Shown piece after piece: positions 1 through 64,000 of a DNA stretch of 64,000 bases. The DNA lies in the NCBI RefSeq assembly GCF_964355755.1, contig NC_092670.1, positions 5,694,201 to 5,758,200 on the forward strand, given 5' to 3'. Source of the stretch: Antedon mediterranea. Taxonomy: Eukaryota > Animalia > Echinodermata. A program made the position numbers and the translations under genes. The notes below the pieces were generated by a model. The model saw nothing but the letters and a program-made list of their open reading frames with translations. It did no database searches and was not told the DNA's origin. How positions within the stretch are numbered: position 1 is the stretch's first letter; the number at the start of each line of letters is the position of its first letter.

Positions 1-3000
1 ATGAATTTCAATGATTGATCATAGATTAAAAACCAAGCATAATTTTTTTTTTACACTTTGTGAAAATTTAAGTTTTTTTTGTGGATTAAAAATGGCATGT
101 TTTACAAGAAGTTACGCGCGCACGCGAATTTAAGATTTCAAAATGCGCAAAATTTATTTCTAATCAACTTTCTACGCGTTTCATGTCATTTTAAGCATGT
201 CAACAATTCCCAGGGATGCGCAAATTTTTGCGCGCGCGGTGTACACAAAGCGTGAAATACGTCAATGTTTTACGTAAATCATATTTTTCCAGCCTTTCAT
301 AGTAATTTTACCAAATATGGAACCATTTCGACTTAAAATTACGTCAATACGAGCACGTCGAATTTGACAATTTGCGCATGTTTTTGATGAAAAAGTTCAA
401 AAATTCGTCAAAATCATGCCCTTTTTTAAACAGTCGTAGTTTCTAAACTAAACGGTGAAAGTTATTTTTATTACATATTCTGGAAGTTGATGAGTTGTAG
501 ATATCGGTTCATGCTTTAATATGGCTAACCGGACATTGTGACGTCATCATATGGCCACGCGAATATAAAATATAGGATTTGTGTATCTTTCATCATAGCT
601 CATCACATTTAATAGAGCGCATCTCCACTTATCTGTTTTTCATTTTCATCCCGATTTTTATATTTTCTAGGTCAATCAACTATCTTTCGCATGAGTTAAA
701 AATATTTTAATTTTTATGACGTCATGATGTCTAAAAATGTAAATAACCTGGGTCACTTATTTTCATCTTTACAGTAAATTTCAATCTGTTATAGCTCGTC
801 AGAATAAAACGTGATAATCATGATTAAAACATTTTCAGGAAGCTAATGGATTTTAGATACGAATTCATGTAAACATTTTGCCAATTAGATGTTGTGACGT
901 CATCATATGGCCAGTTAAATAAAAAAAGTCGTATTTTCATCTTTTGCATCATAGTTCATTACATTTAAAAGAGCGCGCATCAATATTTCACATATTCAAA
1001 TTTCTTAAACACGTTAATATGTTGTTGCTGAGATAATTTCCTTCCGAAATTGCTACCTTAGTTTTTCATTTTGAAACCGTCAACATTAAAAATTGGAATA
1101 AATAGCGGGTCCCGTAATTTCACCTATTCTACACTGTATGTGATATGTATACAGATTATACTGTGTATGACACAAAATAACAGAATTCAGCAATAACAAC
1201 ATATCATATTCTTCAGTTCAGGTCATAATGCCATAATCTTTTTCTGTGTGCAATATTCCAACGTATGACGTGCACGTGGCGTTTGATGTGCGGATAACTA
1301 ACTCGTCAAAGTGACGAGTTTCATGTCTAGTTCTTCTTCTTTCTTTCTGTATGATTTTTGTGTAACGCTTTTCTCTAAAACTCGCAAACATAACATTTCG
1401 GTAACTATGTTAACATTTTGACATTTATGTAACGTCGTCAAGCGAAGCTTTTCATGATGTTTACAATTGCGCAACGTGACGTATGCGCGATTTAACGATT
1501 TTCTCGTATCTAACATATGTCGAAAACCAAATAACATTTTAAAGTGAAACTTTGCAAAAGTTTAATTTATATCATGCGCTAACTTTCTGTTTAAAAAAAA
1601 TTGCGTGTTTTACACAAAGTTACGCGCGCACGCGTATTTAAAATTTCAAAATGCGCAAAATTAATTTATAATCAACTTTCTACGCGTTTTATGTCGTTTT
1701 AAGCATGTCAAAAATTCCCACGCGTGCGCACATTTTTACGTGTGCGGTGCGCACGTAGCATTGAAAACGTATTTTTTTCGCGTGATTTATGTTTTTCCAG
1801 CCTTTTCTAGCAATTTTACCAAATTTTAAACAATTTCGACTTAAAGATACGTCATACGAGCACATCGAATTGGACAATTTGCGCGCGTTTTTTATGAAAA
1901 GGTTAAAAAATTCGTTTAAAATAAGCCTTTTTTTAAACAGTCGTAATTTCTAAACTAGACGGTCAACTTTTTGTGGATGACATATTCTGGAAGTAGATGA
2001 GTTGTAGATATCGGATCAGGTATTAATATGGCTAACCGGACATTGTGACGTCATCGTATGGCCACGCGAATATAAAATTTAGGATTTTTGTATCTTTCGT
2101 CATAACTCATCACATTGAATAGAGCGCATCTCCACCTATTCGTTTTCCATTTTCACCCTGATTTTGATATTGTCTAGGTCAATCAACTATCTTTCGCATG
2201 AGTTAAAAATATTTTAATTTTTTTGACGTCATCATGCCTAAAAATTTAAATCACGTGTGGCATCAATTTCATCTTTACAGTAAATTTTAATCTGTTATAG
2301 CTCATAAGAATAAAATGTGATAATCACAATTAAAACTTTTTCTGGAAGCTATTGGATTGTAGATACGAAATTATGTAAAAGTGTTGCCAATCGGATGTTG
2401 TGACGTCATCATATGGCCAGTTAAATAAAAAAGGTCGTATTTTCATCTTTTGCGTCATAATTCATTACATTTAAAAGAGCGCGCATCAATATTTCACGTA
2501 TTCAAATTTCTTCTACACGCTAATACGTTGTTGCTGAGATAATTTTCTTTCGGAATTGCTAACTTCGCGTTTCATTTTAAAACCGTCAACATGTTAAAAA
2601 TTGCAATAAATAGCGGGTCCCGTAATTTCACCTATTCTACACTGTATGTGATATGGATACAGATTATACTGTGTATACTATATATGAATTTAAATAATAA
2701 AATTCAGCAATAACAACATATCATATTCTTCAGTTCAGGTCATAATGCCAACGTGAACACTTCCTTTTGTCCTCAACCTATCCCTTTAATGTTAATGTTG
2801 CACCACTTGCGCGGCGGATAACCAAACTCGTCAAAGTGACGAGTTACATGTCTAGTCTGTATTATTCTTTCTTTCTGTCATTTTTGTGCAGAGCATATCT
2901 CAAAAACGTGTAAAGTTAACATTTCATAACTTTGTCAACATATGGGTATTCACCTGAAGTTGTGCTTTTCTATTTTTGAATGACGTCAGAATTGCACAAC

Positions 3001-4512
3001 ATGACTTACGCGCGTTTTAACGAATTTCGCGTATTTAACATACATCGAAAACCATATAACAATTTAAATTGAAACTTAACAAAAGTTTTAGTTATATCTT
3101 GCGCTAACTGACTTTGTAAAAAAAATGGCATGTTTTACACGAAGTTACGCGCGCACGCGCGTTTAAAATTTCAAAATGCGAAAAATCAATTTCTAATCCA
3201 CTTTCTACGCGTTTCATGTCATTTTGAGCAGGTAAAAAATTCCCACGCGTGCGCATTTCTTTACGCGCGCCGTGCGCACGTAGCGTTGAAAACAATTTTT
3301 TTCACGTGATTTATGTTTTTCCAGCCTTTTGTAGTAATTTTACCAACTTTTAAACGATTTAGACTTAAAATTACGTCATACGGGCACGTCGAATTGGATA
3401 ATTTACGTGGGTTTTTGATGAAAAAGGTAAAAAATTCGTTAAAATTTGTCAAAATTATGCCTTTTTTTAAACAGTCGTAATTTCTAAACTGGACGGTCAA
3501 CTTTTTGTGGATGACATATTCTTGAAGTTGATGAGGTGTAGATATCGGATCATGTAATAATATGGCTAACCGGACATTGTGACGTCATCGTATGGCCACG
3601 CGAATATAAAATATAGGATTTTTGTATCTTTCATCATAGCGCATGACATTTAATAGAGCGCATCTCCAATTATCTGTTTTCCATTTTTACCCCGATTTTT
3701 ATATTATCTAGGTCAATCAACTATCTTTCATATGAGTTAAAAATATTTTAATTTTTATGACGTCATCATGTCTAAAAATGTAAATAACGTGGGTCACTTA
3801 TTTTCGTCTTTACAGTAAATTTCAATCTGTTATAGCTCGTCAGAATAAAACGTGATAATCATGATTAAAACGTTTTCTGGAAGCTATTGGATTGTAGATA
3901 CGAATTTATGTAAACATTTTGCCAATCGGATGTTGTGACGTCATCATATGACCAGTTAAATAAAAAAAGTCGTATTTTCATCTTTTGCGTCATAATTCAT
4001 CACATTTAAAAGAGCGCGCATCAATATTTTACGTATTTAAATTTCTTCTACACATTAATATGTTGTTGCCGAGATAATTTCCTTCCGAAATTGCTATCTT
4101 AGTGTTTCATTTTGATACCGTCGCTATGTTAAAAATTGGAATAAATGACGGGTCCAGTCATTTCACCTATTCTACACTGTATGTAATAATGTATACAGAT
4201 TATATTGTATATATAATATGACACAAAATAACAGAATTCAGCAATAACAACATATCATATTCTTCAGTTCAGGTCATATTGCCATAATCTTTTTCTGTGT
4301 GCAATATTCTAACGTATGACGTCTACGTGGCCTTTGTCGTGCGGATAACTAACTCGTCAAAGTGACGAGTTACATGTCTAGTTAGTTATCCGCACTTGGC
4401 GGATAACTCCTTGTTATTGTATGGGATCTTTTTCCTTTTTGGTTATCCGCAACGAAGTTGCAGGATAACCTCTTGTGATTGTACGAAATCATCATCAACA
4501 TCAACTTTTTAT

Positions 4513-6106
4513 TGGTTATCCGCAACGAAGTTGCAGGATAACCTCTTGTGATTGTACGAAATCATCATCAACATCAACTTTTTATTTCTCTTCTTTCTTT
4601 CTGTATGATTTTTGTGGAACGCTTTTCTCGAAAACTTGCAAACATAACATTTTGTAACTTTCTCAACATATCGTCATGCACATGAAGATGTGCAGCGAAG
4701 CTTTTCATGATATTTACAATTGCGCAACGTGACCTACGCGCGATTTAATGATTTTGTCGTATTTAACATAGCTCGACAACCAAATAACATTTCAACTTGA
4801 AACTTTGCAAAAGTTTAATTTATATCATGCGCTAACTTTCTGTTGAAAAAAAATTGCGTGTTTTACACAAAGTTACGCGCGCACGCGCATATAAAATTTC
4901 AAAATGCGCAAAATTAATTTATAATCAACTTTCTACGCGTTTCATGTCGTTTTAAGCATGTCAAAAATTCCCACGCGTGCGCACATTTTTACGTGTGCGG
5001 TGCGCACGTAGCATTGAAAACGTATTTTTTTCGCGTGATTTATGTTGTTCCAGCTTTTTCAAGTAATTTTACCAAATTTTAAACAATTTCGACTTAAAGA
5101 TACGTCATACGAGCACGTCGAATTGGACAATTGGCGCGCGTTTTTTATGAAAAGGTTAAAAAATTCGTTTAAAATATGCCTTTTTTAAAACAGTCGTAAT
5201 TTCTAAACTAGACGGTCAACTTTTTGTGGATGGCATATTCTGGAAGTAGATGAGTTGTAGATATCGAATCAGGTAGTAATATGGCTAACTGGACATTGTG
5301 ACGTCATCGTATGGCCACACGAATATAAAATTTAGGATTTTTGTATCTTTCGTCATAGCTCATCACATTGAATAGAGCGCATCTCCACTTATCCGTTTTC
5401 CATTTTCACCCCGATTTTGATATTGTCTAGGTCAATCAAGTATCTTTCGCATGAGTTAAAAATATTTTAATTTTTTTGACGTCATCATGCCTAAAAATTT
5501 AAATCACGTGTGGCATTAATTTCATCTTTACAGTAAATTTTAATCTGTTATAGCTCGTAAGAATAACATGTGATAATCACGATTAAAACTTTTTCTGGAA
5601 GCTATTGGATTGTAGATACGAAATTATGTAAAAATGTTGCCAATCGGATGTTGTGACGTCATCATATGGCTAGTTAAACAAAAAAGGTCGTATTTTCATC
5701 TTTTGCGTCATAATTCATTACATTTAAAAGAGTGCGCATCAATATTTCACGTATTCAAATTTCTTCTACACGCTAATACGTTGTTGCTGAGATAATTTCC
5801 TTTCGGAATTTCTACCTTCGCGTTTCATTTTAAAACCGTCAACATGTTAAAAATTGCAATAAATAGCGGGTCCCGTAATTTCACCTATTCTACACTGTAT
5901 GTGATATGGATACAGATACTGTGTATACTATATATGAATTTAAATAATAAAATTCAGCAATAACAACATATCATATTCTTCAGTTCAGGTCATAATGCCA
6001 ACGTGAACACTTCCTTTTGTCCTCAACCTATCCTCTTAATGTTTATGTTGCACCACTTGCGCGGCGGATAACCAAACTCGTCAAAGTGACGAGTTACATG
6101 TCTAGT
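4513..6106 (+). mobile_element. Complete, uninterrupted HINE copy, subfamily A
   Basis: Head TGGTTATCCGCAACGAAGTTGCAGGATAACC, then body, then tail GCGGATAACCAA-ACTCGTCAAAGTGACGAGT-TACATGTCTAGT; head and tail subTIRs are reverse complements. Similar complete copies at 6242-7831 and 34734-36337. Confidence 0.85.
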
Positions 6107-9100
6107 TGGTTATCCGCAACGAAGTTGCAGGATAACCTCTTGTGATTGTACGAAATCATCATCAACATCAACTTTTTATTGGTTATCCGCAACGAAGTTG
6201 CAGGATAACCTCTTGTGATTGTACGAAATCATCATCATCATTGGTTATCCGCAACGAAGTTGCAGGATAACCTCTTGTGATTGTACGAAATCATCATCTT
6301 TTTATTTTTCTTCTTTCTTTCTGTATGATTTTTGTGTAACGCTTTTCTCTAAAACTCGCAAACATAACATTTCGGTAACTATCTTAACATATTGACATTT
6401 ACGTAACGTCGTCAAGCGAAGCTTTTCATGATGTTTGCAATTGCGCAACGTGACGTACGCGCGATTTAACGATTTTCTCGTATTTAACATATGTTGAAAA
6501 TCAAATAACATTTCAACTTGAAACTTCGCAAAAGTTTAATTTATATCATGCGCTAACTTTATGTTGAAAAAAAATTGCGTGTTTTACACAAAGTTACGCG
6601 CGCACGCGCATTTAAAATTTCAAAATGCGCAAAATTAATTTATAATCAACTTTCTACGCGTTTCTGGTCGTTTTAAGCATGTCAAAAATTCCCACGCGTG
6701 CGCACATTTTTACGTGTGCGGTACGCACGTAGCATTGAAAACGTATTTTTTTCGCGTGATTTATGTTTTTCCAGCCTTTTCTAGTAATTTTACCAAATTT
6801 TAAACAATTTCGACTTAAAGATACGTCATACGAGTACGTCGAATTGGACAATTTGCGCGCGTTTTTTATGAAAAGGTTAAAAAATTCGTTTAAAATATGC
6901 CTTTTTTTAAACAGTCGTAATTTCTAAACTAGACGGTCAATTTTTTGTGGATGACATATTCTGGAAGTAGATGAGTGGTAGATATCGGATCAGGTATTGA
7001 TATGGCTAACCGGACATTGTGACGTCATCGTATGGCCACGCAAATATAAAATTTAGGATTTTTGTATCTTTCGTCATAGCTCATCACATTGAATAGAGCG
7101 CATCTCCACTTATTCGTTTTCCATTTTCACCCCGATTTTGATATTGTCTAGGTCAATCAACTATCTTTCGCATGAGTTAAAAATATTTTAATTTTTTTGA
7201 CGTCATCATGCCTAAAAATTTAAATCACGTGTGGCATTAATTTCATCTTTACAGTAAATTTTAATCTGTTATAGCTCGTAAGAATAAAATGTGATAATCA
7301 CGATTAAAACTTTTTCTGGAAGCTATTGAATTTTAGATACGAAATTATGTAAAAATGTTGCCAATCGGATGTTGTGACGTCATCATATGGTCAGTTATAT
7401 AAAAAAGGTCGTATTTTCATCTTTTGCGTCATAATTCATTACATTTAAACGAGCGCGCATCAATATTTCACGTATTCAAATTTCTTCTACACGCTAATAC
7501 GTTGTTGCTGAGATAATTTCCTTTCGGAATTGCTACCTTCGCGTTTCATTTTAAAACCGTCAACATGTTAAAAATTGCAATAAATAGCGGGTCCCGGAAT
7601 TTCACCTATTCTATGTATGTCACTGTATGTGATATGGATACAGATTATACTGTGTATACTATATATGAATTTAAATAATAAAATTCAGCAACATATCATA
7701 TTCTTCAGTTCAGGTCATAATGCCAACGTGAACACTTCCTTTTGTCCTCAACCTATCCCCTTAATGTTAATGTTGCACCACTTGCGCGGCGGATAACCAA
7801 ACTCGTCAAAGTGACGAGTTACATGTCTAGTCATCTTTTTATTCTTCTTCTTTCTTTCTGTATGATTTTTGTGTAACGCTTTTCTCCAAAACTCGCAAAC
7901 ATAACATTTCGGTAACTATGTTAACATTTTGACATTTATGTAACGTCGTCAGGCGAAGCTTTTCATGATGTTTACAATTGCGCAACGTGACGTACGCGCG
8001 ATTTAACGATTTTCTCGTATTTAACATATGTCTACAACCAAATAACATTTCAACTTGAAACTTTGCAAAAGTTTAATTTATATCATGCGCTAACTTTCTG
8101 TTGAAAAAAAATTGCGTGTTTTACATAAAGTTACGCGCGCACGCGCATTTAAAATTTCAAAATGCGCAAAATTAATTTATAATCAACTTTCTACGCGTTT
8201 CATGTCGTTTTAAGCATGTCAAAAATTCCCACGCTTGAGCACATTTTTACGTGTGCGGTGCGCACGTAGCATTGAAAACGTATTTTTTTCGCGTGATTTA
8301 TGTTTTTCCAGCCTTTTCTAGTAATTTTACCAAATTTTAAACAATTTCGACTTAAAGATACGTCATACGAGCACGTCCAATTGGACAATTTGCGCGCGTT
8401 TTTTATGAAAAGGTTAAAAAATTCGTTTAAAATATGTCTTTTTTTAAACAGTCGTAATTTCTAAACTAGACGGTCAAATTTTTGTGGATGACATATTCTG
8501 GAAGTAGATGAGTTGTAGATATCGGATCAGGTATTAATATGGCTAACCGGACATTGTGACGTCATCGTATGGCCACACGAACATAAAATTTAGGATTTTT
8601 GTATCTTTCGTCATAGCTCATCACATTGAATAGAGCGCATCTCGACTTATCCGTTTTCCATATTCCCCCCGATTTTGATAATGTCTAGGTCAATCAACTG
8701 TCTTTCGCATGAGTTAAAAATAATTTAATTTTTTTGACGTCATCATGCCTAAAAATTTAAATCACGTGTGGCATCAATTTCATCTTTACAGACAATTTTA
8801 ATCTGTTATAGCTCGTAAGAATAAAATGTGATAATCACGATTAAAACTTTTTCTGTAAGCTATTGGATTGTAGATACGAAATTATGTAAAAATGTTGCCA
8901 ATCGGATGTTGTGACGTCATCATATGGCCAGTTAAATAAAAAAGGTCGTATTTTCATCTTTTGCATCATAATTCATTACATTTAAAAGAGCGCGCATCAA
9001 TATTTCACGTATTCAAATTTCTTCTACACGCTAATACGTTGTTGCTGAGATAATTTCCTTTCGGAATTGCTACCTTCGCGTTTCATTTTAAAACCGTCAA

Positions 9101-11544
9101 CATGTTAAAAATTGCAATAAATAGCGGGTCCCGTAATTTCACCTATTCTACACTGTATGTGATATGGATACAGATTATACTGTGTATACTACATATGAAT
9201 TTAAATAATAACATTCAGCAATAACAACATATCATATTCTTCAGTTCAGGTCATAATGCCATAGTGAACACTTCCTTTTGTCCTCAACCTATCCCCTTAA
9301 TGTTAATGTTGCACCACTTGCGCGGCGGATAACCAAACTCGTCAAAGTGACGAGTTACATGTCTAGTTTCTCTTCTTTCTTTCTGTATGATTTTTGTGGA
9401 ACGCTTTTCTCGAAAACTTGCAAACATAACATTTTGTAACTTTCTCAACATATCGTCGTGCACATGAAGATGTGCAGCGAAGCTTTTCATGATGTTTAAA
9501 ATTGCGCAACGTGACTTACGCGTGATTTAACGATTTTGTCGTATTTAACATAGCTCGACAACCAAATAACATTTCAACTTGAAACTTTGCAAAAGTTTAA
9601 TTTATATCATGCGCTAACTTTCTGTTGAGAAAAAATTGCGTGTTTTACACAAAGTTACGCGCGCACGCGCATATAAAATTTCAAAATGCGCAAAATTAAT
9701 TTATAATCAACTTTCTACGCGTTTCATGTCGTTTTAAGCATGTCAAAAATTCCCACGCGTGCGCACATTTTTACGTGTGCGGTGCGCACGTAGCATTGAA
9801 AACGTATTTTTTTCGCGTAATTTATGTTTTTCCAGCCTTTTCTAGTAATTTTACCAAATTTTAAACAATTTCGACTTAAAGATACGTCATACGAGCACGT
9901 CGAATTGGACAATTTGCGCGCGTTTTTTATGAAAAGGTTAAAAAATTCGTTTAAAATATGCCTTTTTTTAAACAGTCGTAATTTCTAAACTAGACGGTCA
10001 ACTTTTTATGGATGGCATATTCTGGAAATAGATGAGTTGTAGATATTGGATCAGGTATTAATATGGCTAACCGGACATTGTGACGTCATCGTATGGCCAC
10101 GCGAATATAAAATTTAGGATTTTTGTATCTTTTGTCATAGCTCATCACATTGAATAGAGCGCATCTCCACTTATCCGTTTTCCATTTTCACCCCGATTTT
10201 GATATTGTCTAGGTCAATCAACTATCTTTCGCATGAGTTAAAAATATTTTAATTTTTTTAACGTCATCGTGCCTAAAAATTTAAATCACGTGTGGCATTA
10301 ATTTCATCTTTACAGTAAATTTTAATCTGTTATAGCTCGTAAGAATAAAATGTGAAAATCACGATTAAAACTTTTTCTGGAAGCTATTGGATTGTAGATA
10401 CGAAATTATGTAAAAATGTTGCCAATCGGATGTTGTGACGTCATCATATGGCCAGTTAAATAAAAAAGGTCGTATTTTCATCTTTTGCGTCATAATTCAT
10501 TACATTTAAAAGAGCGCGCATCAATATTTCACGTATTCAAATTTCTTCTACACGCTAATACGTTGTTGCTGAGATAATTTCCTTTCGGAATTGCTACCTT
10601 CGCGTTTCATTTTAAAACCGTCAACATGTTAAAAATTGCAATAAATAGCGGGTCCCGTAATTTCACCTATTCTTCACTGTATGTGATATGGATACAGATT
10701 ATACTGTGTATACTATATATGAATTTAAATAATAAAATTCAGCAATAACAACATATCATATTCTTCAGTTCAGGTCATAATGCCAACGTGAACACTTCCT
10801 TTTGTCCTCAACCTATTAGACAGGTTCCATTTCTCAAAAAACGGCCTAGAAAACGAATCAAGAAGCATTTTTGGGTAGAAGCTGGGATCCACTTGATTTA
10901 GTATATTTCGACCTCGCTGATTACGAATATGGCGGATCCCAAGCGAAATTCGGCCATCTAAGCCCTTAATTTCCATAATTAAAAATGGCGGCCATTTTTT
11001 ATAATTACCCTATATCTCGAGAACCACTAGTCACAGATAATTAATTTTGGTGTCAAAATGTTTTAAATATATGTTTTTATATTCACTTTAATGACACATT
11101 TTCTCAAAAAATGGATGCAAGTCGTATTTCTGACATTTTGACCTTTGACCTTGATTTATTGTATCTCAGTAACCAATAATCGGAGAGACACAAAATAGGG
11201 CTCAAATTGTTCAGAAACTATACATTCATATTTATTATAATGAAATGTTTTTAAAAAAAATGGCCGATTCTACAACTATTGACCTTTGAACTATTAGTCA
11301 AATATAATAATATAATAATAATATAACTTTGAAAATTGTGGTCTTATGAATTTTTTTTTCTTTTTAAATTGTTTAAAAAATGTGTGTTTCTATCCAGTCT
11401 AATGGAATATTTTGTACAAGAATGGCCGATAGTATGGTTATTGACCTTTTAACTACAGCATAGGCCTACTGTATACTAAATATAATATACAGTAATTGCA
11501 TAACTATGAAATTATTTATACACAATAATAATTAGTAAAATTAT

Positions 11545-12350
11545 AAAATTCACTGCCATCAAATATGATGTGTTATGATTTATATAGATTTAAAAAGGAA
11601 TTTGAATACGCAAGTTACATTTTTTGAAATTTGAAATTTGAAATTACCTGCCATCAATATGATGGATTATGATTGTATAGTACCTGCCATCAATATGATG
11701 GATTATGATTATAGATTTAAAAAAGAATTTGAACACGTCAGCTACATTTGGAAATTTGGAAATTACCTGCCATCAATATGATGGATTATGATTATAGATT
11801 TAAAAAAGAATTTGAAGACGTAAGCTACATTTGGAAATTGGGAAATTACCTGCCATCAATATGATGGATTATGATTGTATAGTACCTGCCATCAATATGA
11901 TGGATTATGATTATAGATTTTAAAAAGAATTTGAACACGTAAGCTACATTTGAAAATTACCTGCCATCAATATGATGGATTATGATTATAGATTTTAAAA
12001 AGAATTTGAACACGTCAGTTACATTTGGAAATTAGGAAATTACCTGCCATCAATATGATGGATTATGATTGTATAGTACCTGCCATCAATATGATGGATT
12101 ATGATTATAGATTTTAAAAAGAATTTGAACACGTCAGCTACATTTGGAAATTAGGAAATTACCTGCCATCAATATGATGGATTATGATTGTATAGTACCT
12201 GCCATCAATATGATGGATTATGATTATAGATTTAAAAAAGAATTTGAACACGTAAGCTACATTTGAAAATTACTTGCCATCAATATGATGGATTATGATT
12301 GTATAGATTTAAAAGAAAATGTGAACACGTACGTAAGCTACATTTGGAAT
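11545..12350. repeat. Minisatellite (~80-bp and ~36-bp units) in the Academ left arm
   Basis: Repeated core ACCTGCCATCAATATGATGGATTATGATT; a shorter inverted counterpart lies at ~19345-19665. Confidence 0.9.
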
Positions 12351-12366
12351 GAACATGTTAAGGGCA

Positions 12367-13460
12367 TCAGTTAAGATCATTCATGCAAAGGTTTCCGTCA
12401 TCTTTAGCGTTGTTACAGCGGCATAAAGCTGTACATGGTAGTTTTGACTTCTTGCACCTACATCTATTGGTTATGCATCGTGTCTTGCATCCACAATAAA
12501 TCATCTCTAACGAAGCAGTAGGAATAGCTTCATTTTTCAGAAGCACTGGTTGAAGTTTACCATTAGATAGCTCCCAACCAAAATATGTTGGTGATGGCAA
12601 ATGCTGGATTGGCGATACAGCTTTTTTCCATACGAGTGCTTGGAAGTGTGCTCTTTTTATATGTTGGTGCACTGCATCGCTTGTTGGAAGTAATGCCCTT
12701 TTTTTTAAAGCCTAACTTTATTGGTACTTTTAACTTGACCAACACCGTAAACGTAGAAAATGAATCTTTCCGATTTCATAATAACTTGGTCACTGATAGG
12801 TTTTCTCCCAGGTCTTTAATTAGTTCATACCTTTTTTTAATACTTCCCATGCCGATGCATTTGAGTGACCACTTAGATATGAGCAGTGAAGAGTTAAATT
12901 ACTGTATGTATGTATTAATGTAATTTAACTCTTCCCTGGATATGAGGTAGTATCGCATCCACTAATAGTGTGGAATGGAATCAGTGCTTTTGCAGAACCC
13001 TCGGGCAAGGCTTGAAAAATGTCTTTTATAGATAATTTCTTTTTTTGGATGTCCCTGTCATCATCCATGTGGATACCATGCTTTGGTAGTGAGACACTAG
13101 AATCACTAGTATGTCTGTATCAAGCAACTACAACTGTGTCGTATCGGACATTGGCAGCATGACAAGTCTCGTGTCCGATTCTTCATGGTCTGACCAGAGA
13201 CAACGTATTCGTGTACAATTTTGATGATTTAACAACTGATTCTTTCATAAATCCACCAGCTGTGACAATTTCTTTGTCTATAAGAGCTTGACGAATCAAC
13301 TCCTCTGATAGAAATCGTGTCAGATCTGCATCTTGTAATGCCAACAAATTTGACCAGCAATTTGGCAGCGGTATTTCACCACTTTCTATAATTCGACGAA
13401 TTGGTCTCTGTGTTTTGGTTCATCTTTGTCTGGTGGTGTCCTTTATCGACAGTTTTAAGT
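12367..13460 (-). pseudogene. Degraded C-terminal half of an Academ transposase (XPG/PIN-like nuclease region plus Cys8/CXC finger)
   Basis: Minus-strand motifs SIKDTTRQR*, SDHEESDTRL, DTDIL, PFHTISGCDTTS, HIKRAHFQALVW..PSP..FGW and CGCKTRCITNRCRCKKSKLPCTALCRC; disrupted by stops and frameshifts. Confidence 0.8.
12884..12938. mobile_element. 55-bp hAT-like miniature element
   Basis: 19-bp TIRs CAG(T/G)GAAGAGTTAAATTAC with one mismatch. 8-bp TSD GATATGAG (12876-12883 and 12939-12946). Removing it restores the reading GCDTTSYLSGH. Confidence 0.75.
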
Positions 13461-13489
13461 TAGGCATGCCATGTTAAAAAAAAAAAAAA

Positions 13490-13813
13490 CCAGAGGCATT
13501 ACCTCCAACAAGCGATGCAGTGCACCAGCATATACAAAGAGCACACTTCCAAGCACTCGTATTGAAAAAAGCTGTATCGCCAATGCAGCATTTGCCATCA
13601 CCAACATATTTTGGTTGGGAGCTATCTAATGGTAAACTTCAACCAGTGCTTCTGAAAAATGAAGCTATTCCTACTGCTTCGTTAGAGATGATTTATTGTG
13701 GATGCAAGACACGATGCATAACCATATAGATGTAGGTGCAAAAAGTCAAAACTACCATGTACAGCTTTAATATGCTACTGTAACAACGCTAAAGATGACG
13801 GAAACCTTTGCAT
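13490..13813 (+). pseudogene. Inverted duplicate of the Academ transposase C-terminus (frameshifted, cut by the LINE)
   Basis: ORF 13520-13729 is nearly identical to the minus-strand ORF 12367-12672; the sequence resumes at 19310 after the LINE. Confidence 0.85.
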
Positions 13814-14013
13814 TCGTTCGTTCGTTTTTATTTCACAATGCATCAAACTTAATATTTTTACATAATAAGTATTAAATAAAAAAATGCAAAGCCTGGAAAA
13901 GACCAAATAAGCTCAATATAGAGCTTTAAGCCTGGTTTCACCAGTACAAAATACACTAATAATTGTATTAATTACAATAGACAATAATTAAATATTAATT
14001 AAAGTAGTAGAAA

Positions 14014-14044
<31 letters not shown>

Positions 14045-14192
14045 TTTTTTTATATTTTTTTTTATACACAATTACGCTACAGGACAATACAAACACAACA
14101 AGAGGACAAACGTAAAGGGTATAGTATATGTACTATCATATATACTTGCAGGAGGTGAGACAAAAAAAAAAAAGTTTGATGAAAAAGTTTTA

Positions 14193-17100
14193 TTAGTACG
14201 ATCTGTATTGTGATAAAAGGAATTGTTTATATTTGGACTTGAATGTATTTAAGTTATTAGTATTTAGTAAGGATTGACTTAAATTATTCCATACTAGAGG
14301 ACCATGGTATTTGATAGAATTCCGGATTGTGTTATGGGTTAAATTTATTGTGGCGTAATTGTTGGCGTTTCTTGTATTGTAGTTGTGAAATTCATTATTT
14401 TTGATGAAGAAATGTTTGAAAATATTTGGAAGTTGATTGTTTGAATATCTGTGCATGAATGTGGCGATTTGTAATTTGTTAATATCGAAGATGTTTAGGG
14501 TATTAAGTTTAAAGAAAAGGGACTTTGTGTGGGCTATATAGTGAGAATTGGTACAAATGCGAATAGCCCGTTTTTGGAGTTTAAAGAGTTTGTCTAATTT
14601 AGAAATATGTGTGGAAGCCCATGGACAGAGAGTTTTATTTTTAGTATCTGTAATTCCCCAAGCAATGTTACAATAGGATAGATAAGGTAAAATTAATGTG
14701 TTATATAAAGAAAAGAGGATATTAGAGGGTAGAATATATTTAAGTTTTTTTAAGACACCGATGTTTTTTGAAATTTTATTAGCTATATTTGTTATATGGG
14801 TTTTCCAGTTTAAGTTATCATCTATAGTTACACCAAGGAACTGAGAATAAGTAACCCTTTTGATAGGAGTGTTTTCTATATGGATTGTGTTTTGATTGTC
14901 ATTGCATTTTCTATTTGGAGAAAAGTGTATATATTCAGTTTTGTTTATATTTAGTGAGAGTCTATTAAGTTTAAGCCAGTGAGATATATGTTTTAGTTCC
15001 TTATTAAAAATTCTAGTTAAGGTGTTGTAGTCAGGATGGGAGGAAAAAATGTTCGTGTCGTCGGCAAACAGGACGTATTCAAAAGAGTTGGAAGCGTTGA
15101 TGATGTCGTTGACATAGATGAGAAAAAGTAGAGGACCAAGAATTGATCCTTGGGGCACACCACATGTTATGGGAAGAACTTCTGAGGAGTAGGAGCCGAA
15201 AGAGGTGATTTGTTGTCTGTTTTGAAGATAGTTAGAAAGTAGAGATAGAGGAGTTCCACGGATTCCATAGTGACTAAGTTTAGTTAAAAGAATTGTGTGG
15301 TTAATAGTGTCAAATGCTTTAGACAAGTCCAAAAATAAGCCAATAGTATGGTGGTTTTTAGATAAGGCGTTAGAGATTTTACTTTGAATGTCCAGGATTG
15401 CAAGATCAGTAGAATGTTTTGGTCTGAAGCCATATTGGTTATCATGAAAAGATTTATGTGAAGAAAGAAAGTTGTAAAGTCTATTGTATATAAGGCGTTC
15501 GAGTATTTTAGAAAAGCAAGGCAAAATTGAGATTGGACGGTAGTTTTCAAAGGAATGGGAATCATTTTTTTTATGAATAGGAATTACTTTGGCGATTTTT
15601 AAGGATGATGGAAATACACCATTAGTTAGTGATAGATTAAAAATGTGGGTAAGGGGTCTGGTAATAAAAGGTCCAATTTTTTTAATAATCGTGGGTTCAA
15701 TATCATCAAGGCCAGCACTTTTACTGTTTTTTAGATTAGAAATTATTTCAAGAATCTCTTTACCAGATGTAGGTTGGAAGAAAATTGAATTTTGAGTGGG
15801 ATTCTTTAGATAATCAGTAAAGTTGCCATGAGTAGCCGAAATTTTAGAAGAAAGATTAGGTCCAATATCAGTAAAATAGCGATTGAATTTATTAACAATT
15901 TGAGATGGGTCAGTAATTTTTGTACCATTATCTGTAAAATAACTAGGTAGCGTCTTTGTGGTGTTTTTACAGAGAATGTTATTAATTATATTCCAGGTTT
16001 TTTTAATGTTATTTTTATAGTCGTTAAACTTATTTGTATAGTGTTGCTTACATGATGTTCTTATTAGTCGTGTGAGTTTATTTCTGTAAGTAATGTAATT
16101 GGTTTTATTAATCATATTTGGTGTTTTTATATATTTTTTATATAATTTATTTCTAGTGTTTATAGATTTGATTATACCTTTTGTTATCCATGGTTTACAA
16201 AGTTTACGTTTGTTAATTTTAGTTCTTGTCTTTGGGAGGTGAGTATCGTATAGTGAAGAAAATCTGTCGAGAAAAATATTGTAGGATTCATTTGCAGAGT
16301 TATTTTGGTAGACATCGTCCCAGTTCGTGTTCATTAAGTTAATCCCTAGAGATGCTATATTTTCTTGGTTTATCTTTCTTGAGTAATGTTTTTTGTTACA
16401 TTTTAAATTTTTTATTTGATTTGAATGGGAATTGTTTAGGATTTGGAATACTGGAAAGTGATCAGTAATGTCATTAAAAAGAATACCAGGAGTTATTTTT
16501 TGGTCAAGTACATTTGTAAAAATATTATCAATAAGTGTAGATGTTTTAGTGGTTATTCTAGTTGGTTTGTCAATTAGAGGATATAAAGATGCTGAGTACA
16601 TGGTGTTTAAGAATTCATTCGTGTAGTTATGGGTTGAGTGTTTTATAAGGTCTAGGTTAAAGTCACCACAGACAAATAATTGTTTTTTTTCCTTTGTTAT
16701 TGAATCAATGCAGTTAGAAATGTTGTTTATGAATGGTTGAAAAGAGCTATTGGGAGGCCTATAGATAATACCAACAATGCTATTTTTGGTAATAGATTCT
16801 ATTTCAATAAATAACGAATCATAATTTTGGTTTGTTGGTAAATTTATATCACTTCTGATTTTGAAATTTAGTTCATCTGAAATGTAAAGGGCAACTCCCC
16901 CGCCTCTTTTACCTGCACGGTTAGATTGTATCATTGTGTATCCTTCGATATGAGTGAGTGGAGACGGTACATTGTTGATGTTATCCAACCAGGTTTCACT
17001 AAAACCAATAATTTGGAATTTATGATTTAGAGTAAGAAGATAGTTTGTGATGGAATTAAAGTTTTTTATGAGGCTTCGGGAGTTCATATGAAGTATACTG

Positions 17101-17495
17101 AGATTGGAATTTGTGTTGATTATTTTGTTGTTAAATGAATCACTCAAATAATATTCACATTTATCATTATGATTAGTTATTTCATTAATATAGTCGTAAT
17201 CATTATTGTCGTTTAGATCAAAAGGATTAAATTGTAATGATTGCAGATTAGAATAATTTATGGTATGATCATTGTTTAACTGTTTTATTTCATGTTTGAA
17301 TTCATCATCATCAATTATGTGGTTGAAAGGAAGGGTTTCTTCAAGACATTTGCAGCAGTAAAATTTGAGCGAATTTGAGTAGGGAAAACCGGCGCAGGTT
17401 GCATGAGAAGGCTTATTGCAAATATCACAGTTAACATATGTGGCTACCCTTATACATTTATCACAAGACACACAAGACATAGAACGAGTATACAT
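14193..17495 (-). CDS. LINE ORF2: N-terminal PHD-like finger, AP endonuclease, reverse transcriptase (1100 aa)
   Basis: CxxC..CDIC..HATC..CCKC; APE motifs HMNSRSL, FSETW, GGGVALY, YRPP, GDFN, TLIDN, ITDH; RT motifs YRPISIL, QYGFR, LDLSKAFD, GVPQGSILGP, FADD, FLG. Confidence 0.95.
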   Translation of the reverse strand: MYTRSMSCVSCDKCIRVATYVNCDICNKPSHATCAGFPYSNSLKFYCCKCLEETLPFNHIIDDDEFKHEIKQLNNDHTINYSNLQSLQFNPFDLNDNNDYDYINEITNHNDKCEYYLSDSFNNKIINTNSNLSILHMNSRSLIKNFNSITNYLLTLNHKFQIIGFSETWLDNINNVPSPLTHIEGYTMIQSNRAGKRGGGVALYISDELNFKIRSDINLPTNQNYDSLFIEIESITKNSIVGIIYRPPNSSFQPFINNISNCIDSITKEKKQLFVCGDFNLDLIKHSTHNYTNEFLNTMYSASLYPLIDKPTRITTKTSTLIDNIFTNVLDQKITPGILFNDITDHFPVFQILNNSHSNQIKNLKCNKKHYSRKINQENIASLGINLMNTNWDDVYQNNSANESYNIFLDRFSSLYDTHLPKTRTKINKRKLCKPWITKGIIKSINTRNKLYKKYIKTPNMINKTNYITYRNKLTRLIRTSCKQHYTNKFNDYKNNIKKTWNIINNILCKNTTKTLPSYFTDNGTKITDPSQIVNKFNRYFTDIGPNLSSKISATHGNFTDYLKNPTQNSIFFQPTSGKEILEIISNLKNSKSAGLDDIEPTIIKKIGPFITRPLTHIFNLSLTNGVFPSSLKIAKVIPIHKKNDSHSFENYRPISILPCFSKILERLIYNRLYNFLSSHKSFHDNQYGFRPKHSTDLAILDIQSKISNALSKNHHTIGLFLDLSKAFDTINHTILLTKLSHYGIRGTPLSLLSNYLQNRQQITSFGSYSSEVLPITCGVPQGSILGPLLFLIYVNDIINASNSFEYVLFADDTNIFSSHPDYNTLTRIFNKELKHISHWLKLNRLSLNINKTEYIHFSPNRKCNDNQNTIHIENTPIKRVTYSQFLGVTIDDNLNWKTHITNIANKISKNIGVLKKLKYILPSNILFSLYNTLILPYLSYCNIAWGITDTKNKTLCPWASTHISKLDKLFKLQKRAIRICTNSHYIAHTKSLFFKLNTLNIFDINKLQIATFMHRYSNNQLPNIFKHFFIKNNEFHNYNTRNANNYATINLTHNTIRNSIKYHGPLVWNNLSQSLLNTNNLNTFKSKYKQFLLSQYRSY

Positions 17496-18019
17496 TTAAA
17501 CAATTAATAATAACAATAATAATAATAATAATAATGAGGTTTATAAATATTCGATTTATCAGATGAATTATAAGTAGGAATAATATTGCATAATCGCACA
17601 GAGCACTACAAAATTGCGTAATATGGAAGTTTTAAATTAAATTAAGGCATTGAGGTTGGTTGTTTACTTATTTTTATACCAATATATATGTTTGATAATA
17701 GAGTTATTGGTAATTAAAGTAATATTAGTTATACAATGTTTATTCTCAAAGTTATTGATTAAAAGTATTGCTAATAGTATGAAAACAAAGGGAATAATAA
17801 TGATAGGTATATAAATCAATATACTTCATAATAGTGATTTTAGGGATATCAGTTGTTACAATTATTGAATAGTAGTCGTAATAATATGATAACGGTATTA
17901 TAATAAAGAAGAATAATAATGATTAATAATACCGTACCAATTATCAATTAACTATTACGATCAAATGAATGGTATAGCAATACAAATGGGATGATAATAA
18001 TACTAGTAATAATAATACC

Positions 18020-18051
<32 letters not shown>

Positions 18052-18234
18052 ACTAATAATAACAATAATAATAATAATAATAAAAGATGATGATGACGAT
18101 AAACGACAACAGCAGGAGTAATGTAATATAAATAATTTTGGGATCAGACAGGAACAATCAAGGTTTACTGTAGCTGAATCCGCAAAGCGGAACATACAAG
18201 CAATATTAATTGATAGTTGATGTTTTAATTACAT

Positions 18235-19188
18235 CTAGAGATTACGGAGGTCGGATGTAGACCTAATGACAATCTTCTTCTTGTTGTGCAGAAGGCAGTT
18301 GATCCGTCCATCGAGCGACCACGCGGCTTCCACAGCGGCATGTGCGCCCGCTTCGCGCAGGAGGGTCATGCGAGAAGGTGTTAAGTTCTCGGTTATGGAG
18401 TAAGAAGAATTTTTAAGCAATTTCTTGTTGCGAAATACTTCTGCTCGTGCGCGGTATGTGGAAAATTTTACGATAATCGGACGAGGCCTCGGTTTAGAAC
18501 TGCTGCGTGTTTTGTTGTTATGGAGTACTCTCTTCCGTCCAAGTCGATGAGTTCGGTCAATCTCGATTAGTTCCATATCTTCGCAGATGCGTGATGTTAT
18601 AATATCTAGAGTTAAAGTATCTGTGTTTTCATTTGCCGTTTCGGGTACTCCGTGAATTAGTAGGCAGTTGCGCCTACTGTACTGTTCGAGGTCATCGATC
18701 TTGTCCACCATACCGCGATGTTCTTTTCTCAGACGGTCATTTTGCTCTTGTAGAGTAATAATGTCGCCCGCTATAGTCTCGTTGTCCATGGAGATGCTAC
18801 TGTAAATATTTTGGCTAACCTGGTCAATAATAGCGTCACTTATTGATCTTATTACGGTTTCATTTCCGCATATGGATGATATTATTTTATCCATAAGATC
18901 GGGTGACGAAAGAATATGTTTGCTTATCGTTGCTGCAACAATACTTACAAGTTCCTTATCGTCTGATAGGAGGAGCTTAACATCTTGCAAAGTAGACGAG
19001 TCCTTTGACAACAATGGGCTTTGTTGTTGTACCGGCAAGGCTTCGGTTTCTGGTATGTTGGGTGAATCAGCAGGCTGGGTAGCAGGCTGTTCTCCATCGT
19101 TGATCGGGCCTTCGGTAGGCACAGATAAATTATCGGTTGATTTCCCGGTTGTCCGTTTTGATCTTAAATTTGGCTTCGTAGACATCAT
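18235..19188 (-). CDS. LINE ORF1 (coiled coil plus L1-ORF1p-like RRM/CTD, 317 aa)
   Basis: LEQYSRRNCLLIHGVPE, IDRTHRLG, RPRPIIVKF and ITENLT motifs; upstream of ORF2 on the same strand. Confidence 0.9.
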   Translation of the reverse strand: MMSTKPNLRSKRTTGKSTDNLSVPTEGPINDGEQPATQPADSPNIPETEALPVQQQSPLLSKDSSTLQDVKLLLSDDKELVSIVAATISKHILSSPDLMDKIISSICGNETVIRSISDAIIDQVSQNIYSSISMDNETIAGDIITLQEQNDRLRKEHRGMVDKIDDLEQYSRRNCLLIHGVPETANENTDTLTLDIITSRICEDMELIEIDRTHRLGRKRVLHNNKTRSSSKPRPRPIIVKFSTYRARAEVFRNKKLLKNSSYSITENLTPSRMTLLREAGAHAAVEAAWSLDGRINCLLHNKKKIVIRSTSDLRNL

Positions 19189-22100
19189 TTAAAAGCCTTT
19201 AGAAGTATTGGTGTTTGATTGATTATGCCGTATAGTGTATAATTATGGAGCAATTTAGAGGTTTTGTGAGCGATCTGAAATGCGTTGTTATCAGTGGCTC
19301 GACATACTACATGAATGATCAAAACTGATGCCCTTAACATGTTCATTCCAAATGTAGCTTACGTGTTCACTTTTCTTTCAAACCTATACAATCATAATCC
19401 ATCATATTGATGGCAGGTAATTTCCAAATTTCCAAATGTGGCTGACGTGTTCAAATTCTTTTTTAATTCTATAATCATAATCCATCATATTGATGGCAGG
19501 TAATTTCCAAATGTAGCTGACATGTTCACATTTAAAAAAATCTATAATCACTCCATCATATTGATGGCAGGTAATTTCAAATTTCAACAAATGTAGGCCT
19601 AACTTGCGTGTTCAATTTTTTTTTTAATCTATATAAATCATAACACATCATATTTGATGGCAGTGAATTTTATAATTTTACTAATTATTATTGAGTATAA
19701 AATAATTTCATAGTTATGCAATTATATTATAATATTCAGTATACAGTAGGCCTATGCTGTAGTTTAAAGGTCAATAACCATACTATCGGCCATTCTTGTA
19801 CAAAATGTGCCATTAGACTGTATAGAAACACATATGTTTTAAACAATTTAAAAAGAAAAAAAAATTCATAAGACCACAATTTTCAAAGTTATATTATTAT
19901 TATATTATTATATTTGACTAATAGTTCAAAGGTCAATAGTTGTAGAATCGGCCATTTTTTGTAAAAACATTTCATTATAATAAATAAGAATGTATAGCTT
20001 CTGAACAATTTGAGCCCTATTTCGTGTCTCTCCGATTATTGGTTACTGAGATACGATAAATCAAGGTCAAAGGTCAAAATGTCAGAAATAAGACTTGCAT
20101 CCATTTTTTGAGAAAATGTGTCATTAAAGTGAATATAAAAACATATATTTAAAACATTTTGACACCAAAATTAATTATCTGTGACTAGTGGTTCTCGAGA
20201 TATAGGGTAATTATAAAAAATGGCCGCCATTTTTAATTATGCAAATTAAGGGCTTAGATGGCCGAATTTCGCTTGGGATCCGCCATATTCGTAATAAGCG
20301 AGGTCAAAATATCCTAAATCAAGTGGATCCCAGCTTCTACCCAAAAATGCTTCTTACATCATATTTCAGAGGAAATAGAACTTGTCTATATCCCCTTAAT
20401 GTTAATGTTGCACCACTTGCGCGGCGGATAACCAAACTCGTCAAAGTGACGAGTTACATGTCTAGTATTCTTCTTCTTTCTTTCTGTATGATTTTTGTGT
20501 AACGCTTTTCTCTAAAACTCGCAAACATAACATTTCGGTAACTATGTTAACATTTTGACATTTATGTAACGTCGTCAAGCGAAGCTTTTCATGATGTTTA
20601 CAATTGCGCAACGTGACGTACGCGCGATTTAACGATTTTCTCGTATCTAACATATGTCGAAAACCAAATAACATTTTAAAGTGAAACTTTGCAAAAGTTT
20701 AATTTATATCATGCGCTAACTTTCTGTTGAAAAAAAATTGCGTGTTTTACACAAAGTTACGCGCGCACGCGTATTTAAAATTTCAAAATGCGCAAAATTA
20801 ATTTATAATCAACTTTCTACGCGTTTTATGTCGTTTTAAGCATGTCAAAAATTCCCACGCGTGCGCACATTTTTACGTGTGCGGTGCGCACGTAGCATTG
20901 AAAACGTATTTTTTTCGCGTGATTTATGTTTTTCCAGCCTTTTCTAGCAATTTTACCAAATTTTAAACAATTTCGACTTAAAGATACGTCATACGAGCAC
21001 GTCGAATTGGACAATTTGCGCGCGTTTTTTATGAAAAGGTTAAAAAATTCGTTTAAAATATGCCTTTTTTTAAACAGTCGTAATTTCTAAACTAGACGGT
21101 CAACTTTTTGTGGATGACATATTCTGGAAGTAGATGAGTTGTAGATATCGGATCAGGTATTAATATGGCTAACCGGACATTGTGACGTCATCGTATGGCC
21201 ACGCGAATATAAAATTTAGGATTTTTGTATCTTTCGTCATAACTCATCACATTGAATAGAGCGCATCTCCACCTATTCGTTTTCTATTTTCACCCTGATT
21301 TTGATATTGTCTAGGTCAATCAACTATCTTTCGCATGAGTTAAAAATATTTTAATTTTTTTGACGTCATCATGCCTAAAAATTTAAATCACGTGTGGCAT
21401 CAATTTCATCTTTACAGTAAATTTTAATCTGTTATAGCTCGTAAGAATAAAATGTGATAATCACGATTAAAACTTTTTCTGGAAGCTATTGGATTGTAGA
21501 TACGAAATTATGTAAAAATGTTGCCAATCGGATGTTGTGACGTCATCATATGGCCAGTTAAATGAAAAAGGTCGTATTTTCATCTTTTGCGTCATAATTC
21601 ATTACATTTAAAATAGCGCGCATCAATATTTCACGTATTCAAATTTCTTCTACACGCTAATACGTTGTTGCTGAGATAATTTCCTTTCGGAATTGCTACC
21701 TTCGCGTTTTATTTTAAAACCGTCAACATGTTAAAAATTGCAATAAATAGCAGGTCCCGTAATTTCACCTATTCTACACTGTATGTCACTGTATGTGATA
21801 TGGATACAGAATATACTGTGTATACTATATATGAATTTAAATAATAAAATTCAGCAATAACAACATATCATATTCTTCAGTTCAGATCATAATGCCAACG
21901 TAAACACTTCCTTTTGTCCTCAACCTATCCCCTTAATGTTAATGTTGCACCACTTGCGCGGCGGATAACCAAACTCGTCAAAGTGACGAGTTACATGTCT
22001 AGTTTCTCTTCTTTCTTTCTGTATGATTTTTGTGGAACGCTTTTCTCGAAAACTTGCAAACATAACATTTTGTAACTTTCTCAAAATATCGTCATGCACA

Positions 22101-25100
22101 TGAAGATGTGCAGCGAAGCTTTTCATGATGTTTAAAATTGCGCAACGTGACTTACGCGCGATTTAACGATTTTGTCGTATTTAACATAGCTCGACAACCA
22201 AATAACATTTCAACTTGAAACTTTGCAAAAGTTTAATTTATATCATGCGCTAACTTTCTGTTGAAAAAAAATTGCGTGTTTTACACAAAGTTACGCGCGC
22301 ACGCGCATATAAAATTTCAAAATGCGCAAAATTAATTTATAATCAACTTTCTACGCGTTTCATGTCGTTTTAAGCATGTCAAAAATTCCCACGCGTGCGC
22401 ACATTTTTACGTGTGCGGTGCGCACGTAGCATTGAAAACGTATTTTTTTCGCGTGATTTATGTTGTTCCAGCTTTTTCAAGTAATTTTACCAAATTTTAA
22501 ACAATTTCGACTTAAAGATACGTCATACGAGCACGTCGAATTGGACAATTGGCGCGCGTTTTTTATGAAAAGGTTAAAAAATTCGTTTAAAATATGCCTT
22601 TTTTTAAACAGTCGTAATTTCTAAACTAGACGGTCAACTTTTTGTGAATGGCATATTCTGGAAGTAGATGAGTTGTAGATATCGGATCAGGTAGTAATAT
22701 GGCTAACCGGACATTGTGACGTCATCGTATGGCCACACGAATATAAAATTTAGGATTTTTGTATCTTTCGTCATAGCTCATCACATTGAATAGAGCGCAT
22801 CTCCACTTATCCGTTTTCAATTTTCACCCCGATTTTGATATTGTCTAGGTCAATCAAGTATCTTTCGCATGAGTTAAAAATATTTTAATTGTTTTTACGT
22901 CATCATGCCTAAAAATTTAAATCACGTGTGGCATTAATTTCATCTTTACAGTAAATTTTAATCTGTTATAGCTCGTAAGAATAAAATGTGATAATCACGA
23001 TTAAAACTTTTTCTGGAAGCTATTGGATTGTAGATACGAAATTATGTAAAAATGTTGCCAATCGGATGTTGTGACGTCATCATATGGCCAGTTAAATAAA
23101 AAAGGTCGTATTTTCATCTTTTGCGTCATAATTCATTACATTTAAAAGAGCGCGCATCAATATTTCACGTATTCAAATTTCTTCTACACGCTAATACGTT
23201 GTTGCTGAGATAATTTCCTTTCGGAATTGCTACCTTCGCGTTTCATTTTAAAACCGTCAACATGTTAAAAATTGCAATAAATAGCGGGTCCCGTAATTTC
23301 ACCTATTCTACACTGTATGTGATATGGATACAGATACTGTGTATACTATATATGAATTTAAATAATAAAATTCAGCAATAACAACATATCATATTCTTCA
23401 GTTCAGGTCATAATGCCAACGTGAACACTTCCTTTTGTCCTCAACCTATCCTCTTAATGTTAATGTTGCACCACTTGCGCGGCGGATAACCAAACTCGTC
23501 AAAGTGACGAGTTACATGTCTAGTCTGTATTATTCTTCTGTCTTTCTTCCTTTTTTTGTCAGCCCTGTTTCTCTAAAATGTGTAAACAGAACATATCGTA
23601 ACTTTGTCAAAATATAGACATTTACGTGAAGTTGTGCACCTCCTATTTTTGAAAAACGTCAGAGTTGCGCAACGTGACTTGCACGCAATTTTATGAATTT
23701 AAATGATTGATCATAGATTAAAAACCAAAAGTCGATTTGTATTGAGACTTGGTGAAAATTTAATTTATATCAAGAGTCAATTTTCTGTGGATTAAAAATG
23801 GCATGTTTCACACAAAGTTACGCGCGCACGCGCATTTAAAATTTCAAAATGCGCAAAATTAATTTCTAATCAACTTTCTACGCGTTTCATGTAATTTTAA
23901 GCATGTCAAAAATTCCCACGCGCCCGCAAATTTTTACGTGCGCGGTGCGCATGTAGCGTTGAAAACATATTTTTTTCTCGTGATTTATGTTTTTATAGCT
24001 TTTTTTAGTAATTTTATCAACTTTTAAACAATTTCGACTTAAAATCACGTCATATGAGCACGTCGAATTGAACAATTTGTGCGCTTTTTTAATGAAAAAG
24101 TTCAAAAATTTGTCAAAATTATGCCTTTTTTTAAACAGTCGTAATTTCTAAACTGCACCGTCAACTTTTTGTGGATAACATATTCTGAAAGTTGATTAGT
24201 TGTATATATCAGATCATGTATTAATATGGCTAACCGGACATTATGACGTCATCGTATGGCCACGCAAATATAAAATAAAGGATTTTTGTATCTTTCGTTA
24301 TAGGTCATCACATTTAATAGAGCGCATCTCAACTTAGCCGTTTTCCATTTTCACCCCGATTTTTATATTGTCTAGGTCAATCAACTATCTTTCGCATGAG
24401 TTAAAAATATTTTAATTTTTATGACGTCATCATGCCTAAAAATTTAAATTACGTGTGGCATTAATTTCATCTTTACAGTAAATTTTAATCTGTTATAGCT
24501 CGTAAGAATAAAATTTGATAATCACGATTAAAACGTTTTCTAGTAGCTATTGGATTGTAGATAGGAAATCATGTGAAAATTTTGCCAATCGGATGTTGTG
24601 ATGTCATCATATGACTAGTTAAATAAAAAAAGTCGTATTTTCATCTTTTGCGTCATAATTTATTACATTTAAAAGAGCGCGCATCAATATTTTACGTATT
24701 TAAATTTCTTCTACACATTAATATGTTGTTGCCGAGATAATTTCCTTCCGAAATTGCTATCTTAGTGTTTCATTTTGATACCGTCGCCATGTTAAAAATT
24801 GGAATAAATGGCGGGTCCAGTCATTTCACCTATTCTACACTGTATGTAATATATGTATACAGATTATATTGTATACTATATGACAAAAAATAACAGAATT
24901 CAGCAATAACAACATATCATATTCTTCAGTTCAGGTCATATTGCCATAATCTTTTTCTGTGTGCAATATTCTAACGTATGACGTGCACGTGGCCTTTGTC
25001 GTGCGGATAACTAACTCGTCAAAGTGACGAGTTACATGTCTAGTATTATTCTTCTGTCTTTCTCCCTCACTTTTTGTGCAGAGCGTATCTCTAAAATGGG

Positions 25101-28100
25101 TAAACATAACATTTCATAAATTTGTCAACATATGGGCATTTACGTGAAGTTGTGCACCTCCTATTTTTGAATGACGTCAGAGTTGCGCAACGTGACTTAC
25201 GCGCGATTTTATGATTTTTTATGATTGCTCATAGACTAAAAACCAAGCATAATTTTGTTTTGACACTTTGTGAAATTTTAAGTCATATCAAGCGCAAACT
25301 TTTTGTGGATTAAAAATGGCATGTTTTACAAGAAGTTACGCGCGCACGCGCATTTAAAATTTCAAAATGCGCAAAATTAATTTATAATCAACTTTCTACG
25401 CGTTTCATGTTGTTTTAAGCATGTAAAAAATTCCCACGCGTGCGCAACTTTTTACGTGTGCGGTTGGCACGTAGCATTAAAAACATGTTTTTTTCGAGTG
25501 ATTTATGTTTTTCCAGCCTTTTATAGTAATTTTACCAACTTTTAAACACTTTCGACTTACAGTTACGTCATACGAGCACGTCGAATTGGACAATTTGCGC
25601 ACGTTTTTGATGAAAAAGTACAAATATTTGTCAAAATTTTGCCTTTTTTTAAACAGTCGAAATTTCTAAACTACACGGTCAACTTTTTGTGGATGACATA
25701 TTCCGGAAGTTGATGAGTTGTAGATATCGGATCATGTATTAATATGGCTAACCGGACATTTTAACGTCATCGTATGGCCACGCAAATATAAAATTGAGGA
25801 TTTTTGTATCTTTCGTCATAGCTCATCACATTTAATAGAGCGCATCTCCACTTATCCATTTTCCATTTTCAACCCGATTTTGATATTGTCTAGGTCAATC
25901 AACTATCTTTCGCATGAGTTAAAAATATTTTAATGATTATGACGTCATCATGCCTAAAAATTTAAATTACATGTGGCATTAATTTCATCTTTACAGAACA
26001 TTTTAATCTGTTATAGCTCGTAAGAATAAAATGTGATAATCACGATTAAAACGTTTTCTGGAAGCTATTGGATTGTAGATACAAAATCATGTAACAATTT
26101 GGCAAATCGGATGTTGTGACGTCATCATATGGCCAGTTAAATAACAAAAGTCGTATTTTCATATTTTGCGTCATAGTTCATTACATTTAAAAGAGCGCGC
26201 ATTAATATTTTACGTATTAAAATTTCTTCTACACGTTAATATGTTGTTGCTGAGATAATTTCCTTCCGAAATTGCTATATCAGTGTTTCATTTTCATACC
26301 GTCACCATGTTAAAAAATGGAATAAATGACGGGACCCGTAATTTCGCCTATCCTACACTGTATTAATATGTATACAGATTATACTATGTATACTGTAAAT
26401 AGTATATGACACACAATATACAGCATTTAGCACTAACAACATATTATACTCTTCAGTTCATGTCAATATGCCATAATCTTTTTCTGTGTCCACGTGCACG
26501 TGGCGTTTGTCGTGCGGATAACTAACTCGTCAAAGTGACGAGTTTCATGTCTAGTTCTTCTTTCTTTCTGTCATTTTTGTGCAGAGCGTATCTCTAAAAC
26601 GTGTAAAGTTAACATTTTATAACTTTGTCAACATATGGGCAATCACGTGAAGTTGTGCTTTCCTATAATTGAATGACGTCAGAGTTGCGCAACATGACTT
26701 ACGCGCGTTTTTATGAATTTCGCGTATTTAACATAGATCGAAAACCATATAACGATTTAAATTGAAACTTAGCAAAAGTCTAATTTATATTGTGCGCTAA
26801 CTTTTTGTGCACTAAAAATGGCATGTTTTACACGAAGTTACGCGCGCACGCGCGTTTAAAATTTTACAATGCGAAAAATCAATTTCTAATCAACTTTCTA
26901 CGCGTTTCATGTCATTTTGAGCATGTCAAAAATTCCCACACGTGCGCAAATTTTTACACGCGTGGTGCACACGTAGCGTTAAAAACGTAATTTTTTTGAG
27001 TGATTTATGTTTTCCCAGCCTTTTCTATTAATTTTACCAACTTTTAAACAATTTCGACTTCAAATTACGTCATACGAGCACGTAGAATATGATAATTTGC
27101 GCGGTTTTTTGATGAAAAACTTCAAAAATTTGTCAAAATTAAGCCTTTTTTTAAACAATCGTAGTTTCTAAACTAAACGGTAAAAATTATTTTTTTTACA
27201 TATTCTGGAAGTTGATGAGTTGTAGATATCAGATCATGCATTAATATGGCTAACCGGACATTGTGACGTCATCGTATGGCCACGCGAATATGAAATTTAG
27301 GATTTTTGTATCTTTCGTCATAACTCCTCACATTTAATAGAGCGCATCTCCACTTATCCGTTTTCCATTTTCACCCCGATTTTGATATTGTCTAGGTCAA
27401 TCAACTATATTTAGCATGAGTTAAAATATTTTAATTTTTATGACGTCATCATGCCTAAAAATTTAAATTACGTGTGGCATTAATTTCATCTTTACAGTAA
27501 ATTTCAATATGCTATAGCTCGTAAGAATAAAATGTGATAATCACGATTAAAACGTTTTCTTGAAGCTATTGAATTGTAGATACAAAATCATGTGAACATT
27601 TTGCCAATCGGATGTGGTGACGTCATCATATGGCCAGTTAAATAAAAAAAAGTCGTATTTTCATATTTTGCGTCATAGTTCATTACATTTAAAAGAGCGC
27701 GCATTAATATTTCACGTATTCAAATTTCTTCTACACGTTAATATGCTGTTGCTGAGATAATTTCCTTCTAAAATTGCTACCTTCGCGTTTCATTTTAAAA
27801 CCATCAACATGTTAAAAATTGCAATAAATAGCGGGTCCCGTAATTTCCCCTATTCTACACTGTATGTGATATGTATACAGATTATACTGTTTTACTATAT
27901 GAATCAAAATAATAGAATTCAGCAATAACAACATATCATAGTCTTCAGTTCAGGTCATAATTCCATAATCTTTTTCCGTGTGCAATATTCCAACGTATGG
28001 CGTGGACGTGGCGTTTGTCGTGCGGATAACTAACTCGTCAAAGTGACGAGTTTCATGTCTAGTTTTTTGGTTATCCGCAACGAAGTTGCAGGATAACCTC

Positions 28101-28199
28101 TTGTGATTGTACGAGATCAACATCATTGGTTATCCGCAACGAAGTTGCAGGATAACCTCTTGTGATTGTACGAAATCATCATCAACATCAACTTTTTAT

Positions 28200-29790
28200 T
28201 AGTTATCCGCACTTGGCGGATAACTCCTTGTTATTGTATGGGATCAATATTTTTTTCTGTATTATTCTTCTTTCTTTCTCGCTATTTTTGTGTAGAGCGT
28301 TTCTCTAAAATGTGTAAACATAACATTTTATAACTTTGACAACCTGTGGGCATTTACGTGAAGTTGTGCACCTCCTATTTTTGAATTACGTCAGAGTTGC
28401 GCAACGTGACTTACGCGCGATTTTATGATTTTTTATGATTGATCATAGATTAAAAACTAAAAGTGATTTTTAATTGACACTTTGTGAAAGTTTAATTTAT
28501 ATCATGCGCTAACTTTCTGTTGGAAAAAAATTGCGTGTTTTACACAAAGTTACGCGCGCACGCGCATTTAAAATTTCAAAATGCGCAAAAATAATTTCTA
28601 ATCAACTTTCTACGCGTTTCATGTCATTTTAAGCATGTACAAAATTACCGCGCGCGCGAAAAATATTACGCGCACGGTGCGCATAGAGCATGAAAATCAT
28701 GTTTTTTTCTCTTGAATTGTGATTTTCCAGCCTTTCCTAGTCATTTTCAAAAAGATTGACATCATTTCAAATTAAAATTACGTCATACGAACACGTTGAT
28801 TTAGCCCATTTGCGCGCGTTTTAGTTGAAAAAGTTACAAAATGTTGTCAAAATTATGCCTATTTTGAATGTTTTATAGCTTCTCAGGATCAACGATTACC
28901 CCTAATTTTTTTAACTTAATATGTAAGCAGATATGTTGTAGATATGAATTCATGCAGAATTTTTACCTCACGGATGTTGTGACGTCATCATATGGCCACA
29001 CGAATGTAAAATATAGGATTTTTTTGTCTTTCGTTATTGCTCATCACATTCAATGGAGCGCATCACGCTTATATGTATTTCTTTTTCTCCGAGATTTTAA
29101 TATTGTCTAGGTCAATCAACTATCTTTCGCATGAGATAAAAATATTTTAATTTTTATGACGTCATCATGCCTAAAAATTTTAATTACGTGGGTCATTAAT
29201 TTCATCTTTACAGTAAATTTTAATCTGTAATAGCCCGTCAAAATAAAATGTGATAATCATGATTAAAACATTTTCTGGAAGCTCTTGGATTGTAGATATT
29301 AAATCATGTGAACATTTTGCCAATCAGATGCTGTGACGTCATCATATTGCAAGTTAAATAAAAAAAGTCGTATTTTCATCTTTTGCATCATAGTTCATTA
29401 TATTTAAAAGAGCGCGCATCAATATTAAACGTATTCAAATTTCTTCTACACGTTAATATGTTGTTGCTGAGATAATTTGCTTCCGAAATTGCTATATCTT
29501 AGTGTTTCATCTTGATACCGTCGCCATGTTACAAATTTGAATAAATGGCGGGTCCCGTAATTTCACCTATTCTACACTGTATGTAACATGTATACAGATT
29601 ATACTGTTTGCATGTATATACTATATGACACAAAATTGACAGAATTCAGCACTAACAACATATCATATTCTTCAGATCAGGTCATAATGCCATAATTTTT
29701 TTCTGTGTGCAATATTCTAACGTATGACGTGCACGTGGCGTTTGTCGTGCGGATAACTAACTCGTCAAAGTGACGAGTTACATGTCTAGT
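28200..29790 (+). mobile_element. Complete, uninterrupted HINE copy, subfamily B
   Basis: Head TAGTTATCCGCACTTGGCGGATAACT pairs with tail GTGCGGATAACTAA; same terminal hairpin and CTAGT end as subfamily A. Confidence 0.85.
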
Positions 29791-32700
29791 TCTTCTTTCT
29801 TTCTGTATGATTTTTGTGGAACGCTTTTCTCGAAAACTTGCAAACATAACATTTTGTAACTTTCTCAACATATCGTCATGCACATGAAGATGTGCAGCGA
29901 AGCTTTTCATGATATTTACAATTGCGCAACGTGACCTACGCGCGATTTAACGATTTTGTCGTATTTAACATAGCTCGACAACCAAATAACATTTCAACTT
30001 GAAACTTTGCAAAAGTTTAATTTATATCATGCGCTAACTTTCTGTTGAAAAAAAATTGCGTGTTTTACACAAAGTTACGCGCGCACGCGCATATAAAATT
30101 TCAAAATGCGCAAAATTAATTTATAATCAACTTTCTACGCGTTTCATGTCGTTTTAAGCATGTCAAAAATTCCCACGCGTGCGCACATTTTTACGTGTGC
30201 GGTGCGCACGTAGCATTGAAAACGTATTTTTTTCGCGTGATTTATGTTGTTCCAGCTTTTTCAAGTAATTTTACCAAATTTTAAACAATTTCGACTTAAA
30301 GATACGTCATACGAGCACGTCGAATTGGACAATTGGCGCGCGTTTTTTATGAAAAGGTTAAAAAATTCGTTTAAAATATGCCTTTTTTTAAACAGTCGTA
30401 ATTTCTAAACTAGACGGTCAACTTTTTGTGGATGGCATATTCTGGAAGTAGATGAGTTGTAGATATCGAATCAGGTAGTAATATGGCTAACTGGACATTG
30501 TGACGTTATCGTATGGCCACACGAATATAAAATTTAGGATTTTTGTATCTTTCGTCATAGCTCATCAGATTGAATAGAGCGCATCTCCACTTATCCGTTT
30601 TCCATTTTCACCCCGATTTTGATATTGTCTAGGTCAATCAAGTATCTTTCGCATGAGTTAAAAATATTTTAATTTTTTTGACGTCATCATGCCTAAAAAT
30701 TTAAATCACGTGTGGCATTAATTTCATCTTTACAGTAAATTTTAATCTGTTATAGCTCGTAAGAATAAAATGTGATAATCACGATTAAAACTTTTTCTGG
30801 AAGCTATTGGATTGTAGATACGAAATTATGTAAAAATGTTGCCAATCGGATGTTGTGACATCATCATATGGCTAGTTAAACAAAAAAGGTCGTATTTTCA
30901 TCTTTTGCGTCATAATTCATTACATTTAAAAGAGTGCGCATCAATATTTCACGTATTCAAATTTCTTCTACACGCTAATACGTTGTTGCTGAGATAATTT
31001 CCTTTCGGAATTGCTACCTTCGCGTTTCATTTTAAAACCGTCAACATGTTATAAATTGCAATAAATAGCGGGTCCCGTAATTTCACCTATTCTACACTGT
31101 ATGTGTGATATGGATACAGATTATACTGTGTATACTATATATGAATTTAAATAATAAAATTCAGCAATAACAACATATCATATTCTTCAGTTCAGGTCAT
31201 AATGCCAACGTGAACACTTCCTTTTGTCCTCAACCTATCCCCTTAATGTTAATGTTGCACCACTTGCGCGGCGGATAACCAAACTCGTCAAAGTGACGAG
31301 TTACATGTCTAGTTGGTTATCCGCAACGAAGTTGCAGGATAACCTCTTGTGATTGTACGAAATCATCAACATCAACTTTTTTGGTTATCCGCAACGAAGT
31401 TGCAGGATAACCTCTTGTGATTGTACGAAATCATCATCAACATCAACTTTTTAGTTATCCGCACATGGCAGTGTGCGGATAATTAGTTATCCGCACATGG
31501 CAGTGTGCGGATAATTAGTTATCCGCACATGGCAGTGTGCGGATAACTCCTTGTTATTGTATGGGATCTTTTTTTTCTTTTTCTGTATTATTCTTCTGTC
31601 TTTCTTCCTATTTTTGTGAGCCCTGTTTCTCTAAAATGTGTAAACAGAACATATCATAACTTTGTCAACATATAGATATTTACGTGAAGTTGTGCACCTC
31701 CTATTTTTGAAAAACGTCAGAGTTGCGCAACGTGACTTGCGCGCAATTTTATGAATTTAAATGATTGATCATAGATTAAAAACCGAAAGTCATTTTGTAT
31801 TGAGACTTGGTGAAAATTTAATTCATATCAAGAGTCAACTTTCTGTGGATTAAAAATGGCATGTTTCACACAAAGTTACGCGCGCACGCGCATTTAAAAT
31901 TTTAAAATGCGAAAAATCAATTTCTAATCAACTTTCTACGCGTTTCTTGTCATTTTGAGCATGTCAAAAATTCCCACACGTGCGCAAATTTTTACGCGCG
32001 AGGGGCGCAAGTAGCGTTAAAAACATACTTTTTTCGCGTGATTTATGTTTTTCCAGCCTTTTCTAGTAATTTTACCAACTTTTAAACAATTTCGACTTAA
32101 AATGACGTCATACGAGCACGTCGAATTGGATAATTTGCGCGCGTATTTGATCAAAAAGCTAAAAAAATCATCAAAATTATGCCTTTTTTAAAACAGTTGT
32201 AGTTTCTAAACTAAACGGTGAAAGTTATTTTTATTAAATATTCTGGAAGTTGATGAGTTGTAGATATCAAATCATACATTAATATGGCCAACAGGACATT
32301 ATGACGTCATCGTATGGCCACGCGAATATAAAATATAGGATTTTTGTCTCTTTTGTTATTGCTCATCACATTCAATGGAGCGCATCACGCTTATCCGTAT
32401 TCCATTTTCTCCGAGATTTTAATATCGTCTAGGTCAATCAACTACCTTTCGCATGAGTTAAAAATATTTTAATTTTTGTAACGTCATCATGCCTAAAAAT
32501 TTTAATTACGTGGGTCATTAATTTCATCTTTCCAGGAAATTTTAATCTGTTATCGCTCGTAAGAATAAAATCGGATAATCACGATTAAAATGTTTTCTGG
32601 AAGCTATTGGATTGTAGATACGAAATCATGTAAACATTTTGGCAATCGGATGTTGTGACGTCATCATATGGCCAGTTAAATAAAAAAAGTCGTATTTTCG

Positions 32701-35700
32701 TCTTTTGCGTCATAGTTCATTACATTTAAAAGAGCGCGCATCAATATTTCACGTGTTCAAATTTCTTCTACACGTTAATATGTTGTTGCTGAGATAATTT
32801 CCTTCCGAAATTGCTACATTCGCGTTTCATTTTGAAACCGTCAATATGTTAAAAATTTGAATAAATAGCGGGTCCCGTAATTTCACCTATTCTACACTGT
32901 ATGTGATATGTATACAGATTATACGCTGTATACTATATGACACAAATTAACAGAATTCAGCAATAACAACATATCATATTCTTCAGTTCAGGTCACAATG
33001 CCATAATCTTTTTCCGTGTGCAATATTCCAACGTATGACGTGCACGTGGCGTTTGTCGTGCGGATAACTAACTCGTCAAAGTGACGAGTTTCATGTCTAG
33101 TATTATTCTTCTGTCTTTCTCCCTCACTTTTTGTGCAGAGCGCATCTCTAAAATGGGTAAACATAACATTTCATAACTTTGTCAACATATGGGCATTTAC
33201 GTGAACTTGTGCACCTCCTATTTTTGAATGACGTCAGAGTTGCGCAACGTGACTTACGTGCGATTTTATGATTTTTTATGATTGCTCATAGACTAAAAAC
33301 CAAGCATAATTTAGTTTTGACACTTTGTGAAAATTTAAGTCATATCAGGTGCAAACTTTTTATTGATTAAAAATGGCATGTTGTACAAGAAGTTACGCGC
33401 GCACGCGCATTTAAAGTTTCAAAATGCGTAAAATTAATTTTTAATCAACTTTTTACACGACTCATGACATTTCGCGCATGTCAAAAATTCCCACGTGCAC
33501 GCATTTTTTTACGCGCGCGGTGGCCACGTACCGTGAAAAACATCTTTTTTTCTCATGAATTATGTTTTTCCAGCCTTCTAGAGTAATTTTACCATTTTAA
33601 AACCATTTGTGACTTTAAATTACGTCATACGAGCACGTCGAATTGAAAAATTTACGCGCGTTTTTGATCAAAAATCTAAAAAAATCGTCAAAATTATGCC
33701 TTTTTTTAAACAGTCGTAGTTTCTAAACTAAACGGTGAAAGTTATTTTTATTACATATTCTGGAAGTTGATGAGTTGTAGATATCAAATCATACATTAAT
33801 ATGGCTAACAGGACATTTTGACGTCATCGTATGGCCACACGAATATAAAATATAGGATTTTTGTCTCTTTCGTTATTGCTCATCACATTCAATGGAGCGC
33901 ATCACGCTTATCCGTATTCCATTTTCTCCGAGATTTTAATATTGTCTAGGTCAATCAACTACCTTTCGCATGAGTTAAAAATATTTTAATATTTGTAACG
34001 TCATCATGCCTAAAAATGTTAATTACTTGGGTCATTAATTTCATCTTTACAGTAAATTTTAATCTGTTATCGCTCGTAAGAACAAAATGGGATAATCACG
34101 ATTAAAATGTTTTCTGGAAGCTATTGGATTGTAGATACGAAATCATGTAAACATTTTGCCAATCGGATGTTGTGACGTCATCATATGGCCAGTTAAATAA
34201 AAAAAGTCGTATTTTCATCTTTTGCGTCATAGTTCATTACATTTAAAAGAGCGCGCATCAATATTTCACGTGTTCAAATTTCTTCCACACGTTAATATGT
34301 TGTTGCTGAGATAATTTCCTTCCGAAATTGCTACATTCGCGTTTCATTTTGAAACCGTCAATATGTTAAAAATTTGAATAAATAGCGGGTCCCGTAATTT
34401 CACCTATTCTACACTGTATGTGATATGTATACAGATTATACTGTGTATACTATATGACACAAAATAACAGAATTCAGCAATAAAAACATATCATATTCTT
34501 CAGTTCAGGTCACAATGCCATAATCTTTTTCCGTGTGCAATATTCCAACGTATGACGTGCACGTGGCGTTTGTCGTGCGGATAACTAACTCGTCAAAGTG
34601 ACGAGTTTCATTGGTTATCCGCAACGAAGTTGCAGGATAACCTCTTGTGATTGTACGAAATCATCAACATCAACTTTTTATTAGTTATCCGCACTTGGCG
34701 GATAACTCCTTGTTATTGTATGGGATCAATATTTGGTTATCCGCAACGAAGTTGCAGGATAACCTCTTGTGATTGTACGAAATCATCAACATCAACTTTT
34801 TATTTCTCTTCTTTCTTTCTGTATGATTTTTGTGGAACGCTTTTCTCGAAAACTTGCAAACATAACATTTTGTAACTTTCTCAACATATCGTCATGCACA
34901 TGAAGATGTGCAGCGAAGCTTTTCATGATATTTACAATTGCGCAACGTGACCTACGCGCGATTTAACGATTTTGTCGTATTTAACATAGCTCGACAACCA
35001 AATAACATTTCAACTTGAAACTTTGCAAAAGTTTAATTTATATCATGCGCTAACTTTCTGTTGAAAAAAAATTGCGTGTTTTACACAAAGTTACGCGCGC
35101 ACGCGCATATAAAATTTCAAAATGCGCAAAATTAATTTATAATCAACTTTCTACGCGTTTCATGTCGTTTTAAGCATATCAAAAATTCCCACGCGTGCGC
35201 ACATTTTTACGTGTGCGGTGCGCACGTAGCATTGAAAACGTATTTTTTTCACGTGATTTATGTTGTTCCAGCTTTTTCAAGTAATTTTACCAAATTTTAA
35301 ACAATTTCGACTTAAAGATACGTCATACGAGCACGTCGAATTGGACAATTGGCGCGCGTTTTTTATGAAAAGGTTAAAAAATTCGTTTAAAATATGCCTT
35401 TTTTTAAACAGTCGTAATTTCTAAACTAGACGGTCAACTTTTTGTGGATGGCATATTCTGGAAGTAGATGAGTTGTAGATATCGAATCAGGTAGTAATAT
35501 GGCTAACTGGACATTGTGACGTCATCGTATGGCCACACGAATATAAAATTTAGGATTTTTGTATCTTTCGTCATAGCTCATCACATTGAATAGAGCGCAT
35601 CTCCACTTATCCGTTTTCCATTTTCACCCCGATTTTGATATTGTCTAGGTCAATCAAGTATCTTTCGCATGAGTTAAAAATATTTTAATTTTTTTGACGT

Positions 35701-37794
35701 CATCATGCCTAAAAATTTAAATCACGTGTGGCATTAATTTCATCTTTACAGTAAATTTTAATCTGTTATAGCTCGTAAGAATAAAATGTGATAATCACGA
35801 TTAAAACTTTTTCTGGAAGCTATTGGATTGTAGATACGAAATTATGTAAAAATGTTGCCAATCGGATGTTGTGACGTCATCATATGGCTAGTTAAACAAA
35901 AAAGGTCGTATTTTCATCTTTTGCGTCATAATTCATTACATTTAAAAGAGTGCGCATCAATATTTCACGTATTCAAATTTCTTCTACACGCTAATACGTT
36001 GTTGCTGAGATAATTTCCTTTCGGAATTGCTACCTTCGCGTTTTATTTTAAAACCGTCAACATGTTAAAAATTGCAATAAATAGCAGGTCCCGTAATTTC
36101 ACCTATTCTACACTGTATGTCACTGTATGTGATATGGATACAGAATATACTGTGTATACTATATATGAATTTAAATAATAAAATTCAGCAATAACAACAT
36201 ATCATATTCTTCAGTTCAGGTCATAATGCCAACGTGAACACTTCCTTTTGTCCTCAACCTATCCCCTTAATGTTAATGTTGCACCACTTGCGCGGCGGAT
36301 AACCAAACTCGTCAAAGTGACGAGTTACATGTCTAGTTAGTTATCCGCACATGGCAGTGTGCGGATAACTCCTTGTTATTGTATGGGATCTTTTTTTTCT
36401 TTTTTTTCTTTTTCTGTATTATTCTTCTGTCTTTCTTCCTGTTTTTGTGAGCCCTGTTTCTCTAAAATGTGTAAACAGAACATATCGTAACTCTGTCAAC
36501 TTATAGACATTTACGTGAAGTTGTGCACCTCCTATTTTTGAAAAACGTCAGAGTTGCGCAACGTGACTTGCACGCAATTTTATGAATTTAGATGATTGAT
36601 CATAGATTAAAAACCAAAAGTCATTTTGTGTTGAGACTTGGTGAAAATTTAATTCATATCAAGAGTCAACTTTCTGTGGATTAAAAATGGCATGTTTCAC
36701 ACAAAATTAAGCGCGCACGCGCATTTAAAATTTTAAAATGCGAAAAATCCATTTCTAATCAACTTTCTACGCGTTTCTTGTCATTTTTAGCATGTCAAAA
36801 ATTCCCACGCGTGCGCAAATGTTTACGCGCGAGGTGCGCACGTAGCGTTAAAAACATACTTTTTTCGCGTAATTTATGTTTTTCCAGCCTTTTCTAGTAA
36901 TTTTACCAACTTTTAAACAATTTCGACTTAAAATTACGTCATACGAGCACGTCGAATTGGATAATTTGCGCACGTTTTTGATCAAAAAGTTCAAAAAATC
37001 GTCCAAATTATGCCTTTTTTTAAACACTGATAGTTTCTAAACTAAACGGTAAAAGTTATTTTTATTACATATTCTGGAAGTTGATTAGTTGTAGATATCA
37101 GATGATACATTAATATGGCTAACAGGACATTGTGACGTCACCGTATGGCCACACGAATGTAAAAAATAGGATTTTTGTCTCTTTCGTTATTGCTCATCAC
37201 ATTCAATGGAGCGCATCACGCTTATTCGTCTTCCATTTTCTCCGAGATTTAAATATTGTCTAGGTCAATCAACTATCTTTCGCATAAGTTAAAAATATTT
37301 TAATTTTTCTGACGTCATCATGCCTTAAAATGTATATTACGTGGGTCAATAATTTCATCTTTACAGTAAATTTCAATCTGTAATAGCTCGTCAGAATAAA
37401 AAGTGATAATCATGATTAAAACGTTTTCTTGAAGCTATTGGATTGTAGATACGAATTCATGTAATCATTTTGCCAATTGGATATTTTGACGTCATCATAT
37501 GGCCAGTTGTATAAAAAAAGTCGTATTTTCATATTTTTCGTCATAGTTCATCACATTTTAAAGAGCGCGCATCTATATTTTACGTATTCAAATTTCTTCT
37601 ACACGTTAATATGTTGTTGCTGAGATAATTCCCGTCCGAAATTGCTATCTTAGTGTTTCATTTTGATACCATAACCATGTTAAAAATTGGAATAAATGGC
37701 GGGTTCCGTAATTCCATCTATTGTACACTGTATGTAGTATGTATACAGTATATAGTATACTGTACTTAGACACAAAACATACTGTTGTTATTGC

Positions 37795-38118
37795 ATATAT
37801 AATAATAATAATAACAATATTAACACTAATAATAATAATAATAATTTAGGTATTTGTATAGCGCCAGAATCAACTAAACCGGAATAAAAATCAAAGGCGT
37901 TTATAGTCGTTGTTAAAAAGATGCGTTTTAAGTTCTTTTTTAAAAATAGCAATAAAAGTTGATTTCGTAAAATGACGAGGGAGAGAATTCCAAAGAGAAG
38001 CAGCAGAGAACATAAAAGGCCTTTGTCCATAAGATTTGGTGTTAATTCTAGGAACAAGTAGGCCTAGTAGGTTTTGATCAGCCGAACGAAGACAAGCAAG
38101 AGGGGTGTAGGACATTAT
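37795..38118 (-). pseudogene. 3' remnant of an L2-clade LINE
   Basis: LRSADQNLL..VPRINTKSYGQRPF..AASLWNSLP..FKKELKTHLF is an RT-ORF C-terminus, followed by GCGCTATACAAAT and an (ATT)n tail. Confidence 0.8.
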
Positions 38119-38865
38119 TATGAAACAAAACAGGTAGCACACCAACACATACTATCTTTTGGGTAATACAATGGCGTAGTCTTTTTCTGTGTGCTATTTC
38201 TAACGTATGTCGTGCCGTGTCGTTTGTTGAGCCAATGCTGTATATTCTGTGCGTTATTTTTAACGTATGTCGTGCCGTGTCGTTTTTTGAGCCAATGCTG
38301 TATACTGTGTATATTATGATATACAAAAATAAACACAGGGCAGCAAACAATATTTTTCTTGCATCAGAGCCTATGCTATATAGTGTGTATATGATAATAT
38401 ACAAAATATACATAGTTCATCACTAGTGCATGGAGGTACGCAGTATAGTAATTGAAATACCCTCGGATTACTTGTAAGCCTACGTTTCATCTTTGGACAT
38501 AAACGAAAAGTCGATAACTATGTAGATTAATTACGATATAATTTTTATTGCATAATTTCCACAAAAAAGAATTGTAGGCATATATGTATTATACATTGTC
38601 AAACAAATAAAAAAAAATACAAACAGTACTTTAACATTGTCTTTTGCAATTTGATGTATTTGTTGTTATCGTTTTATTGTCTTAATTATTCCAAACAAGC
38701 GCCGTCGATTCCAACACAATTGCACAAAGCATTTCTTTGTGAAGTATTATCATCATCATTTCATTTGCTGTATCAGTAGATGCCTTTATTTCTTGAACTT
38801 GTAAGTGTACCCTTGCTGTATCAGTGGCTGTCTTTATTTCTTGTACCTGTAAGTGTACCGCATTT

Positions 38866-39525
38866 TATTTTACTCGGAACACTTGCCAGAACGCCTCAAC
38901 TTGTGTTGAATTTTTAGAAATGTCATCTGAATAATATAAAGAAAAAAACCTGAAACCTTTGAAAAAGCATGCAGTAGCGGATCCAATATTTTGAAATAGG
39001 GGTCCAGGGCCTAAAATGACACATTTTAGGTGTCGAACTGAAATTACTGTTCTATCTTTAGAAATACAATTTACAAAATGTAAGGAGTGGGCTGAATCCT
39101 TTAGGAGTGGGCTGAATCCTTTCCAAAACAAGTGGAACACCAAGGCCTGATTTATTTTACTCGGAATACTTGCCTGAACGCCTCAACTTGTGTTGAATTT
39201 TTAGAAATGTCATCTGAATAATATAAAGAAAAAAACCTGAAACCTCTGAAAAAGCATGCAGTAGCGGATCCAATATTTTGAAATAGTGGGTCCAGGGCCT
39301 AAAATGACACATTTTAGGTGTCGACCTGAAATTACTGTTCTATCTTTAGAAATACAATTTACAAAATGTAAGGGGTGGGCTGAATTCTTTTCAAAATAAG
39401 GGGAACACCAAGGCCTGAAAATGCAAAATTTTAGAAATACAATTTACAAAATGTAAGGGGTGGGCTGAATCCTTTTCAAAACAAGGGGAACACCAAGGCC
39501 AGAAAATGGCAAATTTTAGGTGTCC
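38866..39525. repeat. ~290-bp tandem duplication plus ~85-bp partial third copy
   Basis: TTTTACTCGGAA(C/T)ACTTGCC... at ~38868 and ~39155; TTTAGAAATACAATTTACAAAATGTAAGG occurs three times. Confidence 0.85.
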
Positions 39526-40301
39526 TATCTTTAACATTACAATTAAAATACACCCGACCATCCCCACCTCGCTATGCCCATGACAGTTGGAGTAATTAAT
39601 AATTCTTATAATTGCTCAATTAAACCTTGCTATACACAAGGTCAATAAATATATTATTTTTGTTATATAACTATAATTACATTACTTATACCTGCATAAA
39701 AGCAAACCTTGCTAAACACAAGGTCAATATATATAATATTTTTGTTATACAACTTGTAACATGTCCTGGATTTGACATTATATTACAGAGCATTTCAATT
39801 ACTTATTTTTATTTCAAACTCTTGCTTTAAATTTGCTCACCTAAAAATCACCTTACTTTAATTTTACCGATTATGTATTTCTACAAATAATTCTTTTCAA
39901 CATTGATCTTTTATAGTTTAGTTTTATAGTAGTCATTTTAGTTGAGTTTCATCTAGTTCTAGTATTTTTAAGTTCATTTTTAATAATTACTCATATAATA
40001 GTCCTTTTGTCAATTTAAAAAAATAAAAACATGAGCCTTTATTGTGGAATAAAGTTATATTTTCTAAATTGTATTCTCATTTACTTGACCAAAAATAAAG
40101 GAAATGTTCTTGTTTTTAAAATTAGATCTTTTTAAATTGTTATTTTAATTCTAATTGGATTCCTAAACGAATAGTTTGTATACTGTTCCTTAAATTGATC
40201 ATAGTGTACGACTGAATATATCTATTAAAAACATCAACAGTTACATTATACTAAAAGATTACATGGAAGTAAAGATATCCAAGTGAATATAAAAATTGTA
40301 A

Positions 40302-43300
40302 TCAAAATGTAATTTTAATGGCCTCATGGTAACTATAATATATTGGAATCACTCCAGCTTGTAATGAGTCTAGACCTTTGCTATAAACATGGTCAATCAA
40401 CGTATTATTTTCAGTAGTAGAACTTGTAACATGTTGTTGATAACCATTCTGTGTCATTATATCATTCACTCTGGAAGGTTGTTTGAAAAGATTTTCATTA
40501 AAGTCACCCATTATGATACATTTTGTACTTACTTTATTTAACTGTTCTACTAATTTCGTCAAATTGTAACAAAATTGATTGATATCATAGCTCGGAGGTC
40601 TATATATAACTGACACAGCAACTGAAATTGGACATGTTATTAAAAATGAAATTAACTCTATATTGTTAATACCAATGTCTAACCTGCTTGAAAATTTGTT
40701 CTTGGTATAGACGGCAACGCCACCATGAGACATATTTTTTAGTTTCAATGTCAGATCATTTCTATTAGAGTATGAGTCATACCTTGCTTGGTGATACAAT
40801 TTATACGGCTCTATATTTAAGTCAAAAAAATCATCATCCTTATTCAGCCATGTTTCAGTTAGACATATGATACTAGAATTCATAAACAAATCATTACATT
40901 GAAGATCAGCAAAATGATGTTTAAGTCCTTGAATGTTATGTAACATTATAGAAAATTTAGCTCCCGACTCATTAAGTGCTCTTTCACATTGTATGTATGA
41001 ATTCATCTTGTTTAAATATTCCTTTATATTTGGATCACAATAAATCAACTTAGGATTAACATGTTCAATGGTAAGTCCAGATATTGAAGTAACACGACTG
41101 AGACCTACATATGCTTGTCCAGGCGCAAACGTTTTTTTAAGACAAACCAGAGCTTTATTCATTGTCATCCCTTGCACTTTATGAACTGTGCATGCATATG
41201 CTAATTTGAGTGGAAATTGCTTTCGACTGTATTTTTGTCCAATAGATTCTTGAAACATTTCAATTGCCTGAATGCCAATGTCATTGTTATCAAATTTCAC
41301 TTTAATTGATATTGGTTTAGCGTTTCGACTAGGCTTAATTATTTCTTCAACATGCCCCATACATCCATTTGTCAAACCTTTCTTAACATCTACATTTTTA
41401 ATCAACATCACTCTGGCATTATGTGCAATCCACAAATAATTTAGTAAATTAGTTCGACATGATTTCCGAGGTTTATTACAATGCTTGTCTTGTTTCTTGC
41501 TGTTGACAACAATGTCTTCTGCTTCAATGCATATAATATCTGTACAGGTTTTATGCAACATTTTCTCATTCCATTCATTAACCTGCTTATTACATGGGTA
41601 TATATGAACAGCATCTTCACATTGTTCGCCTGTTTCACGTGATTTCAAAACAGATAAATCGTTATCAGACAAACAATCATTTCTTTCTTTTGTTCGTAAT
41701 TTATTTAACAATACGGCAAATTCTTTATCTTCCTTCTGCCTCATGATTTCATCTAACTGTACTTTTGTAAAGTTATTTTTCCACAATGAGCTTTCTAAAT
41801 TGTCTTTATATAAAGAAGTACCTTTAACAGGCGGTAACTGATAAAAATCACCAACTGCAATTATTGAAATTTTACCAAATGGACTATCATTACGTACTTG
41901 TTTTATTTGGCGTAGTCGTCCGTGAATATACCAAAGTAACTTTTGATTTACCATTGATATTTCATCTATAATTACAATCTGCAACTGACTCAACTGATTA
42001 CGAAGTGCACTTATTTTTTCTTCTCCAAGTGGTTGATATGGAAGTGAAATATGAATGGGAATAGACAAAGCACTATGAATTGTATGACCTTTAATATTAT
42101 ATGCTGCAATTCCTGTAGGAGCTAGTTTCAATATTGACAAATCGTCCGGATTTTCCATAATTTTTCCAAGAATACGTGTTGCTTCGTTATAAATACAATT
42201 TACCAAATGACTTTTTCCCGTGCCAGCACCGCCAGTTATAAAAGTGTAAAATGATTCAGGTTGTTTGCCATTAACTTTATCTAAGCACCACTGCCTTGTC
42301 TTATAAAATATTTGTTTTTGTTGTTCATTTAAAGATCGAATCATTTTGTTTAGTTCTGGTCTTGAAATATTAGATGAATTACACTCTACTGTAGATGTTT
42401 CATTTTTTTTAAGGCCAAAATCTGGAACAAAAAATTCATTTTCTTCGTCGTCAACGTCTACATTTGGCTTTGGATTTTCTAACCTTTCTTTTTCACTTTC
42501 CGGACATAATAGGCCCCATGCATCTTCTTGTGGTCCAAATTTAGCTAAAGCCCCTTCTGCATGTTCAATATCATCAGCGCTTTTGTCAAACTTTTCCATA
42601 TTTTTATTAACTATAACATTTACTTTTTGTAATTTACGTCCATACAATTTAACTGATCCTAGCTCATAAAATTCTTGATATGTTTGAAATTTCGGTGGTT
42701 TTAATTGTTCATCTTTTCGAAATGGCAGAAATAACTGCAACATACTCATAAAATACTTTTCAGATGCTGTATTCATTGGAAACCGAGGGTACCTTACAAT
42801 AGCATTATCAGACCTTGTTCTTTTTTGGATGAATCCTAATTGTTTTTGTAATCGAAATACGTTCTTTCTTTGCGCTTTTCCTTTCATTTCTGATGTACTT
42901 AATATTCTATAATAAGAACAAAATGTTGCAAGGCACATTGTTTTAAATTCTAAATTATTTGGTCGAGCTTTATATTTGTCTAATTTATTTGGCAACCATG
43001 CACTTTGATGATCATCCATTTTGTTTTTAATTACACTTAGTGGTAAACTCATTCTAACAGGATTAGGTCCTACTGGGATAAATTCAACTTTTCTTGAACA
43101 TTGTTTCAATCTCAATCCGCATACACGATAAACACTTTCTTGCGCAGACACTTCTCGGTTGTTCATGTACACATGACCAAGTTTGCTTAAGCTTTGTCTG
43201 GCATTTTCATTTCCTTCTTTTACTTCTGATGCTGCATGAGATAAAAGTAAGCTCATTTCACGTTCAGATTTTGACATATATCCTATAACATACGTAACAC

Positions 43301-46300
43301 ATGCATATACACTGGTAATATACTGAATATCCATATTAGCATTCCATGCTCTAAGTAAGGAAGGATTGTATTGATTTACCCACACATCTTGAGGGTTTCT
43401 CTTTAAAACAATTTGTTCTTTAGTAGTTATACAATTGTTTGCATCTTCATATGCACTCTGAGTAATATTTAAACTTTTAAAAAGTTCTTTCGTAGTTTGA
43501 TACGTTTCTTCATTAATTAGAGCATCTTTTACTGAGGTTAATAATTCTTGCGCTTGTTTATTGGCATCACCATCATCATTATCATCACTGTTTTTATCCA
43601 CAATTGTAGGTCTCATAACAAATGTTTTTTCAGAAGGCTGTCTAGGGAAATTAAATCTGCAATTTGTTCCCTTCTTCTTACACGATTTCGAATGTCTTTT
43701 ACTGTGAATTTGCACACTGGTGACAATTTCATTAATTTCAGGATCTACAATTTGACATGGCACAGCACAAGAAATATACTTATCAATAAATTCAATAACT
43801 TTTTTATCTTCATCTTCATCAAAAACAGGAGCATTTTCAACCCATGCTAACATATGAACATGTGGACTTCCTCTCATTTGAAATTCTATTCTGTAAAAAT
43901 AATCTGTAACTTTACCAATGGGTTGTGATTCAGACAAAATAACATTTTGTAAAAAAGTATGAAAACGGTTGTCGAACATTCTGGCAACAGTCACTGGATT
44001 TGATTTTAGCAAATTACATTTGTCTGCCCATTCCAAATCATCAATGTTTCTTTGGTCTCCTGTTTGACTTAACAATGTAGTCATTATTTCTTTCCAACGA
44101 AAATCAGCACTTGAGAATGAAAGAAAAAATGTTGGCTTTCCAATCTGTCTAACCATTGCTAATACATCTTTTTGTGTTGCTTGCCAATAAGGTGGAGTTC
44201 CACGTATTTGTTTTAAAAATTTATAACCTTTATCAGATTTCAATATCTCCTCAATTTTGTTTATATTTTTTAAATCAGATACAGTTACTTTACTAAAATC
44301 ATCCTTTTTACTTGACCCTTTTCGCAACGCTATGGAAATACTCGATAAAATTTGTTGAAGTTCATATATAGATTGGGCATAAAATATGAATTCTGTATTT
44401 TGTGCAAACCTGTTATCTACATGCAATAATCTGTTGTGTAAATATCGTCCAAGTGTTATTTTAACATCTCTGGTGTCATGGAATGTTGGTTGACCTGTTG
44501 GAAATAGCACTGGAAATGACTTTGCTTCGTTGTTTTCATTACTTAATAATGCAATAGGGCTATTATTTTCACATGGTGCACAACAAATAATATCACGAAA
44601 ATATTCATCAACCAAATTTTGTCGCCTGTCAACAGGTTGTAAACTTGTGTCAAACGCAACGCCACACAATCTATCTTCCGCTTCTTCTTCTTCTTCTTGT
44701 TCTTCTCTGTTATTTTCTATACATGTTTGTTGATTATCTACATTAGCTTTTGCAATTTGAATGTTTTCTTTAGATAAATAATTGTGCCATTTTTGATCAA
44801 TAGCTACATCAAAATACCATTTGTTATGATCTTGTAAATATTCAAGAGCTTGAAAAACATTGGCTGTATTAACAAATTTGTATTTATAATAACCTTTGTA
44901 AGACAACTTTCGTTTCAATTTTACGGATATTAACTGATCATCAGCCTCTGGTCTAGGCAATATTTTTACAGTTTCAATAGTATTTGATGGTACACATACA
45001 ACGGGTCCATGTATTCCATGTTGGCCACCTTTGGGTAAATTCATTAACTTCATAAATGGAATATTTAATCCAATCAAATGCTGCTCTAAATTATTTAAAC
45101 TCTTTAACTCATGAGGAATTTCATGTAGTTCTAAATTATTTGAATTGGCTTCTGAAGGAACTTTTCCATTTAGCAATTTCTTGTGGCATGTGAAACAGAT
45201 CCATAAATGGCCTCTTGGTGACTTGTTTAATTGACATGGTTTAATACATTTACTGTTGCAACTATGTACATATTTTTCATCTATACATGTTTTATTTTTG
45301 TACTTTGCTTTGGTGCATTTCATAACTTGTCTTTGAAATAACATTTTAAAGCATACACAACAAACATATTCAGGACCACGAGAAATTAATTCTCTGAAGT
45401 TTTCCAAAACAAACTCAAAATTACATTTATTGGCTTTCCTTATTTTACGATTTGTCATGTTTTTCTTCACAACATTTTTTCGGAACACTGATTCACTATG
45501 ATATTTCTTTGTAAATCTTTGCTTACAACTTTGATGGAATTTTGAATTACTCCAATACTTTGCTTTCAATTTCTGTTTCAAGTTTTGTCTGAATGTTGTA
45601 TTATTACGATACTTTGTTGCTAGTTTTTTACTGAGGTTTTGTCTGAATGTTAAATTATTACGATACTTTGTTGCTAGTTTTTTAATGAGGTTTTGTCTGA
45701 ATGTTGAATTATTGCGATACTTTTCTGCTAGTTTTTGACTCAGGTTTTGCCTGAATTGTAAATTAGTCCAATACTTTTGTGCCATGTTTAGTTTATTCTT
45801 TTGTTTCAAGTTTTCTCTAAATATTAAATCATTGTGATATTTGTTTTTCCTTTTTTCTCTTAATTTTTGGCTAAATTTTTCATTTTTTTTATACTTTTCT
45901 ACACTTTTGGCTTTTTTGGTTGTTTGGTAATTCAAATTCATTTTGTAATTTTGTCTCGCGTTACTTCGTATTTTCAAATTATAATTCGGTTTACATCTGT
46001 ACGCTTTATCTTCTCTTTCTCGGTTTTTTTCTCTTTTATAACATTTATAATCGTCATTAACATATCTTATTCTGTGTGCCTCTTTACTTTTACGTTTCTT
46101 ATCCTCTCTATATACAGAATCATTTTGATATTTATTTCGTTGTGCGTCCACTTTATTGAGTTTCTTTACTTTCTGTTGTTTCATTTCTACATTCTCTGTA
46201 GCTTCAATTAAACGTTTCATCCTCATTCGAATTTTGTGATTTTGTCTTTTATTTCTTTCAGATCTTGTTTTATTGTTTCTTAAAACCTTTACTTTCTCAT

Positions 46301-49300
46301 CGGAACAAATTCGTCCAATGTGTTTACTTCGTTTTTGTTTGGGTCCTATAGCATCTCCAAGTACATCAAGTTCTTTTCGCTTTCGTGTATTTTCATTTAT
46401 TGAAATACTAGTTTTGATAACATTGGGGTCTACATTTATTTCTGATGACATGTCCGCATCATCACTATCCTCAACTCTTATTGTTTCCTGAACATCATTT
46501 AAATCGACAGATTCCACCACATTGAAATGTACATTTCTGGTATACAATATATACATACCGTTGTCAGTTGTAACATAATTTATTCTTCCTGGTTTTTTTG
46601 CAGAAAACATTTGCCAAGTCAAAAGTTCATCATTGAACGAATAAATATCTGTGTTAAGCAAGTTTGCCATTGCACTTATTTCAGTATTAGAAGCCCATGT
46701 TCCATTAACCATTACTCTCTTTTTAATCACATATTCCTTAACTGTTCTATATTCATCACTTAATGTATTACTAAACAAGTCATTTGTTTCCAATAAATGA
46801 TTACCAATTGCTTTTCTTAAAATTAAATGATTATCTTCAGTTCCAGAAATAATGTATGAAATTGCACGATAAAAACAATTACCATCACCTGTAATATTCT
46901 TAATTTGACAAGGGTGTCCAATATGTCTTGCTCGATTAATACCACAATTTATACTGGTATGTTCACAATTAATGCCAACTTTATGACACATGCTTTTTCT
47001 TTGTGCTTTTAAAAGTGGAAAAAATTTAAAATTTTTGTCAGGTCTTTCTCTATACTGAACATTAACAATTTCAATTTCGTCATCACTTTGACATTCATTA
47101 CTTGTTAAAACATCCTCTTTTTCATTACTATACTTGTGGTCTTTCATTGTAGAATCAAAATTGTTGACAAATACTGTTTTGCTGCATTTAAACTGGGAAG
47201 ATGTACCTGGTGCATCAACATCGTAATTTTCAGAGTTGTTTTGTTCACAATTATCATCTAACGTAACCGAAGACGAACATAAAACCATAGACTTGTTTTG
47301 CACATTTACACCAGTCAATTCAAACTCTGTTACATGTAAATTGCAATTCATTGATCTTGCTAGTCTTAAACAATGACTGTATACACCTTGCCAAGATGTA
47401 CTGAAAATTAGAATGCTCTTTCCATGTTCACTAACACAACCTACACGATCTCTTGCATGTGGATCAAATATAAGAAAACCATTTACACGTTTAATAACAG
47501 CAAATGTACTTCTGTTAAAATTCATGAAACACGCATCATGCTGGTGTAATTCTTGTTCAACAGCTTGTTTTAATGACAGCCCTCCATATTCAGCCATAAA
47601 TTCAACATTGCCATCTATTATGCCAAACACTGATTCTTCGGGAGATATTACAAATATGCTATCCAAAATATCCAACTCTTTCGGCAATTCAGATATCATC
47701 AAAAGATCCTCATCCATAGTGGAATCCTTTTGAATATAGTAGTACAACTCATTCCCAAGTGTCAATATTGTGTCAAGATCCTTTCTGTTAAATTTATTTC
47801 CATTTCCCTTTGTTGTATAAAGAATAGCTACAAGACTATTAGCAACACATTGTTTACCACGTGCATAGCCAAATCTAAAATCTCCTTGATTAAAACTACC
47901 CTGTGCTATAGTTACGTTGTTATCACTACTATTATACCTTATAAGTACATTTCTCGGTTGAATTTTCTTTCTTGTACTGGATGATCCCTCATCGATTATC
48001 AATACCTCTGAAAATGTATCATTTTGTGTTGAAATATCCACATCAATATTATATTGGTCAAATTTAGTTTCAGTTATAGTGTTGGACCTCATTTTCCCAG
48101 TGGATGCTTGTTTTGGTTCGTCATCAATTAACATTACTTCTTCAAATACTTCATTTTCCTTACAATCACAACCTGCTGCACATTCTTCATTTTTATGATC
48201 TGTAACATTACATCGAGTATCAAGTATACTACTAGTGTCATTCATTTTGGTAGTATTTGGTATTTTACTCACATCGTCAGCTGTTGTGTTACCGTTGTCT
48301 TTACATGTCATTATAAAATTATCATTTATTGTCATTTCGGAATTTTCAAAAACACCCATGTCCTTTGAAATAATATTTTCACCAATTCTCTCTGTTTTAT
48401 GGTATTCATTCTTATGACGTTTCAAATTCAAATCCGCATTATCTTGTGATTTTTGGATATCTGGCTTCTTACCTTTAACAAAACGACCCTTACTGTTTCG
48501 TGACTGTTTCGAATTAGAACCACCGCCTGAAAGTTGTTGTATTTTCACTTCTTTATTTTTCAAAATATCACATTTCATACATACATTTGCACTTCCGTCG
48601 AAAATTGTTTGTGAACTGCGCACTACATTCGTTTCAACACGTTCATTGTATTCTCTGTAACCATTTGCATTTGATTTATTATTTCGTCTTTCATAGAAAT
48701 CCTTTACACCTTTACCAATATATGTTACACCTGTTTCTATAAATATACCATTTATAACTCGGTTCCTCCTTTTCTTATTTCCTCTAATTCCCTTTGTTCT
48801 CTTTCTCCGATTAACAGTCTTTTTCCTTGATTTTACTCTTACCCATTCATTATCGAGCAAATCTACATTTTCTGTTTGTTGACATTTTATTTTGACATTA
48901 TTCTTTGGCTCAAATAGATTTTCATTTTTCGATAATTCTTGGAAATTAGTGAAACACTCATCATGTTCTAAAATCATATACCTGTTAGAATGACAACGAA
49001 TACCTATCTCACCCAACATATTATCAGCATAATTACTTTTTCCACACATTGAACAAATCCAAATGAATCTAGAATTACATTTGTTTTCAAAAATATCTCT
49101 TAAACATGTCGCATGAAAATGTTTACTGCAACAGTCACATATTACGTAATTGTCATCTCTTTTCACTTTAATACTACATACATCACATTTATCAAACTCT
49201 GAAACGAACGCTGTGTCATCAGATATTTTCAGATTATCATTAACTATTGCCTTAAATTCAGTTGTATCACAATCATCTGCATCACTTCCACCTTCATTTG

Positions 49301-49559
49301 TTTTAGTGCTTGTATTGTTGGCATTGGAACAACATTGATCAAGTAGTTCTAAAATATCGTCAATTACAGCTTTAAATTCACTTGTATCTATAATTTCACA
49401 ATCAACATTATCAGTTGCGTCAACAAAATTGCACTCTATACTTATAATTTCTCTATTCACATCTTGACATAAATAACCTATCATTAAAATTAATAAAAAC
49501 AAGATACCATTAACGATTGCTACTAATTGGGCATCCATTATACAAAATGTGTATAACAT
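40302..49559 (-). CDS. Helentron RepHel polyprotein (3085 aa): PHD, herpesvirus-tegument-USP-like cysteine protease, OTU, HUH Rep, PIF1-family helicase, AP endonuclease
   Basis: PHD ~49044-49187. QGSFNQGD..GKQCVAN..FDPH ~47305-47910. GDGNCFYRAIS..HF ~46510-46900. Rep EFQMRGSPHVH and YVIGYMSK. Helicase GGAGTGKS, IIDEISMV, GDFYQLPPV, QFPLKLAYACTVHKVQG, GQAYVGLSR. APE HNIQGL, LTETW, YRPP, GDFN, LIDH, SYH. Uninterrupted frame. Confidence 0.95.
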   Translation of the reverse strand: MLYTFCIMDAQLVAIVNGILFLLILMIGYLCQDVNREIISIECNFVDATDNVDCEIIDTSEFKAVIDDILELLDQCCSNANNTSTKTNEGGSDADDCDTTEFKAIVNDNLKISDDTAFVSEFDKCDVCSIKVKRDDNYVICDCCSKHFHATCLRDIFENKCNSRFIWICSMCGKSNYADNMLGEIGIRCHSNRYMILEHDECFTNFQELSKNENLFEPKNNVKIKCQQTENVDLLDNEWVRVKSRKKTVNRRKRTKGIRGNKKRRNRVINGIFIETGVTYIGKGVKDFYERRNNKSNANGYREYNERVETNVVRSSQTIFDGSANVCMKCDILKNKEVKIQQLSGGGSNSKQSRNSKGRFVKGKKPDIQKSQDNADLNLKRHKNEYHKTERIGENIISKDMGVFENSEMTINDNFIMTCKDNGNTTADDVSKIPNTTKMNDTSSILDTRCNVTDHKNEECAAGCDCKENEVFEEVMLIDDEPKQASTGKMRSNTITETKFDQYNIDVDISTQNDTFSEVLIIDEGSSSTRKKIQPRNVLIRYNSSDNNVTIAQGSFNQGDFRFGYARGKQCVANSLVAILYTTKGNGNKFNRKDLDTILTLGNELYYYIQKDSTMDEDLLMISELPKELDILDSIFVISPEESVFGIIDGNVEFMAEYGGLSLKQAVEQELHQHDACFMNFNRSTFAVIKRVNGFLIFDPHARDRVGCVSEHGKSILIFSTSWQGVYSHCLRLARSMNCNLHVTEFELTGVNVQNKSMVLCSSSVTLDDNCEQNNSENYDVDAPGTSSQFKCSKTVFVNNFDSTMKDHKYSNEKEDVLTSNECQSDDEIEIVNVQYRERPDKNFKFFPLLKAQRKSMCHKVGINCEHTSINCGINRARHIGHPCQIKNITGDGNCFYRAISYIISGTEDNHLILRKAIGNHLLETNDLFSNTLSDEYRTVKEYVIKKRVMVNGTWASNTEISAMANLLNTDIYSFNDELLTWQMFSAKKPGRINYVTTDNGMYILYTRNVHFNVVESVDLNDVQETIRVEDSDDADMSSEINVDPNVIKTSISINENTRKRKELDVLGDAIGPKQKRSKHIGRICSDEKVKVLRNNKTRSERNKRQNHKIRMRMKRLIEATENVEMKQQKVKKLNKVDAQRNKYQNDSVYREDKKRKSKEAHRIRYVNDDYKCYKREKNREREDKAYRCKPNYNLKIRSNARQNYKMNLNYQTTKKAKSVEKYKKNEKFSQKLREKRKNKYHNDLIFRENLKQKNKLNMAQKYWTNLQFRQNLSQKLAEKYRNNSTFRQNLIKKLATKYRNNLTFRQNLSKKLATKYRNNTTFRQNLKQKLKAKYWSNSKFHQSCKQRFTKKYHSESVFRKNVVKKNMTNRKIRKANKCNFEFVLENFRELISRGPEYVCCVCFKMLFQRQVMKCTKAKYKNKTCIDEKYVHSCNSKCIKPCQLNKSPRGHLWICFTCHKKLLNGKVPSEANSNNLELHEIPHELKSLNNLEQHLIGLNIPFMKLMNLPKGGQHGIHGPVVCVPSNTIETVKILPRPEADDQLISVKLKRKLSYKGYYKYKFVNTANVFQALEYLQDHNKWYFDVAIDQKWHNYLSKENIQIAKANVDNQQTCIENNREEQEEEEEAEDRLCGVAFDTSLQPVDRRQNLVDEYFRDIICCAPCENNSPIALLSNENNEAKSFPVLFPTGQPTFHDTRDVKITLGRYLHNRLLHVDNRFAQNTEFIFYAQSIYELQQILSSISIALRKGSSKKDDFSKVTVSDLKNINKIEEILKSDKGYKFLKQIRGTPPYWQATQKDVLAMVRQIGKPTFFLSFSSADFRWKEIMTTLLSQTGDQRNIDDLEWADKCNLLKSNPVTVARMFDNRFHTFLQNVILSESQPIGKVTDYFYRIEFQMRGSPHVHMLAWVENAPVFDEDEDKKVIEFIDKYISCAVPCQIVDPEINEIVTSVQIHSKRHSKSCKKKGTNCRFNFPRQPSEKTFVMRPTIVDKNSDDNDDGDANKQAQELLTSVKDALINEETYQTTKELFKSLNITQSAYEDANNCITTKEQIVLKRNPQDVWVNQYNPSLLRAWNANMDIQYITSVYACVTYVIGYMSKSEREMSLLLSHAASEVKEGNENARQSLSKLGHVYMNNREVSAQESVYRVCGLRLKQCSRKVEFIPVGPNPVRMSLPLSVIKNKMDDHQSAWLPNKLDKYKARPNNLEFKTMCLATFCSYYRILSTSEMKGKAQRKNVFRLQKQLGFIQKRTRSDNAIVRYPRFPMNTASEKYFMSMLQLFLPFRKDEQLKPPKFQTYQEFYELGSVKLYGRKLQKVNVIVNKNMEKFDKSADDIEHAEGALAKFGPQEDAWGLLCPESEKERLENPKPNVDVDDEENEFFVPDFGLKKNETSTVECNSSNISRPELNKMIRSLNEQQKQIFYKTRQWCLDKVNGKQPESFYTFITGGAGTGKSHLVNCIYNEATRILGKIMENPDDLSILKLAPTGIAAYNIKGHTIHSALSIPIHISLPYQPLGEEKISALRNQLSQLQIVIIDEISMVNQKLLWYIHGRLRQIKQVRNDSPFGKISIIAVGDFYQLPPVKGTSLYKDNLESSLWKNNFTKVQLDEIMRQKEDKEFAVLLNKLRTKERNDCLSDNDLSVLKSRETGEQCEDAVHIYPCNKQVNEWNEKMLHKTCTDIICIEAEDIVVNSKKQDKHCNKPRKSCRTNLLNYLWIAHNARVMLIKNVDVKKGLTNGCMGHVEEIIKPSRNAKPISIKVKFDNNDIGIQAIEMFQESIGQKYSRKQFPLKLAYACTVHKVQGMTMNKALVCLKKTFAPGQAYVGLSRVTSISGLTIEHVNPKLIYCDPNIKEYLNKMNSYIQCERALNESGAKFSIMLHNIQGLKHHFADLQCNDLFMNSSIICLTETWLNKDDDFFDLNIEPYKLYHQARYDSYSNRNDLTLKLKNMSHGGVAVYTKNKFSSRLDIGINNIELISFLITCPISVAVSVIYRPPSYDINQFCYNLTKLVEQLNKVSTKCIIMGDFNENLFKQPSRVNDIMTQNGYQQHVTSSTTENNTLIDHVYSKGLDSLQAGVIPIYYSYHEAIKITF

Positions 49560-49997
49560 ATTCTACAATTGAATTCTCTTCTGCAATTTTAATAAATGGA
49601 ATAGTTATGTTCTACTTGATATTTGATTTGTCAAGTTGTTTTAATCGATTCAAAATTTTTAAAAATTTAATCAATATTACAATTAAGTTCTATTTGATAT
49701 TGCAAATTATCAATCAAAACAAAATTTTAAGTAAAAATTTTTTCCTGATTTTACAAATTTCACCTTAATTTGTATATTAAGATATCTATATACAATTTTT
49801 ATTTCTTCATTAAATTATTCTCTTTGGTTTACACTTCTATTTGCTTCTTAACAACACTATTGCTTTATTTGTTATGCCTATTGGATTTGAAAAAATATTT
49901 GACTGTTTCTACAAAATATTAGATTTCTTAGAAACTTAATCTTTTACAATATCTTTCAAAACACCTAAATAAAAATATCTGTCAATTATATTTTGTA

Positions 49998-50232
49998 TTT
50001 GATGTTACAAATCGTTTGTTATTTTCAGCTTCTGTTGATATTTGTTGATACAAATCGTTTCTGTTGTTTTCAGCTTCTGTTGATATTTGATGTTACAAAT
50101 CGTTTGTTATTTTCAGCTTCTGTTGATATTTGTTGATACAAATCGTTTCTGTTATTTTCAGCTTCTGCTGATATTTGTTTATACAAATCGTTTCTGTTGT
50201 TTTCAGCTTCTACTGATATTTGTTTGTACAAA
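49998..50232. repeat. Minisatellite (~39-bp units)
   Basis: TACAAATCGTTT(CT)GTT(A/G)TTTTCAGCTTCTGTTGATATTTG repeated about five times. Confidence 0.9.
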
Positions 50233-51707
50233 TAATAAATTTTATTTTAAACTTCTGTTTAAAATATTGCTTATGCAAAGTTTTCTATAAAACACCTAAG
50301 AAAAATTTTCGTATACACTTATATGATTATTACTTTACGGCTAACCCTCGTTGGCACTCTCTTATGAGAGCAGGACCTCTTATGAGGATCCAGATCTTTC
50401 TAAGACCTAGCGAGTTAAATAATACAATACAGTCAGATATCTGCAACGAAAGAAAAAGAAAAGTTACTCAAACTGAAGACATAGATATACTGAAAAATTG
50501 TATTTGACAAAACTAATGCATTTACAAGTATTAAAATGTACTTCAAACACATAATTTTCTTGTGGAACTGGTCTAGCAACCTAATTAAAACCACCACCAA
50601 ATTCAGAATGATAGGACCATACATCTGACAAACATCATGCAAAAGTTAGTGGTTTAAGGTTCAGAGACCTACAGTATTTTAGACTGAGCTAACTAAAAAT
50701 TTCAGGAAGCTAGACAGATAAATCGCACCTATTTGTATGTAACAAAATATAATATATCAAAGAAATATTTGTTTAACAAAATTGCTTTATTTCATATTCC
50801 ATGTATTACGGTTAATCTTAATGTGTAAACTGTATAATTTAGAAAACATAACAGTTTCTTTCAATATTAATTAATGTTTTTCAACATACATGTTTTTTAC
50901 AATATACAAATTTATCTCACAGAAATATATAATTACAACTTCTTCCAACCCTAATCATATACAGTCAAACTAAACAAAATTATAAAGCAAAATTATTTTC
51001 CTACAATAATATATACAATACTAACACTTACATAATTAATTTTGCTGACAAGTTAGGGGATTACTTTCGTTCCACAATTCTTCAATAACAAAACAACAAT
51101 CTATAAAATACAAACATACACAAACTTTAAATCAATGATACACAAACTTTAAATCAATACAAATCCTGCACAACCTAACAACACATTAATTGGAATAACA
51201 AAACAATTAAAAAATGTTTATTTTTCAACGAAAATGACAACTGTACTAGATAATCCTCCAATAATATCTAAAGAATTAATGAATTTCCTAAAAATGAGAG
51301 ACAAAATTGTGACTAAAACTATCACCTGATTAGGGCCTACATTTTCCCTATGTTTTAATTATGTCTAAACAAAACAATATTACAATCTCTTTTTCAAGTG
51401 AATGTCAATTTTCTGTAACAGAAGTGATTAATGAATTTGTAAATTGTATGACCCAAGGACAGGTGCGTCATTTGACTGATGTGCATTATACCTTTTGAAT
51501 ACCATAACCCACTTGTGCATAAAAAATATGACTTACCATTAATTAACCATGATACACCTATTTTGAAGCACTAAAATCATCTTGTTTATAATATAATGGG
51601 TGGTAAAATTACGGAAATTTACACACATTATTCATTTGATCTAGGTTTTTTGAAACACCACTGCTTCAAAAATTATTTGTACATGATACACACATAATGC
51701 ACCTCTC

Positions 51708-52795
51708 CTAGGGGCCATATAGTGCATAATATAGAAGACACCACTTTACACTTCCTTTTTACTTACAGTATTTCAAAAGTTATTGCATTAAAAAACTAAT
51801 CCTCGTCTGCTATTACTAACACAAATTTTAGTAACGCTGACAGGCAACAAACTGATGTCAAGCACTAACAAACACTTCAAATTGAAAAACCTATAAAAAA
51901 AAATGAAAAAAATTGTATACATTAAATAACTGATTGGAAATAACAATTGGTATCAAATCAAAAACAAATTTTAGATTTTTGAGTAAATAATTACTGACAT
52001 AAGAAGAGCACATTTAAAGTACCATAACGGTAGCTGCAGTCATTTGTACCAAACCACTAAAAATAAAATATTTCTTTATCTTAAACATTTTAATTTTCAT
52101 ACTTCAGACCGGTGCTAAAAAACAACAAAGGCTAGCAAATACATATACTGTACATCATTAACAGACTAAACCTATTTTAATACACAATACATTTTACATC
52201 AACAACAGCATAAATGACAAATATCATGTTAAATAAACCATTTAGTATAACAAAACTAGGGGCCATATAGTGCATAACATAGAAGACACCACTTTACACT
52301 TCCTTTTTACTTACAGTATTTCAAAAGTTATTGCATTAAAAAACTAATCCTCGTCTGCTATTACTAACACAAATTTTAGTAACACTGACAGGCAACAAAC
52401 TGATGTCAAGCACTAACAAACACTTCAAATTGAATAATCTAAAGAAAAAAAAAAAAAAAATTGTATACATTAGATAATTGATTGGTAATAACAATTGGTA
52501 TCAAATCAAAAACAAATTTTAGAATTTTGAGTAAATAATTACTGACATAAGAAGAGAACATTTAAAGTACCATAATGGTAGCTGCAGTCATTTGTACCAA
52601 ACCACTAAAAATAAAATATTTCTTTATCTTAAACATTTTAATTTTCATACTTCAGACCGGTGCTAAAAAACAACAAAGGCTAGCAAATACATATACATCA
52701 TTAACAGACTAAACCTATTTTAATACACAAGACATTTTACATCAACAACAGCATAAATGACAAATATCATGTTAAATAAATAATTTAGTATAACA
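51708..52795. repeat. Tandem duplication of a ~550-bp unit
   Basis: TAGGGGCCATATAGTGCATAA... begins at ~51709 and again at ~52257; near-identical throughout. Confidence 0.92.
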
Positions 52796-53650
52796 CAACA
52801 AAACCCTAGGCCTAAATCAGCATCACTACCTAGTCTAGACCTAAAAATATTACTTAGAACATAAACCTACAGTACATGTAATATGATGATGAATTTGTCG
52901 ATTTTCATTCTTAAAAGTTAACAAAAACTGCGAAAACCATGTACAGTATCAACAGTAACATTTTTGTTGCATTGACAATGACATTGACAAAATATATTAC
53001 AATTTAACGTAATTTTCAATTTTCACCCAAAAATGCATTAAATATACGCATTTATATTGAGTTTTAGCCCTCTATTATTATGATTGCTCTTTTACCGCTC
53101 CATAGAAACAAGAACATGGCATATGCGAAATTCACAAACCAATATGCGAGAAACACGTCTGTAAATTCATCAATTTAAAGGATTTATTTGTTACTTTTTG
53201 TGTGTTCTTCTTCGTAAAAGTATTTTTGAGACCTAATTCTAAGGTGTAGTAATTACGATAAAATTTTGATTCAAAATAAATGACAGGTGCGAAACGGAAC
53301 TAGCGCCATTATTATTCCCTTCTCAGTACGGCTGTCCTAGACCTACACTGTACAACCAAGTTACTACTACTAGCCTACCCTATAACTGTACTACTACTAA
53401 ACCTAGACCTAGCTAGCTACTATAGCAGGACCAAAATGCTTAGCCTAGCTAGCTAGTTAGGGGCCAGAGGCCTACTACACCTAGCTAGCCTAACTATCCT
53501 AGCTATGCTAGAGAGGGTACCTGACAAGTTCCAGTACCCACACACCTGATACTGTGTTTACTTATGAAAATGTACAAAAAATACACCAATCAAATAATTT
53601 TGACCTATACCCTGTAGTATAGGCTAGGCCTATAGGCTAGGCTATTAGTA

Positions 53651-54467
53651 GGGTGCAGATCAAGTCGGCCCCAAACCGTCTCGGCCAAAGTCAAGTCGGC
53701 CTCAAGTCAACTCGGCCTCAAGTCAACTCGGCCTCACGTCAACTCGGCCAAAAACTAATCGGTCAACTCGGCCACAACAAAGTATGGAACGCAAAAAGTG
53801 CTTAATATTATTACGATTCTTACTATCCACGTTTTAAAAAAAATGAAGAAATAAAAAATATAATATCATATAAAAAAATGAACTCATTGCCGATATGAAT
53901 AGAAGTACCCGCGTGTTACAAAAAACACGTGCAGGTACCGTATTTTAGGAAATCGAAGACGGAGGCCTACGTTCCACCATTTGGCCATAGAAAAAATGAT
54001 CGTACATCGTTTTTGTGCATGATTTGCGTTTTAAAAAAAGGGGAATCCCCCGGTCAGCGAAAACACGTAGCAGTTGTAACTTGTAGATATCGAAAAAGCT
54101 GGCAAACGCACAAGGAGGCTCAGCTACGAAATTTTATTAAACGTAAATAAAGGAAAGTTGGTGAAATCATTCCTATTTTTTTTGCCAAATATATTATTGT
54201 CTAAATAATAATATTCATTAAAAGTCAGAATTATTCATAGTTAAAAAATTGTGAAGAAATATTATTTTATCAATCCCCTTTATTTGCACTTTTTGCGTTC
54301 CATACTTTAATGGGCCGAGTTGACCGATTATTCTTTGGCCGAGTTGACTTGCGGCCGAGTTGACTTGCGGCCGAGTTGACTTGCGGCCGAGTTGACTTGG
54401 GGCCGACTTGACTTGGGGCCGACTTGACTTTGGCCGAGACGGTTTAGGGCCGACTTGGATCGAAAAC
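53651..54467. mobile_element. Foldback-type non-autonomous DNA transposon with subterminal 16-bp repeats (TU/Rehavkus-MULE-like)
   Basis: Inverted arms built of AAGTCAACTCGGCC(TC/GC) repeats; inner IR AAGTATGGAACGCAAAAAGTGC; TSD TATTAGTA (53643-53650 and 54468-54475; 9 bp if the flanking C is counted). Confidence 0.8.
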
Positions 54468-55551
54468 TATTAGTATAATAATTACTACTAGCCTACTACT
54501 ACTAGACTAGAGGTCCTAAAGGCCTATCTAGGGTATATAGCCTACTGTATGTAGGGCAAAAAAAAATACTAATTCTTCCATAAACATCGCTTCTAAAGAG
54601 TAAAACCAGTAATTATGTGAGGTCAAGTTCAAAATCTATAAAATCTACACTAAAATTAATCAAAATATGTAAAATTAACCCAAAATTTGACTTTAATAAT
54701 TAGTTCTTAACTCTTACTTCGTTGTTTACAAAAATGGCCGCTGCACATGGATGGTGCTGATATGAGGCCTTCAAATACGAATACTAAAGAACCAAAATGG
54801 TACCCTGTTTTAGAAGTCAGACAATAGGTGGCGCAATATATAAAAACATGTTATTATTATTAAAAATCAGATGTTATAAAGTTTTTTAGACATAAAGAAG
54901 AAAATGAATATATTAGTATATTTAAAAAAAATTGTTTTTTAATTGAAAAAATTAGAACCGCACCCTTACTGGCCTAGCTAAACCTATACTAGACAATACA
55001 TTACTAGCTAGGCCTAGTACTAGTAGGCCTACTATATAATAGACTAGGCCTACTTAGTTAGTTATAGGCCTAGCTAGCTAGACTAGTGGCCTAGCTAGGG
55101 CCTAACCAATTAATACTAAACAGTATAATTATTGACTTAAATACACAACAGTTCACATTAAAACTTTGTTTGGCTCTTCTTACCTAGGCCCCCTAGGCCT
55201 ATTCTTATCAGCCAATTATTATAGCTTAGGCCTAGCCTAGTAGGCCTAAACTAGGCCTAGTTCAATCAATTTAATTCCAATTTCTGAACACATTAAATTG
55301 ATAACTTTGTTAAACGTGTACAAACAACTACACTAACAGTAACAATCTCCTGTTCTACAATTTGCATTTAAAACACTGTATCGGAAGTACACGGTTAAAA
55401 AGTAAAACTTGGCGAAACTATTTAATTATTATTTAGCAGAGTAATAATGGCTCTGTTTCACAGCATGGCCCCACAGTGCCCTCTCCAAACAACTAAAAAG
55501 TTAAAATTAATAAAAACTATAGAGGGCTCATGTCATCTCATATCACGTTTA

Positions 55552-55739
55552 AATGGTCTTTCACACCTGTTTCCGGCACCGTTCCGGTCCGGCGAATCGA
55601 ACATCAATGTTTCGTTTTCACGCGGCTATGCGCCAATCGATATGCACGTAGCCGCGTGAAAACGAAACATTGACGGACGTTCGATTGGATTTTCCGGCGC
55701 CGGACCGCAACCGTGCCGGAACAGGTGTGAAAGACCCCT
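55552..55739. mobile_element. ~190-bp fully palindromic MITE (possibly PIF/Harbinger-like)
   Basis: GGTCTTTCACACCTGTT...AACAGGTGTGAAAGACC; inner IR TCAATGTTTCGTTTTCACGCGGCTA / TAGCCGCGTGAAAACGAAACATTGA. TSD not clear. Confidence 0.7.
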
Positions 55740-56463
55740 GCCTTAAAACCAACCTTCTAGCAAACGATTTGCGGAAGCGAAAGCAAGCGACAAGTTTTTT
55801 GCTTTCTAATTTATTGAGGGCGTGCTACTCCATAAATCACAATGGCGCCACCCATTACCTTTACTCTATCATACAATGCCTTAGCTTTCTAAAGTGTTAC
55901 ACGCTTTGGACACACAGGAGATTCTTGTTCTTTGATGGATTGGAGGTTTATTTTATCCACCATACCTCAGCTCACACATTTCCTATGTCCTCCGTCTTTA
56001 ATTTGCCATGCACTTGTCGCCAAACATTAACATAAATACCCACAACAATTATATTTAATACAAGCCAAAGATCGTATCCCGCCACATAGTCGTCCTATAC
56101 AATTTTTTGGGAAAGCCATATACTCACTCATGCCAATTACCGCCATGCTGTATATGTATCGAAATTCACTTAAATATTAGAAACTAAACTCCCCGCAGAC
56201 AGTCTGCCACTTTCAAAACGAAGAAGGATAGACAACACCAAAAAAAAAATCCAATGGCAAAGCACAAAAACAATACTATAGTATTTTCGGACGGGAATTA
56301 CAAATACTGAATAGTAAAGATAACCTTTAATTTTAAATAATATCAACAATGTTGCCAAATAGTTTGGCAGAACAGAATGTTAACATGGGTTGGAAATGAT
56401 TGAAAATTCTGTGGGTTAAAATAACTTAAAAAATAAAACCACATCATATAACATCTTTATGAT

Positions 56464-57250
56464 AACAAGGCCAACAGCCATTAAGTCGCGTGCTACAATG
56501 CATAGCGATACCGGACCGACAAACATACCGACAGACCGACAAACCGACAGACAGACCGACCGACCGACATAGTGAACTATACTGACCGAAATTACTGAAC
56601 ATGTTTAAAAATGTTGAAATGTTTAAAAGCATTTATATTTTTTTAGCCTGTCACTTTTGACGTACTCGTATAACGTAATTTCGAGTTGAAAAGTAAGTCA
56701 AGAAAACTGAAATCGGGCAAAAAGAGTGCGCAACAACATTTAACGCGCAGTGCGCGCGCAAAAATATGCGCTCTCATGGCAATTTTGTAAACGCTTAAAA
56801 TTGCCTGAAACGTACTCTTATTTCATCGAAAATAAATTTTGAAAATTTTAAGCGCACGTACGCATGCGTTACATGCGCTACGCACGTAATTGTATTGCTA
56901 TATGATGATTTATGCCCTGAAATTTATGAGTAACAAATTTTATTTAATTGTGATTCATGGTTGTGAAGATATGATTACAAACGTGATTTCGTTAAATCGT
57001 GCGTAGACCTCGTAACTTTTTATTGCGCACCGTGAAAACATAACCACATTGATTCCTGGCCATAAGGAATATACTGTGAAAAATTGACCTAGCTAGATTA
57101 AAGTGATATCAAGATAAGGTCAGAAAGCGATAAAACGCATAGTGATACCGGACCGACAGACAGACAGACAGACAGACAGACCGACAGACAGACAGACCGA
57201 CCAACCGACCGACATAGTGGACTATAGAGTCGCTTCCACGCGACTAAAAA
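56464..57250 (-). mobile_element. Second-family HINE (DINE-1/pearl-like)
   Basis: On the minus strand: TTTTTAGTCGCGTGGAAGCGACT head hairpin, (GTCG/GTCT)n microsatellite, distal subTIR ACGCGACTTA and short hairpin-like end GGCTGTTGGCCTTGTT. Confidence 0.8.
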
Positions 57251-57995
57251 GAAACACAAATTTGTATACTTTTAACATGCGCCCTTCTGAGTGCTATGTA
57301 TATTTTTTATATTAATAAGAGAATAATTGAGAAATATACCATATACGCAATTAAAAATAAATATAATAAAATAACAATTGAAAAAAAATCGACAGATGTT
57401 CGCTTCATATTATATAAAACAATTTCTGTTTTTTTTATGTTTCACTGCATATGATAACTAGAACCTATTTTCACTCTCATGAAGACACCTCGATGAAAAG
57501 TGTTAAAAAATAATAACTGAATATTATTGTCTTTATATCAAAGGCATATAAATATATAAATGTGTTAAATTATTATAATACATTATGGTTCCATACAACT
57601 ACAATTGTCCAAGAATGATATATGATGTACTATCAAATTGGTTCCAACAAACCTAAAACGCAATATACTGTTTACAGTCAAATGTCTGGAATATGTCATC
57701 TGTCAACCATACACAACAACGAATCTCAAACTTTCCAATCCAAGGACATTTCCCACCAACATTATAACTCACTTTGCCTAGTAACCACATATATACCAAC
57801 AGAACCATATCTACAAGCCCCAGCTTTACAGAAACAACACCACGCCCATCATGTTAAACCTACACTTTATGTGGTGTACTGTAATTGACAAAAAACAGAC
57901 AAAAGCATGCACTAAAACCATTATTAAAATCATAACGACAAACTCTTTACTTGTTCGAATTTTCTAACGTACGACGTTATATAAGTACATTATAC

Positions 57996-58070
57996 ACATT
58001 GATGGTTTAATGGTTAAGACATCTGCATATCAAGCAGAATATTCCAGATTCAAGTCTCGGTTTTATTGCA
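57996..58070 (+). other. Degenerate tRNA-derived (SINE-head-like) sequence; second copy near 60185-60260
   Basis: A-box-like TGGTTTAATGG, anticodon-like stem TCTGC-ATATCAA-GCAGA, B-box-like GATTCAAGTC; no good acceptor stem. Confidence 0.5.
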
Positions 58071-58158
58071 ACTCGACTTCATAATCTAAATTCATCTTAA
58101 AACACAATTGCGATATATGAACGGCATTATATACAAATGTATATTACAAAAAACAGCA

Positions 58159-59200
58159 ATACAAGATACAAGATACAAGATACAAGATAACTTTATTGTC
58201 AAAATTGTTAACAGCTTTGAGATATGTTTTGTACCTGAGTAGAATAAATAATACGATGTGATAACTATATAAATAAATACAAATGATATAAGTGACTATC
58301 TTGAAAAGATTTTGTTAAATAAATTGCATGCTATGTACATTGGTGAAAATCTGAAACGGTTTGTGGATATTTTTTCCTGTCAGTTTAACCCTTCCTGATC
58401 TACTTATAATGACGTCTGAATGTAATGGGTGTGATGGGTCTTGCATAATTGTGTCAAATTTCTTAAGTATGAATATATTAAACATTTCATCTAAACATTT
58501 CACTTCTACACCGATAACTCTGCTGGCCTTGTTTACTAATCTCAATTAATTAATCAATTATTAATCCCAACTACTTATGACTTTCTACTATTTCAACAAT
58601 TTCATTATCGATTTCAATATTTACATGATTAGTTTTATTTTTCCTTCTAAAATCGACAATAGCCTCTTTAGTTTTTTTGGCATTTAGTTCAAGAAAATTT
58701 TGTTTACACCAGACTACAAAATGTTCAACATATTCATTAAACAGGGATGTATTATTATTTGAAATTAAACCAACTAGGCAAGTATCATCTGCAAACTTAA
58801 CATTGAATGATTTACCTGGGTCAATATCACTATAAAAATCGGAATATAATGAAAAAAGTAAGGGGGACAGAACGCATCCCTGTGGTGCACCTGTATTACA
58901 AGTTAACTGCTTAGATACGTTACCCCTAAACTTAACAATCTGTGTTCATTCATTTAAGAAATCAGAAATCCAGAGATTTAATAGTGGATTTATTCCTAAC
59001 TTTAATAATTTATCTGTAAGTAAATGAGGCTGAATTGTATTGAACACTGCAGAAAAATCTAAAAATAATATTCTAGCATAGTTATTTGGATATTCAAGAT
59101 GACCATACACCTTTTGCGTGAGCGTCATAACTGCGTCAACTATGCCCCTTTTTTCCCTATAAGCAAATTGGTTGCTATCAATCATACCCTTTGTCTCATT
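58159..59200 (-). pseudogene. 5'-truncated, degraded Rex1/Babar-like LINE
   Basis: QFAYR, ARILFLDFSAVFNTIQP, TGAPQGCVLSPLLF and KFADDTCLVGLI with frameshifts; AATAAA plus (TATCTTG)n tail at 58159-58197. Confidence 0.8.
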
Positions 59201-60921
59201 ATTTAATATATTTTTTATAATTACGATCCAGACATATAGAGTTACCCAAGAATAATATACAAAAGATAAAACAAAAATATTCTGCTTAGATTTTAGAATG
59301 TTATGCAATAACAAACATTTCTTGTAAAATATATACATATCTCAATATCTTGGTTCAGAAACTTCAGCTATGCTACAGTAAACAATGTGTGGAGAAAATA
59401 GTAGAACTGAATATTTATAACACTATACATAGACACAATTCAACACTATTCTGATTTATGACATACATAATGCATATATATTAATACACGTGCATTAAAA
59501 AAATCTTAACTCACAACATTTAAATACACTATAACTTTCATCAAGGCTCCTTGCTAATCAAAAAATAATCTAAGTCAATTAAATTATATTTTCCAAACTC
59601 CATTATCTAATTTTCAAATAATAATCGAAGTCAATTCAATTATTTTTTACCAACTCCATTATCTAATTTTCAAACAAACAGCAAAATCTATATACAACCT
59701 AAAAAATAATTGCAATCAACGACATATAATTTACATAAAATTATTAAAGCATTATGACACATCGATACTAGATTACGTTCCATACAACTACAATTGTCCA
59801 AGAATGATATATGATGTACTATCAAATTGGTTCCAACAAACCTAAAACGCAAATATACTGTTTACAGTCAAATGTCTGGAAAATGTCATCTGTCAACCAT
59901 ACACTACAACGAATCTCAAACTTTCCAATCCAAGGACAATTCCCACCAACATTATAACTCACTTTGCCTAGTAACCACATATATACCAACAGAACCATAT
60001 CTACAAGTCCCAGCTTTACAGAAACAACACCACGCCCATCATGTTAAACCTACACTTTATGTGGTGTACTGTAATTGACAAAAACAGACAAAAGCATGCA
60101 CTAAAACCATTATTAAAATCATAACGGCAAACTCTTTACTTGTTCGGATTTTCTAACGTACGACGTTATATAACATTATACACATTGATTGTTTAATGGT
60201 TAGGACATCTGCATATCAAGCAAGTAGATTCCAGAATCAAATCGCGGTTTCGTTGCAACTCGACTTCATTATCTAAATTTCAAACACAAAGCAAAATCTA
60301 AAATCATCCTAAAAACACAATTGCGATATATGAACGGCATTATACAAATGAATAATACTATAGCAGCAACACAAGATTACGTGGCCCAAGAATGATATAT
60401 GATGTACTATTAAATTGATTCCAAAGAAATCTAAAATACAATTGTTTACACTGTTACATTTATGATAATGTCATCTGCCCATCATACAAACCCACTTTGC
60501 CTGGTACGACACACTTTGTCCTTACATTTCAAACTTACATCAACTAAACAAAATTCACATCCCTCACCCCCACCTTCAGCACCAACAATAACACACTTTC
60601 AACATCCACAACTTCCAATTACAACCCGGGAACATATTATAAAAATATACACATCAATTTTTTCGACGGGCCAAACTATAATACATTTATAAAATATCTT
60701 ATTGTAATTATTAACAACAGAAAATTCTATTTCCAACTAACTAAGGAATTTAGTACACCAAATAAACGAGATCCATGATATGTCAAGCCCACCAACGTAT
60801 TATCCTAATAAATCAAAATATTAGAAGACCTTCAAGTTAAACAGAAGGTCTACAATCACGAATAAACATTCCCAATTCTTAAACTACTACACACTTTCAT
60901 CAAATATATGAAGCAGCAAAC

Positions 60922-61170
60922 ATGTCTTCATCAGTAGCCAAATTTTATATTGTCGAAGCATTTAAAACGCGCAAGCAAACGTCGAAAGACCGGAGTTTTA
61001 TTGTTGGTTCTATAATTAAAGAAAACGACCATAATGTTATATCGTGCTATATCAATAATATAAGCTCACCAGCAGCTATAACGCTATTGGCTACAGAAGC
61101 AAACACGAAGGTTTTTGTCACGCATACAGAAACAAAACCAAACATGGTTCGGCTTACAGAAAAATCAAAG
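60922..61170 (+). CDS. Coding exon 1 of a spliced gene, putative OB-fold/ssDNA-binding-like accessory protein
   Basis: ATG in good context (AAACATGT), 83 codons, ending exactly at a phase-0 donor AAG|GTATGT. Confidence 0.55.
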
Positions 61171-61542
61171 GTATGTTAAAAGAAACTTTAAAATATTTTA
61201 TAACTTACAACAAACTTTCAAATAAATAATATTTTTAATCCCACTATTATTAATATCATTTCTGTTTTATACTAGTACTACTGATGAAAATCATTACTAA
61301 TTTACTTTAATTTATTCGGTATTATTAGGTTAGAGTTACTTAAAAAAAAACAGTCATTCCACACCAGTAACACAAAATCCAAATATATGTTATTAATACT
61401 ATCCTTGACCTTCTTGTCATCACCTGGTTCAAAAAATATTAATTCTGTTTATTTTCGATAAAAAATAAAACCAATCATATTTCATACATATCTTAAATCT
61501 GCTTCAAAAAGTCTAGTTAAAAAAACCGAATATCTTATCTAT

Positions 61543-62906
61543 GGCAAGCCTCAGCTGTCTGAAGTATTCAAAATATTATATTATATCATTTGTTATTATA
61601 TTATATATTGCATTTTAATGAATTATACGTTTTGCATTATAATACTTGGTTTAAGCAGTATATTACATACAATTAATGTATCAGAATACATTATATTATA
61701 TCTATTTCTAATATTATTATGTGAAGAATGTAACAAATTATTGACGTTTTTAATTATATTATTGGTTTTAGCATTATATTATGAACATTTACTATTATAT
61801 TATTAATAAAATTCATTATATTATACAGTATATAATTGTATTATTAAACGCATTTACCTTACTTTATAACATAAAACATTATTATATTATACGTATTCGT
61901 TAGTTATATTATTATTTTGTTCATGTTCAAAACGACTGATTGAATACTTATACGTCACGACTTATTACACTTATTTAAACTCTTTCCCTCCCTCCCCCTG
62001 TTCACTAACAAGCAGCGGCAGAGTCTGAATTGTATGGCTATCAAGAATAACTAATTATCTTTATACTACGTTCTAATACTAGACTACGTAAATAGTTAAA
62101 CAATGACTACTACTAATTCTACAATACAATAACATTACTACAATAACTACTACTGCTACTACAACTAGGCCTGGTACAGTACTACTAGGCCTAGTGTTAG
62201 CTAGGCTCTAGGGCGTATGATGTTAGTACTACTAGGCTAGGCCTAGTAGTAGTCGTAGCAGTAGTACTTATTGTAGTACTATTGTATTGTAGTATAAACA
62301 GTAGCTATTGTGACCTGTCAAGTAGTCCTTGGCCACCATTGCCTAACTAGCTACCCAATACTGCGTAGTAAAAGATAACATAGTTATTATTCGATGAGCC
62401 ACACAATTCAGATTCTACCGCTGCTTGCTAGTGAATAGGCGGAGGGAGAGAAAGAGTGAAATAAACCGTGTATAAACGTATAATTATCAAATCATTCCCT
62501 TTGAACAGGAACAATAATATCATATAAATTAACAATATACGAATACGTATAATATAATAATGTTATATGTTATAAAGTAAGCTAGATGCGTTTAATATAA
62601 TACAATTATATTATAATGTAATTGTAATGAATTTTATTAATAATATAATAATAAATGTTCATAATATAATGCTAAAACCAAATAATATAATGCAAAACGT
62701 CATAATTTGTTAAAATGTTCACATAATATATTAGAAATAGATATAATATAATGTATTTTGATGCAACAATTTGTATAATATGATGCTAAAACCAAGTATT
62801 ATAATTATAATGCAAAAGTATAATTCATTAAATACAATATATAATAATATTAAAAAATGATAGAATAATATAATATTTCGAATACTTCAGACAGCTGAGG
62901 CTTCCC
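61543..62906. mobile_element. ~1.36-kb palindromic (foldback/MITE) element inside the intron, with an extra right terminus ending at 62992
   Basis: GGCAAGCCTCAGCTGTCTGAAGTATTC ... GAATACTTCAGACAGCTGAGGCTTCCC; the arms stay complementary for ~550 bp (e.g. 61981-62070 vs 62362-62458); flanked by AT on both sides. Confidence 0.8.
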
Positions 62907-63064
62907 ATATAATTCAGTACAATGGATACATATAATAAAAAGTGATATAATAATATAACATTTCGATTACTTCAAAACAGCTGAGGCTTGCCATATTATT
63001 ATTATCCATTCAACAATAATATATGAGCGTTCTTTATAAGATATTACTCTATATGATCTTTCAG

Positions 63065-63202
63065 GTCTACACAAACACAGCTAACTTCGATGTGGACATG
63101 CAAGCGGTCAGCAGATTTGTTAATCCTGAAAAGGTGTCGATTTCAGAGGCCAGGGGAAGCCCCCAAAAAAGGAGGCTTTCAATAGAGGGACCAGTCCTAG
63201 AA
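63065..63202 (+). CDS. Coding exon 2 of the same spliced gene (remaining exons presumably beyond the window)
   Basis: Acceptor CTTTCAG|G, 46 codons (VYTNT...RFVNPEKVSISEARGSPQKRRLSIEGPVLE), phase-0 donor GAA|GTAATT; in frame with exon 1 and GC-richer than its flanks. Confidence 0.6.
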
Positions 63203-64000
63203 GTAATTACGACAATTTGTAGACTATTTTATAACACAATTTCCGCCACAATTTGCAATCTATTTTATTGTTGAAAAAAAAAAAATTCTTATTCAATCTA
63301 CAAATTGAACACAACCATACTGCGAATAAAAAAATATAATCAGTCATTTTATTACATTTAATATTTTTCCACCTATACACATTTTCCTTTTCAAGAAACC
63401 AAACGATGTATATAACTTTTCTATACATATTTATAGTTTACTTATACCACTCAAACGAACTATTGAACAATTAATATAAATGTATACATATACTTAGATA
63501 GGGTAGGCCTACACATAAATACAAGTTCATGCATGTGAATTGTGTTATTACAGTTATACATAAATATCTTTCATCGTCTTTAAAAATAATATGATATCAG
63601 TTTATTAATTAATAATGTTAATAACTTCTCATTACAATATACTTTTCCTTTAACTTTCCCAAACTCACAAACAAGACCCGCTTAAAAAAGAGTGCTCGTT
63701 TAAACGCTAGTTTCATTACTTCACGATTAAAAACTGAAATAGAAACAGTATATTATCAGTAAAGTATTCAACAGTAGTAACGCAGTAAAATAGAAAAAAA
63801 TTATAAACAACTATTATTACGTAACAACGAAATTATTCGGGATGTACGAAAAAGCGGAGAAAAATCAATGCGTTATAGAGTTTCGTTTTCATAATTTTCC
63901 AATTAAATCTTTTTACATCTTTGGTTAAAACATACAATTTCGCTTTCTCATTCTAAAATAAAAATCACAATGTTGCCTTAACATAATTATATTTCTCTTT

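What the first reader, a model, noticed from the sequence alone, without database searches (positions are those of the whole stretch)
4383..25044. The apparent satellite is a nested stack: HINEs insert into the heads of their own family
Seen: heads come in stacks (4383, 4440, 4513; 6107, 6180, 6242) followed by runs of headless body+tail units, like nested brackets. The junctions rejoin exactly. Head 6180 '..ATCATCATCAT' resumes after tail 7831 as 'CATCTTTTTATTC'. Head 6107 '..CAACTTTTTAT' resumes at 9368 as 'TTCTCTTC'. Head 4440 resumes at 22004. B-head 4383 '..GGGATCTTTTTCCTTTT' resumes at 23525 as 'CTGTATTATTC' and is closed by a B-type tail at 25044. Most insertions fall 55-75 bp inside an older head or directly at a previous tail. 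Known: Helentrons insert at TT without a TSD, and HINEs can seed satellites. Inference: this array grew by recursive self-targeted transposition rather than unequal crossover or head-to-tail rolling-circle concatemers. I do not know whether this is already described.
Basis: partly seen in the sequence, partly recalled or inferred. Interest (0 to 1): 0.85.

Follow-up and report, generated by a model that had tools for sequence, protein, structure and literature searches.

The report
Transposons stacked behind relatives' front ends
What looks like a tandem repeat is a pile of about eighteen 1.6-kb non-coding transposon copies, all facing one way and joined almost only just behind the front-end hairpin or at the rear end of another copy, likely because new copies keep landing there, a habit already proposed for fungal and maize relatives but here seen to be site- and strand-biased and partly scrambled by later recombination.

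Summary
Real, but less tidy than reported. Window 1-37,790 holds 18 heads, 17 tails and 18 bodies of a 1.6-kb element with Helitron2/HINE ends, all on one strand. Ten of 18 heads sit 52-73 nt inside another head, five at a tail end, none in 25 kb of body. A related species shows the same, across families only about 69% alike. But the cited span has 6 heads and 7 tails (body 20466-22002 has no head), 46% of it is an unrelated transposon plus LINE, the right half has unclosed heads, and one body is a recombinant. So self-targeted insertion likely built the array and recombination or composite transposition remodelled it. Self-insertion giving multiple ends is already proposed for Fusarium and maize Helitrons; I found no paper measuring this site and strand bias. 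A ten-base motif behind the hairpin is conserved in all nine head types and is a candidate cue. No genome-wide count was possible. This scan noted such stacks before, here and in other genomes.

The parts
1..4381 (+). Three headless body+tail units (B to 1330, A2 1331-2855, B 2856-4381); their heads lie left of the window or are lost
4382..4438 (+). B-type head, cut after 57 nt, flush on tail 4381; resumes at 23524
4439..4511 (+). A1 head, cut after 73 nt; resumes at 22003
   Evidence: 0 differences over 143 nt; 98.9% end to end
4512..6105 (+). Intact A1 element: 5' subterminal repeat in a hairpin, TTGTGATTGT motif, ATC/T-rich linker, non-coding body, 3' subterminal repeat, 3' hairpin, CTAG
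6106..6178 (+). A1 head, flush on tail 6105, cut after 73 nt; resumes at 9367
6179..6240 (+). A2 head, cut after 62 nt in the ATC run; resumes at 7831
   Evidence: 95.5% end to end to A2
6241..7830 (+). Intact A2 element
7831..9366 (+). A2 body+tail closing head 6179
9367..20465 (+). A1 body+tail closing head 6106, interrupted at 10816 by a foreign element
10817..20388 (.). Foreign DNA transposon: about 1-kb inverted arms (91%), ends TAGACA..TGTCTA, 3-bp TAT duplication; holds a LINE (ORFs 18235-19188 and 14193-17495, minus strand, RT and endonuclease)
20466..22002 (+). Orphan A2 body+tail with no open head; 98.8% to 1331-2855
22003..23523 (+). A1 body+tail closing head 4439
23524..25043 (+). 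B body+tail closing head 4382; its last 500 columns are 95-100% like body 2856-4381
25044..28062 (+). Two more headless B body+tail units (tails 26554, 28062)
28067..31312 (+). Heads 28067 (unclosed), 28126 (closed by 29790-31312 with 3 nt missing) and intact B element 28199-29789
31313..34610 (+). Heads 31313 and 31381 (unclosed), two 32-bp hairpin-only repeats, intact B' element 31515-33100, recombinant orphan body 33101-34610 whose tail is cut 7 nt before its end
34611..37790 (+). Heads 34611 and 34681 (unclosed), intact A1 34733-36336, B' element from 36337 broken off near 37790 without a tail

Best explanation
The array is a nest of non-coding Helitron2/HINE-type transposon copies that likely grew because new copies were inserted, in the same direction, at a T either 26-42 bases behind the front hairpin of an older relative or at its rear end, and it was likely remodelled later by recombination and by transposition of composite pieces. 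Shown: end structure, cut and resume points that fit without duplication or loss in most joins, last-in-first-out closure of four heads, one orientation, no insertion in bodies, mixing of families, one recombinant body. Inferred: that a RepHel transposase supplied in trans makes these insertions; that it is drawn to a resident end (hairpin plus the conserved TTGTNAYTGT motif at the head, its own cleavage site CTAG^T at the tail) and uses the nearest T-rich site on that strand; that each insertion brings a fresh target, so nests feed themselves. Orphans are inferred to come from transposition that starts at an inner head and ends at an outer tail or the reverse, from slippage between tandem heads, or from unequal exchange.
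For: Joins restore elements. Window: 10 of 18 heads at 52-73 nt inside a head, 5 at a tail end, 2 as 32-bp hairpin repeats, 1 inside a tail, 0 in bodies. All 11 resumed bodies in the window restart at about 54-77 nt of a reference. Sites with the same four bases before the T occur 84-102 times per element on both strands, only 8-11% of them in the zone. Related species, L006: 10 of 14 heads at 54-78 nt inside a head, 3 at a tail, 1 in non-family flank. L001: flank, family-C head, whole A element, C body and tail, flank, a clean two-level nest; C is about 69% like A and B and has different subterminal repeats. L002 (same family of animals): head in head at 83 nt. Motif WTGTNAYTGT lies behind the hairpin in 9 of 9 head types and the TTGT form occurs once per element in the two elements scanned. 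Contigs of public runs hold head-to-head joints (4569 and 4586 to 4512) and a tail-to-4589 joint. Precedent for composites from nested donors: PMC5148889 Fig. 7 legend, PMC3288121 Fig. 4 legend, 3' bypass in PMC4778049 (passages).
Against: The window does not balance: 1 orphan body inside the cited span, 1 more at 33101, and 7 unclosed cut heads right of 28062. Mosaic bodies show recombination. In L006 the bracket partner ranks only 2nd and 4th of 10 cut heads by junction score; the pairing there rests on order, body type and subterminal repeat. The four outside loci are best hits, not a random sample, and 1 of 4 (L004) is a solo copy in a T-rich A^T site. Solo flanks (4 of 4 T-rich, ending in A) look like the head linker, so plain sequence preference contributes. 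No partner transposase with these ends was found; the neighbouring Helentron does not carry them in the window. De novo Helraiser (Helitron1) insertions showed no clustering at donor sites (PMC4778049, passage).
Confidence: 0.75

Rival explanations
1. Plain target preference: the element likes a T-rich run ending in A^T or T^T, its own linker happens to be a very good such site, and there is no recruitment by resident ends. Still nested insertion, but no special homing.
For: Solo flanks are T-rich and end in A in 4 of 4; HINEs prefer T-rich sites (PMC4067079, PMC7492417, passages); Helitron2 inserts after TTTT (PMC3627910). The linker is a pyrimidine run of 30-40 nt, longer than the 4-8 bases that my site counts used.
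Against: 84-102 matching sites per element, 8-11% in the zone, yet 0 insertions in 25 kb of body and none on the minus strand; two cuts fall in ATCA^T, not in a T run.
Confidence: 0.3
2. Unequal crossing-over, gene conversion and slippage among tandem copies made the array; head stacks are local duplications.
For: Recombinant body 33101; 3' part of 23524 like 2856; bodies 1331 and 20466 98.8% alike; 32-bp triplication; two identical 73-bp heads in tandem.
Against: Stacks mix heads of families with different hairpins; neighbours are 79-99% alike with no link to adjacency; cut and resume points are complementary across 3-19 kb; L001 is a clean nest between 69%-alike families in unique flank. Bodies 1331 and 20466 restart at different offsets after different tail types.
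Confidence: 0.1
3. Rolling-circle concatemers or aborted and re-started replication gave head-to-tail copies and multiple 5' ends in one event.
For: 5 of 18 heads follow a tail end; Helitron circles have exact head-to-tail joints (PMC4778049); plant arrays with many 5' ends and one 3' end are ascribed to this (review PMC12628747).
Against: Head-to-tail neighbours differ in subfamily (B tail 4381 region to A stack, A tail 36336 to B' head; C head after a B-type tail in L006) and a concatemer gives no headless bodies with whole tails.
Confidence: 0.07
4. Assembly artefact.
For: No long read across this locus was examined; laid contigs are short and cover no whole unit.
Against: Units differ by 1-21%; the same architecture with other sequences stands in separate assemblies of related species; some joint forms occur in contigs of public runs.
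Confidence: 0.03

Closest known systems
Helitron2 / HLE2 non-autonomous elements (Bao and Jurka 2013, PMC3627910; HELIANO, PMC11417382; passages read)
   Same: 5' asymmetric inverted repeat at the very end folded into a 5' hairpin, 3' repeat about 30 nt from the end just before a hairpin, compensatory changes, no target duplication, insertion at T^T or T^C.
   Different: The passages read do not describe stacks of heads or a target inside the element. The end here is CTAG before a T, as in Helitron1 and proto-Helentron.
HINE / DINE-1 non-autonomous Helentrons (Thomas et al. 2014, PMC4067079; oyster Cg_HINE, PMC7492417; passages read)
   Same: 12-13-bp subterminal repeats, 5' inverted repeat, 3' stem-loop, short microsatellite behind the head, T-rich targets, no coding.
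   Different: No central tandem array; link to an endonuclease-bearing partner not shown; satellites described from HINEs come from the central repeats, not from nested whole copies.
FoHeli multiple 5' termini by self-insertion (Chellapan et al. 2016, PMC5148889, section 10 and passages read; PMC13342296 passages)
   Same: Repeated 5' ends of 31, 65, 73 or 85 nt, up to five; explained by self-insertion followed by transposition from the outer head to the first tail.
   Different: There one 3' end follows the heads and the nest is the hypothesised intermediate; here the bodies and tails are largely kept, several families mix, and the array exceeds 28 kb of family sequence.
Nested maize Helitrons with multiple termini (Dong et al. 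2011, PMC3288121, passages read; Yang and Bennetzen 2009 seen only as cited)
   Same: Preference to insert near or inside other Helitrons; composites made by starting at an inner 5' end and running through several 3' ends.
   Different: Helitron1 elements; no fixed site or strand bias in the passages read.
Tandem TE dimers by double insertion as seeds of satellites (McGurk and Barbash 2018, PMC5932611, passages read)
   Same: Insertion-site preference, not concatemers, makes tandems that can later expand by unequal exchange.
   Different: Needs a target duplicated at insertion; here there is no duplication and the element itself carries the next target. The paper has no occurrence of Helitron or DINE in its main text.

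Membership tests
Helitron2/HLE2 non-autonomous element (incl. HINE) | 5' inverted repeat within 0-4 bp of the end, pairing downstream into a 5' hairpin | tested here: met
   Three head types fold with z -4.2, -5.6, -8.5 against 200 shuffles each
Helitron2/HLE2 non-autonomous element (incl. HINE) | 3' subterminal repeat complementary to the 5' one, just upstream of a 3' hairpin, some 20-60 bp from the end | tested here: met
   12-nt repeat ends about 30 nt before the end; hairpin z -2.05 (A) and -4.26 (B)
Helitron2/HLE2 non-autonomous element (incl. HINE) | Compensatory changes between the two repeats | tested here: met
   TTGG with CCAA in A, TTAG with CTAA in B; L001 copy changes A to T at both ends
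Helitron2/HLE2 non-autonomous element (incl. HINE) | No target-site duplication | tested here: met
   Two joins exact over 143 nt, none of five window joins shows a duplication, one lacks 3 nt; one T cannot be assigned to element or host
Helitron2/HLE2 non-autonomous element (incl. HINE) | Insertion at T^T (Helentron) or TTTT^T/C (Helitron2) | tested here: inconclusive
   8 restored sites: T^T 4 and T^C 4 if the host keeps the first T; A^T 4 and T^T 4 if the element does. Fits Helitron2 in part, strict TT in half
Helitron2/HLE2 non-autonomous element (incl. HINE) | No coding capacity | tested here: met
   The only 3 frames of 150 aa or more in the window lie in the LINE and in the neighbouring Helentron
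HINE in the strict sense (partner of an endonuclease-encoding Helentron) | Autonomous RepHel-endonuclease element sharing the same ends | tested here: inconclusive
   A 3086-aa Helentron ORF lies at 40302-49562, but no head or tail motif of this family occurs beyond 36,400; genome not held
Classical satellite DNA | Head-to-tail monomers homogenised along the array | tested here: not met
   Units are 79-99% alike, nearest relatives are mostly not neighbours, joints are at 52-77 nt inside the unit
Rolling-circle concatemer array (multiple 5' ends, one 3' end) | Near-identical copies truncated at the 3' end | tested here: not met
   17 tails for 18 heads; adjacent copies of different subfamilies
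Any of the above | Transposition through a circular single-stranded intermediate | not testable with these tools
   Needs an experiment

The most novel reading that the evidence does not exclude
Animal HLE2 transposases home in on resident element ends: the 5' hairpin and a conserved TTGTNAYTGT box act as a landing pad, shared by families whose terminal repeats differ, that directs strand-specific insertion 26-42 bases downstream. Each copy thus carries its own safe harbour, nests grow by positive feedback into arrays of tens of kilobases that pass for satellites, and the bracket order records which subfamily was active when.
Probability: 0.35. Interest if true: 0.75.

Novelty: new variant of a known kind. 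Interest (0 to 1): 0.5.

Why it matters
How Helitron2/Helentron elements choose targets is known only as 'T-rich, no duplication'. A narrow, one-strand site inside their own heads gives a concrete substrate for a biochemical test of the transposase, supports with preserved nests the self-insertion model proposed for fungal and maize elements, offers a route to large repeat blocks that needs neither concatemers nor unequal exchange to start, and gives a relative dating of subfamilies. It also warns that repeat libraries built from such arrays will get permuted or headless consensus units.

Tried and rejected
Genome-wide count: no genome is held for this window and the loci from relatives are not searchable by handle. 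Extending L006 to see whether its 7 open heads close in order did not complete (six busy replies: on the first fetch, later answered; on the extension), so that test is open. Laid contigs are too short and the tables too cut (15 of 51 joints, 12 of 37 between-letter rows) to give a spectrum of insertion sites; only the presence of four joint forms is taken from them. A tail pattern found 0 matches in metagenome contigs. A candidate 3' end for the neighbouring Helentron near 38,420 does not fold better than shuffles (z 0.21), so its end and its relation to this family are unresolved. Look-alike stretches among earlier findings: none. Literature: 10 searches; two returned nothing; none of the passages read measures a site or strand bias of Helitron2/Helentron self-insertion. 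Subscription papers (Yang and Bennetzen 2009, Xiong 2016, Thomas and Pritham 2015, Repbase reports) were not seen, nor any supplements; they may bear on novelty. Rejected: classical satellite, pure concatemer, pure unequal crossover, assembly artefact (see rivals). L005 was dropped as identical to L004; L003 lies inside L006.
Full report
Observation. I read bases 1-64,000 and located every head and tail motif on both strands. A 1.6-kb non-coding element fills 1-37,790, apart from one foreign insert. There are 18 heads (TTGG or TTAG then TTATCCGC), 17 tails (16 ending in CTAG, one cut 7 nt short by a head at 34611) and 18 bodies, all on the plus strand; no minus-strand hit of 60 nt or more exists in 1-38,400 or in locus L006. 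A tree of the 18 bodies plus one outside copy gives two young groups, A1 (five bodies, 97.8-99.3% alike) and A2 (four, 96.7-98.8%), and eight older B bodies, 83-92% alike.

Ends. The head folds into a hairpin that starts two bases from the end (z -4.2 to -8.5, three types), the tail has the complementary 12-nt repeat followed by a hairpin (z -2.05 and -4.26) and CTAG. The repeats change together between A and B and in the L001 copy. This is the end structure of Helitron2/HLE2 and HINE elements (PMC3627910, PMC4067079, PMC11417382; passages). No frame of 150 aa lies in the family units.

Excision test. Twelve heads are cut short by another head and 11 bodies start directly after a tail. In 4382-25043 the four cut heads close in last-in-first-out order: 6179 with 7831 (A2), 6106 with 9367 (A1), 4439 with 22003 (A1), 4382 with 23524 (B). 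Two joins equal the intact A1 start over 143 nt; all four align end to end to an intact copy at 95.5, 97.6, 98.9 and 90.3% and have matching repeats. The order by subfamily alone has a 1 in 12 chance. Against the tidy picture: body 20466-22002 lies between two of these closures and fits no open head; head 6179 scores better with other bodies than with 7831 in the junction matrix because the ATC run varies; 9,572 of the 20,662 bases are an inverted-repeat transposon with a 3-bp TAT duplication that holds a LINE. Over the whole window five bodies need heads left of base 1, join 28126+29790 lacks 3 nt, seven cut heads right of 28062 never close, and the last element breaks off near 37,790.

Site and strand bias. 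Of 18 heads, 10 sit 52-73 nt inside another head, 2 are 32-bp hairpin repeats, 5 follow a tail end (4 flush, 1 after four T), 1 is inside a tail. None lies in 25,057 bases of body core. The ten fall into 8 distinct junction words with 7 distinct host ends. The zone 45-90 holds 6-9% of the T-rich sites of an element on both strands and 10-15% of those on the plus strand, or 8-11% of sites that match the observed four bases before the T; eight of eight in the zone has P of 2e-10 to 2e-7 under even use. These controls look at 4-8 bases only, so a longer sequence preference is not excluded. Measured from the end of the hairpin, 21 of 24 cuts in the window, L001, L002 and L006 lie 26-42 nt downstream; the others are the two 32-bp repeats (0) and L002 (54). 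Eight restored targets read T^T or T^C (4 each) if the host keeps one T, with no duplication.

Related genomes. The family is in invertebrate genomes of the same genus (96% full length) and family (82% over 800 bp). Of four different best-hit loci, three are nested. L001: unique T-rich flank, head of a family C, a whole A copy 64 nt inside it, then C body and tail and the flank again; C is about 69% like A and B over its core and has other terminal repeats. L002: head in head at 83 nt. L006 (12.7 kb): the array starts in non-family DNA and has 14 heads of at least five types in 7.4 kb, 10 inside heads at 54-78 nt, 3 at tails. Two resumed bodies there fit the two most recent open heads by body type and terminal repeat, but rank only 2nd and 4th of 10 by junction score; the other open heads could not be followed. 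L004 is a solo copy at an A^T site. These are best hits, not a random sample. In all nine head types compared, including C, the ten-base box WTGTNAYTGT lies just behind the hairpin; its TTGT form occurs once in each of the two whole elements scanned. Contigs of public runs hold the family at very high depth and show joints 4569 to 4512, 4586 to 4512, 6106 to 4589 and 6106 to 4512 with eight letters between; the tables are cut and give no frequencies.

Remodelling. Body 33101-34611 is 97-99% like body 25044 over its first 200 columns, with the same restart, and 94-100% like its neighbour 31570 from column 600 on; body 23524 is 95-97% like 31570 and 36392 at its start and 95-100% like 2856 at its end. 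Recombination has therefore acted. Orphans may also come from composite transposition out of a nest, as drawn for FoHeli (outer head to first tail; PMC5148889) and maize (inner head through outer tails; PMC3288121), with 3' bypass shown for Helraiser (PMC4778049), or from slippage between tandem heads (inference). I cannot tell these apart here.

Mechanism. Shown: nesting, site, strand, cross-family use, later recombination. Inferred: a RepHel transposase in trans inserts a new copy next to a resident end, at the first good T behind the hairpin and box or at CTAG^T, and each copy supplies a new target (0.75 for self-insertion as the builder). Whether this needs recruitment by the hairpin or box or only a liking for the linker sequence is open; I put recruitment slightly ahead because of the one-strand use and the empty bodies. 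The partner enzyme is unknown: an open 3086-aa frame with Rep, PIF1 helicase, endonuclease, OTU and DUF6570 domains lies 2.5 kb away, but without this family's ends in the window.

What is known. Self-insertion of Helitron2-type elements with repeated 5' ends of 31-85 nt is described in Fusarium (PMC5148889, section 10 and passages; PMC13342296, passages). Maize Helitrons insert near or inside others (PMC3288121, PMC12477314; passages). Double insertion as a seed of satellites is described for other elements (PMC5932611, passages), and shuffled Helentron loci in oyster in a review (PMC12628747, passages). In ten searches I found no paper that measures a narrow, one-strand site in the head or describes multi-family nests with bodies kept; subscription papers and all supplements were unseen. 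Earlier notes of this scan report such stacks in at least four genomes and three times in this one; they are unchecked and gave me the FoHeli and Helitron2 leads, which I read myself.

Verdict. Real; a new variant of a known behaviour; this locus is a remodelled, not a clean, example. Interest 0.5.

Noticed in passing
window 40302-49562 (-): Open frame of 3086 aa with Herpes_teg_N, OTU, DUF6570, Rep, PIF1 helicase and endonuclease domains: an apparently intact Helentron transposase; its ends were not found and do not match the nested family.
   Followed up: partly
window 10817-20388: DNA transposon with about 1-kb inverted arms, TAG..CTA ends and a 3-bp duplication, holding inverted 330-bp fragments (12383-12706, 13483-13813) and a LINE with two open frames; resembles an Academ-type derivative (label recalled, not tested).
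   Followed up: partly
window 56480-57250 (-): Another HINE/DINE-1-like element with different ends (AGTCGCGTG repeats, GTCT microsatellite) that shares short core stretches (74-79%) with the nested family's body.
   Followed up: partly
window 4512-6105, positions about 725-870 and 1080-1230 of the element: Each body has an internal direct repeat of about 150 bp, 70% alike, also present in family C.
   Followed up: no
window 37800-38290: The last element is broken by what looks like the 3' end of a LINE with a TAA run, followed by two 60-bp copies of a tail-like stretch without the terminal hairpin.
   Followed up: no
genome B16, contigs C1 20.2-21.4 Mb and C2 21.0-21.1 Mb: 7 of the 12 listed head matches fall in these two narrow stretches, which suggests clustering of the family.
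   Followed up: no
window 53660-54460 and 61540-62995: Two further inverted-repeat elements with arms of 100-380 bp, 87-93% alike.
   Followed up: no
L006 (reverse) 5433-5913 and 6174-6849: Internally deleted copies (480 and 675 bp) keep both ends and sit in the stack like full copies.
   Followed up: no
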